From assembly GCA_039983935.1 (NCBI GenBank), contig JBDWVP010000055.1, forward strand, positions 5,048-69,047: DNA of 64,000 nt, given 5' to 3'. The position numbers and the translations under genes are program-made. Below are positions 1 through 64,000 of this stretch, piece by piece. Source of the stretch: Roseobacter sp. GTDB taxonomy: Bacteria > Pseudomonadota > Alphaproteobacteria > Rhodobacterales > Rhodobacteraceae. Under the pieces are notes generated by a model that was not told the origin of the DNA, made no database searches, and saw only the letters and a list, made by a program, of their open reading frames with translations. The stretch's first letter is position 1; the number at the start of each line of letters is the position of its first letter.

Positions 1-4
1 TAGT

Positions 5-3000
5 GTGAATGTGCAAACCGCCTGCTCGACATCGCTGGTTGCCACACATTACGCTTGTCAGGCGCTGATGACCGGGGAATGCGACACAGCCATTGCCGGC
101 GGGGTCACGGTCGAATTGCCCCAGAACCGTGGGTACATCTATAACGAGGGTGAGGTTCTCTCGCCTGATGGGCATTGCCATGCCTTTGATCATCGCGCCC
201 AAGGCACAGTTTTTGGCTCCGGTGCGGGGGCTGTGGTACTGCGTCGGCTGGAGGATGCCATCCGGGACGGCGACCACATCTGGGCCGTCATCAAGGGCAC
301 CGCGATCAACAATGATGGTGCTGCCAAGGCCGGTTATCTGGCCCCTTCCGTCGACGGGCAGGCCAGCGCCATCACCGAAGCGCAGCAGATGGCGAATGTG
401 ACCGCTGACACCGTTGATTATATAGAATGTCACGGCACGGGAACCTATCTTGGCGATCCGATCGAGGTCGCCGCCCTGACACAGGCGTTTTCCGAAACAA
501 CCCAAGAAACCGGGTTCTGCAAACTTGGGTCGGTCAAAACAAATATCGGGCATTTGGACACGGCCGCGGGTGTCGCCAGCATCATCAAGACCGCACTGTC
601 CTTGCATCACAAACAAATCCCGCCATCGTTGGGCTATGAAAAACCCAATCCGGCCATCGATTTTGAACACTCTCCTTTCCGGGTCAATGATAGTCTCAGC
701 GATTGGATCAGCCACAAAGGTCCCCGGCGCGCGGGCGTCAACTCGCTGGGTGTCGGGGGCACAAACGCCCATGCCGTACTGGAAGAGGCGCCCGAGCGCG
801 CCGCCTCAGACGCGCCGGAATGGCCATTCCAGCTGCTGACCATCTCGGGCCGTTCAAAAGCAGCTGTTGACGGGAATGCTGCCAATCTCGCCGCCCACTT
901 ACGCGCCCATCCGGATCAGAATTTAGCTGACGTTGCCTGGAGTTTGAAAGAAGGGCGTAAAGCCTTTGAACGGCGCCGGGTTGTGGTGGGTGAAACCGCT
1001 GCTGAGGCCGCCGCCCTTCTCGACGAAAACGATCCGCGCAAAGTCTTTAGCCATGTCGCTCTGGATCGCCCGGATCAGGTGTTCATGTTCCCCGGTGGGG
1101 GCGCACAATATGCGGGCATGGCGCGCGATCTCTACGAGACGGAGCCGGTCTTTGCTGAATGGATGGCGCGCGGGCTCGATATCCTTACGCCCAAACTTGA
1201 TTATGACATCCGCGCGCTCTGGCTGCCTGAACCCGGGCAGGAAGAAGCCGCGAATGCCGCACTACAAAAACCCTCGGTACAACTACCGCTGATCATGATC
1301 TGCGAATACGCGCTGGCCCAGCTTTGGATGAGCTGGGGTGTGCAACCGACGGCGCTTGTGGGCCACTCCATGGGCGAAAACACCGCCGCCTGTGTGGCGG
1401 GTGTGATGTCATTCGAAGACTGTATCGGGCTTGTGCACCTGCGCGGACAGCTCTTTGATACGGTCCCTGCTGGCGGCATGTTGTCCGTGTCCCTGTCCGC
1501 AGAAGATTTGACACCCTATTTGGGTGATGATCTGGATTTGGGTGCCGTGAATGCACCGTCTCTTTCTGTTGCAACCGGACCTCAGGCGGCTCTGGATCAG
1601 CTGGAAGCAAAGCTGAAGGCGGATGACATCGACTGTCAACGCATCCAAATCGACATTGCGGCGCATTCCCGCATGTTAGAGCCTATTTTAAAGGATTTTG
1701 GCGATTATCTGAAATCAATCACACTGAACCCACCACAGATCCCCTTCACCTCAAACCGCACCGGGCAGATGATCACCCCGGAACAGGCAACCAGCCCTGA
1801 TTATTGGGTAGAACACTTGCGCGGCACCGTCCATTTCGCGGAATGTATCGGCACATTGGCTGAAAAAAACCGCATCTTCATCGAGGTCGGACCGGGCCGG
1901 GCGATGGCAGCGCTGGCCGGGCAGCATCCAGCGGTTGAGGCCAATCAAGTCATCGATACCCTGCGCCACCCTGCATCTGATGCCGCAGATGACGCCTATT
2001 TTATGGCCATGCTGGGCCGCATCTGGGCGCTGGGGGGCACATTCGACTGGGCGCAATACTGGGGGGATGCCCGCCGCGTAAAAATCCCGCTGCCAACCTA
2101 TGCATTCCAAAAAAGCCCTTATTTCATCGAACCCGGTAAAACCGCATCCGAACCCGCCGAAAGCTGGCTGATGCGTGAAGAGGACACGGACCAATGGGGT
2201 TGGCGACCGGCGTGGCGTCCTGCCTATGCCGCCTGCGATATAGACGTCAGCGGCGATCTGTCCGGCATCGCGCGCGAAACATGGCTTGTCTTTGCGGATG
2301 AGGCCGGGCTGTGTGAACAGGTTAGCGCCAAACTGCGCGCCAGCGGGCACAAGGTTTTGACCGTGCGCGCCGGGGATACGTTTACCCGCGACGGCAAAGA
2401 GGATTATGTACTGTCGCCCGAACGCGGACGGGACAGTTATGATGCCTTGGTGGCTGATCTGGTTGCGCGCGAGATTTTACCCACGCGCATCCTGCATGGA
2501 TGGCTGGCCACCACGCGTGAAACCTTCCGTCCAGGGTCGAGCTTTTTCCACCGCAATCTTGAGCAAGGTTTCTTTAGCCTTCTGTTCTTGACCCAGGCAA
2601 TGGGTGACGAAGGATGGAGCCATCCCCTGCACATGACAGTGCTGAGTTCCGGCGCCGCCCAAGTCGCCCCCGGTGATCCCTTACCGCACCCTGAAAAAGC
2701 GACGCTGGCGGGACCTGCACGCGTTATTGGACGTGAATTCTCTAATATCACGGTCACCACGCTGGATCTCGACCTGCCGCAAACCACAAGCCGCAGCAAA
2801 CGTGCCCGGGTGGATGTGTCAGGTTTTGTTGCCCCGGTGTTGGAAGAAGTATTGGCCCCTCCGGTGACCCTCACGGCAGCGCTGCGCGGCCCTAAGCGTT
2901 TCGAATTGAATTATCGCGCACAACAACTGGCCCCCGTTGACGCCGTTGAAGCGATGTTGAAACCCGGTGGTGTCTATCTGATTACGGGCGGTTTTGGTGG

Positions 3001-5887
3001 CATTGGGCTGACATTGGCATGCCAGCTCATTGAAAAAACACAGGCCCGTATCGTTCTGGTTTCCCGCGCAACACTGCCGCCCAGATCAACATGGGACAAC
3101 CTGTTGGAAAACACCGCGCCGGGAGACCCGTTAGCGCGGCGCATCACAGCGGTGCGCAACCTGGAAGCCGCTGGTGGTGAGGTGCTGTGTCTTGCCGGTG
3201 ACGTGAGCAATGTCGAAGATATGCGCGACATGCGCGCCGAGATTGAAACGAAATTTGGCCCAGTGAACGGGGTGATCCATGCGGCTGGCGTCATTGAAGA
3301 CGGCCTTATTCAGACCAAAAGCATGACTGATATCGAAGATGTCTTTGCCCCGAAACTCCACGGCGTCAAAGTTCTCGAAGAGGTGTTTCCGGATGGCACG
3401 CTCGATTGGCTGGTGTTGTTTTCCTCAAGCTCCACCGCGACCGCCCCCGCCGGGCAGGTCGATTACGTTGCCGCCAACGAATACCTCAACGCCTATGCCA
3501 AATCCCGCTCAGACGGACAAACCAAGGTGCTCGCCGTAGGATGGGGCATCTGGGCAGATACCGGCATGGCTGCAGACGCCATGGCAGAACGAACAGGCAC
3601 ACAAACCCTTGCACCGATCCTGCCGGCAAACGTTCCCTTGTTGGATGAAAAGACATTTGACGCGGCAGGCAACCGGCTCTTTACGGCCAGCTATAACGTG
3701 GCAGACCGCTGGGTGTTAGACGATCACCGCACAGGTGCTGGAGATGCATTGATGCCCGGCACAGGGTATCTGGAACTTGCGGCCCAAGCCTTGGCCGCAC
3801 AGGGCGAGACGGCCGCCTTTGAAATCCGCGATCTGTATTTTTTACGCCCTCTGGCGGTTGGTGAAACCGAAACGCGCAGCGTACATCTGCGCCTGCCACG
3901 CAGCACAACCGGCTATGATATGGTGGTGGAAAGCGGCCCCGAGGATGCCCGTGAAATGAACGCACAGGCCAGCCTCGCGCTACTGCCGATGCCAAAACCT
4001 GCGCCACTTGATATTGCCGCCATCGCAGCACGCTGTGCAGCACCTAACGAGGCCGCTCCAGGGGATGCGCTGCAAAGCCCACAAGAGGTACATCTGCAGT
4101 TTGGGCCCCACTGGCGGGTCTTGCAAAAAACCGCTCTGGGTCAGGGCGAAGGCCTTGCTGAACTGGCTTTACCGCAAGTCGCTCAGGGCGACGCGACAAA
4201 CGGCTACCGGCTCCATCCCGGGCTGATGGATCTGGCCACAGGCTGGGCGATGCAGTTGATCGAGGGCTATGCAGCCAAACACCTGTGGGTGCCGGTATCT
4301 TATCGGTCCGTGCGCATCTACCGGGCGCTGCCGGATCGGGTCATCAGCTGGGTACGCAACGCGGGCGACAACCGTTCTGAGGGCGCGATCGCCAGCTTCG
4401 ATGTCACGATCGCCACCCCAGAGGGTGAAGTTTGCGTCGAAGTCACCGGCTTTTCGATCCGGCGCATGGAAAGCAGCGAAGGCTTTGCCATCGCCGCAGC
4501 ACCCTCATCAGAGAGTGGCACGGAAACAGACACCCCCCGTCCCTTGTCGCCCGCCGAAGAGCGGTTGCGTCACAATCTTTCACAGGGCATTCGCGCCGAA
4601 GAAGGCGGGGAGTTGTTCTTGCGGGCCCTCGCACTTGGGGCGCCACAGGTCATCATCACCTCCCAACCTCTCCCGGATTTGATCGCGCAGACCAGTAAAA
4701 CCGACGACGCAAGTGAAGGGGGCGGGCATACCTTTGAACGTCCCCAGCTGGACAGCGATTACGTCGAACCCGAGGGGGCGATTGAAACAACGCTTGCCGG
4801 GTTCTGGAGTGAGCTTTTAGGTGTCGACCAAATTGGAGCTGAGGATAGTTTCTTTGATTTGGGCGGGCATTCGCTGATTGCGGTGCGCCTCTTTGCGCAG
4901 ATCCGCAAAACCTACGCTGTGGATTTCCCCATTTCAGTCCTATTTGAGGCACCCACGATCCGTAAGGTTTCCGCGCTCATCGCTGAACGTGGCGGCAATA
5001 CAGCCGAAACAGACGACACCGGGGAACAAAGCAACACCGCGCGGAGCCAACCGGAACAACGCTTTACCCATCTGGTGCCGATGCACTCAGGTGAAGGGGG
5101 ACCCCTCACACCGTTCTTCCTTGTGGCAGGCATGTTCGGCAATGTCCTCAACCTGCGCCATCTCGCCCATCTTCTGGGCGCGGACCGGCCGTTTTATGGA
5201 TTGCAGGCGCGTGGGCTTTACGGCGACGCAGATCCGCATGACAACATCCCAGAAGCAGCACGTGACTACATCGCAGAAATGCGACAGGTACAGCCACATG
5301 GCCCCTATATGGTGGGAGGTTTTTCTGGTGGTGGCATCACCGCCTTTGAAATTGCCCGACAACTGCGCGAAGAGGGCGAAGAAATCTCAGCCGTCATCCT
5401 GCTCGACACGCCGTTACCGCAACGGCCTGCACTATCACGCCGGGATAGAGTCATGATCAACTGGCTCAACCTGCGCGATGAAGGGTTTGGTTATATCACA
5501 ACATGGGCGAAGAAACGTATCATGTGGGAACTCAAAAAGCGCCGGGGCGGTGCCATCGAAGATGAGGATGCCGGCCCGCAGTTTCATGATGCAGCAATTG
5601 AAGCGGCCTTCCTGCGGAGCGTTGCAGATTATCAAGTGGAATCATGGGATGGACCACTTACGCTCTTTCGTCCGCCATTACTTGCCCGTTGGGAGGTGGC
5701 TCCCGGCCGTCTCGTTGACAAGCACAAACATTATATGTTTGTCGATAATGATTGGACAAAATACGTGCCCAGCATCGACATCTTTGAGGTCCCGGGCGAT
5801 CATGACTCCATGGTACTCGAGCCAAACGTACGCGTTTTAGCCAACCGTATCAGACGAGTACTAGAGAAGGCTCCGGAAACCTCCTAA
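5..5887 (+). CDS. Type I polyketide synthase, 5'-truncated by the window edge; domains KS-AT-KR-DH-carrier-thioesterase
   Basis: The ORF is open to the window edge: the codon before nt 5 is in frame, and 'tag' at 1-3 is in another frame. KS motifs 'VQTACSTSL' (Cys codon nt 23-25), 'ECHGTGT' and 'NIGHLDTAAG'. AT 'GHSMGE' (~nt 1361). KR Rossmann 'YLITGGFGGIG' (~nt 2980) and 'VDYVAAN'. PS-DH 'LDDHRTGAGDALMPGTGYLE' (~nt 3720) lies after the KR. Carrier 'FFDLGGHSLIAV' (~nt 4850). Thioesterase 'GGFSGGG' (~nt 5315). Confidence 0.9.
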   Translation: MNVQTACSTSLVATHYACQALMTGECDTAIAGGVTVELPQNRGYIYNEGEVLSPDGHCHAFDHRAQGTVFGSGAGAVVLRRLEDAIRDGDHIWAVIKGTAINNDGAAKAGYLAPSVDGQASAITEAQQMANVTADTVDYIECHGTGTYLGDPIEVAALTQAFSETTQETGFCKLGSVKTNIGHLDTAAGVASIIKTALSLHHKQIPPSLGYEKPNPAIDFEHSPFRVNDSLSDWISHKGPRRAGVNSLGVGGTNAHAVLEEAPERAASDAPEWPFQLLTISGRSKAAVDGNAANLAAHLRAHPDQNLADVAWSLKEGRKAFERRRVVVGETAAEAAALLDENDPRKVFSHVALDRPDQVFMFPGGGAQYAGMARDLYETEPVFAEWMARGLDILTPKLDYDIRALWLPEPGQEEAANAALQKPSVQLPLIMICEYALAQLWMSWGVQPTALVGHSMGENTAACVAGVMSFEDCIGLVHLRGQLFDTVPAGGMLSVSLSAEDLTPYLGDDLDLGAVNAPSLSVATGPQAALDQLEAKLKADDIDCQRIQIDIAAHSRMLEPILKDFGDYLKSITLNPPQIPFTSNRTGQMITPEQATSPDYWVEHLRGTVHFAECIGTLAEKNRIFIEVGPGRAMAALAGQHPAVEANQVIDTLRHPASDAADDAYFMAMLGRIWALGGTFDWAQYWGDARRVKIPLPTYAFQKSPYFIEPGKTASEPAESWLMREEDTDQWGWRPAWRPAYAACDIDVSGDLSGIARETWLVFADEAGLCEQVSAKLRASGHKVLTVRAGDTFTRDGKEDYVLSPERGRDSYDALVADLVAREILPTRILHGWLATTRETFRPGSSFFHRNLEQGFFSLLFLTQAMGDEGWSHPLHMTVLSSGAAQVAPGDPLPHPEKATLAGPARVIGREFSNITVTTLDLDLPQTTSRSKRARVDVSGFVAPVLEEVLAPPVTLTAALRGPKRFELNYRAQQLAPVDAVEAMLKPGGVYLITGGFGGIGLTLACQLIEKTQARIVLVSRATLPPRSTWDNLLENTAPGDPLARRITAVRNLEAAGGEVLCLAGDVSNVEDMRDMRAEIETKFGPVNGVIHAAGVIEDGLIQTKSMTDIEDVFAPKLHGVKVLEEVFPDGTLDWLVLFSSSSTATAPAGQVDYVAANEYLNAYAKSRSDGQTKVLAVGWGIWADTGMAADAMAERTGTQTLAPILPANVPLLDEKTFDAAGNRLFTASYNVADRWVLDDHRTGAGDALMPGTGYLELAAQALAAQGETAAFEIRDLYFLRPLAVGETETRSVHLRLPRSTTGYDMVVESGPEDAREMNAQASLALLPMPKPAPLDIAAIAARCAAPNEAAPGDALQSPQEVHLQFGPHWRVLQKTALGQGEGLAELALPQVAQGDATNGYRLHPGLMDLATGWAMQLIEGYAAKHLWVPVSYRSVRIYRALPDRVISWVRNAGDNRSEGAIASFDVTIATPEGEVCVEVTGFSIRRMESSEGFAIAAAPSSESGTETDTPRPLSPAEERLRHNLSQGIRAEEGGELFLRALALGAPQVIITSQPLPDLIAQTSKTDDASEGGGHTFERPQLDSDYVEPEGAIETTLAGFWSELLGVDQIGAEDSFFDLGGHSLIAVRLFAQIRKTYAVDFPISVLFEAPTIRKVSALIAERGGNTAETDDTGEQSNTARSQPEQRFTHLVPMHSGEGGPLTPFFLVAGMFGNVLNLRHLAHLLGADRPFYGLQARGLYGDADPHDNIPEAARDYIAEMRQVQPHGPYMVGGFSGGGITAFEIARQLREEGEEISAVILLDTPLPQRPALSRRDRVMINWLNLRDEGFGYITTWAKKRIMWELKKRRGGAIEDEDAGPQFHDAAIEAAFLRSVADYQVESWDGPLTLFRPPLLARWEVAPGRLVDKHKHYMFVDNDWTKYVPSIDIFEVPGDHDSMVLEPNVRVLANRIRRVLEKAPETS

Positions 5888-5922
5888 CCAGAGCCAGAAT
5901 CACACTACAAGGACGCAACCGA

Positions 5923-6945
5923 ATGAGTACCTCCCCCTCCTCCTCTCCTTCAGGGCCTACGGTTCTAACCATCGTGCTGAATTACAAGACAGCAGAAATG
6001 ACGCTACAATCAGTACAAGCCGCGCGCACCGCCATGGAGAATATCTCTGGCGGGATCGTTGTTGTGGATAATGACAGCCAGGACGGCTCTTACGAAGCAA
6101 TCTTGGCACATGTTACGCAAGAAGGCTGGGACAAAGAAGATGCCGTTCGGGTCGTTCAAGCCGGACGCAATGGCGGGTTCGGCGCTGGGAACAATGTAGG
6201 CATCAAAGCCGGCCTTCCAGATGGGTCTATACCTGATTACATCTATGTCCTGAACTCAGACGCCTTTCCCGCACCAGATGCGATCCGCAAATTGCTGGAG
6301 CACCTGGAAGCAAACCCAAAATCTGGTTTCGCTGGCAGCTATATCCATGGCCCCGAAGGGGATAGACAACAATCCGCCTTTCGATTTCCCTCCATTATGA
6401 GCGAATTCGAAGGATCAGTTCGCCTTGGCGTGCTCACCACTCTGTTAAAAAACCACCGTGTCCCAATGGAGATTCCGACGCAAACCGGGCCCGTAAACTG
6501 GGTCGCAGGCGCCAGCATGTTAATGCGGCAAAGTGTACTTAACCAAATTGGCTTATTTGATGAAACGTTCTTTCTTTACTTTGAAGAAGTGGATCTGTGC
6601 CGCCGTGCAGGGCAAGCAGGGTACAGCACCGATTACGTACCAGCCAGTAAAGTCACGCATATTGGGTCTGTCTCCACTGGCATGAAAGAATGGAAGCGCG
6701 TGCCCTCCTACTGGTATGATAGCCGCTGGCATTATTTCTCCAAGAACCATGGTGCCTTTTACGCCATGACGGCAACTATGGCTCACCTTTGCGGTGGTTT
6801 CCTACACGCATTGCGCTGTCTGATCTTAAGACGCGACCGCCATGTCACACCTGGCTTTCTTAAGACAATGGTTACACATGACTTCCGCGCTCTTATTAGG
6901 CGCCCTACGTCCTCCCCCTTAAAGGAAAGCCAAAGCAGTATTTAA
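5923..6945 (+). CDS. Family 2 glycosyltransferase (rhamnosyltransferase-like GT-A fold)
   Basis: 'TVLTIVLNYKTAEMTLQSV...VVVDNDSQDGS' N-terminal GT2 signature, and 'YVLNSDAF' as the DxD-like region. It starts 36 nt after the PKS stop on the same strand. Confidence 0.8.
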   Translation: MSTSPSSSPSGPTVLTIVLNYKTAEMTLQSVQAARTAMENISGGIVVVDNDSQDGSYEAILAHVTQEGWDKEDAVRVVQAGRNGGFGAGNNVGIKAGLPDGSIPDYIYVLNSDAFPAPDAIRKLLEHLEANPKSGFAGSYIHGPEGDRQQSAFRFPSIMSEFEGSVRLGVLTTLLKNHRVPMEIPTQTGPVNWVAGASMLMRQSVLNQIGLFDETFFLYFEEVDLCRRAGQAGYSTDYVPASKVTHIGSVSTGMKEWKRVPSYWYDSRWHYFSKNHGAFYAMTATMAHLCGGFLHALRCLILRRDRHVTPGFLKTMVTHDFRALIRRPTSSPLKESQSSI

Positions 6946-7159
6946 GTAATCTGGAAAGCGGCATATCGAAGCGCGGTTTTATTGTTTGTTGAGCTAATCA
7001 AAGTCAAAATGCATAATAAAAGAGCCTCAAAACAGTCGAAAAATCTCTAAAATGGCCGGCAGAAGGCGGGCTACCACCCTAAAAAGGTAAATATTTTCAA
7101 CTTTTAATAGCACAGTGTTATAAACAAAAAATAGTAAGTATCATAGGTTCGGATTTTGT

Positions 7160-10100
7160 ATGTCCCACTTCAGTTCAGTCATCATCGGCAATGAAAGTCT
7201 CGCTATCCAATGCGGGGAAATACTGCTGGAGGGTGGGCATGCTATCGTCGCCGTCGTCACGCGCAACGATGATGTGAAAACCTGGGCCGTCGGGCGGAAT
7301 TTGCAGGTGGAACCCCCCGGCGCAGGGCTCGCGGATCGGCTGGCGGGGATATCTTTTGACTGGCTTTTATCGATTGCCAATCTTGATATCATTCCCCGCG
7401 CCATACTGGAGATGCCCACGCGGGGGGCGGTGAATTTCCATGACGGCCCACTGCCTGACTATGCCGGGCTCAACGCCCCGATCTGGGCGGCGCTGGCCGG
7501 TGAAAACGAACACGGGATCAGCTGGCATTTCATCGAAGGCGGTGTTGATGAAGGCGACGTGATCGCCAGCGCGCGGTTCTCTGTCTCGGACAGCGACACG
7601 GCACTGACCCTTAATACCAAATGCTATGCTGCAGCCATCGACAGCTTTGCGCAGGTGATGTCGGAACTGGCGTCGCCCTCTCCAGCCCGTACTCCCCAGG
7701 ATTTATCCCAGCGCAGTTATTTCGCCCGCGATGACCGGCCAGACGGCGGCGCACGGCTTGATTTTCAACGCCCTGCCGCGGATCTCGCACGGATTGTGCG
7801 CGCCCTTGATCATGGTGATTATTGGAACCCTTTAAGCGTCCCCAAATTTGAAGCCGGGGGGAAACTCTGGCTCGCGCGCGCCGCACATTTGGCCACCGGG
7901 GCCTCCGGTGCGGCTCCAGGTGCTGTCTGTGCGGCGGATGAAACGATCCTGACTGTTGCAACAGGGACAGGGGATCTGGTGATAACCCAGATCACCGATT
8001 GCAACGGACATCCCGCACGCCCGCAAGACATTACACGGGTTGGCGCGATCCTACCCTGCCCACAGGCTGCCGATCTGACAGAACTGACCGCAGCATTGGC
8101 ACCGCTGGCCGCCAATGATCCCAAGTGGCGCGCAACACTGGAAGGGATGAAGCCCGCAGATCTGCCGCTGATCAACAGCTCCGAAGGTGCGCCGCATCCT
8201 ATCGCGCGCCCAATCCCATTGCCAAATGGGATGGATCTCGCCCGCGCCCGTGCGGCCTTTGCGCTTTTGGCGATGCGGCTTTCAGCCACGGGCAATGCGA
8301 ATATTGCGCTGCATATACCTGCTTCTCCGGGCAAGGTCGCCCCCTACATCGCGGATTGGGCCCCTCTCATCCCTCAGCCAGAAGACAGTTTTACGACACT
8401 GGCAGCAACACTAGAAAGCAGCATGCAGGACGTGCGCATACGTGGTCCTTTTGCCGCTGACCTGATCGCGCGCCTGGCTGGTGCAGATGCGCCACCGCTG
8501 CCCCAATTGGGACTCTCAGAAGACCCAGAAGCGGGGCTCATCGGCCCCAGCGCACTGACCTTTGCCCTCAGCGCAGGGAATGCCACGCTTTTGGCGGATC
8601 AGGCCCGTGTTAGTGACACAACCCTTGATCTATATGCGGCCCGGCTGTCCCATCTGCTCGCGCATTTGGAGGCAAGCGATGAGCCCGCCGCCCTAGACAT
8701 TCTGCCCGATGCAGAGCGTCAGCGCGTGGTCAGCGACTGGAATGCGACCGGGAAAGAATACGACCCTGAACTCTGTGTCCATCAGGCTTTTGAGGCGCAG
8801 GTGGCCCGCACCCCTGAGGCTGAGGCTCTCGCCGTTGAAGGCCAAAGCCTGACATATGCGGAACTGAATGCCGCCGCCAATCGCATGGCACACAGGCTCA
8901 CAGCACTCGGGGTCTCCCCCGATACGATTGTTGGATTGCACCTGCCACGCTCAGTCGAACTGGTGGTCGCAGCGCTCGCCATTCTCAAAGCGGGCGGCGC
9001 TTACCTCCCGATGGACCCCGCCTACCCCGCCGATCGCACAGCGCTTTACATTGAGGACAGTCATGCAGCGGTGATTGTAACCAATGCCGAGCTTGCCGCC
9101 AGCATCCCCCAAGGCAACGCACGGATACTCGACATCGCCGAGGATCTCTCCGCGCTCCCGGAGGACAACATCGACAGTGGCGTTGCGGGGCATCATCTGG
9201 CCTATATGATCTATACCTCCGGCTCGACCGGGCGTCCCAAAGGGGTCATGGTTGAGCACCGCAATGTTGCGAATTTCTTTGCCGGTATGGATGATCGGAT
9301 CGATCATACCAGCGGGTCAGTCTGGCTCGCGGTAACCTCGCTTTCCTTTGACATTTCAGTTCTTGAGCTGTTCTGGACACTCGCACGTGGCTTCAAGCTG
9401 GTGCTGTCCGGGGATGAAAGCCGCACACTCGTTTCTGGCGAGGGGGGCGGTAGCACGGGCGGCATGGAATTCAGTCTCTATTACTGGGGAAATGATGACG
9501 GTGTGGGCCGCGATAAATATCGCTCGCTGCTGGAGGGGGCGAAGTTCGCAGACGAAAATGGCTTCTGCGCTGTTTGGACACCGGAGCGACATTTCCATGC
9601 CTTTGGCGGTCCCTATCCCAATCCATCCGTCACAGGGGCGGCCGTGGCCGGGTTCACAAAGAATATCGGTGTGCGCGCAGGGTCCTGCGTCGCCCCGCTA
9701 CACCATACCGCGCGCATTGCCGAGGAATGGTCTGTCATCGACAATTTGACAAACGGACGCGCAGGCCTTGCTATTGCGTCCGGCTGGCAGCCTGACGATT
9801 TTGTCTTGCGCCCGGAAAACACCCCCCCCGAAAACAAGCCTGCCATGTTCCGCCAGATCGCGGATTTGCGCAAGCTTTGGGCCGGGGAACCTGTGGAATT
9901 CCCCCGCAAAGACGGGCAGATGCACGCGGTGATCACGCAACCCCGGCCGATTTCTGCCGCGCCCGATCTATGGGTCACAACCGCTGGCAATCCCGAGACG
10001 TGGAAAGAGGCAGGGCGCAATGGCTGTCATGTACTGACCCATCTCTTGGGTCAGTCGGTCAGCGAGGTCGCAGACAAAATCAAGCTCTACCATGAGGCTT

Positions 10101-11833
10101 TGCGCGGTGCTGGGCACGACCCTGCGCAATTCAAGGTCACGCTGATGTTGCACAGTTTCCTGGCACAGACCCGCGATCAGGCCCGCGAAATCGCCCGTGA
10201 ACCGATGAAGGACTACCTGCGATCTGCTGCCGGTCTCATCAAGCAATACGCCTGGGCCTTTCCTGCGTTCAAGAAACCCGAAGGCGTGGACAACGCCTAT
10301 CAACTGGATCTTGGAAGCCTCACGGAAGAAGAACTGGAAGGCATCTTGGACTTTGCCTTTGAACGGTATTTCAACGACAGCGGGCTCTTTGGCACCATAG
10401 AAGACGCAATGGCGCGGGTTGAAGGGGTCAAGGCCATCGGCGTGACCGAAATCGCCTGCCTGATTGATTATGGCATTCAGGTGGATACGATCCTCGAGGG
10501 GCTGCGCCCGCTGGCCGAGGTCGTACGTCTTGCCAATCAAGGGGCCGGACCGGCAGAGGACGATTATTCCATCGCGGCGCAAATCACCCGCCATGGTGTA
10601 ACCCACCTGCAATGCACCCCCTCTATGGCCCGGATGCTGGTCATGAGCGACGAAGCAGGTGCCGCGCTGAAATCAGTCAAACACCTGATGGTAGGGGGCG
10701 AAGCCCTGCCCGGCGCACTGGTGCAAGATTTGAACGCACTGACGGATGCGCATATCGAAAACATGTACGGGCCGACCGAAACCACAATATGGTCCACCAC
10801 CCAAACCGCACAGGCTGGTGTTGGCGTGGTCAGCATCGGCACGCCTATCGCAAATACACAAACCTATGTGCTGGATGAAAATCTGCAGCCCCTGCCCATT
10901 GGTGTGGCCGGTGAACTCTTCATCGGCGGTGACGGGGTGACCCGAGGGTATTGGGAACGCCCGGAATTGACCGACGAACGTTTTATCCACGATCCTTTCT
11001 CTGATCGAGACGGCGCGAAGCTGTACCGCACGGGCGATCTGACACGCTGGATGCCGGATGGCACAGTGGAATTTCTGGGCCGCGCTGATTTTCAGGTCAA
11101 ATTACGGGGCTATCGGATCGAGCTGGGCGAGATTGAGACGGCCATTGACGGTTTTGATGCTGTGCGCCAATCCGTAGTCGTCGCGCGCGAAGATCAACCT
11201 GGCGTGCAACAACTCGTGGCCTACTTGCTCACCGATGGGCCCGTGCAAGAAAGCGATTTGAAAACGGCGCTCACCGCACATTTGCCAACACATATGATCC
11301 CGGCGCGGTTTGTAACGCTTGACGCTTTCCCGCTGACGCCCAACAAAAAAGTAGATCGCAACGCGCTGCCTATACCACCTGCGCCGCGCCCCGCCGCGCC
11401 AGTTAAGGCCCCGACGACAACTGCACCGACGCTCCAAACAGGCGTTCCAGCAGCACAGAATGGTGCCGCACCTGCCGATGTAAGTGCACAAATTTCTGCC
11501 ATCTGGACACGCATTCTTGGGGTCACCGGCATCACTGCACAGGATAATTTCTTTGATCTGGGGGGGCATTCCCTACTTGCCGTGCAAGCGCATCGCGAAA
11601 TCAGGTCAGAACTCGGAGCCACGAAACTATCGATCATCGACATTTTCCGCCATCCAGTTCTGGCAGATTTGTCCGCCGCCGTCAGTGCGAAACTAGGCAC
11701 ATCTGCCCCAGCTCCAGCCACGCTGACTTCCCCCCCAGCGCCGCAAAATTCCCCCACCGCCAATACCCGGGCAGATGCCATGGCCCGCCGTCGTGAAATG
11801 CGGGCACGCCGTGGTCAACAGACCGCCAAATGA
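7160..11833 (+). CDS. Single-module NRPS: formyltransferase-like domain, unassigned region, adenylation domain interrupted by a luciferase-like monooxygenase domain, PCP
   Basis: Formyltransferase-like motifs 'VNFHDGPLPDYAGLNAP' and 'GVDEGDV' (~nt 7160-8060), followed by ~230 aa unassigned. Adenylation motifs 'LAYMIYTSGSTGRPKGV' (~nt 9197) and 'SFDIS'. A luciferase-like monooxygenase insert ('MEFSLYYWG...FCAVWTPERHF', ~nt 9464-10530) sits before 'NMYGPTETT' (~nt 10759), 'GELFIGGDGVTRGYW', 'YRTGDL', 'LRGYRIELGEIE' and 'PNKKVDR'. PCP 'FFDLGGHSLLAV' (~nt 11549). The stop overlaps the next start (ATGA). Confidence 0.9.
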   Translation: MSHFSSVIIGNESLAIQCGEILLEGGHAIVAVVTRNDDVKTWAVGRNLQVEPPGAGLADRLAGISFDWLLSIANLDIIPRAILEMPTRGAVNFHDGPLPDYAGLNAPIWAALAGENEHGISWHFIEGGVDEGDVIASARFSVSDSDTALTLNTKCYAAAIDSFAQVMSELASPSPARTPQDLSQRSYFARDDRPDGGARLDFQRPAADLARIVRALDHGDYWNPLSVPKFEAGGKLWLARAAHLATGASGAAPGAVCAADETILTVATGTGDLVITQITDCNGHPARPQDITRVGAILPCPQAADLTELTAALAPLAANDPKWRATLEGMKPADLPLINSSEGAPHPIARPIPLPNGMDLARARAAFALLAMRLSATGNANIALHIPASPGKVAPYIADWAPLIPQPEDSFTTLAATLESSMQDVRIRGPFAADLIARLAGADAPPLPQLGLSEDPEAGLIGPSALTFALSAGNATLLADQARVSDTTLDLYAARLSHLLAHLEASDEPAALDILPDAERQRVVSDWNATGKEYDPELCVHQAFEAQVARTPEAEALAVEGQSLTYAELNAAANRMAHRLTALGVSPDTIVGLHLPRSVELVVAALAILKAGGAYLPMDPAYPADRTALYIEDSHAAVIVTNAELAASIPQGNARILDIAEDLSALPEDNIDSGVAGHHLAYMIYTSGSTGRPKGVMVEHRNVANFFAGMDDRIDHTSGSVWLAVTSLSFDISVLELFWTLARGFKLVLSGDESRTLVSGEGGGSTGGMEFSLYYWGNDDGVGRDKYRSLLEGAKFADENGFCAVWTPERHFHAFGGPYPNPSVTGAAVAGFTKNIGVRAGSCVAPLHHTARIAEEWSVIDNLTNGRAGLAIASGWQPDDFVLRPENTPPENKPAMFRQIADLRKLWAGEPVEFPRKDGQMHAVITQPRPISAAPDLWVTTAGNPETWKEAGRNGCHVLTHLLGQSVSEVADKIKLYHEALRGAGHDPAQFKVTLMLHSFLAQTRDQAREIAREPMKDYLRSAAGLIKQYAWAFPAFKKPEGVDNAYQLDLGSLTEEELEGILDFAFERYFNDSGLFGTIEDAMARVEGVKAIGVTEIACLIDYGIQVDTILEGLRPLAEVVRLANQGAGPAEDDYSIAAQITRHGVTHLQCTPSMARMLVMSDEAGAALKSVKHLMVGGEALPGALVQDLNALTDAHIENMYGPTETTIWSTTQTAQAGVGVVSIGTPIANTQTYVLDENLQPLPIGVAGELFIGGDGVTRGYWERPELTDERFIHDPFSDRDGAKLYRTGDLTRWMPDGTVEFLGRADFQVKLRGYRIELGEIETAIDGFDAVRQSVVVAREDQPGVQQLVAYLLTDGPVQESDLKTALTAHLPTHMIPARFVTLDAFPLTPNKKVDRNALPIPPAPRPAAPVKAPTTTAPTLQTGVPAAQNGAAPADVSAQISAIWTRILGVTGITAQDNFFDLGGHSLLAVQAHREIRSELGATKLSIIDIFRHPVLADLSAAVSAKLGTSAPAPATLTSPPAPQNSPTANTRADAMARRREMRARRGQQTAK

Positions 11834-12555
11834 GTGACCCGTTGGTGCTGGAAAAGATTTTGCGCCAATCACTGAGGAAGTCACTGGGGACCCATGTCGG
11901 GGTGGGCGTAACAGATCCACAACACCCCGCCCCACCGCTCTGGCCCGCGGAGGAGCCAGCAACAATACGAATGATCGATAAGCGCCGCCGCGAATTTGCG
12001 GCGGGACGCGCGGCTGCGCGCGCTGCCATGGCAGATCTGGGCCTGTCGCCCGCCGCCATTCCCATGAACCCGGATCGCGCGCCGCGTTGGCCAGACGGGC
12101 TGTGTGGTTCGCTCTCTCATTGTGCCACAGCAGCCGTTGCAATCGTTGCGCGTTGTGAAGACACGCCCAGTCTGGGTATCGACATCGAAGAAGATACCGA
12201 CCTGCCCCCTGATTTATGGCCCGACATCCTGACAGCCCGCGAACACGATTGGCTGATGGCACAGGTACCATCATCCAGAGGGCACCACGCCAAGTCGATC
12301 TTTACCGCCAAAGAAGCGGTTCACAAACTGCATTACCCATTAAGCGGACAGGTATTGGGATTTGACGACGTCACAATCACACTCGCCCCTCATAGTTTCT
12401 GGACGCAGCTGCCAATTGGCGTGCCCGGTTTACCCGAGATGATCTATGGGCACATCTTTCGAGCAGAAAACCTGCTCATAACGGCCATCACAGGCACACA
12501 AAAACCCGCGCAACAAGCCGGTACAATGCGCGAATATAAGGCTTCTCTTACATAA
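11830..12555 (+). CDS. 4'-phosphopantetheinyl transferase (Sfp/EntD type)
   Basis: 'SLSHC', 'LGIDIEE' and 'FTAKEAVHKL' match the PPTase core motifs. It is translationally coupled to the NRPS. Confidence 0.8.
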   Translation: MSDPLVLEKILRQSLRKSLGTHVGVGVTDPQHPAPPLWPAEEPATIRMIDKRRREFAAGRAAARAAMADLGLSPAAIPMNPDRAPRWPDGLCGSLSHCATAAVAIVARCEDTPSLGIDIEEDTDLPPDLWPDILTAREHDWLMAQVPSSRGHHAKSIFTAKEAVHKLHYPLSGQVLGFDDVTITLAPHSFWTQLPIGVPGLPEMIYGHIFRAENLLITAITGTQKPAQQAGTMREYKASLT

Positions 12556-12723
12556 AATCGTCTTCCACCTATGTTCAATTACACCACAGGGGTGGCAGGT
12601 GACGGCTGAAAAAAGAGTTGCAGAAAAGATCATTCACAGAGACGGTAAGGCAATGGAAAAGAGCCCTTATGGAATCGCAGACACTCAAACTTTTTCTACA
12701 TTTACCGGACCTGCTTTAGGATC

Positions 12724-13671
12724 ATGACATTCTGTCGTCTCAAACGAAAATCCGTTGCTATCCTTCTGCTCTTGGTGTCGGCATGTGGCATGACTACACG
12801 CTGCGGCGGCCCCCCCGAACCGCTCGATAAAGCCGCCTTTAACGCTCTTTACACGACACCTCTTGCACCACCAGACAAGGGGCTCAACACGTATCATCTC
12901 GGGCACAGCCTTGTTGGACACACCATCCCTGTGATGCTGCAACAGCTTGCCGGTGAAGACCACAGGTTTTCAAGCCAGCTCGGCTCAGGAACCAATCTGC
13001 GGGCCCACTGGGAACCAGATATCGCGATCAAACACTTCGAGGAGACAAATAGGCATCCTCAATATCGTGACCCTCATGAGGCGCTCGCCTCCGGAACTTA
13101 TGATGCGCTGATCGTGACCGAGACCGTCGAAATTCGGGACAGCATCAAATATCACGATTCACAGGGGTATTTGCGTAAATGGGCCAGCAAAACCTGGTCA
13201 AACAACCCTGAAACACGGGTCTACCTTTATGAAACCTGGCATAAACTTGATGACGAGGAAGGTTGGCTGGCACGGCTCGATCGCGATTTGGATCAGTACT
13301 GGGAAGGTGAAATTCTGCGCCGCACCCTCGCACATGATGACATAAACCAGACCATTTATGTCATCCCAGGTGGTCAGGTGATGGCCGCCTTTGCTCGCAA
13401 AATAGATGCCGCAGGCGGTATCGGAACGCTCTCAAGCCACAAGGATCTTTTTTCGGATCACATTCATTTCAACGACTTTGGAGCTTATCTGATGGCGTTG
13501 ACACACTATGCTGTCCTCTATAGTCGCTCTCCTGTGGGGCTCCCATATGCCCTGTTGCAACCTGATGGCAGCCCTGCAGAAAACCCTGGACCAGTGCTTG
13601 CGCGAGCGATGCAGGAAACAGTTTGGGACGTTGTGACTAACTATTCACCAAGCGGTGTATCAGGCGATTGA
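12724..13671 (+). CDS. Predicted lipoprotein of unknown function (weak SGNH/GDSL-like signatures)
   Basis: Signal peptide with lipobox 'LLLVSAC'. 'HLGHSL' near the N-terminus and 'SDHIHFN' near the C-terminus resemble SGNH blocks I and V. I recognised no firm family. Confidence 0.5.
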   Translation: MTFCRLKRKSVAILLLLVSACGMTTRCGGPPEPLDKAAFNALYTTPLAPPDKGLNTYHLGHSLVGHTIPVMLQQLAGEDHRFSSQLGSGTNLRAHWEPDIAIKHFEETNRHPQYRDPHEALASGTYDALIVTETVEIRDSIKYHDSQGYLRKWASKTWSNNPETRVYLYETWHKLDDEEGWLARLDRDLDQYWEGEILRRTLAHDDINQTIYVIPGGQVMAAFARKIDAAGGIGTLSSHKDLFSDHIHFNDFGAYLMALTHYAVLYSRSPVGLPYALLQPDGSPAENPGPVLARAMQETVWDVVTNYSPSGVSGD

Positions 13672-15020
13672 GCGGCAAGCTCAGCGCGGCCTTCAACAGA
13701 GATTTCAATCACCCGTTCGAAGGCGTCACCGCTGTACCAGAAAACAAATGCAGCACATAGCACCGCAAGTACGGCAAAAGTAATGTCATGCAAAGGGTCC
13801 GCCCCCCGGTAAGGGCGGATCAACCAGACCAGAAACGGATAGATCAGAAGCGCTGCGAGCGGTTGCGCGCCCATAGCACCTATCAGACCGAATTTCATCA
13901 TGCCGACAGCTAACAATGTAATCTGCAAGGTCGCGCGGCAGATCTGAAAGTACATATATACATTAGATTTCCCAACAGCCAGCAACAGGTTGGGATAGGA
14001 TTGAATAATCAAGCTGGGCATCAGGAAGACGGCCAAAAGTACAAGAATAGGGCCCGAGTCCCGGTACTCCTCCGTATAAAGGAAATCGATCAACCACTGC
14101 CCCATGAGCGCCAACACAAAAAGCAGCACAAACATTCCCCCCGTCAGCGCAAAGCGCGTTTTGGAAATCGCACGTCTGTTGGGAGCAGACTGAGCCGGGG
14201 GCCGGGCACTGTAAAGTGGAAAGATCACCCGGTTCATGAGCTGCCCCATGAGCGTCATCGGAACAGAAGCGAAAAAGAACGCAATATTGTAAAAACCCAA
14301 GTAAGCAAGACTGATAAATTTCGAAAGCAGAAGCCGATCGCCATTCTCGATGACAAAGGTCAGCCCAGAACTGACAAAGAGGTATTTTCCAAAATGAAAC
14401 TGTTCATGAACCGCCGCGCGTTCAAACTGCAATCTGTTAGGATGGCCCGGTAAGATTAGGTGGGACAAGACCGTCTTGGACAGGTTCGCCACGATCATCC
14501 CGATCATCAACGCCCAAACCGACTCCCATATCAGCGCCAGAACAATCATCGTAATAATCATCAGCACCTGAGACCCCATATCCATGAGCGTCAGGCGTCC
14601 CATGAGGATCTTCTTATTCGCCGTCGCGATACGGGTTGAACGTAAACCCATCAGAAATACCGAAAATCCGATCCCATACATCAGTTCATGCAGGATTGGC
14701 TCCCCGTAGAACTGCGCAACAGGCCCGGCCACGATACAACAAATCACCGCCAAAAGCGTGTGGCGGATAATCTGCAACGTCCAGGCTGTGTTGAGAAATA
14801 CCGGTTCATCGCCCCGTTTTGACCGCACGATGCAGGTTGCTAAACCGATATCCGAAACCATCTGGATGCCCGTCATAAGCACGGTGACGATCGTCATTAA
14901 ACCGAAGGCCTCAGGGAACAAAAGGCGTGTAAGAATGAGGTTTGACCCAAGCCGCATAAGCTGGCTGAGACCAAAACCCACAAAAGTCAGGGCCGAGCCA
15001 CGGATAACCCGTGCGCCCAT
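13641..15020 (-). CDS. Polysaccharide flippase (Wzx / PST-family, multi-TM)
   Basis: 'MGARVIRGSALTFVGFGLSQLMRLGSNLILTRLLFPEAFGL' is a typical Polysacc_synt N-terminus, and the whole protein is hydrophobic. ATG at 15020 is preferred; the ORF track starts at a GTG at 15059. Confidence 0.75.
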   Translation of the reverse strand: MGARVIRGSALTFVGFGLSQLMRLGSNLILTRLLFPEAFGLMTIVTVLMTGIQMVSDIGLATCIVRSKRGDEPVFLNTAWTLQIIRHTLLAVICCIVAGPVAQFYGEPILHELMYGIGFSVFLMGLRSTRIATANKKILMGRLTLMDMGSQVLMIITMIVLALIWESVWALMIGMIVANLSKTVLSHLILPGHPNRLQFERAAVHEQFHFGKYLFVSSGLTFVIENGDRLLLSKFISLAYLGFYNIAFFFASVPMTLMGQLMNRVIFPLYSARPPAQSAPNRRAISKTRFALTGGMFVLLFVLALMGQWLIDFLYTEEYRDSGPILVLLAVFLMPSLIIQSYPNLLLAVGKSNVYMYFQICRATLQITLLAVGMMKFGLIGAMGAQPLAALLIYPFLVWLIRPYRGADPLHDITFAVLAVLCAAFVFWYSGDAFERVIEISVEGRAELAAQSPDTPLGE

Positions 15021-15086
15021 TCCGTCGCCCGAAAGTTTCGCTTGAATAGCGCTCAGCACAGCGCGCGCCTGGTTCGAAGGTACATT

Positions 15087-16262
15087 TTAATCCGCCCCGA
15101 AAAGATCGCGGGTGAAGACTTTCTCCACGACGTCCTCAAGATCTGGTGTGTGGCGGTTGGCAACGATCACTTCCGCATTGGCTTTCAGGTCCTCAAGATC
15201 ATGCGTGACCCGGCTGCCGAAAAAGTCCGGCGCGTCTAATTCCGGCTCATAAACCAGCACCTCAATCCCCTTGGCCTTTAGCCGCTTCATAATACCTTGT
15301 ACCGAAGACTGGCGGAAATTGTCCGAACCCGCCTTCATCACCAACCGATAAATTCCGACCACACGCGGGTTCTTTGCCCAGATTTGATCTGCGATGAAAT
15401 CTTTGCGCGTGCGATTGGCGTCTACAATGGCCTGCATCAGGTTTTGCGGCACCGCCTGATAGTTGGACAAAAGCTGTTTGGTATCTTTGGGCAGACAATA
15501 TCCCCCATAGCCAAAGGATGGATTGTTATAGTGATCCCCGATCCGTGGGTCCAAACCAATGCCATTGATAATGTTGCGACTGTCCATGCCGTTTACCAGC
15601 GCATAGCTGTCGAGCTCATTAAAGAACGCCACGCGCATGGCCAGATAGGTATTGGCAAATAGCTTGATCGCTTCGGCCTCGGCGGAAGAGGTGAACAGCG
15701 TATCAATATCCTGCTTGACCGCGGCCTCTTGCAAAAGCCCTGCAAAGACACGGGCGCGGTCGCTGTCTTCGCCAATGATGATACGCGAGGGATGCAGGTT
15801 GTCATAAAGCGCGCGCCCTTCGCGCAGAAACTCTGGGCTAAAGATCACCTGATCCGTTTTTAATTCCGCGCGGATTTTATCCGTAAACCCAACTGGGATC
15901 GTCGATTTGATGACAATCGTGGCCTTTGGGTTGACCGCAATCACCTGAGAAATCACCGCTTCGACAGAAGCCGTATTAAAGAAATGCGTCTGTGCATCGT
16001 AATCGGTCGGCGTCGCCACAATCACAAAGTCAGCATCGCGATATGCCTCTTGTGGGGAAGTGGTTGCGGTGAGATTGGGCAAAACATCCGTAAGGATGGA
16101 TTCTACATCAGGATCAATGATCGGGCTTTGACCTGCATTGAGCAGGGCGACACGTTCAGCATCGATATCAACAGCCGTCACCTTGTTCTTCTGCGCCAGC
16201 AGCACAGCCATGGACAAGCCGACATAGCCAATGCCTGCCACCGCAATCGTTACTTCGGTCAT
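15087..16262 (-). CDS. ugd: UDP-glucose 6-dehydrogenase
   Basis: '[18 protein letters not shown]' Rossmann motif and catalytic '[12 protein letters not shown]'. The internal ATG at 16262 is chosen because the longer ORF (to 16322) would overlap manC. Confidence 0.9.
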
Positions 16263-16275
16263 GGAAGTTTTACCT

Positions 16276-17703
16276 TTAGTTGCGCGCGTAGACGTCTTCG
16301 TAGCGAATGATGTCATCCTCACCCAGATACGATCCTGTCTGCACCTCGATTAATACCATGTCTACTTTGCCCGGATTTTCCATCCGATGAACAGCCCCCA
16401 GAGGGATATAAACCGACTGATTTTCACTCACCAGCGTGACATCTTCATCTACTGTTACCTTTGCCGTTCCCTGCACCACGATCCAGTGTTCAGAGCGGTG
16501 ATGGTGGCTTTGAAGGCTGAGAGAAGCGCCAGGGTGCACCACAATGCGTTTTACCTGAAAGCGGTTGCCGATCACGAGACTTTCAAACCAGCCCCAAGGA
16601 CGGTGATCAATAGGGAACGCAGTGGCTTGTTTGGCGCCCTTTTCCTTGAGCGCGGCCACAGCTTCCTTGACCCGTTGTGTATCGGATTTATGTGCCACCA
16701 AAACCGCATCCGGCATGGCCACAGCGATCATATCTTCCAAACCAATGCCGACCAGCTCCAGCCCCTTGGCCTCGCTGCGTAACAATGTGTTGCGACAATC
16801 AATGGCAGTCGCCTCATCAGAAGTTACATTCCCCGCATCATCCGGGCCGCTTTCAAGCCATACAGCTTCCCAGCCCCCCAGATCAGACCAATCCCCGGTA
16901 TAGGGCATAACCGCAAGGTTATCCGCCTTTTCCATGATCGCGTAATCAATTGAAATATCGGCCAATTCAGACCACGGTTCAGCAGCCAGACGGGTAAAAC
17001 CCAAATCCAAGGATGCCCCTGTCACCGCGGCGCGCGCGCCCGCCATCAGTTCAGGAGTGTGATTGGCATAGGCCTCAAGAATGGCGCGGACAGAGAACAG
17101 AAAAATACCAGCGTTCCACAGGAAATTCCCCGCTGCGAGCATTTCAGCCGCACGGGTCGCATCTGGTTTTTCGACAAAGCGCGCCAAAGGCTGTGGTGCC
17201 GTGGCGCTTGCATCCGCATCTGGCGCCAGTTCCAGATACCCATAGCCGGATTCAGGTCGGGTCGGGGCAATGCCAAAAGTGACCAGCGCGCCAGCCTGTG
17301 CACGGGGCAGCGCAGCCTCAATCGCAGTCCGGAATGCTTCCTCGTCCGGGATCACATGGTCTGACGGGGCAACCAACATGACGGCCTCGGGATCGTTTTC
17401 AGCCAGCCAGAGGGCTGCCGCCAGTACCGCAGGGGCCGTGTTGCGCCCTTCGGGTTCGATCAGAATAGTTTGTGCTTGTTTTTCGATCCCGGCAAGTTGC
17501 TCGGACACGATAAAGCGAAAATCTTCCCCTGTGACGATCAAAGGGGCTGCAAAGTTTTCACCCGATAGCCGCTGAACCGAGCCTTGAAAGAGGCTCATAT
17601 CCCCGATCAGAGGGGAGAATTGCTTGGGGTAAGATTTCCGCGACAAAGGCCAAAGCCGGGTCCCAGATCCGCCACACAAAAGCACCGGATGCAATACTGC
17701 CAT
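16276..17703 (-). CDS. manC: Bifunctional mannose-1-phosphate guanylyltransferase / mannose-6-phosphate isomerase (type II PMI-GMP)
   Basis: '[23 protein letters not shown]' N-terminus, and a C-terminal cupin '[21 protein letters not shown]'. Confidence 0.9.
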
Positions 17704-17806
17704 TAAAAATCACCTCTCTTTAATTGACGCATCCTTGCAGACAGCGCCACCCGGATATTCTCACGTTTATTGCACCCAAAATAAGGGAGCAAGGCGGGAG
17801 TATCAC

Positions 17807-18613
17807 TCATACATCATCCCGTGGCATGCCGCGAGGATGGCACCCGTTCACCACAACACCAAGCACATTGGTACTTTCCGCAACTTCGCGTTCGCAGACA
17901 TCAAAATGGCCAAAGCCAGTCCGATCCGCCATTGCAACAATCAGCGCGCAATCCGTATGTTTAAGGAAAGCCCGTGCCCGGTCTCCACCGAGGATAGACG
18001 GTAAATCGAAGATCATAACATCTGGCGCATAGAGATCCTGCGCCCAATCCAGAAACGTCGGCATCGTGTCCGACAGAATGAGCCGCGTTGGATCTGCTTC
18101 CGGCGTTGGGGACACAACGACAGCAACATTTTCGCTGACCCTCAGAGCGTGATCTTCGAAAGGCACCTTGCCGGACAAGACTTCTGAAAAGTTATTCGGA
18201 CTCTCAATGCCAAAATATGTGTGAATGGAAGGATCGCCCAAATCAAAATCAAAAAGCATCGTGCGCAGATTACTTTGACGGCCAAGCCCCAAAGCGAGAT
18301 TACAAGCCATCGTGCTCTTGCCGCTGCCAGAGCCAGGAGAGGTGATTGCCAGACGGTTCCATCCGTTTTCTTGCATCAGCATAAGCGTTTTGGTTCGCAA
18401 CACATCGAAACTATTCGACGCCTGAATGGCCTCTTGAGACACAATCCGGTTCTTACGCAACACGTCAGTTGAAAGGTCAATCCGCTTCAGCGCTTCCCAA
18501 GTTGAGGGGGGAATTTCCGGCTCGACACTCTGCTGGCGAGGCGCCGGCGCAGGATCTGACAAGCCGGCACGTTGATCACGGGCTTTGGCAAGGGCTGCCT
18601 GAAGTTTTTCCAT
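17807..18613 (-). CDS. P-loop ATPase of the polysaccharide co-polymerase / BY-kinase catalytic-domain family (no C-terminal Tyr cluster)
   Basis: Walker A 'SPGSGSGKST', Walker A' 'MLFDFDL', Walker B 'VMIFDLPS'. The last ~50 aa contain no tyrosine. Confidence 0.7.
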   Translation of the reverse strand: MEKLQAALAKARDQRAGLSDPAPAPRQQSVEPEIPPSTWEALKRIDLSTDVLRKNRIVSQEAIQASNSFDVLRTKTLMLMQENGWNRLAITSPGSGSGKSTMACNLALGLGRQSNLRTMLFDFDLGDPSIHTYFGIESPNNFSEVLSGKVPFEDHALRVSENVAVVVSPTPEADPTRLILSDTMPTFLDWAQDLYAPDVMIFDLPSILGGDRARAFLKHTDCALIVAMADRTGFGHFDVCEREVAESTNVLGVVVNGCHPRGMPRDDV

Positions 18614-18652
18614 ATCAAATCAATCCTTACTATGCGCTAAAGAAGCAGCGCA

Positions 18653-20191
18653 TCACACAAGCCCAAGCCGTATCAGAATTTGGTTAGCAAGCACTTCAAG
18701 CGGCATAAATTGGGTATGAACAAAATAGAGGCCAACCGGCACCAGCACGATCACCGCCAAAAGCCCCCCGAGCATGATCGCCCGCCGCCGCATCTTTTCC
18801 CGGCGCGTTTCCATATAGGGGATAACCCCAATCGGGACGATATTAAAACGGGACTGGATTTCGTTAGGGTGACGTAATTTTTGGTTCAAAAGTTCAAACA
18901 ACACAAAGATGCCCGCGGCCAGCATTATCCCGCCGCCGACACCTGCGACGACGATCTTTTTGCGCGACGGGCCTGCTGGTTCCTCAGGTACAACGGCACC
19001 CTCGATCAGAGTAATACGCTGGCCTTGAGCATTCACTTCAACCCGCTCAGCCATACGCGCCTGATTGAGATTACCGAGCGTGCCGTTATAGCGTGATCGG
19101 ATACTTTCCAAATCGCGCTCAAGACGTTCCAATGTAATCGAGTTGGTCGCGGTCGCCGCAATCGCGAGGCCAAGACTTTCCAGTTCTTCATTGACGCGAA
19201 TGATTTCCTGATCGATCTGCCCTGCACGCTGGTCCATCTCTGCAAGGGTAATGTCGATGATTGAATTCCCTTGAACAGGCGCATCATCTCCCTGCCCTTC
19301 CGCCGCTGATAGCGTCGCTAAGCTACTGTTCAACTTATCTATCTGACTGCGTAACAAAACGACTCTTGGGTTGGTCTCTGAATAGATCGTCAGGGCTGCG
19401 TTTAGTTGCTGCTGAAGATCTTCTAACCGGCGTTGCTCTGGGGTCAGGTTTTCTGCGGCTGTATCAAGCCGCCCTGTTGCTTCAAAGAGAGCCAGCATCT
19501 CACTGCGCTGCGTGACAACAGACGCGCGCTCCTGCTCCAATCGGCCAAGCCGCTCCTGTAAGGTCGCCTGGCGGGCCTGACGGTAGGCCAGCTCATCGGG
19601 CAAGGCATCAACGTTTTCGTTTTTAAAGGCGATGATACGATTACTTTGCTCATCAATCTCATCGGCCAAACGCGCCGTTTCCTGCTGAAAGAAAGATAGC
19701 GTATTCTCTGCCCGTTCACGCCGGGATGAGGCGTTTTCCTCAAGCACCAACGTCGTATAATCATTGACCACATTCGCAGCGATTTGCCCCCTGCGCGCGG
19801 TGAACGTAATCGACATCAGCGTGGCTTGATCACGTCCACTGGATCGGCGAATTTTCGTATTCTCCTGCATCGCAGTCACAATACTGTCCGGCGTCATTTC
19901 CTCCATATCCAAGAACACCCGGTATTTTCGGGCGACTTCCAGCAGGTTTGCCCGCGTCATCAGCTGTTCCTGAATAAGCTGCAGTTGCTCTGCGGCTTCG
20001 GTGCGCACCAATGAAGCAACCATATCGTCCGGAATTTGCGGAGCCTCCACCTGAAGGCGTGCTGTGGCCGTAAAGAACGGTGGCAACGTCAGCGCAGCAT
20101 AGAGGGCGATACACGAACAAATCATCACCATAGCTGCCATCAAGGGCAATCGGCGCAGTAAAAGCGTCCAGTAGAAACCTATAGGCAACAT
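18653..20191 (-). CDS. Polysaccharide chain-length determinant (Wzz/GumC-type, PCP family)
   Basis: N-terminal TM helix, 'ARLQVEAPQIPDDM' Wzz-type region, a long heptad/coiled-coil centre, and C-terminal TM helices. It starts 1 nt after the upstream stop. Confidence 0.75.
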   Translation of the reverse strand: MLPIGFYWTLLLRRLPLMAAMVMICSCIALYAALTLPPFFTATARLQVEAPQIPDDMVASLVRTEAAEQLQLIQEQLMTRANLLEVARKYRVFLDMEEMTPDSIVTAMQENTKIRRSSGRDQATLMSITFTARRGQIAANVVNDYTTLVLEENASSRRERAENTLSFFQQETARLADEIDEQSNRIIAFKNENVDALPDELAYRQARQATLQERLGRLEQERASVVTQRSEMLALFEATGRLDTAAENLTPEQRRLEDLQQQLNAALTIYSETNPRVVLLRSQIDKLNSSLATLSAAEGQGDDAPVQGNSIIDITLAEMDQRAGQIDQEIIRVNEELESLGLAIAATATNSITLERLERDLESIRSRYNGTLGNLNQARMAERVEVNAQGQRITLIEGAVVPEEPAGPSRKKIVVAGVGGGIMLAAGIFVLFELLNQKLRHPNEIQSRFNIVPIGVIPYMETRREKMRRRAIMLGGLLAVIVLVPVGLYFVHTQFMPLEVLANQILIRLGLV

Positions 20192-20192
20192 A

Positions 20193-21077
20193 TTATTCTG
20201 CAGCCTCCGATGCGGGCACCGAATAAGACGCAGATAGAATTAACGGCTCAACACGTGGGACCATAAGGACACCATCCTCCATCAACTCCCGGATGATATC
20301 AGCCTCAACCCGATCCACCTCGGCGCTTGCTGTGTAGACCAACGCCAGATCGCAAATCTTGTTGATCAGGCGCGGAACACCACCGCTGATTTCATAGGTC
20401 ATATCGATGGCCTCTTTCGTTATCTCTTCACCGCTGCCTTCCACACGACGCAGACGGAAACGAATATATTCTTCGGTGGTGCTCAGGTCCATCGGTGCAA
20501 GATGATAGCTCACGCTCACACGCTGTGCGAACTGACGCAATTCGGGCCGCGAAATCATCTCGCGCAGCTCCGGCTGCCCCAACAAGACCAGCTGCAAAAG
20601 CTCATCCTTGTTGGAATTGACATTCGTCAGCATGCGCAGTTCTTCTAATGTCTCTGGTGACAGGTTCTGCGCCTCGTCAATCACCAACACAACGATCTTG
20701 TTGTTTGCATATGCATCCAGCACAAAATCCACAAACTGCTGAAACATCGCCACATAATCAGCATCGGGGATCGGCGTGAGATCAAAGGCATTGAGCACCC
20801 AGCGCAAAAGATCGCCCCGCCCCCCCTGTGCGTTCGAGATGAGCCCGACCACTGCATCCTCGTCGATGTCAGCCAACATCGCCTGCAACAAGGTGGTTTT
20901 CCCAGTTCCAACTTCGCCCGTTACAACAGTGAGAGGCGCACGGGTCCGCAAGCCGTATTCCAGCACCGAATACGCCCGTTTGTGTACTTTGGACCAAAAC
21001 ATAAAATCAGGATCCGGCAGCAGCGTGAAAGGCCGCTCGGAAAAACCGAAATGTTCCAGGTATAGGTTCTCTCTCAA
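20193..21077 (-). CDS. ExeA-like AAA ATPase (secretion-ATPase-like protein typical of PEP-CTERM EPS loci)
   Basis: 'YLEHFGFSERPFTLLPDPDFMFWSKVHKRAY' N-terminus, Walker A 'GEVGTGKTTL', Walker B 'VVLVIDEAQNL'. The start codon at 21077 is TTG. Confidence 0.75.
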   Translation of the reverse strand: MRENLYLEHFGFSERPFTLLPDPDFMFWSKVHKRAYSVLEYGLRTRAPLTVVTGEVGTGKTTLLQAMLADIDEDAVVGLISNAQGGRGDLLRWVLNAFDLTPIPDADYVAMFQQFVDFVLDAYANNKIVVLVIDEAQNLSPETLEELRMLTNVNSNKDELLQLVLLGQPELREMISRPELRQFAQRVSVSYHLAPMDLSTTEEYIRFRLRRVEGSGEEITKEAIDMTYEISGGVPRLINKICDLALVYTASAEVDRVEADIIRELMEDGVLMVPRVEPLILSASYSVPASEAAE

Positions 21078-21388
21078 AACACACTCTCACACTTACACAG
21101 GGCGAACCAACTCGCACAGACACTTGCAAATCTGCTTCTTACACAACCGCACATCGGTTTCATGCATATAGTAGCTGAACGTTTTCTTAAAACAGTTAAA
21201 AAACGGCAGAAGCAAAAATTTTAGCTTTTTATCCGACATTTGCGTGACTATTTGCGCCGGGTTACAAACTATGCGCCAAGGCGATTGCAGAAAAGAAGAC
21301 GCGGCATTATACGCCAAAAGCAGTCGTTTTTATACTTTGGTGACATATATCACCGCGCCGCACATGTTTACATGAAGGAAATATCCGG

Positions 21389-22339
21389 ATGTCCAACCCT
21401 CTGCCGAAAAATGTCGCTGTTTTCGGTGCCCTGCGCTCTGGCACGACTTTGCTGCGCCTCATGCTTGATCAACATGACCAGTTGGCCTGCCCCGGTGAAA
21501 CCGATTACCTGTTCGAATACGTGACCGGTGGTCCCTCAGGTGATCCCGATTTCAATCTCGAAGCGATGTCCGACGACCGTATCTACCGCACCTTCTGCGA
21601 ACAATGTGATCTCGATCCTGCCAAGCCCCAAACAATGTCCGGTATGATTACGGCCATGCTGCGTCCAAAAGCCACTCAAGATGCCACCGTGGTATTGATG
21701 CTGCACCGCAATCTCGAAACAGCCCTAGCCCACCTGCCTGATCTGAAGATATTACATCTGGTACGCGACCCCCGGGACGTGGCGCGTTCCAGCATCGGCA
21801 TGGGATGGGCCGCCTCCACCTATTATGGCGTGCGACATTGGCTCAAGACTGAACGAGAATGGGCCGCCTGCGCGCCAAAGCTCAACCCTGATCAAGTATT
21901 GCAGGTGAATTATGAAACCCTGATCGAAAAGCCCGAAGAAACGCTTGAGAAGATATGTGATTTCTTTGGTGTTCCTTTCGAAACACGCATGCTCGATTAT
22001 GACGGCGACACGACCTATTCAAAACCGGACACCTCTCTGACATATCAATGGCGCCGCAAACAAACCCCACGCGAGATCGGCCTTGTAGAAGCACAGCTTG
22101 GCGACTTTCTGGAAACGTTGGGATATACACCAAGCGGCCATCCACCGGTCGTCCCCAATGCCTTTGAACGACTGAGCCTTGCATTAAAACACCGCTCTTT
22201 CGCATGGTCAGTGCGTTTTGAACGCTTCGGCATAAGCGACCCATTGATCGATTGGGGCACACGCCGCCTAGGGTGCCCGTCTCTTGGAAGAGCGTCACGG
22301 CGGCGGATGGACGAGGCAATGAAGCGCTATTTCAAGTGA
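21389..22339 (+). CDS. Sulfotransferase (PAPS-dependent)
   Basis: 5'-PSB-like 'FGALRSGTTLLRLML' and 3'-PB-like 'LHLVRDPRDVARS'. SD 'AAGGAA' lies upstream of the ATG. Confidence 0.75.
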   Translation: MSNPLPKNVAVFGALRSGTTLLRLMLDQHDQLACPGETDYLFEYVTGGPSGDPDFNLEAMSDDRIYRTFCEQCDLDPAKPQTMSGMITAMLRPKATQDATVVLMLHRNLETALAHLPDLKILHLVRDPRDVARSSIGMGWAASTYYGVRHWLKTEREWAACAPKLNPDQVLQVNYETLIEKPEETLEKICDFFGVPFETRMLDYDGDTTYSKPDTSLTYQWRRKQTPREIGLVEAQLGDFLETLGYTPSGHPPVVPNAFERLSLALKHRSFAWSVRFERFGISDPLIDWGTRRLGCPSLGRASRRRMDEAMKRYFK

Positions 22340-22473
22340 TCATCCACCTACCCGTGTCAAATAAAGAACAATCTTCAAGTAAATAACGGCATTGAGCTTT
22401 TTGATGGTTTTCAGATAGGGGCGACGGCCTCTACAAGAAGATCAACAATCGCCATCAAGAGTTCCATTGCGCT

Positions 22474-23076
22474 ATGAAAAACTTGAAACTTCTCGGACTA
22501 ATCGTCGCCTTCCTGATCTCTATGGTCTCTGTGACATGGGCACAGGGCAACTACCGCGTGCAGGCTGGCGACCTGCTGACAATCGAAATTCTTGAGGACC
22601 CCAGCCTGAACCGGTCAACTGCGGTCTTACCGGATGGGAACTTCAGCTTTCCCTTTGCGGGGACATTACGCGCTGGCGGTCAGACCGTTCCGCAAATCGA
22701 AACCTCTATCCGCGACGCCATCGCCAGTAACTTTGCCAACACGCCGACTGTGTTTGTATCGGTTCAGCCTCTTCAGCGCGAAGAAGAAGAAGGCGATCTC
22801 ATCAAAATATTCCTGCTGGGCGAAATTCCGGCACCGGGGCTTGTCGAATTGGATGCAGGCAGCACCATTCTACAGGCCATCGCCGTTGCGGGTGGGCCAT
22901 CCCGTTTTGCTGCCACCAAACGACTGCAACTGCGACGCACAGATAAGCGAACCGGCCAGCAAAGCGTGACAACGATCAATTATAAGGCCCTATCTAAAGG
23001 GGCCGCCCTGAGCAGAGATATCGTATTAAAGGACGGTGATGTCATTCTTGTCCCTGAACGCCGCTTGTTTGAATAA
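22474..23076 (+). CDS. Small periplasmic polysaccharide export protein (Wza/Poly_export + SLBB)
   Basis: Signal peptide 'LISMVSVTWA|QG'. 'YRVQAGDLLTIEI...LPDGNFSFPFAGTLRAGGQTVPQIE' is a Poly_export motif, and 'GSTILQAIAVAGG' is SLBB-like. Confidence 0.8.
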   Translation: MKNLKLLGLIVAFLISMVSVTWAQGNYRVQAGDLLTIEILEDPSLNRSTAVLPDGNFSFPFAGTLRAGGQTVPQIETSIRDAIASNFANTPTVFVSVQPLQREEEEGDLIKIFLLGEIPAPGLVELDAGSTILQAIAVAGGPSRFAATKRLQLRRTDKRTGQQSVTTINYKALSKGAALSRDIVLKDGDVILVPERRLFE

Positions 23077-24436
23077 ACCACGACGCTTGCAGCGTCGTGT
23101 TGGCATTGCAGGCGCTTTGGTCGCCTTGAGTTTTGGTGTATTGCGGGCGCAGGAAATCCCCGAAAGCGCCCAACAAGTTATTCTGGACGTTAGTCAACGT
23201 CTAGAATGGAGCGATAACCCCGATCTTGAGACCGTCAAAGAAGACCGTTTTACAAGCCGTACCCGATTACAACTGGGCGCGTTCAAGCGGACGCGCACGG
23301 ATGAGCTGTCGTTTTCATTGGGCGGTGATATCGAGCTGCGCAACGATCAGGATAACGAAATTACAAACTCCAATCTCGGTCTTGGGTGGGAGCGTGATGT
23401 CCGCCACGCGCGCACTGGTATCACCTTTGACTTCCGCGAAGTGGATCTGGGCACAACAACCGGCACCTTTTTCAACAACGACACCCAAAGTATCGATTTT
23501 GGCACTTTTGACAGTGGCAACCGCCAGACATCAACACTTGCTTTGTCTGGTGCCTTTGGTGTCGATGCTCCTTTTGGTGGCAGCTATGATCTGTCACAGC
23601 GCGCGATCCGCTATACTGACACCATTGATCCCAGCCTTCTGGACGCAGACCGTCTGACCCTTGATGGTGATATATATGCGGTTATCCATCCTCGTGTGAC
23701 CCTCGGCTTGGATGCCAGCTACAGTGACTTTGACGAGGTTGGACCTGACGATCTAGACACAACCTCATCCCGCATCGGAACTTATCTCGATCTCGAGATT
23801 TCCTCACGCTTAAATGGCCGGTTCGAACTCGGCTGGGAAGAAGTCGAAGAAAGCGGCCGAAACAACAACGTCGAAGACGGTGCTGTCTTTGATATTGCAC
23901 TGACACGAGATTTACCGCGCTCGGAGCTGACGTTCGACCTGCGCTCAGATATCGTCGCTTCTGGGCGACGCGGAGAGTTCCGTGTTGGTCAAATCCTCGA
24001 CCTGCCCAATAACGAATTCAGCTATTCACTGGGTCTGTCGCGCCTAGAAGATTTCGATACCGAACCTCTTTTTGGGCTTGGATGGAGCCAAGCATTGCCG
24101 AGAGGCGCCATCACCCTCGACTTTGAACAACGCGCAACAGCAGGGCGTGACAACGAAAACCTGATCAACACCCGCATGTCCTTTGGGTACAGGCAGGAAC
24201 TAACGGTTCGAAGCGGGTTCGATGTACAATTTTCCTTCATCGACAGCAACGATCGCTCCTCATCGGACCTGGATACAAAACGCTACGATCTCGATCTTAC
24301 CTACCGGTACGCGCTCGCGCAGGACTGGGATCTGACAAGTGGTATTTCTCTGGTCAGCCTCGAAGAGGATGGCACCTCAAACCGAGATGCGAGTACGGTC
24401 TTTGTTGGATTGGAAAAACGCTTCGTCTGGAATTGA
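23036..24436 (+). CDS. Predicted outer-membrane beta-barrel protein of the EPS locus
   Basis: Signal peptide 'RRVGIAGALVALSFGVLRA|QE', alternating beta-strand-like sequence rich in D/S/T/G/R, and the ending '...GLEKRFVWN'. The start is uncertain (ATG 23036, or TTG 23069). Confidence 0.5.
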   Translation: MMSFLSLNAACLNKPRRLQRRVGIAGALVALSFGVLRAQEIPESAQQVILDVSQRLEWSDNPDLETVKEDRFTSRTRLQLGAFKRTRTDELSFSLGGDIELRNDQDNEITNSNLGLGWERDVRHARTGITFDFREVDLGTTTGTFFNNDTQSIDFGTFDSGNRQTSTLALSGAFGVDAPFGGSYDLSQRAIRYTDTIDPSLLDADRLTLDGDIYAVIHPRVTLGLDASYSDFDEVGPDDLDTTSSRIGTYLDLEISSRLNGRFELGWEEVEESGRNNNVEDGAVFDIALTRDLPRSELTFDLRSDIVASGRRGEFRVGQILDLPNNEFSYSLGLSRLEDFDTEPLFGLGWSQALPRGAITLDFEQRATAGRDNENLINTRMSFGYRQELTVRSGFDVQFSFIDSNDRSSSDLDTKRYDLDLTYRYALAQDWDLTSGISLVSLEEDGTSNRDASTVFVGLEKRFVWN

Positions 24437-24466
24437 TTTCATTGAAGAAGAAGGACTGACGCCCTG

Positions 24467-25723
24467 ATGGACGCGCATGATCGCCTGCCCCGCATCGCCT
24501 ATTTAACCGGTGTGTACCCGTTGGTTTCACTGACCTTCATACAACGTGAGGTCGCAGCCCTTCGGGCATTGGGAGTTGAGGTGGAAACCGTCTCTTGTCG
24601 TTACGTTTCCCCCGATCAGTTCAATGGAAAACCGGAGCAAGATGCCGCCCGGAATACGCATTGTTTGCTGCGGGCGGCCCGGAATCCAGCCGCGTTATTG
24701 CGTGCACAAGTTGCAGCACTGCGTCACCCGCGCCGCTATGCCACCGCTTTTTTGCGTGCCCTACAACTGCGCAAACCGGGTCTGAAATCACTGCTCACTC
24801 ATCTGGCTTATTTCGTTGAAGCCACAATGATGGCTCAGTTTGTAAGAACGAAAGGCATCGAACATATTCACTGCCATTTCGCAACCAATGGTCCAGCAGT
24901 GGCCATGATGACCCGAGACCTCACCGAGGTACCTTACAGCTTTACCCTGCATGGGCCTTCCGATCTTTACGACCCCGAAGGGATGAAGTTAGGAGACAAA
25001 GCCGCCCAGGCCCGCTTTGTCTCTACGATCAGCCATTACGCACGCAGTCAACTCATGCTGTTCTCCGATCCTAAACATTGGAATCGCCTGCGTATCATCC
25101 ATTGCGGCGTAAACCCGGAGCTGTATGCCGGCGAAAAACCTGTTCGGGACGATCAAGAAATCCGATTGATTTTTGTAGGCCGCCTGGCCCCGGTCAAAGG
25201 GATACGTGTCCTCTTTGAAGCGCTTGAGACACTCTTTGAACAGAACCCGCAACTGCGTCTGACATTGGTGGGCGACGGACCGGACCGGGCGCGACTGGAA
25301 CAAGCCGCAGCACGCTTGGGGGATCGGATCCATTTTACAGGCTACCTCACACAAGCACAGGTCGCCGAAACACTCGCACAACATGATATCTGCGTGTTGC
25401 CCAGTTTTGCCGAAGGTGTCCCGGTCATTCTTATGGAAGCGATGGCTTCCAGCTTACCAGTTATTGCAACACAGGTCGCCGGTGTCGGCGAATTAGTGCA
25501 ACATGGTGAGAGCGGTTTCATTGTCCCACCAGGGGATGTGGCGGCTTTGCGGACCCATATAAAAACACTGGCTGATGACCCCGCCCAACGTGCGCGCATG
25601 GGTAAAATTGGACGTGAAAAGGTCAACGCCGACTTCGTTATTTCCGACGAGGCAGCACGCTTAGCACGCCTTTTTTCTGAAGGCCCCGGAGAAGATATCC
25701 GACCCAGCCCCTTCACAATCTGA
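24467..25723 (+). CDS. Family 4 glycosyltransferase (WcaL-like)
   Basis: 'RIAYLTGVYPLVSLTFIQREVAAL' N-terminus, and C-terminal 'LPSFAEGVPVILMEAMASSLPVIATQVAGVGELVQHGESGFIV' (EX7E). Confidence 0.8.
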   Translation: MDAHDRLPRIAYLTGVYPLVSLTFIQREVAALRALGVEVETVSCRYVSPDQFNGKPEQDAARNTHCLLRAARNPAALLRAQVAALRHPRRYATAFLRALQLRKPGLKSLLTHLAYFVEATMMAQFVRTKGIEHIHCHFATNGPAVAMMTRDLTEVPYSFTLHGPSDLYDPEGMKLGDKAAQARFVSTISHYARSQLMLFSDPKHWNRLRIIHCGVNPELYAGEKPVRDDQEIRLIFVGRLAPVKGIRVLFEALETLFEQNPQLRLTLVGDGPDRARLEQAAARLGDRIHFTGYLTQAQVAETLAQHDICVLPSFAEGVPVILMEAMASSLPVIATQVAGVGELVQHGESGFIVPPGDVAALRTHIKTLADDPAQRARMGKIGREKVNADFVISDEAARLARLFSEGPGEDIRPSPFTI

Positions 25724-25728
25724 CCTAC

Positions 25729-25758
25729 TTTTGTGCGAAGTGCCCAGCACTTCACAAA
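25729..25758 (+). terminator. Hairpin downstream of the GT4 gene (possible terminator, no U-tract)
   Basis: 'ttttgtgcgaagtgc-cca-gcacttcacaaa' gives a ~12-bp stem with a 2-nt bulge, 6 nt after the stop codon. Confidence 0.35.
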
Positions 25759-26028
25759 TGTCCTTAAAAATAGTTAACGACCACGCCTACTTTGAGCGGC
25801 TTTCGGCAAGGCCTCAGGTCTTATCGGCGGTTTCCTGCGAGTTTTTTAATCGACACAACACCGCCCTCTGTTCAACACAATTTGTTTCTAGCAAGTAACC
25901 TCGGAGCATTGAGATACGTAAACACAATGAGTCAACTTTTGAACAGTCGTCACAATGCGCAAATAAACGACCGGATAGATCCGGCATAGGAAGAAGCCAC
26001 ATTGTGGGCAGTTTGAAGGGGATACAAT

Positions 26029-29000
26029 ATGCCACTCTCTTTTTCAGAGATTGACAGTCTTAATAGCGCGGGCCAGACACCGCAAGTTGACGGAGGACGG
26101 GTTACAACCCTACTACCAGACAATTACGAAAACGCACGCAGCATCACCATTCTGGATGCACCGGATGAAGGACGCTTGACCGTCAATCCGGATAACTCAC
26201 TCGCGCTGGTCATGACCGGTTCCGACTATGTTGGCACGATATCCTTTCAAGTCGAAATCGTAAATGCAAACGGCCAAACCAGCCGCGAAACAATAGAGTT
26301 AAGCGTAGATGCTCCCTCGCAAGAGTCAGGTTGGGGGCTTGGCTCTGACCATTATATGCTAGAGACGGACGCGGATGGCGAACTGGTTCTAGAAACAGGC
26401 GAAGACCATCGCGATGTCTATGTCTCACGCGATGCAGATGCGCTGTCACTCTCGGATATCGCAGCTCTGGAACGCATTTCAGTCAGCGATGTAACTGGCG
26501 AATGGCTGGTTGCAAATTCAGAATATGGTGCAAATTCGAATATGGCATTGGCCCAGGATGCAGGTGCGCTGCTCTGGTCTCAATTGGCTCAGGAAGATTC
26601 TGGTTCGCATTGGCTGCGATTGGAAAAAGGCTACACCTACGATGGTTTTGAAGGGGCAAACTCTGACCTCTTCCCCAACGGCGTTGGCGGAGATAATCCC
26701 CTGCACCCGTCCGTGATCACCTCTTACGGCACAGGCGAACAACCCGTCATCTCAACCGCTCAGGTCGCACAGCGTGATGATTTCGCAAACATCGTAGTCC
26801 ACGACGTGCATTTCACTGAAAAAATCTCACTGGTGGCCCCGGATGAAACCGGCAGCGAAAACATTATTTTCGATTCCGTCACCTTCACCGAACAGGGCGG
26901 TATCTCTGTCATCGATGTAAATAGCGTCACAATTCGTGAAGCTTCATTCTCAAATATCGAAGAAGAGACGCCGATAAACGGTATCGAATGGCAAGCAAGC
27001 CCGGACCGAGACCATGGCATCTACTCTTCCGGCGCCACGGGCCTCCTGATTGAGGACTCAACTTTTGTTCAAATCGGCTGGGGTGATGGCTACTCCGCAG
27101 ATGCGGATGGGGATGATCCACAACCCCCCAGCCTATACACTCATAACGTGTACATCAGCCAGACGGTCAGGGACCTCACTTTCCGCAATAACATTTCCGC
27201 AGAAGGGTCATCCTATGGCGCTAACCTGCGCAGTGGCGGCTTTGTCGAGGATAACCTGTTCTTTGAGAACAATGCAGGCGTGGTTGTCAGCGGTGGTATC
27301 TGGAACGGTTCAGGCCCTGTCGGAAATTTCTCTTTATTGTCAGGTAACGTTGTTACATCTGCCGCCTACAAAGAAGCTTATGGACCCGGTGCTCTCGCGC
27401 AGGGCATCTATAATGGGGCCGTAGACACAACGCTCATCGGCAATATCGTGGCACACCAGACCGATCCAAACCTCCCGGGAGATCTGGAATCGCAACCACA
27501 AAGTAACAGCGGCCTCATCAACGAATACGAGGCGTTCTACGACGACACGATTGTTTATAACTGGTATGGGTCAAACGCTGTCCTACACGGCTTTGCCGAC
27601 GAAACCTCCCAAAACACAGAAGATCTCGATATCACGGATGTTGAAGCGGCAACAATCGCCAATCTTGCGAAAATCTTGTTGAATGATGCGAGCGCTGATG
27701 GAACAGATCTTGCAGACTGGGTCATCGATAATGAAGTCTCCGCCGATGACCTCAATGACTTCTTCCAACAGGCCTTTGATACGGCGCAAACCGCGCGCGG
27801 CAGCGCGACCGACGTGCGCTTTGTCCCTACCGAGATTTCAGATGGTGTTCGTTGGGATAACCGCGAAAATTGGAGCACAGGAGATATAGCCGGCACCAAC
27901 GTCAATGATCGTGTCGATTTGGGCGGAAACTGGGTCGTCTATGGCGGCACCAACACGATCCAAACGCTCGATTTCGGAGCCGGGGGCGAATTAGAAGCAA
28001 CACATGGACGCCTTAACGTCACAGGCCAAACAACCGCCGGAGCCGGGGGCGCGACCCTGACGTTATCCTCAGCCGGACAATTCTGGATGGAAGGCGGTTT
28101 TGCGGGCACGAGCGCATTAAACGTCGTTCAGGATGGTGGTCGCTTTGCCAATACTGGCGTCATCACGGGCAATGTAAATCTCTTCATTGATGACGGGCAA
28201 GCGCTCCTCAGCGCTGAAGGTGGCGATTTTGTCCTCGGTCAGGGCGAAACTCTGACAATCCGTGGCGCTGATGCTCAAGCAGGTTTTGATGGCGCGCTCA
28301 ACCGTGAAGGGATTCTGCGGTTCGATGCAGGTTCCGATGTCGTTATCGCAAGCGACTCCACTGGCCTTGGAAGTATCGGAGAATTTTATTCCGGCGCCTA
28401 CAATGCCGCCCCAAGGGTCGATTCAAACATCCACCTGAACGGTGCTGACTTGACTGTGGATCTTAGCGACACATGGCTATCCACCGGGAGCTATGTTCTC
28501 ATGAATGCCGACGAGATCTCAGGCACGTTCGGTTCCTTCGACATAGAAGGGCTCGGGAACCGTAGCGCCACCCTGACGATCAACTACAACACAGACGAAG
28601 TTGTGCTCGACATTGCTTCAGGTTCTGGAGTGAGCGTACGTACCGTGGGCAGCGATACAACACCACCAGTGATAGACACACCAGAAGATGACGAAAGTAA
28701 CGATGACAGCGGTTCGGACGACAGCGGGTCAGACGGCGGTGGTTCAAATAGCGGTGGCAACGACGGGTCAGATGGCAGCGACGACTCCAATGGTGACACA
28801 AGCGTGCTACCTGCTTGGATGATTGCGGAGCTGGATGAAGCAACAAGCGACGTTTTCGTATTTAACACGCCGGGTGTTTTGTCGACGTCGATATCTTATG
28901 TTCAAACAATAGATGACCGAGACAGCAGCGGGACAACTATCAGCATCCTGACCGGAACCGGCAAGAACGATAAATTCTACGCTGGGGACGGGGACGACGT

Positions 29001-29526
29001 CGTTTCTGGAAACGACGGGGATGACCTGGTCTGGGGCGGTTCTGGCAATGACGTTATTTACGGCAACCGAGGCAGTGACATCATCTATGCAGATCGCGAT
29101 GATGACTATGTCGAAGGCAACGGTGGTGATGATTACATCAACGGTGTTGGCGGAGACGATTGGCTGATTGGCGGCGGCGGCAGTGATAACATCAACGGTG
29201 GATCTGGGTCCGACCGGATCAATGGCGGTAACGGGTCCGACATATTGACTGGCGGTAGCGAAAGCGATGTCTTCATCTTTGCCAATGATGGTGGGGATTG
29301 GAATGACATTATCACTGACTTCAAGTTTGATCAGGATACGCTTTTGCTGGGCACTGAACAGAGCGGTTATCTGTCGATCGACGATGTGGATGTTCTGGAT
29401 TACAACGGCAGCACAGTTATTACCTTCGAGGACAACTATATCCTGCTCCAAGGTGTTGGCGTGAATACGATTGTGAATAATGCAGGTGCCGTCTTTGGCG
29501 GCGCAGACGATCTGCTTCCAGGTTAA
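26029..29526 (+). CDS. Large secreted right-handed beta-helix protein with C-terminal RTX calcium-binding repeats (type I secretion substrate; possible polysaccharide-modifying enzyme)
   Basis: PbH1-like repeats ('NIVVHDVHFTEKISL', 'IIFDSVTFTEQGGISV', 'VTIREASFSNIE', 'LLIEDSTFVQIGW', 'LTFRNNISAEGS'). Acidic S/D/G linker (~nt 28660-28800). About 10 GGxGxD nonapeptides (~nt 28951-29285). No N-terminal signal peptide. SD 'GAAGGGGA'. Confidence 0.85.
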   Translation: MPLSFSEIDSLNSAGQTPQVDGGRVTTLLPDNYENARSITILDAPDEGRLTVNPDNSLALVMTGSDYVGTISFQVEIVNANGQTSRETIELSVDAPSQESGWGLGSDHYMLETDADGELVLETGEDHRDVYVSRDADALSLSDIAALERISVSDVTGEWLVANSEYGANSNMALAQDAGALLWSQLAQEDSGSHWLRLEKGYTYDGFEGANSDLFPNGVGGDNPLHPSVITSYGTGEQPVISTAQVAQRDDFANIVVHDVHFTEKISLVAPDETGSENIIFDSVTFTEQGGISVIDVNSVTIREASFSNIEEETPINGIEWQASPDRDHGIYSSGATGLLIEDSTFVQIGWGDGYSADADGDDPQPPSLYTHNVYISQTVRDLTFRNNISAEGSSYGANLRSGGFVEDNLFFENNAGVVVSGGIWNGSGPVGNFSLLSGNVVTSAAYKEAYGPGALAQGIYNGAVDTTLIGNIVAHQTDPNLPGDLESQPQSNSGLINEYEAFYDDTIVYNWYGSNAVLHGFADETSQNTEDLDITDVEAATIANLAKILLNDASADGTDLADWVIDNEVSADDLNDFFQQAFDTAQTARGSATDVRFVPTEISDGVRWDNRENWSTGDIAGTNVNDRVDLGGNWVVYGGTNTIQTLDFGAGGELEATHGRLNVTGQTTAGAGGATLTLSSAGQFWMEGGFAGTSALNVVQDGGRFANTGVITGNVNLFIDDGQALLSAEGGDFVLGQGETLTIRGADAQAGFDGALNREGILRFDAGSDVVIASDSTGLGSIGEFYSGAYNAAPRVDSNIHLNGADLTVDLSDTWLSTGSYVLMNADEISGTFGSFDIEGLGNRSATLTINYNTDEVVLDIASGSGVSVRTVGSDTTPPVIDTPEDDESNDDSGSDDSGSDGGGSNSGGNDGSDGSDDSNGDTSVLPAWMIAELDEATSDVFVFNTPGVLSTSISYVQTIDDRDSSGTTISILTGTGKNDKFYAGDGDDVVSGNDGDDLVWGGSGNDVIYGNRGSDIIYADRDDDYVEGNGGDDYINGVGGDDWLIGGGGSDNINGGSGSDRINGGNGSDILTGGSESDVFIFANDGGDWNDIITDFKFDQDTLLLGTEQSGYLSIDDVDVLDYNGSTVITFEDNYILLQGVGVNTIVNNAGAVFGGADDLLPG
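28951..29285 (+). repeat. RTX nonapeptide repeat block (coding repeat inside the 26029-29526 CDS)
   Basis: 'GDGDDVVSGNDGDDLVWGGSGNDVIYGNRGSDIIYADRDDDYVEGNGGDDYINGVGGDDWLIGGGGSDNINGGSGSDRINGGNGSDILTGGSESDVF'. Confidence 0.8.
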
Positions 29527-29552
29527 CCCCCAACCACCAGACCCAAATTTGT

Positions 29553-29588
29553 GAAAACGGGCGTTGCTCTCTAGCTGCGCCCGTTTTC
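29553..29588. terminator. Bidirectional rho-independent-type terminator between the RTX gene and parB
   Basis: 'gaaaacgggcg' (29553-29563) pairs with 'cgcccgttttc' (29578-29588). The GC-rich core is flanked by an A-run and a T-run, so it can work in both directions between the convergent genes. Confidence 0.6.
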
Positions 29589-29598
29589 GCATGCGAAA
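29585..29598. promoter_or_regulatory. 14-bp perfect palindrome TTTCGCATGCGAAA (candidate parS/centromere-like site)
   Basis: It reads identically on both strands and shares the pattern TTTCGC-NN-GCGAAA with the palindrome at 33590-33607. It lies just downstream of parB. Confidence 0.4.
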
Positions 29599-29637
29599 CA
29601 AGGTGTAAATAAAGCCTTGTAATCACGCATTTTTTTA
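29598..29637. terminator. Second hairpin plus T-run in the convergent gap
   Basis: 'acaagg-tgtaaataaag-ccttgt' (29598-29620) is followed by 'aatcacgcattttttt'. Confidence 0.4.
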
Positions 29638-29653
29638 CAAACTCAGTTGGAAT

Positions 29654-30643
29654 TTAAGCCTCACGCTCAATCAGCCAGCGACGCAAGTCTGTCAACAAAT
29701 CAGCATTAAGACCTGCACCATGCAAGACGACGCTTCCTTGTCGGGCCTCGAAAAACAAGTCCTTTGACACTTCCTCACCACGCGAGCGGGCCTGTGCAGC
29801 ACCTTTCCCAGTAGAGGACTTCACCCGCGCGAGGGCGCGCTCTAGTGCACTTCGCTCCGCAGCCGCATCCCTTGCTGGGCTCTTGCGCAAGCTATCACGC
29901 AACCGCCCCTCAAAAGACGGCACTCCATCGATGGCCCTTACCAAAGCCAGTCCAAGCTTCTCAGGTATTGCGGCCGGAAATTGTAAAACATTGCCCAAAG
30001 CTGTGTGCAGAGTCACAAAATTTAGTATTTTTGAGCGTTTCGAAGCGCTGGCATGTGCAAAGAGCGCCTGCACGGCAGCCTGCGGCGAAGAGTATACCCC
30101 GATGCGTGCGGCTTCCGCTGCGACTTGAGCACGTTCATAAAAAGACAAGTTGGCCCGGATTTCATTCTCCTCGACCATTGCCAAATATGCGGCCTCTGAG
30201 CTGTCAGGTGCACGCACCAGTGCGAGCACAGTTTCTTTTCCAAGCCTGCGCAACCCTTCAACACGACGTAGGCCTGAAATCAATCCGTAACCGCCATCAG
30301 AAAGCGCGATGAGTTCAACCGGCGTTTGTTGCCCGCGTGCGGATAGGCTCGCCATAAGCGCTGCCATTTCCTCTTCATCAAGCGTCATGCGATCTCGCAG
30401 CAGATGATCCTGTTTAATCTGGCTCAGGGGGATATGTTGGATAAGGCGCCCTTCAACCCGTGCTGCTTGCAACGCGCCAGCAACCTCCTCAAAGGCGGCC
30501 TGCCCTGCCGCATCGCTTGCAACATCCGCAATTGGCGCCGCGCGCCGCTGTAGCCCTCCCCGCGCATCCACCGTCGTCTTTGTGTCCAGATCTTGCTGTG
30601 CCCCATCCGGGTTAGCAGGTCCTAACCGTCTGCGCTTTGCCAT
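29654..30643 (-). CDS. parB: ParB-family partition protein
   Basis: ParB N-terminal domain 'IPLSQIKQDHLLRDR...QQTPVELIAL..GGYGLISGLRRVEGLRRLG'. It follows parA on the same strand. Confidence 0.8.
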   Translation of the reverse strand: MAKRRRLGPANPDGAQQDLDTKTTVDARGGLQRRAAPIADVASDAAGQAAFEEVAGALQAARVEGRLIQHIPLSQIKQDHLLRDRMTLDEEEMAALMASLSARGQQTPVELIALSDGGYGLISGLRRVEGLRRLGKETVLALVRAPDSSEAAYLAMVEENEIRANLSFYERAQVAAEAARIGVYSSPQAAVQALFAHASASKRSKILNFVTLHTALGNVLQFPAAIPEKLGLALVRAIDGVPSFEGRLRDSLRKSPARDAAAERSALERALARVKSSTGKGAAQARSRGEEVSKDLFFEARQGSVVLHGAGLNADLLTDLRRWLIEREA

Positions 30644-30690
30644 GATCTGCTCCTTTCGATTCAGGCTCTAAAGTATATTTAGAGCCTATT

Positions 30691-32079
30691 TTATACTGTT
30701 TTATTCTCAGCGGCGCGTGCCAATTCATCCCGCCGCCAACTTCCAACCAAAAGCCGCTTAAGCGAAGCGTAGGTTTCGTCAAACGTGGCACGCCCCCGTG
30801 CATAGGTATCTCGATTGAAATCACGATAATCTGCTTCGTATATTCCATTGACGGTCTCGCCTGCCTGCCCGATCAACGCGGTGAAATCTTGACGGTAAGG
30901 CGAAAGCTGCCGCCCCAGATAAGCTTGCATCAAACCGGCCATTTCAGCTTGCTGACTGCCGTCATAACGCGTGATAACTGTTTGCACGGCATCCCACTCA
31001 AAGCGCAGCTCCGGCCGTCCTAGCGCCCGAGCGGCCATATTTTCGCCTTCCTCGATCGATTCAAAGGCAGAGTGCAGCATGTCAAAGAAGCGACCCGTTG
31101 AATCGAACTCCACAAAAGAGGCCCCAGTCGGCACAATAAGGATGTCTGCGGCTGTCAGCCCGTTGATCGTCAGGTAACCAAGTGCGGGCGGTGTATCGAG
31201 AACCACAAGGTCATAACGCTCAAGCAGATCGCCATCCTCCAGCGCTTCACTCAATGCGTCCCACAGTTTCCAGCCTCTTGCAGCCATACGCCAGACTGGG
31301 ATTTGAAATTCAGACCAATACAGGTTGAGCTGCGCGCCGATCAAATCAATATTGGGCCAATGCGTTGGACGCACGAGATCCTCAGGATTAATCTCCAAAG
31401 CCTCGCTTAATGTGTCATCCAGAGGAAGCGGCGCTTCCCCTCGATCAAGCCTTCGCTGATTTTCACTGCGCAGATACTTGGCATAATGCCGGGCAATCAT
31501 CGGAAAAACAGTTTGCCATTCATCGTTGACCTGCCCGTTCAGAATGGATGTCATGGATCCTTGGCTGTCCAGATCCACCACAAGCACCTTGTAGCCGTCT
31601 AGCGCGGCTGACATAGCCAGATGCGCTGCGGTGGATGTTTTACCCACGCCGCCTTTGAAGTTCGCAACGGCAACAATTTTGGCCGGAAGCCCCTTTGGGC
31701 GATATGGAAGGTAATCCTTAGACTTTGATCCCTCTGCTCCAAAATGCGCGCGCAGTAACAAGACCTCATCGAAGGTAAACCACTTAGCCCCCCCTTCGGT
31801 TTCTGAGCGTCCTTGCGGCAACTCAGTGTTTTGGCGCAAGACACGCCGGAAGTGTGCCGGGGCCACGGGGATTAGATATTTGGTGATTTCCCAGGTTGAA
31901 AACATCCTGAGTGTTTTTGTCCCATCGGGATTCATTCCACGCCCGGCGAGATCAGTACGGCCCCGTAAACACGCTTTTGCTATCTCAGCAAAGTCTTCGG
32001 TCTGAACAGGAGACTCCATTGAAGCCATGGCTGCATCGGGTGAAATATTGAAATAGGGGGGGCGGGTTGCGTTATTCAT
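30691..32079 (-). CDS. parA: ParA-family partition ATPase with long N-terminal extension
   Basis: Deviant Walker A 'ANFKGGVGKTSTAAHL', plus 'VLVVDLDSQGS' and 'DLVVLDTPPALG'. ATG at 32079 is preceded by 'GAGGG'; the ORF track extends to 32142. Confidence 0.85.
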   Translation of the reverse strand: MNNATRPPYFNISPDAAMASMESPVQTEDFAEIAKACLRGRTDLAGRGMNPDGTKTLRMFSTWEITKYLIPVAPAHFRRVLRQNTELPQGRSETEGGAKWFTFDEVLLLRAHFGAEGSKSKDYLPYRPKGLPAKIVAVANFKGGVGKTSTAAHLAMSAALDGYKVLVVDLDSQGSMTSILNGQVNDEWQTVFPMIARHYAKYLRSENQRRLDRGEAPLPLDDTLSEALEINPEDLVRPTHWPNIDLIGAQLNLYWSEFQIPVWRMAARGWKLWDALSEALEDGDLLERYDLVVLDTPPALGYLTINGLTAADILIVPTGASFVEFDSTGRFFDMLHSAFESIEEGENMAARALGRPELRFEWDAVQTVITRYDGSQQAEMAGLMQAYLGRQLSPYRQDFTALIGQAGETVNGIYEADYRDFNRDTYARGRATFDETYASLKRLLVGSWRRDELARAAENKTV

Positions 32080-32142
32080 GTAGCCCTCATGTGACGTCTT
32101 TTTATTAAGATACCTGAAAACACGGTATATGCAAGAAAACAC

Positions 32143-32320
32143 AGATCATTATTTTGAATTCTTCGCCTTTTCAGGTGCTTGGAGAGATCTGATTTTGGTT
32201 TTTTAAGGGATCTGCTTCATATGTCTAAGTTATTTATGTGTTATATTATAGTTAAGGGTACTGCTTAAAAATTCTAACGTATTGTTTTATAATAGCTAAA
32301 TAGTTTTACTTTGAATCTCA
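32143..32320. promoter_or_regulatory. AT-rich divergent parA/repA control region (candidate DNA-unwinding element and promoters)
   Basis: This is the AT-richest stretch of the window ('ttatttatgtgttatattatagttaag', 'ttgttttataatagctaaatagttttac'). It directly abuts the iteron array. Confidence 0.4.
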
Positions 32321-32381
32321 GTGACTCTGAACCCACGATAAGGCGACTCTGAACCCACGCCAAGGTGACTCTGATCCCACG
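32321..32381. repeat. Three direct 17-bp iterons at 22-bp spacing (candidate oriV RepA-binding sites)
   Basis: 'gtgactctgaacccacg' (32321), 'gcgactctgaacccacg' (32343) and 'gtgactctgatcccacg' (32365). They are followed by the inverted repeat 'cccacg-agggtaa-cgtggg', and lie ~150 bp upstream of repA. Confidence 0.7.
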
Positions 32382-32532
32382 AGGGTAACGTGGGGGCTGT
32401 GGACAGAATCGATGGGATTTTCTAGGATAGGTGTCACTGAAACACCGAAGATAAAAAGGACCGTCCTTACAAGGTTCCCTTCGGATATGAGAACGAGCAG
32501 AGCATGAGTTTTTTTGATCGGGGCCTTGGGCA

Positions 32533-33534
32533 ATGGCCGTGAGCCGTCGCGCGGTGCCCCCAGGGGATTTTTTCGTTTGCGATTTTTTCGCCGCGGTTCC
32601 CAAGCATGATTTGGCGTCGATGGAGCATCCATTGTTTTCGCTGTCGACCCGACCGGACCGGCGTATTTTGGAATACAAACATAACGACGTTGAGGTGACA
32701 GTGACCCCCTCGGTCAAAGGGCGTGCGACGATTTTTGATGCGGATATTCTGATCTTTTGCATCAGTCAGCTGATGGCCGCTTTGAATAAGGGGAAATCGA
32801 CGACGCGCACATTAACGCTGACCGCGCATGATCTGTTGCTGGCCACAGGGCGTGAGACATCAGGGGATGGCTACAAGCGGCTCAGAGATGCTTTTGAGCG
32901 GCTTGCAGGGACGCGGATCACTACCAATATTGCCACGGGGCCAAAGGGTGACTTGCTTGAGGTGACTACGGGGTTTGGTCTGATTGAAAGCTGGGAGATT
33001 GTGCGCCGGACGCGCGGAGGGCGTATGGTCAGTGTGGCCGTGACCCTGAGTGAGTGGCTCTACAATGCGGTGTTGGCTAAGTCTGTGCTAACACTCAGTC
33101 GCGATTATTTCAGTTTGCGCCGTCCGCTGGAACGCCGGCTCTATCAGCTTTGTCGCAAGCATTGCGGGCGGCAGCGCGAGTGGCGTGTGTCAGTTGATAC
33201 GCTGTGCAAGAAGTCCGGATCTGCCAGTCCACGTCGTGTCTTTCGCGCGATGCTGCGCGAGATTATCCGGGATGCGCGCCTGCCCGATTATGTTCTGACG
33301 GAAATCCCCGGCGATATGATTAGCGTGTCCCCCGATCGGTTGGTGGAAACTGCGCCCTCCCCTGCCCTTTCTTCAGAAACGTTGGAAGTTGCCCGGACCC
33401 TGATGCCCGGAGCGGATGTCTACGCGCTGGAAGCCCACTGGCGGGGCGTTTGGACCGCCTCGGGTTCGCCGCACCTGAAAAATCCAGACCGTGCATTTTT
33501 GGGCTGGGTGAAAAAACGCGCAAATGACGGATGA
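32533..33534 (+). CDS. repA: Plasmid replication initiator ('replication initiator protein A' / RPA family)
   Basis: 'GDFFVCDFFAAVPKHDLASMEHPLFSLSTRPDRRILEYKHNDVEVTVTPSVKGRATIFDADILIFCISQL' matches the conserved N-terminus of this initiator family. It is divergent from parAB. Confidence 0.75.
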   Translation: MAVSRRAVPPGDFFVCDFFAAVPKHDLASMEHPLFSLSTRPDRRILEYKHNDVEVTVTPSVKGRATIFDADILIFCISQLMAALNKGKSTTRTLTLTAHDLLLATGRETSGDGYKRLRDAFERLAGTRITTNIATGPKGDLLEVTTGFGLIESWEIVRRTRGGRMVSVAVTLSEWLYNAVLAKSVLTLSRDYFSLRRPLERRLYQLCRKHCGRQREWRVSVDTLCKKSGSASPRRVFRAMLREIIRDARLPDYVLTEIPGDMISVSPDRLVETAPSPALSSETLEVARTLMPGADVYALEAHWRGVWTASGSPHLKNPDRAFLGWVKKRANDG

Positions 33535-33589
33535 CCGCAAGGCCAAAATCCAGCGAAAAAAATGAAAAAATGTTTAAAAACAAGTGCTT

Positions 33590-33607
33590 AAATATCATCA
33601 TTTCGCG
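33590..33607. promoter_or_regulatory. 18-bp perfect palindrome CATTTCGCGCGCGAAATG (candidate parS/centromere-like site or repA terminator)
   Basis: Perfect dyad with the core TTTCGC-GC-GCGAAA. It sits in an A-tract-rich region 56 nt downstream of the repA stop. Confidence 0.4.
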
Positions 33608-33709
33608 CGCGAAATGCTAAACTGGCGTTATGTGTCGCGCTGGCTGTGTAAAGAGGCCTTTAGGGAATTTTCGAAATAGCACCGGGATTGATGATCTACC
33701 CTATGGGAG

Positions 33710-34501
33710 CTAAGGCGCCGGAAAGTAATTTGTAGTCTTGTTTTGGTACCAATACATCATCAACCCTAACCATTCTTTGGTGGCGGTATCCGTCATGCCC
33801 ATGCCTTCTGTAAACTGGTAAGTGTAGAAGGGGCTGAAGGGTGGAATCCATCTGAAATCGACGGGGTAGGGAACAGGTCTACCTCCTAACTTACGGAATG
33901 CTCCAATTAAACGAGGCATCCGATGTGCCGAGGTTATGACCCACCATGTTTCATCTATGTCTTCACCGATGAGCGCGATGGCATTGCGTGCGGTTTCGAA
34001 GGTGCTGCCTGAATTGGGTTCAATGGTGATCCTGTCTTCGGCGATGCCGAGTTCTAGCAAGATGCGGCGTATGCCGTCAGCTGGGCGCAAAGGGGCAGGT
34101 GTGCCGCTGCTTCCACTGCCAGAGCTAACGATGATGTGTGCCTGTGGAAAGCGGCGCGCGAGCAACGCTGTGATAGGGACGCCATCCCCATCCTCAGTCA
34201 ACTCCATGAGCGCGCCTGTGCGATTGGCGTGTACTTCGTTGATCCCGCTGCCAACGAGTATGATGCCGAAGGGTTCAGGGGCGTCTTCCAGAACCACAGG
34301 CGGAAAACGAGATACAAGTGGCGCCATCAGTAATTCGCCTGCGGATGTGTATCCGAATGTTAAAAACCCGGCGGTTCCTAGACCAATGGCCGAGATGCCC
34401 AGACGGCGCCACCGCAATACAAACAGACACAGTCCGATAACAATCAGCAGGATTAAGAAATTTGAGGGCACCGTAATAAAAGCAAGAACAGACATCGCCA
34501 T
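33710..34501 (-). CDS. DUF218 / YdcF (ElyC/SanA-like) membrane-anchored protein
   Basis: Two N-terminal TM helices, then 'IILVGSG', 'IIVSSGSG' and 'WVITSAHRMPR', which are typical of the YdcF fold. Confidence 0.65.
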   Translation of the reverse strand: MAMSVLAFITVPSNFLILLIVIGLCLFVLRWRRLGISAIGLGTAGFLTFGYTSAGELLMAPLVSRFPPVVLEDAPEPFGIILVGSGINEVHANRTGALMELTEDGDGVPITALLARRFPQAHIIVSSGSGSSGTPAPLRPADGIRRILLELGIAEDRITIEPNSGSTFETARNAIALIGEDIDETWWVITSAHRMPRLIGAFRKLGGRPVPYPVDFRWIPPFSPFYTYQFTEGMGMTDTATKEWLGLMMYWYQNKTTNYFPAP

Positions 34502-34502
34502 G

Positions 34503-35738
34503 TTATGGGTCTACCCTTCCGTCAGGATGCGGGCCTTCCATGATTTCAGGGATGTTGCTGGCGTGGCGCAGATGGCGAACACGTCGATTGAATGTTGTTT
34601 CAAAACAGTGTTCTTGGGCGAAATCGCGGCCGCGCTTGGCCATGTCTTGCAATGCGTCACGATTATGATGCAGCCGGGCAATTCCGGCGGCCATTGCATC
34701 GGTATCTCGTAAGGGCACGCTCCAGCCCGCGCCTGAAACTTGAACGACACCTGCAAAGGCTTCATTGGCATAGCCTACGATGGGTACACCACAAGACATG
34801 ACTTCGGAGTAGGTGCTTGAAGGATCGCCTTGCGGATGGCAGCAGACAAAAAGATCTGCCTGCCGCTTGAGCAGTGGAATCCATCCTGTGTTGAAATCCA
34901 ATGGCGGGTTCAGGGTTACTCTATCTGATAGGTGTGCCTTGGTGATTTGGTGACGCAGGGCGCTTTCTTGATCGCCACTGCCGTAGATATCCATCTTGTA
35001 AGGTACGCCTAGTCGATCCAGTGCTTTTGCCACGTTTGGCAAATCCAAAACACCTTTCATCGCTGTGATCCGTCCACCAAAAACCAAACGTAGGGGAGCG
35101 TTTTCAGAAAACCGGGCGCATTTCGTCTCTAAATCAGCCAGTTTAATGACATCCTCTGCTTTAACTCTGTTGTCAAAAAACAGCATCGGGTTGGGAGAAA
35201 ATGGACTGTAAAGTTCATAAGTTGGTGTGCCGCTGCACTGCAGGCCTGCGGCATGGGTGCGTAACATTTTGCGGCGTTTGCGCTCGACACCACGAATGTA
35301 GAAATATCGCCGGAAGCGCCGCAGCAGGTTTGAGGTTGTCAGGTCAATGATCTGCATTTCCGTTTGAGGAGTGTATTCGCTAATGAATATGACAGGCTTG
35401 CCTAATCGGTGGCAGAGTGCAGCGGTTTCGAGCTCACCGGGCAAAAGTTGCATAAGCACTACGGCTGCCTGTTCTAGGCGAGATGCCAGTGCCTTTGGGT
35501 CATCAGGACGGATTTCCAACCCGTAATCAGGATGTTCCATCTCGGTTTCGACCTGGTCCATATCGACGCCAGCTTGTGTCTCGATACCGACCAGCGAGGT
35601 AACGGGTCCCGGCCAGGTTTTTGCATATTCGGTGACACCATCCAGATATTTCTGCGTCATTATTAGCCGCCCAGAGGCTCCCCGGCGCGCCTTAAGGCTG
35701 GCCAGAATCAAGAGTTCTCGAGGAGGCGCCACTTTCAC
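34503..35738 (-). CDS. GT-B glycosyltransferase (GT4/GT1-like)
   Basis: C-terminal half 'RLVFGGRITAMKGV...LFVCCHPQGDPSSTYSEVMSCGVPIVGY'. The GTG start overlaps the upstream stop (GTGA). Confidence 0.65.
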   Translation of the reverse strand: MKVAPPRELLILASLKARRGASGRLIMTQKYLDGVTEYAKTWPGPVTSLVGIETQAGVDMDQVETEMEHPDYGLEIRPDDPKALASRLEQAAVVLMQLLPGELETAALCHRLGKPVIFISEYTPQTEMQIIDLTTSNLLRRFRRYFYIRGVERKRRKMLRTHAAGLQCSGTPTYELYSPFSPNPMLFFDNRVKAEDVIKLADLETKCARFSENAPLRLVFGGRITAMKGVLDLPNVAKALDRLGVPYKMDIYGSGDQESALRHQITKAHLSDRVTLNPPLDFNTGWIPLLKRQADLFVCCHPQGDPSSTYSEVMSCGVPIVGYANEAFAGVVQVSGAGWSVPLRDTDAMAAGIARLHHNRDALQDMAKRGRDFAQEHCFETTFNRRVRHLRHASNIPEIMEGPHPDGRVDP

Positions 35739-36910
35739 GAGATAAGGTCCAGCGTATTAAGGGGTTCAACAGGGTTCTGGGCTTGGTTTTCGGCGACAAT
35801 ATCTAATGTTCGTTTAAGATCATCAATATCCACCCGAAATCCGACTGGGGCCATGTGTCCAACAGTGAAGGCAAAGCGCAACCCTATCCGATCGGTTAGC
35901 TCTTTAAAGGCCATTGCAAAACGGTCCGGTGGCTGTAGGGCGAGAAGTGTGCCCCCTTCTGCCAGCGTATAAATTGCATGGGCCATATGGCTTCCCTCGA
36001 CGCTTACTACGATGGGTGTGTCGAGCAGACGTTGCGCTACTTCTTGAGCGGAGATTTTTGAGGGCTCGACAATATCGAAGTTTCGTTCGAGCAGCATTGC
36101 CTCGAGCTCTGCTTCGTTCTGGACAATACGATCTTCACCAGTGCTGCCGCGTTTGAGGTATATCCCGGGTGGTGGTGGCGTGTTGGGTCGAAGCGTTTGG
36201 CGCAAACGGCGGCGTAGCTTCGCATAGCGCATTGCCTTGGATGTGTTTTGCCCGAAATCTGTATAGATGGTTAGCTGATCGATCCGAGCATTCGTGAGCA
36301 GGCGAGGACGGGGCATTGACAGGATGTCGCGGTAGCCTTTCTCGTGCATATAGTGTTTGGTTTTAACTGAAATTGCTGGAGCGCCTTCTTCGGGGAGTAG
36401 CTCCATGGGTATTGCGGCGCGCAAGAACATCCCAAAATAATGGCTTCCAGCCCAGTTAGAGATAAGATGTGCCTCTGTGAGATGTGTGGTCGGGGCGTTA
36501 GTATTCCGGATGTATTGTTGAGCGCCAAAGCCAGCTTGCATTCTTGCAGCACCGCGATAGAGGAAAGCGTCAGATATTCTGATGTCTTCCAATAGATGTG
36601 CACTTGTCGCCGCATGCTCGATCTGACCGCCGTTGATAAATAATTTTTCTGTTTCCCAGCCCCGCCAAGGTGACAAGGAGCTGATGCGATCAAGAGCATT
36701 GGGTAGAAAGATTGCTGGGCGGCAGTCCTGGATTTCAGCAGGGTGGAGTTCCCAGCTGCGCACGGCAACATCACGCAAATCTGGCGCACTCCCTGCCATC
36801 AACCGGTGAGCGCCCCAAGCCAATGCCGCCGTATTGATACCTTTGACAGACAGGCCTGAGCGGTCTGGTTTCAGACCACTGCGTCCCACGGTCCTAAACT
36901 TGTTAAACAT
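35735..36910 (-). CDS. DUF563 / GT61-like glycosyltransferase
   Basis: 'IYLKRGSTGEDRIVQNEAELEAMLLERNFDIVEPSKISAQEVAQRLLDTPIVVSVEGSHMAHAIY' fits the GT61/DUF563 C-terminal pattern. Confidence 0.55.
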   Translation of the reverse strand: MFNKFRTVGRSGLKPDRSGLSVKGINTAALAWGAHRLMAGSAPDLRDVAVRSWELHPAEIQDCRPAIFLPNALDRISSLSPWRGWETEKLFINGGQIEHAATSAHLLEDIRISDAFLYRGAARMQAGFGAQQYIRNTNAPTTHLTEAHLISNWAGSHYFGMFLRAAIPMELLPEEGAPAISVKTKHYMHEKGYRDILSMPRPRLLTNARIDQLTIYTDFGQNTSKAMRYAKLRRRLRQTLRPNTPPPPGIYLKRGSTGEDRIVQNEAELEAMLLERNFDIVEPSKISAQEVAQRLLDTPIVVSVEGSHMAHAIYTLAEGGTLLALQPPDRFAMAFKELTDRIGLRFAFTVGHMAPVGFRVDIDDLKRTLDIVAENQAQNPVEPLNTLDLIS

Positions 36911-36960
36911 TCAATGCTCCTAAAACAGGTCATGAAATATGCGGTCGTAAAAAATAAAAA

Positions 36961-38085
36961 TCATATGGAACAGATCAGATCGAGAATACGATCCTGATCT
37001 TCGAAAGCGAGATCTGGATATAGGGGGAGGCAAAGTACCTGCTCTGCGGCTTCTAAGGAACAAGGGAGTGTTTGTGGGTTTGCTGAGGGTAAGTCGCGAT
37101 ACATTGGGAGTTGTGTGAGTAATGGGTAAAAATAACGTCGCGCAAAAACGTGGTGAGATTTCAGAAGGTTATAGAGTTCCTCGCAAGATATCGGGTAATT
37201 TGGGCCCACTAGGATCGGGAAATTGTAGTAGTTGTGCCCAGGGCGATCTTGCGGACAGACACACCGCAGGCCGGGGATGTTTTCCAGCCGTTCCGAATAA
37301 CGATGGCTTATCTTGGCGCGTTGGGCGATGTCGTGGTCTACGTGATTGAGTTGCGCGAGACCAACTGCGGCGTGTATCTCGCTCATCTTTGCGTTGAGCC
37401 CCAGTGTTTCAATGCGGTTTTCGTCGACGATGCCATAGTTGCAAAGCCGATCAAGCGCCTGTTTTGTTTCCGCGTCATGAGAGATGATGGCGCCGCCTTC
37501 AAGTGTGTTGAAGACTTTTGTTGCATGGAAACTCACGACGGACAGATCGCCATGGCGTAATAAGCTCCCCCCAGCATCCTTTGCTCCAAAACAATGCGCG
37601 CTGTCGTAAACAAGCGCGATATTGTGGCGGCGGGCTATTTCCGCGAGAGCTGTCGTGTCGCAAGGGTTTGCATAGCAGTGCACGGCCAGGATGGCGCGGG
37701 TGTGTGGAGTGATCTTCCGTTCGACCTCTACTGGGTCGATATTCAGGGTTAAGGGATCTATGTCGGCAAAGACTAGATCCCCCCCGGCCCAGCTGGCGGC
37801 ATGGGCTGTGGCGACGAAGGAAAACGCAGGGCTGATGACCTCCCCGCCTTGGTTCCCCAAAACGTGCTTGATCGCGACCATACAGCCAATCGTTGCGTTG
37901 GAAACCAGGGTGACATAGGGCACGTCAAGATACTTTGCCAATGCCTCTGAAAACCGCTGATGAATGGGACCGCCGTTTGTCAGTAAACGACTGTTCCATA
38001 TTTCATCGAGCAGAGGCAAAACTTCTTCCTTCGGCGGAAGAGATGGCCGCGTCACATACAAATTATTTTTCAGGCTTTTATCCAA
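36961..38085 (-). CDS. DegT/DnrJ/EryC1/StrS-family PLP-dependent sugar aminotransferase
   Basis: 'RPSLPPKEEVLPLLDEIWNSRLLTNGGPIHQRFSEAL' and the Lys motif 'SFHATKVFNTLEGGAI'. The start codon at 38085 is TTG, preceded by 'AAGGAAAGG'. Confidence 0.85.
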   Translation of the reverse strand: MDKSLKNNLYVTRPSLPPKEEVLPLLDEIWNSRLLTNGGPIHQRFSEALAKYLDVPYVTLVSNATIGCMVAIKHVLGNQGGEVISPAFSFVATAHAASWAGGDLVFADIDPLTLNIDPVEVERKITPHTRAILAVHCYANPCDTTALAEIARRHNIALVYDSAHCFGAKDAGGSLLRHGDLSVVSFHATKVFNTLEGGAIISHDAETKQALDRLCNYGIVDENRIETLGLNAKMSEIHAAVGLAQLNHVDHDIAQRAKISHRYSERLENIPGLRCVCPQDRPGHNYYNFPILVGPNYPISCEELYNLLKSHHVFARRYFYPLLTQLPMYRDLPSANPQTLPCSLEAAEQVLCLPLYPDLAFEDQDRILDLICSI

Positions 38086-38275
38086 AAAAATGGCGCCTTT
38101 CCTTCAAGTGGGTCACTAAAAATATACTATTATTTGCTACCACTTTTAAGCGCTTAAAGAAAGGCCAAGGATATTTGTTAACGCGCAGGTGAATATAATT
38201 TTTCTGACATCATTGATATTCTTGCAATTGCGACGTGAGGTTGCAATTGGCGGGCTAATCCTTGTCATCTAAGGA

Positions 38276-39241
38276 TTATTTATATTCGATCAATCCTCGA
38301 GGACGGGCAATAATCCGGCGTATGTGGAATTCTAATATGCCTAAAACTTCAGCAAATTTTCCAATTGAGAGCAGCCAAGCACGCTCCCAGGCTGAGCGCG
38401 TTGCACCTTCACGTAGCGCCATGCGTATTGCGCGCAATGGATAGACCAAGAAGAGTGTTAAGGCGGGTAAGCCGAAAGCTACAACCAATACGAGAATGAA
38501 CAGTGGAACAGCGGCGCCCCAGAAGACTGCGCGACGTACCTGATCCACGCAATGTCGTTCTGGTGGTGCCCCGTGTAAGGTAGCTCCTTCCGCCCAAGCA
38601 TGCCCTGCACGGCGAGCGCGCGACCAGAATTGTCCAATCCGGGTCATGGCCGCGTCGTGCAATGTCATTTCTGCATCAATTCGCCAAATCTTCCAGTCGG
38701 CGGCGCGCAAGCGTACACACATTTCTGGTTCTTCCCCGGCAATGAGTGTCGGATTATAACCTCCAACCGCATCTAAAGCAGCCATACGCATGAGCGCGTC
38801 GCCGCCGCAAGCACGAGCTTCTCCGAGAGGCCTATCCCATTCCCAGTCACACAGGCGATTGTAGAGAGTTGCTTCAGGGAAGCGTTCCCGGCGGCGTCCG
38901 AAGACAACGCCCACGGCTACATGGTCATTTAGAAAGGATTGGGCTGCGGGCAACCAGTCGGGCTGCAGCTCGCAATCTCCATCCATGAACTGCACAAGTT
39001 CTGGTTTTTCGCCGTTTTGGCGTAAGTGCTCCAACCCGGCGTTACGGGCGCGGGCGGCAGTAAAGGGCTGCTCCATGTCGAGGTTGATGACCTCGGCACC
39101 TGCCGCTTCAGCCGCGGCTTGTGAGCCATCTGTGGAACCGCTGTCCACATAGACGACCCGGTCAGCCGCTATTACAGAGGCAAGCCCGCGCAGGAGCCGG
39201 TCGCCTTCATTGCGGCCGATGATGACAACTGCGAGTTTCAT
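38276..39241 (-). CDS. Family 2 glycosyltransferase with C-terminal TM segment
   Basis: 'MKLAVVIIGRNEGDRLLRGLASV...VVYVDSGSTDGS' and 'FMDGDCEL' (DxD). ATG at 39241 is preferred over the GTG at 39283. Confidence 0.8.
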   Translation of the reverse strand: MKLAVVIIGRNEGDRLLRGLASVIAADRVVYVDSGSTDGSQAAAEAAGAEVINLDMEQPFTAARARNAGLEHLRQNGEKPELVQFMDGDCELQPDWLPAAQSFLNDHVAVGVVFGRRRERFPEATLYNRLCDWEWDRPLGEARACGGDALMRMAALDAVGGYNPTLIAGEEPEMCVRLRAADWKIWRIDAEMTLHDAAMTRIGQFWSRARRAGHAWAEGATLHGAPPERHCVDQVRRAVFWGAAVPLFILVLVVAFGLPALTLFLVYPLRAIRMALREGATRSAWERAWLLSIGKFAEVLGILEFHIRRIIARPRGLIEYK

Positions 39242-39353
39242 TCGTCTGGTCCGTTCATTGCGCTTTTCAAGCTTTTGGATCACGCAGATTACTCATGCAA
39301 TGAGATAGGTTGCTGTTCTCTATTCTTGCTCTGCCAGTGGTGACGTATTGGGA

Positions 39354-41810
39354 CTACTGTTTCTCAGTTTCGGGGCTTACTTGTTGCAACTGCGCGAGCT
39401 GTTGCCGGGCTCTGTCCACTTGAAAGCGATTATCCTGGGTATCGGCCATCTCTAGAACACGTTGGTAGGCGGCGATTGCATCCTGTGGGCGTTCGAGTGC
39501 GGCGTAGGTCTCTGCGAGGTGGTATTGTACAATTGGATCTTGAGGTAACCCGGTTGCAGCGTTTTCCAGATAGGGCAGGGCGGTTTCTACATCTCCGCGC
39601 CGGAACGCAAGCCAACCATAGGTATCTTGGAAAGCGGGCACTTCGGTATCGCGTAAACGCCGCGCGATTGTCCACGCTCGGTCGAGACTAGCTTCATCAT
39701 CCTTGTAGGTTACCAATAGGCTGGCCAGGTTGTTGGCAAAAATAACCAATCCGGTGTCGCGCGCATAAAGTCCTTCATAGATTGCAATTGCGTCATCTAT
39801 CTGTCCGGATTGCTCTAGTTCTACGGCCTTGATCCAGAGCAGGACTGGTGAGTCAGGTATGGCTTGGAGGGCTTCATCCAATACGGCGCTTGAGGCGGTG
39901 TCACCATTTTCAGCCTGAGTAATGCGGTAAAGTTGCTGCCATACAGTAACATTGGTTGGATCTTCGGTTGCCAGCTCTCGCATACTTGCCTGAGCCGTTG
40001 CCAGATCGCCAGTGGCCGCACGGGTCATTGCAAGCAGGAAGCGGCGATTTAGATCATCCGGTGCTTCCGCTACCAGTTCTTCAGAGAGACGCAAGGCTTG
40101 ATCAAGTTGTCCGGATGCAAGGCGCGCACGCAAAAGAGCCACTTGTTCGTTTAGTCCAGCATCAGCGCCTTGTGCCATTTGCTCAAGGAACGCCAGCGCT
40201 TCTGTATTGCCGTCCTGACGGGCCAGGAGTTGAATTTGTAATTGGTTTGCGGCGGCCTCGGATGCTTCTGTTTCTACCCGGCGGAGCTGTTCGACAACCA
40301 TTTCGGCGCGGCCGAAATCGTCTGTGTTTAAATATATTTCACCCAAAAGCGTCAATATCTCTTGGCTCCGAGGGGTCCGGCGCAGAGCTGAAATCAGCAC
40401 TTCTTCGGCCGCCCGGCTGTTATCTTCGCTCATCAAAAGCCGTGCATAGCGTAGAGAGGAGGCCGGCGCATGGTCTGACACATCAACAGCCTGGGCGATG
40501 AAATCACGCGCCAGATCACGGCTCCCGGACCTGAGATAAGCATCAGCCATCAGGTTTAATGCTTGCTCATCTTCTGGCTGGGAATCGAGAGCCCGACGTA
40601 GGTTGGCAATGGCCGAGTCTGCTTCATCCGCTTCGATCAGTTGGGCTGCGTTGATTTTCAATGCAGCGACATTATCACCATCAGCTTCTAGAACCTCACC
40701 GATCAGCCGCTGTGCTCCAACTTCATTGCCTGTGGCCTGCAGCATGCGCGATAGGGCAACTTTGATTTCGTTCAGTAGCTCGGATGGCTCCGCGCGATCT
40801 ATGATCTCTTGCAGAGCAGAGATTGCTACGTCACGTTCCCCGTCTTCGAAATCAAGCGCGGCTCGGATGACCCGCAAGCGGTCAGGTTCCGGGTTAACAT
40901 CTAGGGCAGCATCAATTTCTGCGCGGGCTGCGTCATTGCCACGTGTCTGTTTAACGAACTGCACAAGGCTGACAAACAACGTAGGATCTGCATCGGTCGG
41001 GTCGCTGATTTCGCGCAAGAAAGTCTCGGCTTTCTCTTGTTCACCTGTTGCAATGAAATATTGGACCAACCGGCTCTTTGCTTCGAGATCCTCGGGGAAG
41101 GTGTCGACGACATCCCGTAAATGCGCTTCGATCTTCTCGCGATCACCCGTTTCTCGCAACAATAGCAGCCGTTGCTCGTAATAATGGCGTGTTTGTGGCG
41201 CACGGGAGATCATTTTTTCCAGCTGCGCCAGCGCTTTATCTGCAGCAGGAGCCCCGGCACGTAGATAGGTATCAAATAGGATCTGTTCTAGAATACTACT
41301 GTCTGCGAACGTATCCATCATTGTTTCTGCGCGGATGGATACGCCTTCGATGGCTGGTGTATCGCTGTCCAAAACAGCCTGGCGGTATTGCAAGGCCAAT
41401 TCGATTACTTGGCTGCTGGGGCGATCTGGATCCAATTCAACAGCGCGCTGGCCGTGGCGTTCAAATTCTTCCCAGTTGCGGCCTTCAAAGGCCAATTCCG
41501 CCAGGGCTGTGCGTCCCTCGGCATCATCTGGGAGTTGTTCAACCAGACGCAAGTATTGGCCATAGGCGGCAGCGCGATTTCCTTGTTCCATCATCAGCTG
41601 GGCCATGCTGCGCCGGGCGTCTGCGTGGTTTGGGATCAATTCAAAAACATTGCGTAATTCGATAATTGCGCGATCCGGGTCACCGGCTGCAATTAATTCT
41701 TGCGCAGATTCGAAGTAGGCATCAGCTTTGTCTTCTGCTGACTCACAGGCTGCAAGGGTCAGGCAGAGCCCGCTGATTGCTAGAACTTTAATGAATATTT
41801 GACCGCGCAT
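39354..41810 (-). CDS. Large TPR-repeat lipoprotein (PrsT-like, PEP-CTERM-locus type)
   Basis: Lipobox 'LCLTLAAC' directly after the 'MRGQIFIKVLAISG' start (ATG 41810, SD 'GGAG'). The remaining ~800 aa consist of TPR-like A/L/E/R-rich repeats. Confidence 0.75.
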   Translation of the reverse strand: MRGQIFIKVLAISGLCLTLAACESAEDKADAYFESAQELIAAGDPDRAIIELRNVFELIPNHADARRSMAQLMMEQGNRAAAYGQYLRLVEQLPDDAEGRTALAELAFEGRNWEEFERHGQRAVELDPDRPSSQVIELALQYRQAVLDSDTPAIEGVSIRAETMMDTFADSSILEQILFDTYLRAGAPAADKALAQLEKMISRAPQTRHYYEQRLLLLRETGDREKIEAHLRDVVDTFPEDLEAKSRLVQYFIATGEQEKAETFLREISDPTDADPTLFVSLVQFVKQTRGNDAARAEIDAALDVNPEPDRLRVIRAALDFEDGERDVAISALQEIIDRAEPSELLNEIKVALSRMLQATGNEVGAQRLIGEVLEADGDNVAALKINAAQLIEADEADSAIANLRRALDSQPEDEQALNLMADAYLRSGSRDLARDFIAQAVDVSDHAPASSLRYARLLMSEDNSRAAEEVLISALRRTPRSQEILTLLGEIYLNTDDFGRAEMVVEQLRRVETEASEAAANQLQIQLLARQDGNTEALAFLEQMAQGADAGLNEQVALLRARLASGQLDQALRLSEELVAEAPDDLNRRFLLAMTRAATGDLATAQASMRELATEDPTNVTVWQQLYRITQAENGDTASSAVLDEALQAIPDSPVLLWIKAVELEQSGQIDDAIAIYEGLYARDTGLVIFANNLASLLVTYKDDEASLDRAWTIARRLRDTEVPAFQDTYGWLAFRRGDVETALPYLENAATGLPQDPIVQYHLAETYAALERPQDAIAAYQRVLEMADTQDNRFQVDRARQQLAQLQQVSPETEKQ

Positions 41811-41986
41811 CGCTGAACTCCACAAACTTTGTACCCGTATTGCTCGTCTGAGGGTACTGACCAACAAGCTAAACATGTTGTTGGTGTATATGGCAGGGAT
41901 ATTCTGAAATATACTATATTTTCATTAACGTGATGAGTGCGTGAATATTCGTCTGGAAAATATAGAGAAGCTATAATTGTGGGGAT

Positions 41987-42676
41987 TTAGAGGCCTGTGG
42001 CGCGCACTACAACGCCGACGGTTTGAAACAGGATACGCACGTCAGTGACGAAAGACACGTTGCGTGCATAGCCATCATCAAACACCGCGCGGCCAGCAAA
42101 CACACTGTCGTTACGCTCGGACACCTGCCATGGGCCTGTAATTCCTGGGCGCAGCGCATAGTAAGCGCGGCCAGGGTAAAGGCTCTTTTGGGACACCATC
42201 ATTGGGCGTGGTCCCACCAGTGACATGGAGCCTGTCAGGACGTTCCACAGCTGTGGGAGTTCGTCCATTGAGCTTTTACGCAGCAACACACCAATACGCG
42301 TGATGCGTGGGTCATGGCGCAGTTTCTGGCTCGCGTCCCATTCAGCTTTGGCTGCTGGGTTGGTTGCGAGGTATGTTTTCAGCGCTTGGTCTGCATCGGG
42401 GACCATTGTGCGAATCTTCCAAATGCGGAATTGGCGCCCACCGCGACCGATGCGGATTTGGGAATAGAAAGGGTTATGTCCATCCAGCGCCACAATCACA
42501 CAAGCGAGTACAATCAAAGGTAAGATCGGCAGGACTGCAAGCACCACAAGGGCGACGTCAATCCAGCGTTTTACGAAACGATTATAAGTACTTCTCACTC
42601 GATACGGCTGCTTTGTAGCAGGTTTTACATATTCTGCATGCGTAGAAGAATTTAAAAAATGAACAGTCATAAACAC
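41987..42676 (-). CDS. Undecaprenyl-phosphate sugar phosphotransferase (WbaP/ExoY-type priming transferase)
   Basis: 'KRWIDVALVVLAVLPILPLI', 'RIGRGGRQFRIWKIRTM' and 'DELPQLWNVLTGSMSLVGPRP'. Confidence 0.85.
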   Translation of the reverse strand: MFMTVHFLNSSTHAEYVKPATKQPYRVRSTYNRFVKRWIDVALVVLAVLPILPLIVLACVIVALDGHNPFYSQIRIGRGGRQFRIWKIRTMVPDADQALKTYLATNPAAKAEWDASQKLRHDPRITRIGVLLRKSSMDELPQLWNVLTGSMSLVGPRPMMVSQKSLYPGRAYYALRPGITGPWQVSERNDSVFAGRAVFDDGYARNVSFVTDVRILFQTVGVVVRATGL

Positions 42677-43020
42677 TCAAACTCCCGAAGTGACTCAAAA
42701 CACAGTCACGCGTTACACTCACACTAATCCGTCAGAATAGACGGTACCACCACTTATCTTCAAACTTATGTCATCATTTAAGAGAATATTAACAAAATTG
42801 CAAATGGAACGTGGATTCAAGGTTACCAAATGAGAGTCATGCTTAATGCTTGTTCATTTTTCCTTGGGGGGACAGTTTTTTTGAAATTCCACGTGTCTGT
42901 TTAGAAAAGGTACTTAAATTTCGAGCATGATAATGGTCTTTCAATTCTGGTGCAGGTGCGTGACAGTATCAGGTGTTGTTGCTAAGGAAGCGCCCGAACG
43001 TATTAGACGGAGAATGCACC

Positions 43021-43587
43021 GTGCAAATCGAGCAAACTGGATTAGAAGGTGTTGTGGTATTGAAACCTCAGCGTTTTGGGGATGCCCGAGGGTTTTTCTG
43101 TGAAAGCTGGAACCGCAGCCGGATGGCAGAGGCAGGCTTTGACATTGATTGGGTTCAGGACAACCATTCGCTTTCAGAAGCGGTTGGGACGATCCGTGGG
43201 TTACATTTCCAGGCACCACCACATGCGCAGGCCAAATTGGTGCGATGTGGTCGTGGCGCTTTTTATGATGTGGTCGTGGATATTCGCCGTGGCTCACCCA
43301 CTTATGGGCAATGGTACGGTATCGAGTTGAGCTTTGAGAATGGCCAACAGCTTTTGGTTCCCGAGGGGTTTCTGCATGGTTTTGTGACCCGTGCCCCTGA
43401 CACCGAAATCATTTACAAATGTTCTGACTATTATTCCCCTGAGGCTGATGGGGCCGTACGTTGGGATAGTTGTGGCATCGATTGGGGATTTGGTAACACG
43501 CAGCCGATTTTGTCGCAAAAGGATGCCGCGGCCCCGGCGCTGGATGATTTTGACACGCCCTTCGTCTGGGATAAGACAAGAAATTAA
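43021..43587 (+). CDS. rmlC: dTDP-4-dehydrorhamnose 3,5-epimerase
   Basis: 'GVVVLKPQRFGDARGFFCESWN' and 'RGLHFQAPPHAQAKLVRCGRGAFYDVVVD'. GTG at 43021 lies 6 nt after 'GGAGAA'; the ORF track starts at 42973. Confidence 0.9.
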   Translation: MQIEQTGLEGVVVLKPQRFGDARGFFCESWNRSRMAEAGFDIDWVQDNHSLSEAVGTIRGLHFQAPPHAQAKLVRCGRGAFYDVVVDIRRGSPTYGQWYGIELSFENGQQLLVPEGFLHGFVTRAPDTEIIYKCSDYYSPEADGAVRWDSCGIDWGFGNTQPILSQKDAAAPALDDFDTPFVWDKTRN

Positions 43588-43645
43588 TGATCCTTTGGGA
43601 TAAACCCGCCGTGCCAACTCGATTTTCGTAACAAAGGGATGTTTT

Positions 43646-44689
43646 ATGAAGCTTTTGGTAACCGGCGGGGCAGGGTTTATTGGCTCAGCTGTGGTACGAC
43701 TCGCCGTGGCGCGTGGACATGAGGTGATAAATCTCGACGCGCTGACCTATGCGGCCTGTCTGGATAACGTGGCAGCTGTGGCGGACAATCCGCTTTATAC
43801 CTTTGAAAAGGCCGACATTCGCGATCGCGCTGCCCTTGATCGTATTTTCGCAGAACATTCGCCGGATGCGGTCATGCATCTGGCCGCAGAGTCTCATGTG
43901 GACCGCTCCATCGACGGGCCGGGCGATTTCGTCGAGACCAATATCACTGGCACCTACAATATGCTTGAGGCGGCGCGCGGCTATTGGGAAGGGCAGGGGC
44001 GGCCAGAGAGCTTTCGGTTCCACCACATTTCTACGGATGAGGTTTTTGGCAGCTTAGGCGCCGAAGGCCAGTTTACCGAAGAGACCCCTTATGACCCCCG
44101 CTCCCCCTATTCGGCGTCCAAGGCAGCCTCGGACCATCTGGTCCGCGCATGGCTTGAAACCTATGGGTTGCCGATCGTTCTGACCAATTGTTCCAATAAC
44201 TACGGGCCTTATCATTTCCCCGAAAAGCTCATCCCTGTGGTGATCCTGAACGCACTGGCCGGAAAACCACTGCCGATTTACGGCGATGGCTCCAATGTGC
44301 GTGATTGGCTTTATGTCGAAGATCACGCGGATGCGCTGCTCTTGGTGCTGGAAAAGGGTGCGGTTGGCCGCTCCTATAATATCGGGGGCGAAAACGAACG
44401 CTCTAACCTCGATCTGGTGAAAACGCTTTGCGCGACCCTGGATGAGATGCGCCCAAAAGAGACCGGTTCCTATGGGGATCAGATTACATTTGTGACGGAT
44501 CGTCCGGGCCATGATGCACGCTATGCGATTGATCCTGCACGCATCCGCGATGAACTAGGGTGGCGCCCGTCGGTCAATGTCGAAGAAGGCCTGCGGCGCA
44601 CAGTGGCCTGGTATCTGGACAACGAAGAATGGTGGCGCGCATTACAAAACCGCCATGGTGTTGGTGACCGTCTTGGCGTGACCGCATGA
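43646..44689 (+). CDS. rmlB: dTDP-glucose 4,6-dehydratase
   Basis: '[17 protein letters not shown]', 'ISTDEVFG' and '[15 protein letters not shown]'. Confidence 0.95.
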
Positions 44690-45531
44690 CCTTGCTTGTT
44701 TTTGGCAAAACCGGCCAGGTGGCAACGGAATTGGCCCGATTAGCGCCCGATGCAACATTTTTGAGCCGGGATCAGGTGGATTTGGCCGACCCTGCGCAAG
44801 TTGCTGCGATCCTATCCCAAACCCAAGCGGATGCCATTATCAATGCTGCGGCTTATACGGCAGTGGACAAAGCTGAGAGCGAAGCGGATGTTGCACAGGC
44901 TGTTAATGGCACCTCGGTCGGCATCATGGCGGCCCATGCCGCGGCGCAGGGCATTCCATTTGTGCATATTTCCACTGATTATGTTTTTGATGGCACCGGG
45001 GCCAGCCCCCGTGCGCCGCACGAGGCAACAGGCCCATTGGGTGTTTATGGTGAGAGTAAGCTGGCGGGCGAGGCTTTGATCACGGGGGCAGGGGGCATCT
45101 TTGCGATCCTGCGGACATCTTGGGTGTTTTCAGCCCATGGGAACAACTTTGTAAAAACCATGCTGCGCTTGTCCGAAAGCCGGGATCAACTGAGCATTGT
45201 GGCCGACCAGATTGGGGGTCCAACCCCGGCTGGGGCAATTGCACAGGCCTGCTTGGCCCTTGTCGAAGCCTTGAAGGCAGAATCCGGCAAGTCAGGAACC
45301 TATCACTTCAGCGGCACACCTGATGCAAGTTGGGCAGATTTTGCGCGGTGCATTTTTGCGGCGGCAGGTCGGGACATTAGTGTCGAAGACATCCCCACCA
45401 CGGCATTTCCAACGCCGGCTGCTCGCCCGCTGAATTCTCGGCTGGATTGTGCCACATTACAGACTGAATTTGGCATTAGCCGCCCTGACTGGAAAACCGC
45501 TGTCGCACAGATCGTTGGAGAGCTGACATGA
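44686..45531 (+). CDS. rmlD: dTDP-4-dehydrorhamnose reductase
   Basis: '[13 protein letters not shown]', '[13 protein letters not shown]' and 'YGESKLAGE'. ATGA overlaps occur at both ends. Confidence 0.9.
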
Positions 45532-46397
45532 GCACACGTAAAGGTATCATTCTGGCAGGGGGATCGGGTACGCGGCTCTATCCGATCACGTTGGGCGTTT
45601 CGAAACAACTGCTGCCGATTTACGACAAGCCAATGATTTACTATCCGCTAACCGCCTTGATGCTTGCCGGCATCCGGGAGATTGCATTGATCACCACGCC
45701 GCAAGATCAGGACCAGTTTCGGCGCATGTTGGGGGATGGATCGCAGTTTGGTATTTCGCTCACGTATATCGAACAACCCGCGCCAGATGGGTTGGCACAG
45801 GCGTTCATTCTCGCCGAAGATTTTCTGGCTGGGTGTCCGTCAACGCTGGTTTTGGGGGATAATATTTTCTTTGGTCATGGTCTGCCCAAATTGATGGCCG
45901 CCGCAGATGAAAAGCCTCAGGGCGCGACGGTCTTTGGCTATCAGGTGGCGGATCCGGAACGCTATGGGGTTGTTGATTTCTCTGCTGATGGCACGGTGCG
46001 ACGCATTATCGAAAAACCGACAACACCGCCGTCGAATTTTGCAGTAACGGGTCTGTATTTTGTCGATGGTACGGCGCCGGAAAAAGCGCGCGCCGTGAAA
46101 CCTTCAGAGCGTGGTGAACTCGAGATCACCACCCTGCTAGAGATGTATCTGGCTGAAGGCAGCCTGTCCGTTCAACGTATGGGGCGTGGCTATGCTTGGC
46201 TTGATACGGGCACCCATGCATCGCTGCTGGACGCGGCAAATTTCGTGCGCACAATTGAACAACGACAAGGCCTACAAATCGGTAGCCCTGAAGAAGTCGC
46301 CTACCAAATGGGCTGGATTGATGCAGACGTCCTGCGCGATCAAGCGCAACGCTATGCCAAAAATGACTACGGGCGCTATCTCGAAGGATTGCTTTGA
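45528..46397 (+). CDS. rmlA: Glucose-1-phosphate thymidylyltransferase
   Basis: '[37 protein letters not shown]' and '[13 protein letters not shown]'. Confidence 0.95.
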
Positions 46398-46505
46398 GGA
46401 GCCACTGCTTTGGTCGCTTAATGCATGCCCTTTGTATCTTAGATACCCTGTCCGACGCGGCCATAAAGCGACATAAAAATCGCAGACATTGTAAGGCCAT
46501 CGAGT

Positions 46506-46950
46506 ATGAAAAAACGTATTCTAATCATCGGAGGGTCTTCCGGTGTTGGCCCCGTTAATGTTAGCTCAAAGGTTGAAGGAGGGCACCAATACCGCCCTAA
46601 AGGTCATGTTGATCACTTCCAGTTCTCAATATACGCCGCGAAAGCTGGAACCGGCCTATTGTGCGACCAAGTCTGGTCTTGGAATGCTTGGAGCATCACT
46701 TGTCCTTGATCGTGGCATTGGAAAAGTGCTGGTTGTGGCCCCTTCCGGGATCGATACCCCATTCTGGTCTGGCACGGATGAAGACACTGAAACAATGCTT
46801 GAAGTCGGCTGGGTTGCTGAACAGATCGTCTCGTTGTCTGGCGGCGTGTTCAAGTACAAATACGCTAAGCTACTTCGCAACCCGAAGCGGGTTGAGATCG
46901 TGGAATGTTTGGATAATGATTTCCAAAAGGTGGATCATTTCTCAACTTAA
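46506..46950 (+). pseudogene. Degraded short-chain dehydrogenase/reductase (frameshifted and internally shortened)
   Basis: 'MKKRILIIGGSSGVG' (frame of 46506) continues only in the frame of 46543 ('LMLAQRLKEG...ITSSSQYTPRKLEPAYCATKSGL'). The shift coincides with a C4 run at ~46550-46553. Roughly 70-100 aa appear to be missing between the Rossmann motif and the S...YxxxK region (estimate from a ~250-aa typical SDR). Confidence 0.5.
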
Positions 46951-47187
46951 CATGCGGAACGTCGCGCATCATTGCCTCGATACAGAGGTTTTTTAAATCC
47001 TATCAATGGGTTGCGTTGGGCGGTATTGCCCAAACCGGAGCTATCCCATGACCTAAGCGAGCGCCGGCTGAGCGGTATTTTGTGAGCCTTCGCCGCTCTT
47101 CTTCAAAGGACCACTTCGCCGCGTGAATGATTACCCTCGTGATGCCAAGGTATTGTATTCGGAGGTAGTAACCCGGAAGCTGTGGGC

Positions 47188-48477
47188 ATGACGAACGAAG
47201 TAGAATTCTCTTTCAATGCTCTGCCGGGGTCAGCACGACGGCATCTTCGAGTGTTTCAGATACACCAATTTCTTGATCGCTTTGCCATGGGTCTCACAGT
47301 GGCCGTGGTTGCGCTGGCGTTGACGGATCGAGGCATGGACCTCTTCCAGATTTCGCTTCTGTTCGGGGTCTACGCGATCACAACAATGGCGATGGAACTC
47401 CCGTTCGGCGGCTTAGCCGATAATATTGGGCGCAAACCGGTTTTTCTTGCAGCGGTCATTGCTAGTTTGATTTCGTTAGCGCTTTTCCTAGTAGCTAGTG
47501 ATTTCTACGTTCTGGCTCTTTCGTTTGTCGTCATTGGATTTGGACGTGCTCTGCGGTCAGGCACGCTTGATGCGTGGTTTGTCGAGACTTTCAAAGCTAA
47601 TGCGCCAAATGTGGATGTCCAACCCGCGCTCGCCAAAGCTCAGTGGGCCAATGCTATAGGCCTAGCTGTCGGTGCCGTTTTGGGAGGCATCCTGCCCGAT
47701 GCATTCGGTTCAGTCGTTCAGAGATATGGATTCAGCATTTATGATGTTTCCTACGCAGCAAGCTTTGCCGTGATGGTCGGAGTGTTGCTTTTCACCCTGT
47801 TTGCCATTGCCGAAGAACCGCGCGCCCTTCATCCCAAAGCCCTCAAACAAGGGTTCGCTAACGTCCCATGGGTGATCACAGAGGCCGGCCGTCTTGCGTT
47901 GAAACACCCTACGCTTTCAATACTTTTAACGGCTCTCGCATTTTTCCTAATGGCAACTAATCCGGTTGAGGTGATCTGGCCGACATACGCTAAGCCAATG
48001 TTAGATCAAGGTTACGCAAATACCGCTATTGGTGCTCTGACGGCCTGCTACTTTTTCTCAATCGCGTTTGGTGCCTCGCTGTCTCCCTATATCAGTCAGG
48101 TTTTCAAACGTCGCCACGCGGTCACTCTTGCGGCAATTCTTACCTGTCTCGCGACTGTTCAGGTAGCACTGGCGATGCAGAGCAAGATCGACGGATTTGT
48201 AGGCGTTTTTATTGTATATTCCATTATTCTTGGAGCGAGCGAGACGCCTGCCAGTAGTATTCTGCACAGATGTGTGGAAGATCGCCAAAGGTCTACAATG
48301 CTGTCTCTGCGATCTCTAATACAACAGCTCGGAGCTGCGCTAGGACTGGTCTTGGTCGGAGCTATGGCCGAGGTTTACTCCATACCTGTTGCATGGGTTT
48401 TTGGTGCGGGTTTTCTGGTCATAGCAGTGATCCTGATTTGTGTGCTAGCGATGCGGCCAGAAACGATACCAGAATAG
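47188..48477 (+). CDS. MFS transporter
   Basis: MFS motif A 'GGLADNIGRKPVFL' and ~12 hydrophobic segments. ATG at 47188 is preferred over the GTG at 47182. Confidence 0.8.
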   Translation: MTNEVEFSFNALPGSARRHLRVFQIHQFLDRFAMGLTVAVVALALTDRGMDLFQISLLFGVYAITTMAMELPFGGLADNIGRKPVFLAAVIASLISLALFLVASDFYVLALSFVVIGFGRALRSGTLDAWFVETFKANAPNVDVQPALAKAQWANAIGLAVGAVLGGILPDAFGSVVQRYGFSIYDVSYAASFAVMVGVLLFTLFAIAEEPRALHPKALKQGFANVPWVITEAGRLALKHPTLSILLTALAFFLMATNPVEVIWPTYAKPMLDQGYANTAIGALTACYFFSIAFGASLSPYISQVFKRRHAVTLAAILTCLATVQVALAMQSKIDGFVGVFIVYSIILGASETPASSILHRCVEDRQRSTMLSLRSLIQQLGAALGLVLVGAMAEVYSIPVAWVFGAGFLVIAVILICVLAMRPETIPE

Positions 48478-48681
48478 CTGAAATTCGTGCGCTACGCGGC
48501 ACCAGGCAATATAGTCTCTTTTGAGACCTTTGCGGGGATCTGCATGAAGGTCAGCTATGCCGATTTCTGAATTTTGGATCTGTTATTGACGTGGAGGCCA
48601 ACAACTGAGGTTTCACATAAAGCCGTACGTCTGCGGCTGGGCTGTTTGACGGTCTCAGTGGAGAGCGTCGCGTGGCCTCAC

Positions 48682-49479
48682 TTAGCCCAGAGGGTTTTTA
48701 TAGAACCCGAGCTTTTGTTTGAGCACAGCCCAGAGGAAAGGTGGCTCGTGGACCACATAGCGGTGAAAGCGTGCGCGCGGCTCTTTGACAAGCCGGTAGA
48801 GCCATTCAAAACCCCATTCAGTGATCCAGACAGGTGGCCGTTCGAACCCGCCGGATTCGTAATCGATTGTCCCGCCGAGCGGCAGCCAGAGTTTGACGCC
48901 GGGCATCCGATCTTTGTATTTCATGATGAACTTTTCCTGGCGTCCACCGGCAAGCCCGACCAGACAGACAGTGGCCCCGCTGTCGTTGATGGCTGCGATC
49001 ATGCGGTCGATCTCAGCGGGGTTGCTGTCGAAATCAAAGGCAGGGCTGTCGGTGCCCACAATGAATTCGCGGCCGACCTTGGCATTGATGTTCTCTGCAG
49101 CTTTTTCAGCGACACCCGGTTTGCCACCGCTCAGAAACACGGTCATGGAGGGGTCATCGGCATAGCGCATATAGAATTTCGGGAAATAATCACTCCCCGA
49201 GACCCGTTCCTGCACGGGTGAACCCAGCCAATGGGTGGCAAAATACATGATCTGGCTGTCACAGGTGATGACATCAAACTGCTCTAGCAGATCATAGAAT
49301 TCCTGATCCGATTGCAGCTTCATGATCATGTCCACATGCAACGTGAGCATCACGCCCTCGCGGAAGTTCTCCACGATATCGTCCATCGAGACGTCATGCA
49401 CCCAAGCGTTGAGCATCTGCATGCGTTTCATATCACCAAGGCCTTTGGGGACCTCAACATTGCTGCCATCGGCCATCAC
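48682..49479 (-). CDS. WecB/TagA/CpsF-family (GT26) glycosyltransferase
   Basis: 'ITCDSQIMYFATHWLG', 'VFLSGGKPGVAEKAAENI' and 'CLVGLAGGRQEKFI'. Confidence 0.8.
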   Translation of the reverse strand: MMADGSNVEVPKGLGDMKRMQMLNAWVHDVSMDDIVENFREGVMLTLHVDMIMKLQSDQEFYDLLEQFDVITCDSQIMYFATHWLGSPVQERVSGSDYFPKFYMRYADDPSMTVFLSGGKPGVAEKAAENINAKVGREFIVGTDSPAFDFDSNPAEIDRMIAAINDSGATVCLVGLAGGRQEKFIMKYKDRMPGVKLWLPLGGTIDYESGGFERPPVWITEWGFEWLYRLVKEPRARFHRYVVHEPPFLWAVLKQKLGFYKNPLG

Positions 49480-50345
49480 GCGGATACCCCCATGTATTTG
49501 TCTACCAGAGCTTTTGTGCCGTGGATATTGCCCGCTGAAGACGCGCCAAACACAATCGATTCAACGCCAGGCAGCTCTGATATCCAGTGGATCGCTTCAT
49601 CCGCCGGGATCGCCCCAGAGGCATAAACCGACATTGCGACAGCCCGTACCCGGCCTGATTTCAGCGCATCAAGATAGGCGTCAAACCCGCCTGACATCCG
49701 AAACCCAAGTTTGTTGATATTAGAACAGATAATCGGTCGTTCGATACCTTCTTTTTCCAGAGCTTCCAAAAGTGCGGGCATGTTCATGGTAATATAAGCA
49801 GGCTCTGCACCGTGTTTTTCACGGATATGATCGTCAAAAATCTTGAAGGCGCGGGTGAAGCCCATGCCCAACAGCAGATCGGTAAAAACGTTCTGGATAA
49901 AGACAACGGGTGTTTTGGCACCTTCGAACATCTTCATTTCCATGTCGATGAGGACTTTGGCGATCCCGTCTACTTCTTTGGTTGCCAGCGCCTTGGTGCC
50001 GGTCAGTGCGGTTGCCAACAATCCGTCAGACGGCATGAAGTCGCGCAGCGCTCCCACCATGCCATGCTCGGTCACCGCATTGGCGTATTTATGTGCATAA
50101 GGCATGCAGGGGTAAAACTGGAAATCGGGATAGCGCGCAGGATCTGCCTGCACGCGCCGGGCGATTTCCGCGATGCGGTCGTGCGTGGTGCACATAAAGG
50201 TGTTGATGCCCGCATCATAGGCCACGTCGAGCACATCCATAATGGCGTCACTGCGCTGAAACCGCATGGCCTGCGCGCGGGCTTTCTCCTCAGACATGTG
50301 GTTGATGCCGAAAAATTGGTTATCACCGAATAGAAGCTTGTCCAT
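49476..50345 (-). CDS. Hypothetical protein (family not recognised; possibly TIM-barrel/aldo-keto-reductase-like)
   Basis: ATG at 50345 is preceded by 'GAGGAGAG' and avoids overlap with the upstream gene. There is an ATGA overlap with the downstream GT26 gene. No diagnostic motif was found. Confidence 0.5.
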   Translation of the reverse strand: MDKLLFGDNQFFGINHMSEEKARAQAMRFQRSDAIMDVLDVAYDAGINTFMCTTHDRIAEIARRVQADPARYPDFQFYPCMPYAHKYANAVTEHGMVGALRDFMPSDGLLATALTGTKALATKEVDGIAKVLIDMEMKMFEGAKTPVVFIQNVFTDLLLGMGFTRAFKIFDDHIREKHGAEPAYITMNMPALLEALEKEGIERPIICSNINKLGFRMSGGFDAYLDALKSGRVRAVAMSVYASGAIPADEAIHWISELPGVESIVFGASSAGNIHGTKALVDKYMGVSA

Positions 50346-50355
50346 GTCTCTCTCC

Positions 50356-51447
50356 TCAGCGCCCAAACCAGCCGCGTTTTTTGGCAGCTTGCGGGGCTGC
50401 GGCACGCGCCTCGCCGACAGGCTGTCCGGTTTCTGCGTTTTCGATGATCATTGCCATGGTCTTGTCCGTCTCGGTCGCGCTGGCAAAACCATTCTGGGCG
50501 GCCGTGGATTTGCCATCGCGGACCGCGCCGATGAAATCGTCAAGCTGGCCAGAATATTCTTCACCCCGCAGATAGAACCAGCGGTCTTCTGTCAACTCGG
50601 TGGTGTATTTTACGGTCCAGCCTTCGTCGTAACCAGCAAGGCCATCAACGGGTTTGCGCAGATAGGCCTGGCATTCCTGCCGGTCCGCATAAAGGCGACC
50701 ATTGGTACCAATGAGGCTGATTTTGGTGGACATCTTGCGGTGGCTCTCATCCGACCAGTTGACGGACAGCTGTGCGGTCGGCCCATCGTTCCAGCGCAGG
50801 GTAGAGAAGACTTCGTCGTCTGTTCCCTCAGAGAAAACCTGACCCAGATGTGAGCCGATCACCTGATCTGGTGCCCCAAAGAACCAGTTCAAGAGGTTCA
50901 GCGGATGGGCGGCGTAATCATACAGGCAGCCCCCGCCTTCGGCTTTGTCCGTGCGCCACGTCGCGCGTTTTGGACGCAGCACCACAGGCCCGTAAGCTTC
51001 GGCCAGAACATGGGTGATCCGTCCGATGGCCCCTGCTTCGATCAGGCGTCTCATCTCGGCAAAAGCGCCCACATAACGATAGTGATAGCCAACCTGTGCA
51101 ACCAATCCTTTTTCAGCAGCCAGATCGGTTAAACGCTGGCTGTCGGCCCAATCAAGGCAAAAGGGTTTTTCGCAAAATACATGCAGACCTTTATCCAGAG
51201 CGGCCTGCACCATAGGCGCATGCAAGCGGGACGGCGTGGCAATCACAACCGCGTCAAGCGCCTCTTTCTCGAGCATCTCGTTGTAATCTTTGTGGACGGG
51301 GGTCTCGATGTTCTTACTCAAGACATCCACCATAAACCCCGATCCATCGCAGGCGATAGTGTCGACATCCGGATGCGCGTTGACCATGGAAAAATGGCTG
51401 AGGCCCATTTTGCCCAGCCCTACAACGCCAACTTTTATCTTCTGCAC
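50356..51447 (-). CDS. Gfo/Idh/MocA-family NAD(P)-dependent sugar oxidoreductase
   Basis: 'MQKIKVGVVGLGKMGLSHF', 'DAVVIATPSRLHAPM' and 'HVFCEKPF'. Confidence 0.85.
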   Translation of the reverse strand: MQKIKVGVVGLGKMGLSHFSMVNAHPDVDTIACDGSGFMVDVLSKNIETPVHKDYNEMLEKEALDAVVIATPSRLHAPMVQAALDKGLHVFCEKPFCLDWADSQRLTDLAAEKGLVAQVGYHYRYVGAFAEMRRLIEAGAIGRITHVLAEAYGPVVLRPKRATWRTDKAEGGGCLYDYAAHPLNLLNWFFGAPDQVIGSHLGQVFSEGTDDEVFSTLRWNDGPTAQLSVNWSDESHRKMSTKISLIGTNGRLYADRQECQAYLRKPVDGLAGYDEGWTVKYTTELTEDRWFYLRGEEYSGQLDDFIGAVRDGKSTAAQNGFASATETDKTMAMIIENAETGQPVGEARAAAPQAAKKRGWFGR

Positions 51448-51755
51448 GATCCTACTCTAACCTCTCGTCATGAAATTTAGCATTTTACGGTGTCCGGTGC
51501 TTGCCAATACCGCTCTATACGTCCGCAATTCCTGTTCATCCGACTAAATGCAACCCAAATAGAACAGAAACATTACTGAGTGGTGGCATTTGTATATTCA
51601 AGGTAAATAGTTACGCATATTGACGCAACATGCTCTGTTTTGTTGTGGCCAGACGTGAGCATCATGGGTCGCAGTGTTGAACGCTGGCCAGAAAAAGATG
51701 GCCTGGCCGCATGAGGCACTGCCTTTATTCGATCTGATCTGATTTTGCCTGATAT

Positions 51756-53069
51756 TCACGTGCTACGATTTGCTAGAACTTTGGTGTAAATCTCGACGAT
51801 TTTGCGCGCTTTTGCGGGCCATGTGAAATCGTCAAACACCCGTGTTTGGGCGTGCTTTGCCATCGAGGGCAGGGTATCGCGGTTCTCTAGAATACTATCC
51901 AGGACGTGGCGCAGGGCGACGATAATTTCGTCTCGAGAACCAATTGGGACGGCAAAACCGGTCTCTGGTGTGACGAGCTCTCCGGGTCCCGCGTAATCTA
52001 CAATCACTGGAACCACGCCCAGCGACATTGCTTCCAAGACAACACCCCCGCCGAACTCGCGAATGGAGGGGAAAAGCAGGATGTTGGACTGTACTGCAAT
52101 GTCCTGAACGGTCTCATGCGCCATCTGCCCGTGGAAGGTGACCGCATCTCCTAAGCCGGCGTCCTGAACCATAGCCTCTAGCGCGCCGCGCATTGGGCCG
52201 TCGCCGATAACGTCAAGCCGCATTGCGCCGCTTTCCAGATGTGGTCGCGCAGCTTCGATCCCCATATCGAGCCCCTTGTACGGCACAAGCCGCCCAATAA
52301 AGACCCCCCGCAACGGGCCTTCTGTGCGCTGTTCGGCGATACGAGAGAACCGCGTAGTGTCGATCGCATTTTCTGGGCAATAATAGACCCTATCCTGAAG
52401 GTCTTCTGGGATTTCGCTCGCAGTATGACGTGAACCGGCCAGAAAGGCCGCCGTCGATTTCAACATTCGCGACCGACCGGGCATCAATTTGTAGGCATCG
52501 CGTACGTAGGACAACCATTCCCGTTCGCGTCGTCGCTCTGTGTCAAACCCTTTTGGCCAAGGGACACCGCCGTTGAGAGGGCCGACCATAAACGGCACCC
52601 CAGCTGCGGCGCATTTCGCGGCGATCGGTGAAACTGTTGTAGGGGTCAGCGGTGTGACACGATGTACGATATCATAGTGACCAGCTTTGATATCCGAGCC
52701 AAAACGTTGCCACACCAGACGCTCGAAATAGGGGTAACTAAGGACCGCAATGGCTGTGTTCATTGTCCAACCTTTGCCGCTGCCCATGCGCAGTACCTGA
52801 GCTAGTTTATGCATGGGTTTGGAGATGGCTTCTGAATCTATTGCCGTAAAATCTGTGCCTTCGATGTAACCGGCCCGCAAAATCGCCTCTTTGTTGCGGA
52901 TTTGAGTCACCAGATGCACATCCGCCACCTCGCGCAAAGCATGTGCCAACGACCAGCCAACCAACGGAACGCTTACCCATTCGGGGTTTGCGGCTTCGGC
53001 AATTAACAGAATTCGGGGGCGGGATATCGGATCATGATGTGTCTGGTCATGTGTCACGAGTGTCTCCAT
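51756..53069 (-). CDS. GT-B glycosyltransferase (GT4-like)
   Basis: 'ILLIAEAANPEWVSVP' and the C-terminal 'ILLFPSIREFGGGVVLEAMSLGVVPVIVDYAGPGELV'. Confidence 0.75.
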   Translation of the reverse strand: METLVTHDQTHHDPISRPRILLIAEAANPEWVSVPLVGWSLAHALREVADVHLVTQIRNKEAILRAGYIEGTDFTAIDSEAISKPMHKLAQVLRMGSGKGWTMNTAIAVLSYPYFERLVWQRFGSDIKAGHYDIVHRVTPLTPTTVSPIAAKCAAAGVPFMVGPLNGGVPWPKGFDTERRREREWLSYVRDAYKLMPGRSRMLKSTAAFLAGSRHTASEIPEDLQDRVYYCPENAIDTTRFSRIAEQRTEGPLRGVFIGRLVPYKGLDMGIEAARPHLESGAMRLDVIGDGPMRGALEAMVQDAGLGDAVTFHGQMAHETVQDIAVQSNILLFPSIREFGGGVVLEAMSLGVVPVIVDYAGPGELVTPETGFAVPIGSRDEIIVALRHVLDSILENRDTLPSMAKHAQTRVFDDFTWPAKARKIVEIYTKVLANRST

Positions 53070-53144
53070 TCTTCAGCGTCGGTGCGCGGATAACATGATC
53101 GTCAAAAAGGCAGAAGAAGAAATACACATCTCTCTCCCGTAGTA

Positions 53145-53792
53145 TCAAAGCATGCGTGGATGCCGGTCAATTAATGGTGCTAAGATGCCGCCCGCAACAA
53201 GACCGCCAAGGTGCGTCTGCCAAGCCAGTTGCCCCGCGAGAACCCACCATAACACGACGTTTAGTCCAACCAGAATTGCCAATGTTGCGAGGACCGGGCG
53301 AAGGCTGTCCCTGTCGGCGCGCCGGTCTATAAAATCCCATGCAAGCAGCCCCCCCGCGAGACCAAAAAGGGCCCCTGAGGCCCCCACCATCAGGCTGGGT
53401 CCGCTGGCCAGCAATGCGTATCCTGCCGCGCCACCAATCATTGTGCCAAGATAAAGCAGTGAAAACCCCGCGACCCCCACCCGGGCTAACACGGCGTATC
53501 CGAGAGACCATAACGTGACCATATTGACCACCAAATGGACGGGTCCACTGTGCAGGAAACCGTAGCTGAGAAACATCGCATAGGGCTGGGCTGTATAATT
53601 GGGCTGCCAATGATGCAACAGACCAACCCAGAAGCCGCCGTACTCATAGAATGTGGCACGTAACCGAGGCGACAATTCCAGATGGTTTGCCAGTTGCAAT
53701 GACCCCTCGACCCCAACGCAGGCTGCAATCGTCAAAATTAGAAGCCATCGACCTTGCACGGGTTTTTTGGAAGAAAGATCGGGTTGCACCAT
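53145..53792 (-). CDS. Minimal six-TM rhomboid-family intramembrane serine protease
   Basis: TM2 'FLHSGPVHLVVNM', TM4 catalytic 'GASGALFGLAGG' and TM6 catalytic 'QTHLGGLVAGG'. ATG at 53792 is preferred; the ORF-track start at 53846 is a TTG lying inside the duplicated promoter segment. Confidence 0.85.
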   Translation of the reverse strand: MVQPDLSSKKPVQGRWLLILTIAACVGVEGSLQLANHLELSPRLRATFYEYGGFWVGLLHHWQPNYTAQPYAMFLSYGFLHSGPVHLVVNMVTLWSLGYAVLARVGVAGFSLLYLGTMIGGAAGYALLASGPSLMVGASGALFGLAGGLLAWDFIDRRADRDSLRPVLATLAILVGLNVVLWWVLAGQLAWQTHLGGLVAGGILAPLIDRHPRML

Positions 53793-53859
53793 GAGATGAT
53801 AATGCCGTTGCGATGGGCTGAATAGCAAGAGGCTGAACCTGTTCAAATGCGCTGAAGTC

Positions 53860-53890
53860 TTGACAGATCGCTCGCATAAATTGTTAATAT
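53860..53890 (+). promoter_or_regulatory. Candidate sigma70-type promoter of VPLPA-tail gene copy 1
   Basis: 'TTGACA' (53860-53865), then a 17-19 nt spacer, then 'gTTAATAT'. It is conserved in copy 2. Confidence 0.45.
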
Positions 53891-53934
53891 ATTATTAAAT
53901 TTTTGGTTTTTTCGAACTAATAAACATGTCATTT

Positions 53935-54777
53935 ATGTTTCAGATTTTAGTGGAGTACTTTAAATTGCATTTTTTCAAAATTTCCCTTTTGGCGGGTCTG
54001 TTGACAGCCTCAGCCAGCACTGCTTCAACCATCGTTTCCCAATATGATGCCTTTGCCTCGATTTCGGTGAGCATTACGTCCGCCACCTTTGAACATTCTG
54101 GTGCTGATGCGCTGCCTGCGCTGAGCAACAGACATTGGGATGATGGCGTTGATTCTGGGACGGCTACTTCTGGTAGCGGGCAGCTATTGCGTACGCGGTC
54201 TGGAAACCCAGGAGTTCAGGGCGTGTCGAGCTACAGCGCATCCATGTCCGTGAGTGGTCATGCAAGCCCAACCGAGACATTTAGTCTCAGCGCTATAGGC
54301 GATTATATCCTGCCGACCTTCTACTACGGGCATTCATGCTCAAGATCTTCGACTGTTAATTGCGCTGATATTGATCGGGTGATGTTGGAGTTGTCTTTCG
54401 AAGTGGAGACACGCGTAACGACAGAGGTTTTCGATCCTTTGACAGGGGACGCATCGGCACATGCATCTGCCTTTCTGGGGTTCGAATATTTCTTGGGGCA
54501 ATATCAGTCCTCAACAGCGGACGGTTGGGATTTTCGCGTCGATGCCAGCGGCAATTCACTCTTTAGCGGCAGTTATAGTTTGGCCCTGGAGGCGGATTCA
54601 TCCCTCGGGTTGATGCTTTATTTTCCTTCTGTCAGGGGGAACGCATCCTATACGGCGCACTCGGCCCCATCCACAGTTCCGCTGCCCCCAGCAACGCCGC
54701 TTCTGGCTTCGGGGGTGTTGTTACTTGGACTGATGTCCAAGCGGGGCGGGAGCGCCCGAAAAAAAGCAGCGGCTTAA
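53935..54777 (+). CDS. Secreted Ser/Thr/Gly-rich protein with VPLPA/PEP-CTERM-type C-terminal sorting tail (copy 1)
   Basis: Signal peptide 'KISLLAGLLTASA|STAS'. Tail 'STVPLPPATPLLASGVLLLGLMSKRGGSARKKAAA' (motif + TM helix + basic cluster). ATG at 53935 is the start conserved with copy 2; the ATG at 53926 is followed by a stop in the copy-2 equivalent. Confidence 0.7.
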   Translation: MFQILVEYFKLHFFKISLLAGLLTASASTASTIVSQYDAFASISVSITSATFEHSGADALPALSNRHWDDGVDSGTATSGSGQLLRTRSGNPGVQGVSSYSASMSVSGHASPTETFSLSAIGDYILPTFYYGHSCSRSSTVNCADIDRVMLELSFEVETRVTTEVFDPLTGDASAHASAFLGFEYFLGQYQSSTADGWDFRVDASGNSLFSGSYSLALEADSSLGLMLYFPSVRGNASYTAHSAPSTVPLPPATPLLASGVLLLGLMSKRGGSARKKAAA

Positions 54778-54844
54778 TCAGACCATAGTCCGGCGCGATC
54801 GGCTGAATAGCAAGGGGTTGAACTTGTTCAAATGCGCTGATGTC

Positions 54845-54875
54845 TTGACAGATCGGCCGCATAAATTTTTAATAT
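54845..54875 (+). promoter_or_regulatory. Candidate sigma70-type promoter of VPLPA-tail gene copy 2
   Basis: 'TTGACA' (54845-54850), then a spacer, then 'tTTAATAT'. It is the duplicate of 53860-53890. Confidence 0.45.
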
Positions 54876-54919
54876 ATAATTAAATTTCTGATTTTTACGA
54901 ACTAATGAACATGTAATTT

Positions 54920-55774
54920 ATGTTTCGATTTTTAATGGAGTACTTTAAATTGCGTTTTTTCAAAATTTCCCTTTTGGCGGGTCTGCTGACAGCCTCAGCC
55001 AGCACTGCTTCAACCATCGTTTCCCAATACGAGGCCTTTGCCTCGATTTCGGTGAGCATTACGTCCGCCACCTTTGAACATTCTGGTGCTGATGCGCTGC
55101 CTGCGCTGAGCAACAGAAATTGGGGGGATATCTCTGATTCTGGGTCGTCTGTTTCTGGCACTGGGCAAGAATTTCAGGGCGGGGGCGGGTTTGGATACCC
55201 AAGAACGCCGGGAGGGAGTGCGTCGAGCTACACTAAGACCGGTTTTGTGAATGGTTATGCAACCCCAACCGAGACATTTGGTTCCAGCGGTAGAGCCGAT
55301 TATTTAACGCCGAGTTTCTACTACGGGCATTCATGCACAACATCTTCGACCGTTAATTGCGCTGATATTGATCGGGTGATGTTGGAGTTATCTTTCGAAG
55401 TGGAGACACGCGCAACGGCAGAGGTTTTCGATCCTTTGACAGGGGATGCATCGGCACAAGCATCTGCCTTTCTGGGGCTCGAATATTTCTTGGGGTCTAA
55501 TCAGCGCGGAGCAATGGACGGTTGGGATTTCCGCGTCGATGCCAGCAGCAATTCACTCTTTAGTGGCAGTTATAGTTTGGCTATGGATGCGGGTTCATCC
55601 CTTGGGATGGGGGTTTATATTCACCGTGTCTGGGGGAGCGCATCCTATACGGCGCACTCGGCCCCATCCACGGTTCCACTACCCCCAGCAACGCCGCTTC
55701 TGGCCTCGGGGATGTTGTTACTTGGACTGATGTCCAAGCTGGGCGGGAGCACCCGAAAAAAAGCGGCGACTTAA
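54920..55774 (+). CDS. Secreted Ser/Thr/Gly-rich protein with VPLPA/PEP-CTERM-type C-terminal sorting tail (copy 2)
   Basis: Paralogue of copy 1 with the same signal peptide and the tail 'STVPLPPATPLLASGMLLLGLMSKLGGSTRKKAAT'. The central segments are diverged. Confidence 0.7.
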   Translation: MFRFLMEYFKLRFFKISLLAGLLTASASTASTIVSQYEAFASISVSITSATFEHSGADALPALSNRNWGDISDSGSSVSGTGQEFQGGGGFGYPRTPGGSASSYTKTGFVNGYATPTETFGSSGRADYLTPSFYYGHSCTTSSTVNCADIDRVMLELSFEVETRATAEVFDPLTGDASAQASAFLGLEYFLGSNQRGAMDGWDFRVDASSNSLFSGSYSLAMDAGSSLGMGVYIHRVWGSASYTAHSAPSTVPLPPATPLLASGMLLLGLMSKLGGSTRKKAAT

Positions 55775-56694
55775 TCAGCCCATAGTTCGGCGCGATCGGC
55801 TTCAATTTCGCTGACGGCGCGTGCCTTCCCAACGAGGAGGGCGCGACGCTGATAGGCGCGAATGAAGCGGCGCAGCTCAGCGTCACCATTGCGTTCGGCT
55901 CCGCGCAACATTGCCCCGAAATACCCCTGCGCAATCGCAAGACCCCCCAACACATAAGGTTTCTGGCGCATCTTATTGACGACCGAAGCGAGCAGAAAGG
56001 CCGGACCAGTCCCCATGTAGTACTGACCAAACCCGTGCCGCCGCCGCCCGGTGAAAATACTGGTCTGGCTCGACCCCATGGGGCGTAAATGGTTGAAGCG
56101 CAGTTCCGGCACATCCCAGCTGACCGCCTTCCAGCCCATCATGCGGGCCTTGTGGCAGTCAATCCCGTCCCACATCACTTCGCGCACAAATCCTCCGAGT
56201 GCCTCGAAGGCGCTGACGCGGTAAAATTTGGTCATGCCCAGTGACATATCATCAGAGATATTCTCGGATTGCATTTGCCCCGTCTCATTTTCGAAATAGG
56301 CTTTGCCAGAACATGACGCGATACGTGGATCGGCCTCCATCCGTTTGATCAGTTCGCCAAAGTAGCCATGCGGCAGATCAAGATCGAGATCCAGCTTGCA
56401 CAAATAGGTATAATCCGTCGGGGTGAGAGTTTCATAGCCTGCGTAAAACGCCTCGATCACGCCGGGACCTACAGCCCGGTGACCGCGGTCAGGTTTTGGA
56501 ACGACTGTGATCCAATCGTGTTGTGCGGCATATTCCGCAAGAATTTGTGGCGTGGCATCGGTAGAGCCATCATCGACGATGATCCAGCGGGTTGGCTGCA
56601 CGGTTTGAGCCACAACACTATCGAGCGTGCGACGCATGTAATCCGCCTCGTTCCGGCAGGGTGAAATGAGCACATAGCTTTGGGGATCAGGCAT
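55771..56694 (-). CDS. Family 2 glycosyltransferase
   Basis: 'YVLISPCRNEADYMRRTLDSVVAQTVQPTRWIIVDDGSTDATPQIL' and 'CKLDLDLDL' (DxD region). Its 3' end overlaps the stop of copy 2 by 4 nt. Confidence 0.8.
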   Translation of the reverse strand: MPDPQSYVLISPCRNEADYMRRTLDSVVAQTVQPTRWIIVDDGSTDATPQILAEYAAQHDWITVVPKPDRGHRAVGPGVIEAFYAGYETLTPTDYTYLCKLDLDLDLPHGYFGELIKRMEADPRIASCSGKAYFENETGQMQSENISDDMSLGMTKFYRVSAFEALGGFVREVMWDGIDCHKARMMGWKAVSWDVPELRFNHLRPMGSSQTSIFTGRRRHGFGQYYMGTGPAFLLASVVNKMRQKPYVLGGLAIAQGYFGAMLRGAERNGDAELRRFIRAYQRRALLVGKARAVSEIEADRAELWAD

Positions 56695-57065
56695 AATGGA
56701 ACGCTTCCGTGTCTGTTGCGGATCTACTTTGACTTGTGCCCCAAACCGCGGTGACGTCGCAAGGGAAACGGTCGAGCAGGGGACAACTGTTACCGATATG
56801 TCGGGTCACACCTCTCCCGAGGATCATGCCTCGCAAGATATATGGAATGGTCAACCTTGCTATGTGGTTCCAATAGGGACACGTATCGATACTCTTGATG
56901 CACATACTGCTTTCTAGAGTGATGATCTTAATACATTGTTCAGCGCCTTGCTGTTCAGAACAGAAAGATGACCGTATTTCTACTGTGCCTACGAAAAAGG
57001 CGCTTTACCCATCTGAAGGTCTGGCTCAGGCCCAAAGCTGGCGACCAAAAGCACTTGCGGTGTAT

Positions 57066-57707
57066 TTAAGATCTCAGAGATAACCCAGCGTGATGAATAC
57101 ATCCGAGAAGCAAGATACTTACCCCGACAAGTTCCAATCCCTCCTCGACAAGAACTTGTGGGGGAGAACTCATGCCACCAAGGAAACCATAATATCCCAA
57201 TACTTCGGCGATAACACCGCCTGATATTAAAACTGCAAATCCAGCGCCAACGAGTGCCGCAGACTTAATGTCGGCTTTCGCAGCGATAAAAATGGAACGG
57301 TACAATGCAAGAAATAATATTGCGAACAGGGTTAAATAGACAAAAACCCATGCCCCATTTGTTCCACGAAACATTGGCAAGCCAATGCCATTTGCCTTGT
57401 TCCAACTCGTGATCCGCTCATGCAACATCAGGATCTCATCAGCCGATAAGAAAGCAAGGCCGATAGCCAAAACCAAATACAGTGTAATCCCTACTGCCAT
57501 ACGCTCAGGTGCGAATAATGGTACAATTGCCACGGCTGCCGCAGCCAGGAAAAGTTTTGCACCACCCCACCAAGCACCGAAATTCCCTTCGCCATCGAGG
57601 GATAAAAGGCCCGGCCATGATCCTAAGAAAACGTGTACGACGTAAAGGGCCACCAAGGCCAAATCAATTGCAATCAGAATTGTCGTCAATCGAGCCAAGG
57701 GTACCAT
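57066..57707 (-). CDS. Hypothetical integral membrane protein (~6 TM)
   Basis: Six hydrophobic segments. No family motif was recognised. Confidence 0.55.
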   Translation of the reverse strand: MVPLARLTTILIAIDLALVALYVVHVFLGSWPGLLSLDGEGNFGAWWGGAKLFLAAAAVAIVPLFAPERMAVGITLYLVLAIGLAFLSADEILMLHERITSWNKANGIGLPMFRGTNGAWVFVYLTLFAILFLALYRSIFIAAKADIKSAALVGAGFAVLISGGVIAEVLGYYGFLGGMSSPPQVLVEEGLELVGVSILLLGCIHHAGLSLRS

Positions 57708-57865
57708 TAAATACTTAACCTATTCATTAAATTAATTTTTTCGCTTTATTTCAAAGGATTTTCAGCCAATTTCCAATCCGACCTTGCCAGAACCAGTGTC
57801 TATTTCGCCCGCCCTGCCGACTTTAGGAGCAGCTTCAAAGGCAGATGCTCAAGCCATCCTTGGAG

Positions 57866-58849
57866 TTACCGGTCGTAGTGACCGTTTTGATGCCATTGCC
57901 AAGCATCGCCAATCATCTGGCGCATTGTTGAGCGTGTCGGTGTCCAACCCAGTTCCGCTTCGGCTCGGGTAGAGCCCGAGACCAACCGTGTGCAATCCCC
58001 AGCGCGACGTTCGCCTTCCTCGAAAGGAACAGCACGGTTGGTAACCTCGCGCGAAGCATCGATGACTTCGCGCACAGAAAACCCAGATCCGGTTCCCAGG
58101 TTAAAGATATGGCTGTCTTTGCCGCTGTTCAGCCACTGCAAACCAAGCACATGCGCATCCACCAGATCACACACATGCACATAGTCGCGAATACATGTTC
58201 CGTCCGGCGTCTCGTAATCTGTACCATAGATTGTCAATGCAGGTCGCTGCCCGTCAATCGCCTGCAACATCAGCGGGACCAGATGTGTTTCGGGTTGGTG
58301 GAATTCACCCACCTCAGCATCAGGATCAGCGCCCGCCACGTTGAAATAGCGGAAAATCACGTGACGCAGCCCATGTGCGGCCTGAAACTGGATCAACATT
58401 TCCTCGATCGCGCGTTTGGACGCCCCATAGGCATTGATCGGTTCTTGCACGCAATTCTCGTCAAGCGTGACCCCATCCTGTTCGCCATAGGTCGCACAGG
58501 TCGAGGAGAACACGAAATTCGGGCACCCTGCGGCCACAGCCGCTTCGATCAGATTCAGGCTGCCCATGACATTCACCCGCCAATACCGCCCGGGATCAGA
58601 CATGGATTCACCCACCTGACTGAGCGCTGCGAAATGCATCACAGCTGCAGGTTTATGTTTCGCAAACACCTCATCCAGCCGGGCACGATCCAGCAGGTCG
58701 CCTTCTTCAAAGGGGCCAAATTTGACCGCATCTCGCCACCCGGTATCGAGATTATCAAAGGTAACAGGTGTAAATCCAGCGGCGGCAAGCGCCTTGCAGG
58801 CGTGGCTTCCAATGTAGCCTGCGCCGCCAGTGACAAGAATCTTAGTCAT
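57866..58849 (-). CDS. galE: UDP-glucose 4-epimerase
   Basis: 'MTKILVTGGAGYIGSH', 'SSTCATYG' and 'YGASKRAIE'. ATG at 58849 lies 6 nt after 'GAGG'. Confidence 0.9.
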   Translation of the reverse strand: MTKILVTGGAGYIGSHACKALAAAGFTPVTFDNLDTGWRDAVKFGPFEEGDLLDRARLDEVFAKHKPAAVMHFAALSQVGESMSDPGRYWRVNVMGSLNLIEAAVAAGCPNFVFSSTCATYGEQDGVTLDENCVQEPINAYGASKRAIEEMLIQFQAAHGLRHVIFRYFNVAGADPDAEVGEFHQPETHLVPLMLQAIDGQRPALTIYGTDYETPDGTCIRDYVHVCDLVDAHVLGLQWLNSGKDSHIFNLGTGSGFSVREVIDASREVTNRAVPFEEGERRAGDCTRLVSGSTRAEAELGWTPTRSTMRQMIGDAWQWHQNGHYDR

Positions 58850-58874
58850 GTTTTGCCTCAATGAACTGCGTTTT

Positions 58875-59768
58875 TTATTCGGCCGCTTTTCCGAGGTTCA
58901 ACACGTTTTGAAGGTAGCTGTAAAGGTCTTCGCGCAGTTCTTCACGTTCCAGACCAAAGGCCACTGTGGCCTGCAGGAAGCCCGATTTCGAACCACAATC
59001 ATAGCGCTGACCTCGGAACCGGAAACCATGCACGCCGTCAAGCGTCCCAATTTCTGCGGCAATCGCATCGGTGAGCTGAATTTCACCACCCGCGCCTGCT
59101 TCCATGTCGGTCAGACGATCCAGAACAGTTGGCGACAGGATATAGCGTCCAATCACGGCAAGGTTCGATGGGGCTGTGCCAGCTGCGGGTTTTTCGACCA
59201 TGCCACGGACGCGCATGATGCTGCCACGGTCCTGAGACACATCAAGCACACCATAAGAAGACGTCTTGTCAGCAGACACTTCCATCGCAGCAACCATGCT
59301 GCCGCCAGTTTCGGCATAGGCCTCAACCATCTGCTGCAGACAGGGTTTTTCGGCCGCAATCACGTCGTCGGGCAAAATGACCGCAAAAGGTTCATCACCG
59401 ATCAGGCGACGCGCGCACCAGACCGCATGTCCTAACCCCAACGCACGATGCTGGCGAATATACGCGATTGCGCCGCTGTCCATGTTGGTGCCTTGCAGGG
59501 TCTCTAACAGAGCTGTTTTACCCTTGGCCTCTAACTCAGCCTCAAGCTGAGGGGCGCAGTCAAAGTAATCTTCCAAGGCCCCTTTGCCACGAGAGGTCAC
59601 AAAAATGAATTCTTCGATCCCGGCAGCGCGCGCTTCATCAATAGCGTATTGAATGAGTGGCCGGTCGACCAGCGTCATAATCTCTTTTGGCACCGATTTT
59701 GTTGCGGGTAAAAACCGTGTGCCAAGGCCGGCAACTGGAAAAATAGCTTTGGTAACACGTCTGTTCAT
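58875..59768 (-). CDS. galU: UTP--glucose-1-phosphate uridylyltransferase
   Basis: 'KAIFPVAGLGTRFLPATKSVPKEIMTLVDRPLIQY' and 'VEKP'. Confidence 0.9.
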   Translation of the reverse strand: MNRRVTKAIFPVAGLGTRFLPATKSVPKEIMTLVDRPLIQYAIDEARAAGIEEFIFVTSRGKGALEDYFDCAPQLEAELEAKGKTALLETLQGTNMDSGAIAYIRQHRALGLGHAVWCARRLIGDEPFAVILPDDVIAAEKPCLQQMVEAYAETGGSMVAAMEVSADKTSSYGVLDVSQDRGSIMRVRGMVEKPAAGTAPSNLAVIGRYILSPTVLDRLTDMEAGAGGEIQLTDAIAAEIGTLDGVHGFRFRGQRYDCGSKSGFLQATVAFGLEREELREDLYSYLQNVLNLGKAAE

Positions 59769-60008
59769 CTGAAATCCCCTACTCGTAAAAACGCGAAAAA
59801 GTTAAAGCTGGTACTGGACCATTAACACAGAGTTTATCTCTTTGCAGTGCCTATCGAGAATATTCGTTAAAAAGTCATATCTTGATGCGTATCGTGCTGA
59901 AATAAACACCCTTTTTAGTAGAAAAAGATCGGATTGTAGCGGACACCTTGCCCGATGGCCCGCCGAACATCATAGAGTGAGGCAGTAAAATATTTCGAGG
60001 ATGTGCTC

Positions 60009-61391
60009 ATGGCGCCTAAATTTGGCACAAGCGGACTGCGTGGTCTGGTTTCTGATCTGACCGGGGATTTGATCGCGGCTCATACTCAGGCCTTTCTGGC
60101 GGCCTGCACCACAGGGGGCAAAATCTGCATTGGTCGCGATCTGCGCCCATCGTCACCCCGAATAGCTGCGGATGTGGCCCGCGCCGCGCAAAAAGCCGGA
60201 GTTGATGTGATCGACTGCGGAGCCGTTGCCACACCCGCTCTTGCCCTTGCAGCCGGTCAGGTTGGCGCGGGAGCTGTGATGATCACTGGCAGCCATATTC
60301 CTGCGGATCGCAATGGGCTGAAATTCTACGTTCAAGGGGGCGGCGAAATCACCAAGGCGGACGAAGAAGCAATTCTGGCGCATTTGGGTCAACCGCCTGC
60401 CTCTGTCGATGTCAGTGGCTCAATGACACAAGACACGGGCGTCAGTGCGCGTTTCGTGGCCCGTTATGAGCAGGCTTTTGGCTCAAATGCGCTGAGCAGA
60501 CACCGCATTGGCGTCTACGAACACAGCGCTGTGGGGCGGGATACCCTACAACAGATATTGGCCGCTCTTGGGGCAGAGGTCATTCCGTTGGGCCGGGCCG
60601 CGCATTTCATTCCTGTGGATACCGAAGCGGTTGATCCGGCCGTGCGGACGCAGGTTGAAAGCTGGGTAGCAGACCATCAACTGGATGCGCTGGTTTCAAC
60701 AGATGGCGACAGTGACCGACCGCTGATGGCGGATGAAAACGGATGTATCGTACCGGGGGATATTCTGGGACAGATCAGTGCCGAATATCTGGGCGCACAG
60801 CATGTGGTAACGCCCGTGTCCTCCAATAGCGGGGTGACGGAAAAAGGGTTTCGCCAAGTGCACCGTACCCGGATTGGCTCGCCTTACGTTATTGCTGGCA
60901 TGCAAGGGTGCGACGGCGTCGTCGGATACGAAGCCAATGGTGGCTTTCTATTGGGTTTTGAGGCGTCAGGGCCCGCCGGAACGCTACCGCCTTTGCTGAC
61001 ACGGGATTGCATGTTGCCCTTGGTTGCAACGTTAGTGGCGGCACAAGGACAGACCGTTTCATCCCGCGTTGCGCAGGAACCTGCGATTTTCACACAAGCA
61101 GACCGGCTGCAGGATGTGCCAACAGCGGACAGCCAAGCATTTGTGTTACGGCTTTCTAAGGATGATGACGCGCGCGCTGCGTTTCTGGCCCCTTTGGACG
61201 TGCTGCAAGCAGGGGGCATCGACCTGACGGATGGGCTGCGCATCCCCCTGACGCAAAGCCGGACCCTACACATCCGCCCCTCCGGGAATGCGCCTGAATT
61301 ACGTCTCTATGTCGAAGCAAATGCACCTGAGGCCGCGGCTGATCTTTTATCAGCAGGCCTTGAACAGTTGCGCAAAGCCTTTGAGAGCTGA
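60009..61391 (+). CDS. Phosphomannomutase/phosphoglucomutase (alpha-D-phosphohexomutase family)
   Basis: 'FGTSGLRG', active-site loop 'ITGSHIPADRNGLKF', metal loop 'STDGDSDRP', and 'GYEANGGF'. ATG at 60009 lies 7 nt after 'GAGGA'. Confidence 0.85.
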   Translation: MAPKFGTSGLRGLVSDLTGDLIAAHTQAFLAACTTGGKICIGRDLRPSSPRIAADVARAAQKAGVDVIDCGAVATPALALAAGQVGAGAVMITGSHIPADRNGLKFYVQGGGEITKADEEAILAHLGQPPASVDVSGSMTQDTGVSARFVARYEQAFGSNALSRHRIGVYEHSAVGRDTLQQILAALGAEVIPLGRAAHFIPVDTEAVDPAVRTQVESWVADHQLDALVSTDGDSDRPLMADENGCIVPGDILGQISAEYLGAQHVVTPVSSNSGVTEKGFRQVHRTRIGSPYVIAGMQGCDGVVGYEANGGFLLGFEASGPAGTLPPLLTRDCMLPLVATLVAAQGQTVSSRVAQEPAIFTQADRLQDVPTADSQAFVLRLSKDDDARAAFLAPLDVLQAGGIDLTDGLRIPLTQSRTLHIRPSGNAPELRLYVEANAPEAAADLLSAGLEQLRKAFES

Positions 61392-61409
61392 TGCCCCCTA
61401 ACAGGGGCA
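61392..61409. terminator. Short hairpin between the convergent phosphomannomutase and cysQ genes
   Basis: 'tgcccc-ctaaca-ggggca'. The stem is 6 bp and there is no U-tract. Confidence 0.3.
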
Positions 61410-61432
61410 CCGCCAAATTCATATCGTATGGA

Positions 61433-62230
61433 TTACGTTGACTTTAGCGTCACCGCTGGTGATGTGGCGATAAAGAAGGGATTGGCAAAATCTTCCTTGC
61501 CATATTCCAATGGCGCAAGACCGTCAAAACGAACAACTTTACCCCCGGCACCTGACAGGACTGCATGTCCGGCTGCAGTGTCCCATTCCATGGTGCGCCC
61601 CAAGCGCGGATACAAATCCGCCTCTCCCGTGGCCACAAGACAGAATTTCAACGACGATCCGGCACTGGTCATGTCTTTGACGTCATATTGACTAATGTAG
61701 TCATCTGTCGCCTGATCCCGGTGTGATTTCGACGCCACCACCATCAAGGCGGCATTGTCGCTGTCAGCCACCCGAATAGGGCGCGTTGTGCCAAGGGTGT
61801 CGCGCGCGAATGGGCCGTCTTCTTCGACCGAAGAACCATCCGCAAGGGTCAGGAACATGCGGTCCTTGGCTGGGGCATAAACAACACCACGCGTCGGCAT
61901 CCCTTTTTCCACCAATGCGATATTCACGGTGAAATCACCCCGACGGTGGATGAATTCCTTGGTGCCGTCCAAAGGATCGACAATCAGGAACGTATCGCCA
62001 GACAGCCCGTGGCTGGCTGACTGTTCTTCGGTGACCAGCATCACATCGGGAAAAGCCGCGCGCAGCCCATCAGAGATGATCTTATCCGCGGCCATATCGG
62101 CCGCCGTCACCGGGCTTTCGTCGGCCTTGGCTTGAACACCAAGATCTTCGCGCTGGTAGATTTCCATGATCGCAGCACCAGCATCCAGTGCCAGCGAGCG
62201 CATCACATCAGTTAGTTTTGCGTAATCCAT
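61433..62230 (-). CDS. cysQ: 3'(2'),5'-bisphosphate nucleotidase (PAP phosphatase)
   Basis: 'FLIVDPLDGTKEF' and 'WDTAAGHAVL' are inositol-monophosphatase-fold motifs. Confidence 0.85.
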   Translation of the reverse strand: MDYAKLTDVMRSLALDAGAAIMEIYQREDLGVQAKADESPVTAADMAADKIISDGLRAAFPDVMLVTEEQSASHGLSGDTFLIVDPLDGTKEFIHRRGDFTVNIALVEKGMPTRGVVYAPAKDRMFLTLADGSSVEEDGPFARDTLGTTRPIRVADSDNAALMVVASKSHRDQATDDYISQYDVKDMTSAGSSLKFCLVATGEADLYPRLGRTMEWDTAAGHAVLSGAGGKVVRFDGLAPLEYGKEDFANPFFIATSPAVTLKST

Positions 62231-62244
62231 TACACCAGTCTCCG

Positions 62245-63954
62245 TTATCCGTTGATCAATCCCATAGATTCCAGCTTGAGCAGAACCTGATGGGCACAGT
62301 TATCAACATCAACGTTTTCAGTTTCAACGCTCAGCTCAGGGCTTTCCGGAACATCATAGGGGTCTGAAATACCTGTGAATTCCTTGATCTTTCCTTCGCG
62401 CGCCAGCTTATAAAGACCTTTGCGGTCCCGGCGCTCGCATTCGTCAATCGACGTCGCAACATGCACTTCAACAAAGGCACCAAATGCTTCGACATCTTCA
62501 CGCACAGCGCGGCGGGTTGTGGCGTAAGGCGCGATTGGGGCGCAGATCGCAATGCCGCCGTTTTTGGCAATCTCAGAAGCAACATAGCCGATCCGACGGA
62601 TGTTGAGATCGCGGTGCTCCTTGGAGAAACCCAGCTCGGAAGACAGGTTTTTGCGCACGATATCGCCATCAAGCAGCGTCACGGGACGGCCACCCATTTC
62701 CATTAGTTTAACCATCAAAGCATTTGCGATGGTGGATTTTCCGGAGCCTGAGAACCCGGTGAAGAAAACCGTAAAACCCTGCTGGTTGCGTGGTGGGCGT
62801 GTGCGGCGCAGCTCGGTGACCACTTCGGGGAAAGAGAACCATTCGGGAATTTCCAGACCCTCTTGCAGACGACGGCGCAATTCGGTGCCCGAGATATTGA
62901 GGATGGTGACGTCATCCTTGTCTTTAATCTCGTCCATCGGTTCGTATTGCGCGCGATCTTCGACCCAAACCATATGTTTGAAGTCGACCATTTCGATGCC
63001 CATTTCTTCTTCGTGGGCCCGGAAAAGATCCTGCGCATCATAAGCGCCGTAGAAATCTTCGCCGGCAGAATTTTTGCCAGGGCCTGCGTGGTCGCGACCA
63101 ACGATGAAATGTGTGCAGCCGTGGTTTTTACGGATCAGCCCGTGCCAGACTGCTTCGCGGGGGCCTGCCATACGCATCGCTAAGTTGAGCAGGCTCATGG
63201 ATGTTGTCGCTGCTGGGTATTTATCCAACACCGCCTCGTAACAACGCACGCGGGTAAAGTGATCTACATCGCCGGGCTTCGTCATGCCAACAATTGGGTG
63301 AATAAGCAGGTTTGCCTGTGCTTCACGTGCCGCGCGGAAGGTGAGTTCCTGGTGTGCACGGTGCAGCGGGTTGCGGGTTTGGAAGGCCACAACCTTGCGC
63401 CAGCCCAGTTTGCGGAAATAGGCGCGCAATTCGTTAGGCGTGTCACGGCGCGCGCGGAAATCATAATGCACAGGCTGCTGAATGCCGGTGATTGGTCCGC
63501 CAAGATAAATTTTACCGGCTTCATTGTGCAGGTAGTTCACGGCCGGGTGGGCCAGATCGTCGGCACCAAAGATTTTTTCCGCTTCGCGTGCCTTATCCGG
63601 CGCCCAGCGATCGGTCACTGTCATGGTGGCCAAAATTACACCTTCTTGGTCGCGCAGGGCGATGTCTTGCCCAACCTCGAGGCTTTCGGCGAATTTTTCG
63701 GACACATCGAGCGTAATTGGCATTGGCCAAAGCGCGCCGTCGGTCAGGCGCATATTCTCTACAACGCCATCATAATCGGCTTCGGAGAGGAAACCTTTGA
63801 GCGGGTTAAACCCACCATTCATCAACAGCTCCAGATCACAGATCTGACGAGGGGTAAGATCGTGGGAGACGAGCTCACCCGCTTCTACCTTTAATTTTTG
63901 AGCACTCTCGTAAGAGACGTAAAGTTCGGGGATCGGGGCAAGGTTATTCAACAT
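62245..63954 (-). CDS. Bifunctional sulfate adenylyltransferase (Sat-type ATP sulfurylase) / adenylylsulfate kinase
   Basis: ATP sulfurylase motifs 'FQTRNPLHRAHQEL' and 'HGCTHFIVGRDHAGPG'. The C-terminal APS kinase has the P-loop 'FTGFSGSGKSTIA'. Confidence 0.9.
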   Translation of the reverse strand: MLNNLAPIPELYVSYESAQKLKVEAGELVSHDLTPRQICDLELLMNGGFNPLKGFLSEADYDGVVENMRLTDGALWPMPITLDVSEKFAESLEVGQDIALRDQEGVILATMTVTDRWAPDKAREAEKIFGADDLAHPAVNYLHNEAGKIYLGGPITGIQQPVHYDFRARRDTPNELRAYFRKLGWRKVVAFQTRNPLHRAHQELTFRAAREAQANLLIHPIVGMTKPGDVDHFTRVRCYEAVLDKYPAATTSMSLLNLAMRMAGPREAVWHGLIRKNHGCTHFIVGRDHAGPGKNSAGEDFYGAYDAQDLFRAHEEEMGIEMVDFKHMVWVEDRAQYEPMDEIKDKDDVTILNISGTELRRRLQEGLEIPEWFSFPEVVTELRRTRPPRNQQGFTVFFTGFSGSGKSTIANALMVKLMEMGGRPVTLLDGDIVRKNLSSELGFSKEHRDLNIRRIGYVASEIAKNGGIAICAPIAPYATTRRAVREDVEAFGAFVEVHVATSIDECERRDRKGLYKLAREGKIKEFTGISDPYDVPESPELSVETENVDVDNCAHQVLLKLESMGLING

Positions 63955-64000
63955 ATTAAAGCGCTTTCTTCACAACTCAGCATCAGGCGGGAGGACCCAG

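Follow-up and report, generated by a model that had tools for sequence, protein, structure and literature searches.

A four-gene core comprising a type I PKS, a family-2 glycosyltransferase (GT2), an NRPS and a phosphopantetheinyl transferase (PPTase) opens the 64,000-nt stretch of Roseobacter sp. DNA analysed here, which we call the window. We propose that two proteins of this core form an assembly line with a single extension step and that its product ends up in a Wzx-dependent glycan of the cell surface, a reading to which we assign a probability of about one half. In a fuller version, which we hold more tentatively and put a little below even odds, this most widespread orphan PKS/NRPS cluster of marine roseobacters would be no ordinary secondary-metabolite cluster but a conserved part of the pathway to a Wzx-dependent surface polysaccharide; its product, a C4 unit of N-formyl-(hydroxy)glycine and malonate, would be glycosylated and then either incorporated into an exopolysaccharide or capsule or attached to it as a decoration. 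Our comparisons suggest that the cluster makes not an antibiotic but a small formyl-glycine-derived unit destined for a sugar polymer at the cell surface.

A plasmid-borne copy of a known roseobacter cluster

All four genes are intact, lie on the plus strand within positions 1-12555 and are closely spaced or overlapping, just as an earlier note on this DNA had described. PKS and GT2 are separated by 35 nt, GT2 and NRPS by an AT-rich gap of 214 nt, and the spacing between NRPS and PPTase is -4 nt, the TGA of the former sharing bases with the ATG of the latter as ATGA (CAAATGAGT). The 214-bp spacer may contain an internal promoter. It holds one sigma-70-like match (6989-7017) that does not rise above shuffled background, and it is not present in all genera; the GT2 and NRPS genes overlap in Leisingera (locus L040) and Thalassobius (locus L018). 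Counts from the promoter and terminator scan were at or below shuffled background and say little about transcription. No terminator-like site was found on the plus strand between 5800 and 13800, and an Rfam scan of the window and a sister contig (L002) at gathering thresholds returned no riboswitch or known RNA element.

Table 1. Features of the window, with coordinates counted from its first nucleotide.
Feature	Position	Strand	Evidence
Type I PKS, 5'-cut by the window edge	1..5887	+	Pfam, NCBIfam; about residue 168 to end present
PKS KS, partial	1-784	+	active-site TACSTS present
PKS AT	1079-1912	+	GHSMG / AAHS
PKS KR	2189-3559	+	GGFGGIG, catalytic Tyr, B-type motif IED
PKS DH	3635-4474	+	HRTGAGDALMP, DLATG
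PKS PCP-like carrier	4793-4981	+	GGHSL
PKS TE	5117-5884	+	GFSGG, GDH
GT-A fold family-2 glycosyltransferase, 340 aa, soluble	5923..6945	+	Pfam PF00535/PF13641/PF13632
AT-rich GT-NRPS spacer, 214 bp	6946..7159	.	sequence
NRPS, 1557 aa	7160..11833	+	Pfam, NCBIfam, invariant residues
NRPS FMT/ArnA-like formyltransferase	7160-8032	+	N92/H94/D130 triad; sequence and fold
NRPS condensation-domain remnant	8033-8779	+	match to C-domain tail and C-A linker of McyB/Txo1/Txo2, E = 3e-12
NRPS A domain, N-part	8780-9439	+	through core A4, FDISVLE
NRPS inserted MupA/Atu3671-type luciferase-like monooxygenase	9470-10522	+	residues 771-1121; TIGR04020
NRPS A domain, C-part	10565-11359	+	core A5, NMYGPTE, onward
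NRPS T domain	11489-11683	+	GGHSL; conserved basic C-terminal tail after T
Sfp/EntD-type PPTase, 241 aa	11830..12555	+	PF17837 (4PPT_N) E = 9e-24; PF01648 (ACPS) E = 3e-11
Predicted lipoprotein, 315 aa, SGNH-like	12724..13671	+	LLLVSAC lipobox; GHSL ... ETWH ... DxIH invariant
Wzx-type (Polysacc_synt) flippase	13641..15059	-	Pfam; convergent with SGNH gene
Wza	22474-23076		
ParB	29654-30643	-	
ParA	30691-32142	-	
RepA (PF10134)	32533-33534		
Bac_transf	41987-42676	-	

A conserved roseobacter PKS/NRPS cluster made up of a PKS, a glycosyltransferase, an NRPS and a PPTase has been known since 2007 and is reported in 28 of 57 roseobacter genomes (Martens 2007; restated in PMC4337385 and PMC5014874), with the gene order stated in the last of these. 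The window core is a plasmid-borne member of this cluster, and the cluster is not new; we assign it on sequence because the gene order is identical, the proteins are orthologous and the cluster is wide in Rhodobacterales. The literature thus bears out the conserved roseobacter cluster that the earlier note had mentioned. Like the Martens 2007 cluster it has no product named, and none of the papers found, up to 2024, names one for any member. The window copy differs in lying on a plasmid beside an exosortase-type EPS locus and in its extra GT-NRPS spacer. This plasmid/EPS setting is common to Primorskyibacter and, as a decayed copy, to a Tateyamaria plasmid.

No characterised relative emerged: NCBIfam equivalog scores for SolG, AusA, EntF, MxcG, Pks13, PfaA and others fell far below their cut-offs, and the PDB matches of the PKS and NRPS are generic domain matches. 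A 2023 paper describes a roseobacter NRPS-like/T1PKS cluster with <8% MIBiG similarity and with NRPS and PKS genes that agree in size with those here; by gene size, we presume that it belongs to the same family.

The NRPS is encoded in at least 591 GTDB species representatives, and we examined synteny in the best 80 loci, which are mostly from Rhodobacterales and include four from Hydrogenophaga. PKS, GT2, NRPS (and PPTase) are colinear on one strand in 80/80 loci, always with GT2 between PKS and NRPS. Among them is a scaffold of Leisingera sp. JC1 (L061), where identities to the window proteins are 51% (PKS), 50% (GT), 56% (NRPS) and 44% (PPTase). NRPS homologues of identical architecture share 57-79% identity, with 74% to the Ruegeria sp. 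ANG-R "peptide synthetase" and 61% to that of ANG-S4. We also looked for pseudogenisation in relatives and found one decayed copy, on the Tateyamaria omphalii plasmid pDOK1-4-6, which was the only match in a megablast search against plasmids and an exception among the 80 loci.

The NRPS is predicted to be a glycine starter module

The earlier description of a single-module NRPS with tailoring domains holds and can be refined: from its domain content, the protein appears to be a starter module lacking a working C domain. Pfam places Formyl_trans_N/C, an AMP-binding domain split by a luciferase-like monooxygenase, and a PP-binding domain on it, and detects no condensation domain even at E <= 10, nor a TE; all that can be recognised of a C domain is its end, together with the C-A linker (Table 1). 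The A-domain code, read at GrsA positions 235-517, is DILQMGMIWK, which is glycine-type. The same code occurs in 90 of the 120 proteins listed, and DILQLGMIWK in 5. Glycine specificity and hand-over to the KS are predictions from these sequences.

Two tailoring domains are built into the module. The monooxygenase scores 461 bits against TIGR04020 (cut-off 244) and is inserted between cores A4 and A5 of the A domain, as in MtaG/MelG and SolF. The formyltransferase (F) domain has an N/H/D triad that is invariant across NRPS homologues, and its fold is of the FMT/ArnA kind (target-normalised TM 0.75-0.83). The Foldseek matches listed for a 547-residue NRPS model are formyltransferases and give no fold for NRPS residues 292-460. 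The best overall PDB matches of the NRPS are LgrA chains, through the A and T domains.

The PKS is a single module that begins with its KS

The domain order proposed by the earlier note, KS-AT-KR-DH-T-TE with an N-terminus beyond the window, is the order given by Pfam (KS, AT, KR, DH, PP-binding, Thioesterase). In identical sister contigs the full protein has 2128 aa with the KS at its very start; in one of them (L002) the gene starts at 3579 and the window at 4079, placing ~167 N-terminal residues outside the window. The full-length PKS lacks a loading domain, and a gene start only ~500 nt upstream rules out that a loading module or second NRPS is hidden 5' of the window. Further 5' in the sister contigs lie an intergenic region, a 66-aa ORF, a VPLPA-CTERM protein and an exosortase. 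The catalytic residues of every domain (KS Cys/His/His, AT Ser, KR Ser/Tyr, DH His/Asp, carrier Ser, TE Ser/His) are invariant in 72/72 PKS homologues.

The KR-before-DH order prompted us to consider an enediyne- or PUFA-type iterative PKS. This was not supported: the nearest PDB matches of KS-AT come from NRPS-PKS hybrids and modular PKSs, those of KR and DH are modular and trans-AT PKS domains, and the PDB matches of KS-AT, KR and DH name neither an enediyne nor a PUFA synthase.

The remaining two core proteins are those that the earlier note had named, a GT2 and a dedicated Sfp/EntD-type PPTase coupled to the NRPS gene through the ATGA overlap. The GT2 has no TM-like or hydrophobic segment and gives weak, sub-threshold NCBIfam matches to MftF and a rhamnosyltransferase. 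The PPTase has the two-lobed 4PPT_N and ACPS architecture of ~230 aa and the motifs GIDIEE and FTAKEAVHK; the Npt, PptT and EntD models match it below their cut-offs.

Likeness to known assembly lines

Parts of this architecture recur in characterised systems. Glycine-specific loading modules start the oxazolomycin and conglobatin PKS lines, and the loading modules OzmO and CongA carry an F domain. As predicted for the window system, they hand glycine over to a KS. Compared by description, the window module differs in an A domain with an embedded monooxygenase, in an F domain of the FMT/ArnA type and in having one PKS module where the others have several downstream; a CongE/OzmP-type cyclodehydratase is also missing. 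The CongE/OzmP motif SGGKDS occurs in no frame of the window or of 86 loci, and SGGxDS nowhere in the window, and oxazole formation as in oxazolomycin was rejected on this ground.

MtaG/MelG (myxothiazol, melithiazol) and SolF (solanimycin) likewise have a glycine-type A domain interrupted by a flavin monooxygenase, for which hydroxylation of the glycyl alpha-carbon has been proposed or inferred; solanimycin B keeps the resulting hydroxyl, and in myxothiazol it brings about amide release. All of these modules elongate a chain and have a functional C domain, and MtaG/MelG have their own TE, whereas the window NRPS has a C remnant with an F domain in front and would depend on the PKS TE for release. 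The initiation module of LgrA (linear gramicidin, F-A-T) shares a formyltransferase N-terminal to an A-T starter. It differs in lacking an embedded monooxygenase and a C remnant, in continuing with C domains rather than a KS, and in a distant F domain (E = 1e-5, against ~1e-17 to 1e-18 for ArnA, FMT and sugar N-formyltransferases).

Linkage to surface-polysaccharide genes

The replicon is a RepA/ParAB plasmid of ~80 kb that is rich in polysaccharide genes, with the core beside an exosortase-type EPS locus. The earlier note's view of a core embedded in a polysaccharide plasmid next to flippase and export genes is thus confirmed: in addition to the genes in Table 1, UDP-glucose dehydrogenase and ManC genes adjoin Wzx, and the replicon encodes a GNVR chain-length protein, several GT4/GT2 proteins, rmlC and rmlB. 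The arrangement of neighbours in Primorskyibacter is the same as in the window, although the exosortase was not seen there.

Directly downstream of the core, the SGNH-like lipoprotein has no Pfam family above threshold (sub-threshold DUF4886 and GDSL_2) and one weak match in a profile search against the PDB. Its AlphaFold model (pLDDT 92.3) suggests a divergent SGNH/GDSL-hydrolase fold. GDSL esterases or esterase-type hydrolases make up the eight best Foldseek matches, and carbohydrate esterases and the OafA periplasmic domain rank further down; the best matches are modest (target-normalised TM 0.27-0.59, E ~1e-4). GHSL and DxIH are invariant in sets of 20 and 28 homologues. The gene follows the PPTase in 32 related loci, and it is probably a fifth member of the unit. 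Wzx orthologues (38-45% identity; 70-77% in Primorskyibacter) lie directly 5' of the PKS or end the core's gene string in 43 related loci. In Leisingera we observed a tightly spaced string on one strand, PKS-GT2-NRPS-PPT-SGNH-X834-GT2-...-Wzx. An ORF called X463 in locus L040 proved to be an antisense artefact of a GT4 gene on the opposite strand.

Polysaccharide-type neighbours accompany 72 of the 80 loci (Wzx in 43, Wzz in 52, an extra GT2 in 48, the SGNH-like gene in 34, and GT4 too), and the remaining 8 have no tested neighbour within 10 kb. This makes the earlier label "self-contained" doubtful, as do the SGNH-like and Wzx genes, which the earlier note left outside the cluster but whose orthologues share a gene string with the core in other genera. 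A surface product, which the earlier note had favoured over a classical antibiotic, is now better supported. The neighbours also bear on whether the core is instead a stand-alone biosynthetic cluster for a small diffusible glycoside (a signal, an antibiotic or a metal binder), brought near glycan genes by NDP-sugar pools or flexible regions. We consider this possible but rather unlikely. A 90% association is far above chance for loci that form a small part of a genome, and it extends to both Alpha- and Betaproteobacteria, the Hydrogenophaga copies having genes for GT4, GT2 and a WbaP-type transferase at their sides. Wzx, GT2 and SGNH genes form a close one-strand array with the core in several genera, and neither a regulator nor a drug-type exporter (MFS, ABC, RND) was seen conserved beside it. 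A diffusible product would fit the four-gene core being the only part found in all 80 loci, with neighbours that vary in identity and arrangement, as well as the dedicated PPTase and TE, which are typical of self-sufficient secondary-metabolite clusters. The 8 loci without tested neighbours point the same way and count against the polysaccharide pathway, as does the G+C of the core, which is 5-6 points above that of the SGNH/Wzx genes beside it and of the remaining plasmid; here, core and SGNH/Wzx genes may have separate histories. T. omphalii has intact SGNH and Wzx beside a decayed core, and therefore glycan genes can exist without the core, which we also count against the pathway.

A proposed route to a glycan-bound C4 unit

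Under the glycan-module reading, we infer the following chemistry, including the GT2 acceptor and the fate of the product. The order would be NRPS then PKS, and not the gene order, because the NRPS appears to be a starter whose C domain no longer works and the KS comes first in the PKS. The PPTase would prime both carrier domains, and the NRPS would activate glycine and load it on its T domain, where the FMT-like domain may N-formylate it and the embedded monooxygenase may hydroxylate the glycyl alpha-carbon. Passed to the N-terminal KS, the unit would undergo one malonate extension, taking the PKS to act once rather than iteratively, for a default skeleton of glycine plus one malonate. Reduction by the B-type KR and dehydration by the DH would give a 4-formamido-(4-hydroxy)-but-2-enoyl thioester, which the TE would hydrolyse or transfer and the GT2 couple to a sugar. 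The glycoconjugate would then enter the polysaccharide pathway, with Wzx flipping it and the SGNH-like lipoprotein handling it in the periplasm. By analogy with MtaG, the N-formyl-alpha-hydroxyglycyl intermediate could instead collapse to formamide and a glyoxylyl thioester.

Type I PKS genes (rkpA/wcbR) are also present in capsular-polysaccharide clusters of rhizobia, Burkholderia and Nitrosomonas, according to the accounts consulted. The likeness to RkpA/WcbR is one of genetic setting alone, a proteobacterial type I PKS among surface-polysaccharide synthesis and export genes; those accounts describe no NRPS partner, and the partner genes in the window are of the Wzx/Wzz/Wza type. The core could by this precedent make a lipid anchor, with an iterative PKS extending a glycine-derived starter through KR and DH without ER to a long unsaturated acyl chain, which GT2 would glycosylate as a polysaccharide primer or anchor. 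The usual order in modular PKSs is DH-KR, from which the KR-before-DH order departs, and GT2 is always adjacent, both of which would suit an anchor. We nevertheless think it improbable: the PKS domains are nearest to modular, hybrid or trans-AT ones, the window and Hydrogenophaga loci contain an ordinary Bac_transf initiating transferase that implies a polyprenyl-phosphate primer, and the persistence of polysaccharide genes beside the decayed T. omphalii core argues against an essential anchor. The glycolipid or lipo-amino-acid suggested by the earlier note likewise finds no support in the domain content, which includes no fatty-acyl ligase, starter C domain or ER.

Sequence and fold place the F domain nearest to ArnA, FMT and sugar N-formyltransferases (WbkC, FdtF, QdtF, WlaRD), LgrA being more distant in sequence, and its substrate could therefore be an amino sugar. 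ArnC, the enzyme after ArnA, is itself a GT2. The F domain would then act like ArnA/WbkC on an NDP-amino sugar, which GT2 would transfer like ArnC before the glycine-malonate unit is attached, and the polysaccharide context would suit this. We still think it improbable, since all homologues have the F domain fused in cis to an A-T module, such fusions are known only to N-formylate a carrier-bound amino acid (LgrA; OzmO/CongA glycine loading), and FMT itself formylates an esterified amino acid, akin to an aminoacyl thioester.

Significance for roseobacter biology

Roseobacters are dominant marine surface colonisers and symbionts of algae and animals, and this cluster has been known from about half of their genomes since 2007 with no product named in the papers found. 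The window copy shows that a RepA plasmid can move the cluster around in company with an exosortase-type EPS locus, and the SGNH-like lipoprotein and Wzx add two further candidate genes that earlier descriptions had left out. If the glycan-module reading is true, the cluster belongs to the study of cell-surface glycan synthesis (attachment, biofilm, host recognition) and not to antibiotic screening, which could explain why metabolite extraction found nothing. An assembly-line-made glycan modification is not described in the papers found and, if real, could bear on how roseobacters attach to algae and animals.

A widespread assembly line with a fixed gene order

Four ORFs run in one direction on the + strand across positions 1-12555. 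The earlier note described them as genes for a PKS, a family-2 glycosyltransferase (GT2), an NRPS and a phosphopantetheinyl transferase (PPTase), and their Pfam and NCBIfam domains, together with sister contigs, show that description to be accurate. The monooxygenase inserted in the NRPS is luciferase-like and of the MupA/Atu3671 type (TIGR04020, 461 bits vs a cut-off of 244, NCBIfam), and the NRPS stop and PPTase start overlap as ATGA. The full PKS was read from sister contigs of identical sequence, found via the GT protein. Nothing is hidden in the missing 5' part: the 2128-aa protein, of which about 167 residues lie outside the window, has its KS at the very start, and all that lies upstream is AT-rich intergenic DNA, a 66-aa ORF, a 213-aa VPLPA-CTERM protein and an opposite-strand exosortase EpsH/EpsI gene. 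An AT-rich spacer of 214 bp separates the GT2 and NRPS genes, which overlap in Leisingera and Thalassobius; the single sigma-70-like match in this spacer is not above background.

Features of the window, in window coordinates
Feature	Position	Strand	Domains or description
PKS	runs off the 5' edge	+	KS, AT, KR prefix and KR, double-hotdog DH, carrier, thioesterase (Pfam, NCBIfam)
Family-2 glycosyltransferase	5923-6945	+	Pfam, NCBIfam
GT2-NRPS spacer	6946-7159		
Sigma-70-like match	6989-7017		
NRPS	7160-11833	+	1557 aa; Formyl_trans_N/C, AMP-binding split by monooxygenase, AMP-binding_C, PP-binding (Pfam, NCBIfam)
NRPS tail	11684-11833	+	residues 1509-1557
Phosphopantetheinyl transferase	11830-12555	+	4PPT_N and ACPS (Pfam, NCBIfam)
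SGNH protein	12724-13671	+	predicted 315-aa lipoprotein; no Pfam family
Wzx flippase	13641-15059	-	
Sulfotransferase	21389-22339		PF13469
466-aa ORF	23036-24436		no Pfam match
RTX protein	26029-29526		1165 aa; RTX calcium-binding repeats
ParB	29654-30643	-	
ParA	30691-32142	-	
RepA replication initiator	32533-33534	+	PF10134
ATP-sulfurylase/APS kinase fusion	62245-63954		

NRPS homologues of identical architecture number in the hundreds (57-79% identity), and with each species represented by a single genome, NRPS relatives turned up in at least 591 species. Among the best 80 loci of these, all 80 keep the order PKS-GT-NRPS(-PPTase) on a single strand; all four core genes are detectable in 69, with the PPTase undetected in the other 11. 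Complete colinear cores also occur in four loci of Hydrogenophaga, a betaproteobacterium (NRPS identity 57-59%), which suggests that the unit has moved horizontally between classes.

The earlier note was right to mention such a cluster in roseobacters. Two papers, citing Martens et al. 2007, describe a PKS/GT/NRPS/PPTase cluster conserved among roseobacters (28/57 genomes) and give no product for it (PMC4337385, PMC5014874). The core of the window, which shares the gene order of the 80 colinear loci, almost certainly belongs to this cluster. Genome-mining papers of 2023 and 2024 still give an 'NRPS-like/T1PKS' cluster as unknown; in the 2023 paper it is <8% similar to MIBiG entries, with an NRPS gene of 4,527 nt and a PKS gene of 6,333 nt, and because these sizes match those of the window's genes, we take it to be probably of the same family. 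The cluster is thus already known as an orphan in the literature and is not new. What we mainly add is an analysis of its conserved neighbors, which brings in two extra candidate genes, those for the SGNH lipoprotein and Wzx.

Surface-polysaccharide genes accompany the cluster

The presence of ParB, ParA and RepA identifies the window as part of a RepA-type plasmid, and no fewer than eight contigs of 74-81 kb, drawn from different assemblies, encode the same GT protein. In addition to Wzx, the window encodes UDP-glucose dehydrogenase, ManC, Wza, a GNVR chain-length protein with its P-loop partner, an AAA_22 ATPase, several GT4 and GT2 enzymes, a DegT aminotransferase, a Bac_transf initiating transferase, rmlC and rmlB. 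This dense gene set, with the replication and partition genes, bears out the "polysaccharide plasmid" of the earlier note. Since a sulfotransferase and an ATP-sulfurylase/APS kinase share the plasmid, its polysaccharide may well be sulfated. The RTX protein lies amid the polysaccharide genes, and the 466-aa ORF, between Wza and a GT4, could by its position be a polymerase (Wzy) or a ligase-like membrane protein. Just upstream of window position 1, the sister contig (L002, 50-3190) carries an EpsH/EpsI exosortase fusion on the minus strand, and the 213-aa protein in the same segment ends in the VPLPA-CTERM sorting signal VPLPASMLMFASAFGLLGAQRLRKKT. A Tateyamaria plasmid has annotated XrtD and EpsI at the matching place; of the 80 other loci, L017 was the only one in which an exosortase was seen.

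The SGNH-like protein, encoded after the PPTase, carries LLLVSAC, a lipoprotein signal, and its GHSL, ETWH and DxIH motifs are invariant. The eight best fold matches of its structure model (pLDDT 92.3) are GDSL esterases and other esterase-type hydrolases, followed further down by carbohydrate esterases, sialate O-acetylesterase and the periplasmic domain of the LPS O-acetyltransferase OafA, all with modest scores (E ~1e-4, target-normalised TM up to 0.59). Orthologues lie within 2.5 kb after the NRPS/PPTase in 32 of the best 80 loci. The convergent wzx gene has orthologues in 43 of these loci (38-45% identity), placed immediately ahead of the PKS in the same orientation in Shimia, Thalassobius, Roseovarius and others, or closing a longer gene string in Leisingera and Sulfitobacter. 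In Leisingera this string reads PKS-GT2-NRPS-PPTase-SGNH-X834-GT2-(GT4 on the opposite strand)-Wzx, with Wzz adjoining. X834 (Leisingera locus L040, 18417-20921) is an 834-aa protein without a Pfam family, with homologues in 57 loci, and over its N-terminal ~230 residues it is paralogous to the SGNH protein (~31% identity). Its C-terminal part has motifs resembling a glycoside hydrolase (YVEYSNEVWNW); X834 often stands in one gene string with the core, and a full-length copy is absent from the window.

At least one polysaccharide-type neighbor lies within 10 kb of the core in 72 of the best 80 loci. The Hydrogenophaga cores are flanked by GT4, GT2, AAA_22 ATPase and WbaP-type transferase genes, and those of Cypionkella by an Acyl_transf_3 protein and a GT2. 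The family as a whole, and not just this plasmid by accident, is therefore linked to surface-glycan genes. For type I PKS genes within capsule clusters, wcbR/rkpA are a precedent.

The linkage has its exceptions. The tested neighbors are missing within 10 kb in 8/80 loci, and neighbor order varies between genera. G+C in the core is 5-6 points above that of the SGNH and Wzx genes and the remaining plasmid (0.575-0.61 across 1-12000, the AT-rich spacer bin excepted; 0.51-0.57, mostly 0.51-0.55, across 12001-64000, SGNH and Wzx genes included), an offset that could stem from a separate ancestry or from the amino-acid content of megasynthases. Weighed against the 72 linked loci, such exceptions leave a stand-alone small-molecule cluster as a rather unlikely reading.

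Pseudogenization in relatives, which the earlier note named as evidence against its assembly line, was found in one relative only. Plasmid pDOK1-4-6 of Tateyamaria omphalii (L001 11500-18520 joined to L086 1-3900) carries a decayed core: there is a frameshift near residue 1865 of the PKS, the PPTase is truncated and a deletion of ~4 kb fuses the GT at residue ~210 to NRPS residues 1248-1512. The SGNH-like gene (70% identity) and Wzx (61%) are intact beside an XrtD exosortase and, with an intact Wzz and AAA ATPase, are syntenic with the window. With the core decayed beside intact SGNH and Wzx genes, the product of the assembly line would seem to be an addition that the glycan can do without, and not its essential primer.

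Domain architecture of the PKS and NRPS

Conserved motifs were identified in the KS (TACSTS, HGTGT, NIGH), AT (GHSMG, AAHS), KR (GGFGGIG, catalytic Ser and Tyr, IED at the LDD position), DH (His in HRTGAGDALMP, Asp in DLATG), PCP-like carrier (GGHSL) and TE (GFSGG, GDH) domains. All of these residues are invariant in an alignment of 72 full-length homologues (72/72), indicating that all six domains are under selection. In the AT, a residue other than Gln follows the serine, which makes malonyl-CoA the probable substrate, and IED marks a B-type KR, the kind preceding dehydration. The KS-AT is closest to 8xju/8xjz (an unnamed PKS solved with a peptide synthetase), CurL and other hybrid or modular PKSs, and the KR and DH to domains of modular and trans-AT PKSs. 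These affinities fit an aminoacyl-accepting KS in a single-use module. An iterative PKS that builds a lipid anchor, along the lines proposed for RkpA/WcbR, appears improbable.

NRPS residues 1-291 form a formyltransferase (F) domain that aligns to ArnA and methionyl-tRNA formyltransferase (FMT; E ~1e-18) and, more distantly, to the LgrA formylation domain (E = 1e-5). Its catalytic N92, H94 and D130 are invariant in 16 and in 23 homologues, and its confidently predicted model (pLDDT 90.6) matches the folds of FMT and ArnA at a target-normalised TM of 0.75-0.83. Residues 292-540, the least conserved stretch of the protein (27-40% identity), have no Pfam match even at E <= 10; a profile of them matches the C-terminal end of condensation domains and the C-A linker (E = 3e-12; McyB, Txo1, Txo2, McyA, TycB, PvdL, EntF). 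We read this stretch as what probably remains of a C domain. The module would then descend from a C-A(MOx)-T elongation module, where MOx is the monooxygenase, and the F domain would have replaced the front of the C domain to give a starter module. The monooxygenase is inserted between the A4 (FDISVLE) and A5 (NMYGPTE) core motifs of an A domain whose specificity code, positioned by GrsA numbering, is DILQMGMIWK, which we take to be a member of the glycine code family (DILQLGLIWK). Among the NRPS proteins listed, 90/120 have DILQMGMIWK and 5/120 have DILQLGMIWK. A starter-module logic is likely, and an ArnA-like sugar formylation, with the F domain acting on an amino sugar, seems improbable, close as the alignment to ArnA is. 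Past the T domain, the NRPS tail ends in a conserved basic motif (consensus RxDAMARRREMRARR) that could dock to the PKS N-terminus, itself without a docking extension.

There are published parallels to this NRPS. Glycine A domains described as split by a flavin monooxygenase occur in MtaG/MelG and SolF, where hydroxylation of the glycyl alpha-carbon has been proposed or inferred, and the oxazolomycin and conglobatin PKS lines start with a glycine-specific loading module. The latter two systems need a cyclodehydratase, whose SGGKDS motif occurs neither in the window nor in any of the 86 loci searched.

A proposed route into a surface glycan

In the route we propose, the PPTase would prime both carrier domains, and glycine would be adenylated, loaded on the NRPS, N-formylated and then alpha-hydroxylated. 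By analogy with MtaG, the hydroxylated formylglycyl unit could possibly collapse to formamide and a glyoxylyl thioester. In the proposed route, it would instead be handed to the KS of the PKS and extended with one malonate, followed by reduction and dehydration, before the TE releases or transfers it. The GT2 would glycosylate the extended unit or join it to a sugar acceptor, and the product would be fed into the Wzx pathway, in which the SGNH-fold lipoprotein would serve as a periplasmic acyl esterase or transferase. We consider this link between the core and a surface glycan plausible, at roughly even odds. What the analysis offers is a sharper hypothesis that can be tested, in which glycine is the starter, a C4 unit is made, and the coupling of the core to polysaccharide genes of the Wzx type is conserved.

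Follow-up and report, generated by a model that had tools for sequence, protein, structure and literature searches.

Genes at the locus

Four adjacent genes on the + strand of the window (the whole stretch of Roseobacter sp. DNA that was analysed, 64,000 nt) encode a type I PKS, a family 2 glycosyltransferase (GT2), an NRPS and a phosphopantetheinyl transferase (PPTase), which is the gene set of the roseobacter cluster (Table 1). In that cluster, as described in PMC4337385, these four genes are likewise neighbours, with no material difference from the present locus. This synteny is common to 11 of the 14 related loci examined. The GT2 gene lies between the PKS and NRPS genes in 11 of the 14 and the PPTase gene follows the NRPS gene in ten, its start overlapping the NRPS stop by 4 nt in the window; homologues of the lipoprotein-like ORF come after the PPTase gene in four. 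At the loci that diverge most, three in number, the NRPS and PKS genes share a strand, with the former immediately upstream of the latter. The PKS opens directly with a KS, without a loading domain, and its translation shows the Cys and His motifs of the KS.

Here, the 80-kb contig that bears the cluster also has a RepA/ParAB replication module, and polysaccharide genes surround the cluster; at six of the loci examined it is on contigs of 1.4–4.2 Mb. In four RNA runs carrying the same species label, 0 reads fell on positions 5500–13800 of the window.

Table 1. Genes of the cluster and domains of the NRPS, with positions in the window
Feature	Position	Residues	Strand	Basis
Type I PKS, KS-AT-KR-DH-ACP-TE	2..5887 (start 500 nt before the window, G000:C55:4548)		+	Pfam, genome position
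GT2	5923..6945		+	Pfam Glycos_transf_2
NRPS, ATG start, 1557 aa	7160..11833		+	Coordinates, translation
Formyltransferase domain, both subdomains (catalytic N-terminal, Fmt-type C-terminal)	7160..8056	1-299	+	Pfam (Formyl_trans_N 65-158, Formyl_trans_C 198-291), PDB, AF2
C* region: C-terminal lobe of a condensation domain (modelled) and C-A linker	8057..8764	~300-535	+	AF2, Foldseek, VIA
Adenylation domain, N-terminal part, through FDxS	8765..9439	~536-760	+	Pfam AMP-binding 544-753; aligned to both LgrA A domains
Embedded luciferase-like FMN monooxygenase (MOx, LLM)	9464..10558	769-1133	+	TIGR04020, 6ket; Pfam Bac_luciferase 780-1096
Adenylation domain, C-terminal part, NxYGPTE to A10 lysine	10559..11389	~1134-1410	+	Second AMP-binding stretch, AMP-binding_C 1324-1397; LgrA second A domain, 205 bits
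Peptidyl carrier domain (PCP), GGHS serine	11489..11683	1444-1508	+	Pfam PP-binding 1444-1508
C-terminal tail, Pro/Ala-rich then basic, and stop codon	11684..11833		+	Translation
Sfp/EntD-type PPTase	11830..12555		+	Pfam 4PPT_N, ACPS
Lipoprotein-like ORF, possible accessory gene	12724..13671		+	Weak DUF4886 match alone

Domain layout of the NRPS

The NRPS is a single module with the layout F-C*-A(MOx)-PCP. No Pfam match to Condensation or Thioesterase was found anywhere in the protein. More than 120 full-length homologues, with 57–79 % identity, carry the same domain set, which excludes a chance origin of this arrangement. Among 128 family members, to which all residue conservation counts refer, the PCP serine is kept in 127. 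The first-pass annotation of this DNA had delimited the ORF exactly and had described a split-A architecture followed by a PCP without a TE, and Pfam and NCBIfam recover each of these domains. Its statement that there is no C domain stands for a complete one, but the C-terminal half of such a domain is present.

Formyltransferase domain

Searched against PDB sequences, the N-terminal domain matched ArnA (E 5.7e-19) and Fmt (E 1.4e-18). Its AF2 model superposed on ArnA with Z 27.9 (rmsd 2.7, 286 residues aligned) and on Fmt with Z 26.8 (291 aligned). Residues N92, H94 and D130 align with the catalytic NxH...D of both enzymes and are kept in 128 of 128 family members. This indicates that the domain is, by alignment and model, a complete Fmt/ArnA-type formyltransferase, with predicted formylating activity. 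The Fmt-like assignment made earlier is borne out by Pfam and by the catalytic Asn/His/Asp, and loss of the His/Asp geometry on modelling, the outcome that had been set against it, did not occur, the model superposing on both ArnA and Fmt.

The domain stands at the N-terminus of an A-PCP module, as it does in fused relatives (Pfam). A similar order is found in LgrA (F-A-T; PDB 5es5, 6mfz) and in the conglobatin, oxazolomycin and rhizopodin loaders (PMC4504003), which also have an N-terminal formyltransferase before A-PCP. However, the domain here is of the full two-subdomain Fmt/ArnA type (E ~1e-18), while the LgrA F domain is distant (E 1.7e-6, residues 66–163).

Since ArnA is the best match in both sequence and structure, the domain could be imagined to work like ArnA, modifying an amino sugar in trans for the benefit of the GT2 and the polysaccharide genes, of which the former is conserved in the neighbourhood and the latter surround the cluster in this genome. 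We consider this very unlikely and rejected it. Fmt matches equally well, the domain is always fused before C*-A-PCP, even where no GT2 match lies nearby (L028–L030), and the GT2 has no ArnC-type NCBIfam match. The same domain also heads multimodular NRPSs.

A half condensation domain between formyltransferase and adenylation domain

The ~230 aa that follow the formyltransferase had been reported to lack assignable motifs, and residues 296–545 alone indeed gave no Pfam match even at E 10. The fold was recognised solely through structure prediction (AF2 pLDDT 93.6, pTM 0.88). The top Foldseek matches of the model were NRPS C or X domains, and comparison with C domains by VIA gave Z 15.2–16.9 with 197–243 residues aligned, the aligned chain ranges finishing at the C-terminal end of the C domain. 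The region falls short of a full condensation domain, as ~200–240 residues superpose and the half bearing HHxxxDG is missing; HHxxxD is absent from 127 of 128 family members. The predicted structure makes C* a leftover half of a condensation domain, its C-terminal lobe. Of the two earlier guesses for this region, a degenerate condensation-like or a docking region, the model of residues ~300–530 that the first-pass annotation had called for favours the former.

LgrA has no such lobe, and its A domain begins at about residue 206. The formyltransferase and C-lobe head is shared by P0290, a partial NRPS of Photorhabdus bodei with 29 % identity over residues 5–545. Unlike the present NRPS, P0290 has no LLM in its precomputed Pfam list and continues with several C-A-T modules; it may be the kolossin-type synthetase. 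On the model, the spacer found in formylating starter modules of this class is a leftover half-condensation domain, which bears on NRPS annotation and engineering.

Glycine-type adenylation domain with an embedded monooxygenase

The LLM sits between the FDxS and NxYGPTE motifs, that is, between the two AMP-binding stretches. TIGR04020 (MupA/Atu3671 LLM) matched residues 771–1121 with 461.3 bits, against a curated cut-off of 244.45 (NCBIfam). An end-to-end alignment was obtained with 6ket, the monooxygenase domain of PuwE (E 9e-97, query 2–357 to chain 6–350 of 362). The first-pass annotation had named an unrelated TIM barrel as the outcome that would count against it; the insert is instead a complete LLM whose nearest match is an assembly-line alpha-hydroxylase domain.

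The two positions that we equate with GrsA 235 and 278 stand 420 residues apart. With the register set by presumed GrsA numbering and by motif positions, the ten specificity positions read DILQMGMIWK. This code is exact in 114 of 128 family members, with DILQLGMIWK in a further six. The second A domain of LgrA, presumably that of a Gly module, differs from the NRPS at several of the ten positions, which counts against glycine. PMC12283262 reports DILQLGMIWK for all four MOX-bearing Gly domains in its set; in the register used, the code here is identical to it at nine of ten positions and is glycine-type. From the code, the A domain is most likely glycine-activating. The earlier view that the later code positions do not match glycine was not upheld.

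The PuwE monooxygenase domain is the proposed maker of a 2-hydroxy acyl intermediate (PMC4219810), and MtaG/MelG (PMC11411415) and SolF (PMC10204066) use a split A domain of this kind to hydroxylate the glycine alpha-carbon. In SolF of solanimycin, a glycine A domain carries an embedded flavin monooxygenase, as here, and the product keeps alpha-hydroxyglycine; SolF, however, serves in elongation; its C domain works, and it has no F domain. MtaG/MelG of myxothiazol and melithiazol (C-A-MOX-A-T-TE, PMC11411415) have the same split A domain and a glycine-type code. The first-pass annotation had drawn this parallel, and the position of the LLM agrees with it. By analogy, alpha-hydroxylation of an N-acylglycyl thioester would be expected here too. 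The present NRPS differs from MtaG/MelG in having the C-lobe only, a formyltransferase in front, no TE and a proposed starter position in place of a terminal one.

These differences bear on whether the NRPS could be a terminal module in the manner of MtaG, joining the PKS product to glycine and releasing it as a primary amide. The gene order PKS, GT2, NRPS and the MtaG-type split A domain would suit such a role. An MtaG-type terminal module has a functional C domain before and a TE after, and the NRPS has neither, so that it is not classed as one. The C domain lacks its catalytic half, HHxxxD being absent from nearly all members, the TE is in the PKS, and fused relatives put the module first. 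A terminal role is accordingly judged extremely improbable and was rejected.

A candidate starter module for the PKS

With moderate confidence, we favour the NRPS being the initiation module of a small NRPS-PKS line, one that yields N-formyl-alpha-hydroxyglycyl-S-PCP and hands it to the KS-first PKS; we infer the chemistry, the step order and the product. The PPTase encoded directly downstream would prime the PCP, and the split A domain would activate glycine and load it. The Fmt/ArnA-type domain would then transfer formyl from N10-formyl-tetrahydrofolate to the glycyl amine, occupying the place of the donor-side half of the former condensation domain, while the retained C-lobe would preserve its interface with the A domain as well as the entry site of the carrier arm. 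The embedded FMN-dependent LLM would hydroxylate the alpha-carbon of the N-formylglycyl thioester. The PCP-bound product would pass to the KS of the neighbouring PKS for malonate extension, reduction, dehydration and TE release, and the GT2 may glycosylate the released product. As a hemiaminal, N-formyl-alpha-hydroxyglycine may not persist in that form.

The starter role is supported by the lack of a functional C domain together with a PKS that begins with a KS, by the position of the NRPS gene directly upstream of the PKS gene at the three most divergent loci and by fused relatives. P0291 has the layout F-C*-A(MOx)-PCP-C-A-PCP-TE, and in P0293 and P0295 F-A-PCP is fused upstream of KS-AT. There is also precedent in the PKS hybrids of conglobatin, oxazolomycin and rhizopodin, where F-A(Gly)-PCP modules load glycine that is passed to a KS (PMC4504003). 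None of these formylating initiation modules, nor LgrA, has a MOx in its A domain. Some observations count against the proposal. The order PKS, GT2, NRPS, found here and at ten other loci, is not colinear with NRPS-to-PKS flow, and the conserved core of the cluster showed no flavin reductase gene.

A module in which only one tailoring domain works would make either a formylglycine starter, with the MOx silent, or hydroxylated glycine, with the F domain serving as a scaffold. F-A(Gly)-PCP loaders without a MOx do exist (PMC4504003; P0290, P0293, P0295), and the silent-MOx form would have its parallel in the plain formylglycine starters of conglobatin and oxazolomycin. However, both domains are complete and conserved here, with the formyltransferase triad invariant across the 128 members and the LLM matching 6ket over its length; the best 120 homologues retain the identical Pfam set; and neighbour Pfam annotation of the related loci showed no CongE/OzmP-like cyclodehydratase among conserved neighbours. 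This makes a single working domain improbable.

A different fate of the hydroxylated intermediate is also conceivable, although we consider it rather unlikely. The hemiaminal would collapse as proposed for MtaG/MelG, giving formamide and glyoxylyl-S-PCP, a 2-oxoacetyl starter for the PKS. The module would then be a dedicated glyoxylyl thioester generator, in which glycine is formylated solely so that an MtaG-type hydroxylase accepts it and formamide is shed. According to PMC11411415, the split A domain of MtaG/MelG hydroxylates an N-acylglycyl thioester, dealkylation of which gives the amide, and the alpha-keto acid remains on the carrier until removal by the TE. That a C-lobe has been kept hints at an ancestral C-A-MOX-A-T module (Foldseek, VIA), and no N-acyl group is smaller than formyl. 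Against this, solanimycin B retains alpha-hydroxyglycine (PMC10204066), so collapse is not automatic, and the ordinary C domain after the module in dimodular P0291 fits retention or collapse alike. If collapse does occur, the PKS would be primed with an aldehyde-bearing two-carbon starter, chemistry that is not known to have been described for any assembly line, and the unit of formyltransferase and half-condensation domain would represent a distinct type of initiation domain.

Distribution and significance

The nearest named homologues of the NRPS are from Primorskyibacter, Ruegeria, Tateyamaria, Yoonia and others, and identity to named Rhodobacteraceae proteins is 57–79 % over 97–100 % of the length. 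Ruegeria ANG-R and ANG-S4, the strains of PMC4337385, have homologues with 74 % and 61 % identity, respectively. Of 200 further genomes sampled from this family, a single one for each genus, 59 contain a long open frame that includes the N-terminal 545 aa, and the architecture also occurs in long open frames of Erythrobacter, Sandaracinus and Hydrogenophaga. By its sequence, the NRPS belongs to the already reported roseobacter cluster and is a further member of a known orphan family. PMC4337385, citing Martens et al., describes an NRPS/PKS/glycosyltransferase/PPTase cluster that has been conserved within the Roseobacter lineage, with an uncharacterised product, and is present in about half of early genomes (28 of 57). 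An NRPS-like/T1PKS hybrid with an unknown product was found in 18 species (PMC10584327). In the open-access literature searched, the cluster appears in genome-mining mentions only (PMC4337385, PMC10584327), with no description of its product or architecture; PMC4062626, PMC4359443, PMC8273931, PMC10127204, PMC9396620 and PMC13291983 contributed nothing about it. The combination of domains, which the first-pass annotation had called unusual, is so in comparison with characterised systems, but it is common in genomes and is found in the orphan cluster of PMC4337385. No known function was found among the close homologues, and the ordinary function that the first-pass annotation had considered as a refutation did not emerge.

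Roseobacters rank with the most abundant marine bacteria that can be cultivated. For the orphan product of their cluster, the domain-level reading hands chemists a set of predicted features: labelling by glycine, a formyl or formamide signature and one oxygen on the glycine alpha-carbon. Further handles would be at least one malonate unit and perhaps a sugar.

Domain organization of P0001

The domain set of P0001, the NRPS under study, was established with Pfam and NCBIfam profiles and is listed with its genomic surroundings in the table. Homologues align from residue 1 onward, which supports the chosen ATG. Both NCBIfam matches clear their cut-offs: TIGR04020 (MupA/Atu3671 family LLM) has 461 bits (cut-off 244) and TIGR01733 (amino-acid adenylation domain) 443 (cut-off 317). 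No Condensation or Thioesterase match was found by Pfam, and residues 296–545 had no Pfam match even at E 10. Because these matches and the blank region agree with it, the domain description in the first-pass annotation is correct.

Features of P0001 and of the surrounding DNA (window positions unless residues or L004 are stated)
Feature	Position	Strand	Detail
PKS	2-5887		begins 500 nt before window; KS-AT-KR-DH-ACP-TE (Pfam)
NRPS P0001	7160-11833	+	1557 aa, ATG start
Formyl_trans_N	residues 65-158		Pfam
Formyl_trans_C	residues 198-291		Pfam
AMP-binding	residues 544-753		Pfam, first of two stretches
TIGR04020	residues 771-1121		NCBIfam
Bac_luciferase	residues 780-1096		Pfam
AMP-binding_C	residues 1324-1397		Pfam
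PP-binding	residues 1444-1508		Pfam
Lipoprotein-like ORF	12724-13671		weak DUF4886 match (Pfam)
Polysaccharide locus	13641-25723; 34503-63954; L004 1019-2653		surrounds the NRPS-PKS cluster
RTX-repeat ORF	26029-29526		1165 aa, RTX calcium-binding repeats near C-terminus
ParB-like	29654-30643	-
ParA-like	30691-32142	-
Replication initiator protein A	32533-33534	+	PF10134, E 5e-96
rmlCBDA-like genes	42973-46397		within polysaccharide locus

Residues 1–300 matched ArnA (E 5.7e-19) and Escherichia coli Fmt (E 1.4e-18) in the PDB, with a weak match to the formyltransferase (F) domain of LgrA in the same sequence comparison (1.7e-6, residues 66–163). N92 and H94 pair in the alignments with the NxH of Fmt/ArnA and D130 with their Asp, the catalytic residues of these enzymes, and all three are kept in 128 of 128 family members (P0001, all 119 other listed homologues and eight distant ones, none left out). 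An AF2 model of residues 1–560, built from 31 sequences (pLDDT 92.8, pTM 0.86), superposed on ArnA (Z 27.9, rmsd 2.7 Å, 286 aligned, model residues 4–298) and Fmt (Z 26.8, 291 aligned). The superpositions indicate that the N-terminal domain is a complete two-subdomain enzyme of the Fmt/ArnA type.

The following region (C*, residues ~300–535) had been guessed to be degenerate condensation-like, and structural comparison bears this out. Searched against 1.84 billion representatives, residues 296–545 gave 347 matches at E ≤ 0.001; among the 150 listed, about 21 covered the whole region, only at approximately position 300–550 of ~1500-aa proteins or in their fragments. The last 50–100 residues matched repeatedly within giant NRPSs, as expected of the final part of a C domain with its C-A linker. 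The region was also modelled with AF2 from 34 sequences (pLDDT 93.6, pTM 0.88), and the model gave 128 Foldseek matches in the PDB at E ≤ 0.001 (best Txo1, E 2e-10, TMq 0.71), and nearly all those listed were NRPS condensation-type domains (C, starter C and glycopeptide X domains) or modules containing one. VIA-align gave Z 15.2–16.9 against C domains over 197–243 residues, in ranges that reach their C-terminal end (e.g. 71..431 of the 428-residue RzmA starter C domain). The HHxxxDG motif is absent from C* in P0001, and in 127 of the 128 members no HHxxxD occurs there. The fold matches and the missing motif together identify C* as a C-terminal condensation lobe plus C-A linker. The earlier statement that there is no C domain thus holds for the catalytic half but not for this lobe; the formyltransferase has replaced the catalytic half. 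The one member with an HHxxxD string, P0242 (1561 aa), may have retained a larger part of that domain.

The LLM insert lies between the FDxS and NxYGPTE motifs of the A domain, and the positions equated with GrsA 235 and 278 are separated by 420 residues, compared with ~43 in an uninterrupted A domain. The match of the insert to the solved PuwE monooxygenase domain (6ket, E 9e-97) runs from end to end (query 2–357, chain 6–350/362); the PuwE domain is proposed to help form the 3-amino-2-hydroxy acyl unit in puwainaphycin biosynthesis (PMC4219810). Read by motif register with GrsA numbering, and cross-checked with LgrA alignments, the ten specificity positions are DILQMGMIWK. This code occurs in 114 of 128 members, with DILQLGMIWK in six, DILQLGLIWK in one, near variants in five and divergent codes in two. 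All four MOX-bearing Gly domains in the data set of PMC12283262 carry DILQLGMIWK, so the P0001 code is identical to it at nine of ten positions. The code therefore reads as fully glycine-type, contrary to the earlier view that its later positions do not fit glycine.

Distribution of the family and conservation of the cluster

More than 120 clusters (90 % identity) carry the full Pfam set at 57–79 % identity, the named members being from Primorskyibacter, Ruegeria, Tateyamaria, Yoonia, Loktanella, Thalassovita, Nioella, Sulfitobacter and Hydrogenophaga; remoter relatives are named Erythrobacter, Sandaracinus and a Polyangiales MAG. Residues 1–545 were searched in a sample of the same family (200 other genomes, a single one for each genus), and 67 of these had a match at E ≤ 1e-20 (57 of 178 good-quality genomes, own genome included). 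By our own count, 61 of 69 matches lay in open frames of 1433–1877 aa, across 59 genomes. The architecture had been called unusual; it is instead widespread, and P0001 is a further member of a known, biochemically unstudied family.

From these 69 places, 14 were compared by tblastn with proteins of the window: the top four, six from contigs of 1.4–4.2 Mb and four divergent ones. The order PKS, GT2, NRPS was found in 11 and a PPTase after the NRPS in ten, while the three most divergent had the NRPS directly upstream of the PKS without a GT2 match. A Wzx-like gene adjoined the PKS in four loci. The lipoprotein-like ORF has a homologue after the PPTase in four, present twice in tandem in three of these, and may belong to the cluster as an accessory gene. 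According to PMC4337385, exactly the same four-gene cluster is present in 28 of 57 genomes and conserved in the Roseobacter lineage, its product uncharacterised; two P0001 homologues come from Ruegeria strains of that study. PMC10584327 reports a hybrid 'NRPS-like/T1PKS' cluster in 18 of 37 species, there without a named product, whose gene sizes match those of the P0001 cluster.

With its plasmid-type module of RepA and ParAB genes, the 80-kb contig looks like a RepA-type plasmid on which the NRPS-PKS cluster is carried; in six of the 14 loci, the cluster was on the 1.4–4.2 Mb contigs. G+C was 0.58–0.61 in most 2-kb bins across window positions 1–12000, where the PKS and NRPS lie (0.53 in 6001–8000), and mostly 0.51–0.55 elsewhere in the window, which could reflect foreign origin or merely the composition of megasynthase genes. 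The enclosing polysaccharide locus includes an exosortase EpsH fused to DUF3485, a Wzx-like flippase, UDP-glucose dehydrogenase, ManC, Wzz/GNVR, a Wza-like exporter and several GT1, GT2 and GT4 genes. Its sulfotransferase, together with ATP sulfurylase/APS kinase, suggests a sulfated polymer.

Proposed starter role and chemistry

Several lines of evidence point to P0001 as a starter module: the PKS opens directly with a KS, with Cys and His motifs present, P0001 has neither a working C domain nor a TE, and fused relatives exist. Among proteins of 2726–5000 aa, seven matched residues 1–545 at E ≤ 1e-10. P0291, a dimodular protein of 2986 aa from a metagenomic contig, is F-C*-A(MOx)-PCP-C-A-PCP-TE, with 33 % identity over the whole 545 residues; its product would be a formyl-(hydroxy)glycyl dipeptide, and it might be simpler to study biochemically. 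P0293 and P0295 have F-A-PCP fused ahead of KS-AT. The F-C* head also occurs, at 29 % identity, in P0290, a protein named as a Photorhabdus NRPS, whose precomputed Pfam list contains no LLM. The F-C* head is therefore a formylating initiation unit of a broader type, which differs from LgrA. The dehydratase of the PKS follows the ketoreductase, an order closer to PfaA-type iterative synthases than to modular PKSs, so the PKS might be used repeatedly and yield a longer chain. Loading modules of the F-A(Gly)-PCP type that pass their unit to a KS are known from conglobatin, oxazolomycin and rhizopodin (PMC4504003).

The most likely course, which we infer in all its chemical steps, is that glycine would be loaded onto the P0001 carrier and N-formylated there from formyl-tetrahydrofolate, after which the embedded LLM would hydroxylate the alpha-carbon and the product would be handed to the PKS. 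P0001 has the same kind of LLM-split A domain as the myxothiazol and melithiazol modules MtaG/MelG, for which alpha-hydroxylation of an N-acylglycyl thioester is the accepted proposal (PMC11411415). The resulting hemiaminal may survive, or it may collapse to formamide and a glyoxylyl thioester; alpha-hydroxyglycine stays in solanimycin B (PMC10204066). Counting against the proposed course are a gene order that is not colinear in most loci, a code register that depends on motif positions, and conserved cluster neighbours that include no flavin reductase gene. The first-pass interpretation was mostly right, corrected as to the half C domain, the code and the spread of the architecture. The analysis overturns nothing; it offers a concrete chemistry to test for an orphan cluster that is frequent among marine roseobacters.

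Follow-up and report, generated by a model that had tools for sequence, protein, structure and literature searches.

A rhomboid protease recurrently linked to the exosortase XrtD and to VPLPA-CTERM genes: a candidate accessory protease of marine Rhodobacterales

Results

The rhomboid gene and its product

The window, that is, the whole stretch of 64 kb of Roseobacter sp. DNA that was analysed, contains at 53145..53792 on the minus strand a gene for a rhomboid intramembrane serine protease of 215 aa when read from its ATG, a longer reading from a TTG start at 53846 being possible. The product matches the Rhomboid family (Pfam PF01694; MEROPS S54) with 83.9 bits against a gathering score of 22.6 (E = 1.6e-23), and the motifs HLVVNM, GASGALFG and THLGG provide HxxxN in TM2 and the catalytic dyad of Ser (GxSG, TM4) and His (TM6). 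None of the residues H86, N90, G137, S139, G140 and H194 varies among the 80 orthologs aligned. An AF2 model of the rhomboid itself (pLDDT 73, pTM 0.74) has the six-TM rhomboid fold, the top 16 Foldseek PDB matches all being GlpG structures with probability 1.0. The first-pass annotation had described a rhomboid of about 215 aa with complete catalytic signatures and had proposed a structure prediction; reading frame, motifs, Pfam match and the modelled GlpG-like fold all agree with that description.

Comparison with E. coli GlpG (PDB 2ic8, 2o7l and others; Foldseek probability 1.0, TM 0.54–0.69) evidences the same fold and a common HxxxN, GxSG, H catalytic architecture at an identity of just 18–22%. 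Unlike GlpG, the rhomboid under study lacks a cytoplasmic N-terminal domain, has a dedicated genomic context and carries a clade-specific L1 region, W62-x2-N65-x3-Q69-P70, in which W62, N65 and Q69 are invariant in 80 of 80 aligned orthologs and P70 is found in 72 of 80. The homolog search yielded 2336 sequences, of which more than 120 are 55–77% identical, and the protein is a member of a clade associated with XrtD that occurs mainly in the Rhodobacterales (alphaproteobacteria). Rhombosortase (TIGR03902) is its best NCBIfam match, though far under the cutoff (28.5 bits, curated cutoff 84, E = 1.2e-6); this check, suggested in the earlier annotation, came out negative, so that by the family HMM the protein is not a rhombosortase. 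In addition, no GlyGly-CTERM match was found among the cargo neighbours in the window or in 10 orthologous loci.

Two cargo paralogs with a divergent VPLPA-type tail

Head-to-head with the rhomboid, and with 142 bp between the two ATGs, lies cargo paralog 1 (53935..54777, plus strand; 280 aa), a lineage-specific gene that is followed by cargo paralog 2 (54920..55774, plus strand; 284 aa), 75% identical to it; the coordinates of all three reading frames, the gap and the paralogy are as first annotated. A tandem duplication (53805..55786, plus strand), consisting of two units of about 985–997 bp and beginning at 53805, created both cargo genes along with their upstream regions: in a repeat search 53805–54104 matches 54790–55089 at 92%, and 54250–54549 matches 55247–55546 at 88%. 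Both paralogs start with a signal peptide and end in a tail that combines Pro motif, TM helix and basic cluster; in paralog 1 these flank a Ser/Thr/Gly-rich body, predicted mostly beta and containing a C-x7-C pair, and the tail is a divergent one of the VPLPA type. No Pfam or NCBIfam family was found for paralog 1, and among 5.8e9 proteins it has only 3 homologs, all of them copies from the same lineage; PGAP names the homologs of the cargo proteins 'hypothetical protein'.

The tail of paralog 1, STVPLPPATPLLASGVLLLGLMSKRGGSARKKAAA (54670..54774, plus strand), in which the basic cluster is dispersed, and that of paralog 2, STVPLPPATPLLASGMLLLGLMSKLGGSTRKKAAT (55667..55771, plus strand), follow the pattern STVPLPPATPLLASG[VM]LLLGLMSK[RL]GGS[AT]RKKAA, which is fully conserved in the sole other homologs. 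The paralog 1 tail can also be aligned without gaps to VPLPPGLPLLAGALLGLGLMRRRRG, the tail of a rhomboid-adjacent protein in the orthologous locus L080. The C-x7-C pair and the shared tail motif had been correctly described before, whereas the assignment of the tails to the VPLPA-CTERM flavour stands only in part. Indeed, the tripartite architecture (VPLP motif, TM helix, basic cluster) is present at the extreme C-terminus of both proteins, and a local tail HMM, built from 27 VPLPA tails of orthologous loci, scores paralog 1 at 19.6 bits (E = 2e-4) and paralog 2 at 16.8 bits (E = 2e-3), making them the best matches beyond the training set, with the next unrelated match at 12.9 bits. However, the VPLPA-CTERM model TIGR03370 (cutoff 25.35 bits) gave no match at E ≤ 1 to either whole protein, nor did the isolated tails match any NCBIfam C-terminal sorting-signal model, TIGR03370 included, at E ≤ 10. 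The tails are atypical, beginning VPLPPATP... and having a weak basic cluster.

Exopolysaccharide genes in the window

The window also encodes EPS functions. On the minus strand, three EPS-export genes of the XrtD-type locus, namely a tyrosine-kinase-like gene (17807–18613), a chain-length determinant (18653–20191) and a system ATPase (20193–21077), give matches to TIGR03007 (184.8 bits) and TIGR03015 (268.4 bits), both below cutoff, and share 50–66% identity in blastp with families of a cluster conserved in relatives. On the plus strand, blastp against the cluster families identifies a gene for a Wza-like export protein (22474–23076) and an outer-membrane-protein-like gene of about 466 aa (23036–24436), a weak TIGR03016 match falling within 22474..24436; in most relatives this pair lies directly upstream of XrtD and/or the rhomboid. 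The genes for a PrsT-like TPR protein (39354–41876, minus; TIGR02917, 214.8 bits; blastp) and a priming sugar transferase (41987–42676, minus; TIGR03022 and TIGR03025; blastp) also belong to the conserved cluster and are relocated and inverted here. All seven conserved families are thus found in the window, in an order rearranged with respect to 80 reference loci. Two glycosyltransferase genes border the rhomboid and cargo genes: a GT4 enzyme (EpsH-like; 51756..53069, minus; NF041879, 510 bits, below cutoff; Pfam Glycos_transf_1) encoded in the same direction as the rhomboid and downstream of it, and a GT2 enzyme (55771..56694, minus; Pfam PF00535, 9e-19) convergent with paralog 2, whose end its stop region overlaps by 4 bp. 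The earlier statement that EPS marker genes of PEP-CTERM loci are present is borne out as to homologs of PEP-CTERM/XrtA-system markers, but all of these score under the curated cutoffs.

An exosortase on the same contig

Within the 64 kb no exosortase was found by tblastn with XrtD or by NCBIfam scans of multi-TM ORFs, as the first-pass annotation had said. Its proposal of an exosortase-independent system, for which it had itself named a canonical exosortase elsewhere in the genome as part of a refuting condition, falls with a canonical XrtD on the same contig (JBDUXC010000064.1, record positions 938–2539), which lies ahead of the window start by about 2.4 kb and is separated from the rhomboid by 55.6 kb. 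XrtD scores 647.5 bits (cutoff 400) with TIGR04152, the VPLPA-CTERM-specific exosortase model, and its divergent neighbour is a canonical VPLPA-CTERM protein with the tail PVPLPASMLMFASAFGLLGAQRLRKKT.

Conservation of the rhomboid neighbourhood

We have carried out a comparison of 80 species-level rhomboid loci, 79 of which have a complete rhomboid ORF. In at least 66 of these 79 the rhomboid lies inside the conserved cluster, whose order is TyrKin/ChnLen/ATPase and sugar transferase/PrsT/Wza/OMP/(XrtD)/rhomboid. XrtD is found within 10 kb of the orthologous rhomboid in 24 of the 79, usually directly upstream with stop and start codons that touch or overlap; in most of these 24 the distance from the XrtD stop to the rhomboid start is −32 to +78 bp, suggesting co-translation in one operon. 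Of the PLSDB plasmids, 10 carry the rhomboid, and every one of them has XrtD as well, at a distance of 5.8–87.5 kb. In the reverse search from XrtD, using metagenome loci, the rhomboid is downstream in 33 of 62, directly so in 26. It is not nearby in about half of the XrtD loci and in 14 of 24 Rhodobacterales XrtD plasmids, so that XrtD does not need the rhomboid in cis. The conserved-neighbourhood analysis proposed earlier places the clade with XrtD, and the rhomboid is a recurrent and apparently undescribed companion of XrtD and its cargo across marine Rhodobacterales.

The clade is also linked to the tails. Of 10 tested proteins encoded next to orthologous rhomboids, nine score above the curated TIGR03370 cutoff. 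VPLPA-tail genes concentrate close to the rhomboid, with an enrichment of about 6-fold inside 1 kb (p = 1.9e-5) and a density of 11.6 per 100 kb within 500 bp as against about 1.3 at 1–10 kb. Phylogenetic relatedness among the loci makes these statistics overstate independence; nevertheless, orientations that vary and cargo bodies that are unrelated argue against simple inheritance. Indeed, the 14 rhomboid-adjacent cargo bodies fall into 12 unrelated families, and since these bodies are non-homologous the tail is the sole common feature. Only about 13% of the ortholog loci have a tail gene directly adjoining the rhomboid, and the adjacency is kept in loci (L080, L069 and L061 among them) with no recognisable XrtD and at most one conserved EPS-cluster gene within 10 kb. 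Of the rhomboid–tail pairing first proposed, the link of the clade to VPLPA-type tails is thus retained, and sorting free of an exosortase is not, as XrtD is present.

Discussion

Relation to known systems

The contig resembles the XrtD/VPLPA-CTERM system (TIGR04152, TIGR03370) in encoding a full-scoring XrtD with a fused EpsI domain, in the window homologs of its chain-length determinant, ATPase, tyrosine kinase, Wza-like exporter, OMP, PrsT TPR protein and priming sugar transferase, and in the tripartite tail architecture of the cargo. It differs in that both cargo tails score below the VPLPA-CTERM model and in that the rhomboid, the locus being rearranged, lies 55.6 kb from XrtD instead of directly downstream. 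A close layout is that of plasmid pTB2 of Roseobacter denitrificans OCh 114 (NC_008387.1), which carries the same families, namely rfbABCD, TyrKin/ChnLen/ATPase, sugar transferase/TPR/Wza/OMP/rhomboid, VPLPA-CTERM proteins, XrtD and ATP-sulfurylase/APS kinase, and in which rhomboid and XrtD are likewise apart on one replicon (11.3 kb). On pTB2, however, the rhomboid comes immediately after the OMP gene, with the VPLPA proteins beside XrtD, whereas the rhomboid of the window has been relocated to a site adjoining two lineage-specific cargo genes.

The situation also recalls rhombosortase (RrtA) and GlyGly-CTERM (NCBIfam TIGR03902; Haft & Varghese 2011, PMC3237569), where gene neighbourhood ties a minimal six-TM rhomboid to many proteins that are unrelated except for a C-terminal tail combining motif, TM helix and basic cluster, a many-to-one relationship with only occasional adjacency. 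Here the signal is of the VPLP type and not GlyGly, a dedicated exosortase is present whereas GlyGly-CTERM systems have none, and the rhomboid belongs mainly to the Rhodobacterales. We have found no rhomboid protease listed as a component of any exosortase system, and since the rhomboid–XrtD/VPLPA pairing appears in no NCBIfam model and in no paper found in our literature search, the earlier impression that it is undescribed stands.

Proposed role of the rhomboid

We lean towards a reading in which the locus is part of a plasmid-type cluster for EPS and surface proteins, of the XrtD/VPLPA-CTERM kind, and the rhomboid is an accessory intramembrane protease of that system and not a replacement for the exosortase. 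The rhomboid is predicted to be catalytically active. Sec would export both cargo proteins, and their C-terminal helix would keep them in the inner membrane in an N-out, C-in orientation that places the basic cluster in the cytoplasm. XrtD would be the canonical enzyme recognising and cleaving VPLPA-type motifs, and the rhomboid, its Ser139/His194 site facing the periplasmic leaflet, would cut the same class of Pro/Gly-rich type-I tail helices. It may do so in parallel to XrtD, giving release instead of anchoring, or may edit or clear tails that XrtD handles poorly; the two cargo neighbours, with their atypical tails, are the most likely local substrates. The intact rhomboid, the XrtD on its contig, the conserved place of the rhomboid in XrtD loci and the enrichment of unrelated tail genes beside it are observed; that the rhomboid cuts these tails, in what order relative to XrtD and with what outcome, we infer. 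The more specific claim that the clade is a dedicated second intramembrane protease of the pathway, cleaving VPLPA-type tails, is a serious possibility that we put forward tentatively.

It is also conceivable, but in our view unlikely, that the rhomboid serves the polysaccharide machinery, cleaving or quality-controlling XrtD or a membrane component of EPS export, and that tail genes lie near it only through the general clustering of VPLPA genes at XrtD/EPS loci. Such a role would fit the typical place of the rhomboid as last gene of a sugar transferase-PrsT-Wza-OMP-(XrtD) operon, the occurrence of VPLPA-tail genes next to XrtD also where there is no rhomboid (for example in loci L116, L128 and L100) and the roughly 87% of ortholog loci with no directly adjacent tail gene; yet the density of tail genes is highest less than 500 bp from the rhomboid instead of being even over the locus, the adjacency holds outside the conserved EPS cluster (L080, L069, L061), and the adjacent proteins have only the tail in common.

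We consider it quite unlikely that, after a cut by XrtD at VPLPA, the sole task of the rhomboid is to degrade the remaining TM-plus-basic peptide and so prevent its accumulation in the membrane. GlpG-type rhomboids usually require residues N-terminal (periplasmic) of the scissile bond, so that they would be expected to cleave poorly a stub starting at the membrane edge, and about half of the XrtD loci, like other exosortase systems, do without a nearby partner of this kind. In favour of this reading, sortase systems are known to face the problem of leftover anchor peptides, and the tight operonic coupling to XrtD together with strict replicon-level co-occurrence fits a step after XrtD.

Finally, that the rhomboid alone sorts the tails, as rhombosortase does for GlyGly-CTERM, is very improbable and already contradicted at the genome level: the window without exosortase, the head-to-head arrangement with two tail-bearing genes, tails that fail TIGR03370 and therefore could be a rhomboid-specific flavour, an XrtD that adjoins its own canonical cargo while the rhomboid adjoins atypical ones, and rhombosortase as best, albeit far sub-cutoff, NCBIfam match would all suit it, but XrtD lies 2.4 kb beyond the window and on 10 of 10 rhomboid plasmids, adjoins the rhomboid in many species with stop and start codons often overlapping, and is the enzyme to which the canonical VPLPA-CTERM signal of rhomboid-adjacent tails elsewhere is assigned.

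Implications

Exosortase systems are very widespread and their biochemistry is poorly understood, and the natural substrates of bacterial rhomboids known to date are few. That a rhomboid is conserved in the XrtD locus, and is often coupled to it in an operon, points to a directly testable class of natural substrates for a bacterial rhomboid and suggests that two proteases may take part in VPLPA-CTERM sorting. For genome annotation, the rhomboid clade merits a dedicated family model, and tails like those of the cargo pair escape the current VPLPA-CTERM model. If the clade is indeed a dedicated second protease that cleaves VPLPA-type tails, rhombosortase with GlyGly-CTERM would be joined by a second known case of a rhomboid tied to a C-terminal sorting signal, and this would be the first sorting system in which exosortase and rhomboid both act on one class of signal, possibly deciding between anchoring and release of surface proteins. 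The genes lie on rhamnose/EPS plasmids of roseobacters, major marine surface colonisers, so that the result bears on how these bacteria decorate their surface.

XrtD on the contig of the window

The rhomboid locus belongs with the XrtD/VPLPA-CTERM systems, XrtD being the exosortase specific for VPLPA-CTERM tails. The first-pass annotation was correct in that the 64-kb window contains no exosortase; the gene is found approximately 2.4 kb to its left, on record JBDUXC010000064.1 (GCA_039945275.1), in which position 4967 corresponds to window position 1. There, positions 938-2539 encode an XrtD of 533 aa with Pfam Exosortase_EpsH and EpsI domains, which scores 647.5 bits against TIGR04152 (cutoff 400). 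The proposal of an exosortase-independent system does not survive this result, as XrtD belongs to the same gene cluster and lies on the same contig, 55.6 kb from the rhomboid: an exosortase elsewhere in the genome is what the annotation itself had named as evidence to the contrary. The divergent neighbour of XrtD encodes a small secreted protein whose C-terminal end, PVPLPASMLMFASAFGLLGAQRLRKKT, is a canonical VPLPA tail; its gene occupies 2200-2895 in L164, a label for this same contig, some 2-3 kb to the left of window position 1. The pair of XrtD and canonical cargo mirrors that of the rhomboid and the atypical-tail proteins, each enzyme having its own adjacent cargo.

A 213-aa protein encoded at 57066-57707 (-), two genes away from the cargo pair and with around six predicted TM helices, was considered as a hidden exosortase and rejected, as it has neither a Pfam or NCBIfam family match nor tblastn similarity to XrtD; it is kept in the sister MAG.

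Other genes of the contig

Partition genes resembling RepB (TIGR03454, 64.9 bits) and RepA (TIGR03453, 193.7 bits), both below cutoff, are found at 29654-32142 (-) in the middle of the exopolysaccharide (EPS) cluster, and rfbCBDA at 42973-46397. These genes, together with the similarity to plasmid pTB2 of R. denitrificans, suggest a roseobacter replicon of the rhamnose/EPS type, either a plasmid or a chromid (cf. PMC5030684). Between XrtD and the EPS genes sits a group (5-11833 (+)) comprising a very large polyketide-synthase-like ORF, of 2128 aa in the full contig, and then a protein of 1557 aa that combines formyltransferase, AMP-binding, luciferase-like and PP-binding domains, followed by a phosphopantetheinyl transferase (11830-12555); this group may supply the surface polymer with a lipid or acyl group. 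Inside the EPS cluster, 26029-29526 (+) encodes a 1165-aa protein with C-terminal RTX-type calcium-binding repeats, suggestive of a type I secretion substrate; a homolog is present downstream of the rhomboid in L005, one of the compared loci, and pTB2 encodes a T1SS permease paired with an HlyD adaptor. There is also a hint that the polysaccharide is sulfated, given the presence of a bifunctional ATP-sulfurylase/APS kinase (62245-63954 (-)), an inositol-phosphatase-family, CysQ-like gene (61433-62230 (-)) and a suspected sulfotransferase at 21389-22339 (+), the latter with no NCBIfam match, and since an annotated sulfotransferase accompanies the same sulfurylase/kinase on pTB2.

The rhomboid and its divergent cargo genes

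The arrangement originally noticed, a rhomboid gene with two divergent tandem cargo genes, was confirmed, all three being ORFs. The rhomboid (53145-53792 (-), 215 aa; Pfam Rhomboid 1.6e-23) has the HxxxN and GxSG signatures and the TM6 histidine, and the best 16 PDB matches of its AlphaFold model (pLDDT 73, pTM 0.74) are all GlpG from E. coli and H. influenzae (prob 1.0, TM 0.54-0.69). Residues H86, N90, G137, S139, G140 and H194 are invariant among the 80 orthologs compared, and because the catalytic residues never vary the clade is predicted to consist of active proteases. It is a true rhomboid but, by HMM, no rhombosortase, that model giving only 28.5 bits (cutoff 84). We have retrieved 2336 homologs, more than 120 of which are 55-77% identical, and the matches with a named organism are all from Rhodobacterales; no model of NCBIfam release 20 covers this clade, and the RefSeq names of its members are generic. 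The genome of Roseovarius litorisediminis CECT 8287 carries two copies on separate contigs (L057 and L076), one of them with a full EPS locus, a VPLPA gene downstream and XrtD 3 kb off on the opposite strand.

The cargo paralogs (53935-54777 (+) and 54920-55774 (+)) are 75% identical and result from a tandem duplication of around 1 kb that included the upstream regions. Neither matches a Pfam or NCBIfam family, and their only relatives among 5.8 billion proteins are three, all counterparts of this pair in MAGs of closely related Roseobacter sp., in which the tail is identical and the middle of the protein variable. An AF2 model of the cargo protein, built from a 4-sequence alignment, was too poor to use (pLDDT 39). 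TIGR03370, the VPLPA-CTERM model, and all other C-terminal sorting models of NCBIfam failed to match the proteins, whether whole or as isolated tails, and the isolated tails had no NCBIfam match at E <= 10. A tail HMM was built here from 27 VPLPA-type tails of orthologous rhomboid loci. The window tails are its top non-training matches, scoring 19.6 bits (E = 2e-4) and 16.8 bits (E = 2e-3), the next match having 12.9 bits. The window tail VPLPPATPLLASGVLLLGLMSKRGG aligns without gaps to VPLPPGLPLLAGALLGLGLMRRRRG, the tail adjoining the rhomboid of Stagnihabitans tardus (L080), which is itself sub-threshold. Our reading is that the window tails are probably divergent VPLPA-type tails with a weakened and dispersed basic cluster. 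In a search for a c-di-GMP or other riboswitch upstream of the cargo genes, Rfam gave no match at E <= 1 over 52500-57000, and promoter and terminator scans remained at chance level.

Gene clusters around orthologous rhomboids

We have compared 80 species-level genome loci with clustered ORFs, mostly labelled Rhodobacterales and including a few MAGs labelled otherwise, 79 of which have a complete rhomboid ORF. The rhomboid lies inside one conserved gene cluster in at least 66 of the 79, with a tyrosine-kinase-like gene, a chain-length determinant and an ATPase on one strand, and a sugar transferase, a PrsT-like TPR protein, a Wza-like exporter, an outer-membrane-protein-like (OMP) gene of ~479 aa and, last, the rhomboid on the other; by NCBIfam, these genes are sub-threshold relatives of the XrtA/PEP-CTERM system families. 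In many loci the gene of 530-570 aa directly upstream of the rhomboid is XrtD (TIGR04152 680.8 bits, cutoff 400). XrtD is within 10 kb in 24/79 loci, mostly immediately upstream on the same strand, and in most of these the distance from its stop to the rhomboid start is -32 to +78 bp, a spacing as expected for genes that would form one operon.

The analysis of the neighbourhood also links the rhomboid to VPLPA tails. A VPLPA-tail gene, in varying orientations, lies within 1.5 kb of the rhomboid in 10/79 loci, and nine of ten such proteins tested exceed the curated TIGR03370 cutoff; a rhomboid-adjacent VPLPA-CTERM protein of L071 (10589-11239 (-)) has a 'choice-of-anchor C' domain (TIGR04362, 140 bits), a family known with differing C-terminal anchors. 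Up to 500 bp from the rhomboid the density of tail genes is 11.6 per 100 kb, versus ~1.3 per 100 kb at 1-10 kb, and the enrichment below 1 kb is 6-fold (binomial p = 1.9e-5, from loci that are related and hence not fully independent); as a caveat, VPLPA genes also cluster beside XrtD in loci without the rhomboid. Stripped of their tails, the 14 proteins encoded beside a rhomboid form 12 families unrelated to one another, the tail being their sole common feature. This signal is of the same kind as that which originally tied rhombosortase to GlyGly-CTERM (PMC3237569). Of the initial interpretation, therefore, the link between rhomboid and tails stands, by neighbourhood enrichment, whereas independence from an exosortase does not, XrtD being on the contig.

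The conserved cluster is also what would be expected of a rhomboid that serves the EPS machinery and not the cargo. We consider this unlikely: in L080, L069 and L061, where the 10 kb around it contain no XrtD and one conserved-cluster gene at most, the rhomboid is not part of the EPS cluster and still has a tail gene beside it.

Co-occurrence of XrtD and the rhomboid

In 29-42 loci the rhomboid comes straight after the OMP gene, and the 10-kb flanks show no XrtD. A loss of XrtD from these loci, with the rhomboid taking over, was rejected, because on plasmids from the same genera (Roseobacter, Rhodovulum) the two genes are 8-25 kb apart, just past such flanks. The window's own contig has the same arrangement. 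On pTB2 of R. denitrificans OCh 114 the OMP gene is followed by the rhomboid, RD1_RS20110, and 11.3 kb further on by XrtD, RD1_RS20160, which is adjoined by two annotated VPLPA-CTERM proteins, the cargo genes RD1_RS20145 and RD1_RS20150. In fact, all ten rhomboid-carrying PLSDB plasmids (Roseobacter, Rhodovulum, Jannaschia sp. CCS1, Haematobacter, Aliiroseovarius) have XrtD, 5.8-87.5 kb away. Conversely, 14 of 24 Rhodobacterales XrtD plasmids have no rhomboid match (E <= 1e-20). An XrtD protein search gave 6071 matches, and a metagenome search seeded with XrtD placed a rhomboid downstream in 33 of 62 informative loci, directly so in 26, and in 16/32 of the loci whose downstream sequence extends for 3 kb or more. 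In these data every rhomboid plasmid has XrtD but only about half of the XrtD loci have a rhomboid nearby, as one would expect if the rhomboid is an accessory component.

Proposed role of the rhomboid

On balance we lean towards the rhomboid serving the XrtD/VPLPA-CTERM system as an accessory intramembrane protease that acts on VPLPA-type tails. GlpG-type rhomboids cleave type-I anchors at helix-destabilising Pro, Gly or small residues at the periplasmic edge. The tails would be such anchors, N-out/C-in, with helix-destabilising Pro/Gly and small residues at that edge, and their topology fits the model because they offer a type-I helix of the kind rhomboids cut. The rhomboid step could be the release of cargo that XrtD would otherwise anchor, the editing of tails poorly handled by XrtD, for example the atypical ones of the window, or stub clearing. 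Stub clearance as its only function we judge improbable. An exosortase-independent system, narrowed to a subset of cargo that the rhomboid alone would handle and to which the divergent window tails might belong, is very improbable alongside the presence of XrtD on all ten rhomboid plasmids.

Haft et al. 2012 (J Bacteriol) reportedly defined exosortase subclasses. That study aside, our literature search (VPLPA-CTERM, XrtD, exosortases in Rhodobacterales, roseobacter biofilm plasmids) found no link to a rhomboid. That an exosortase and a dedicated rhomboid recur together thus appears undescribed, and it is directly testable.
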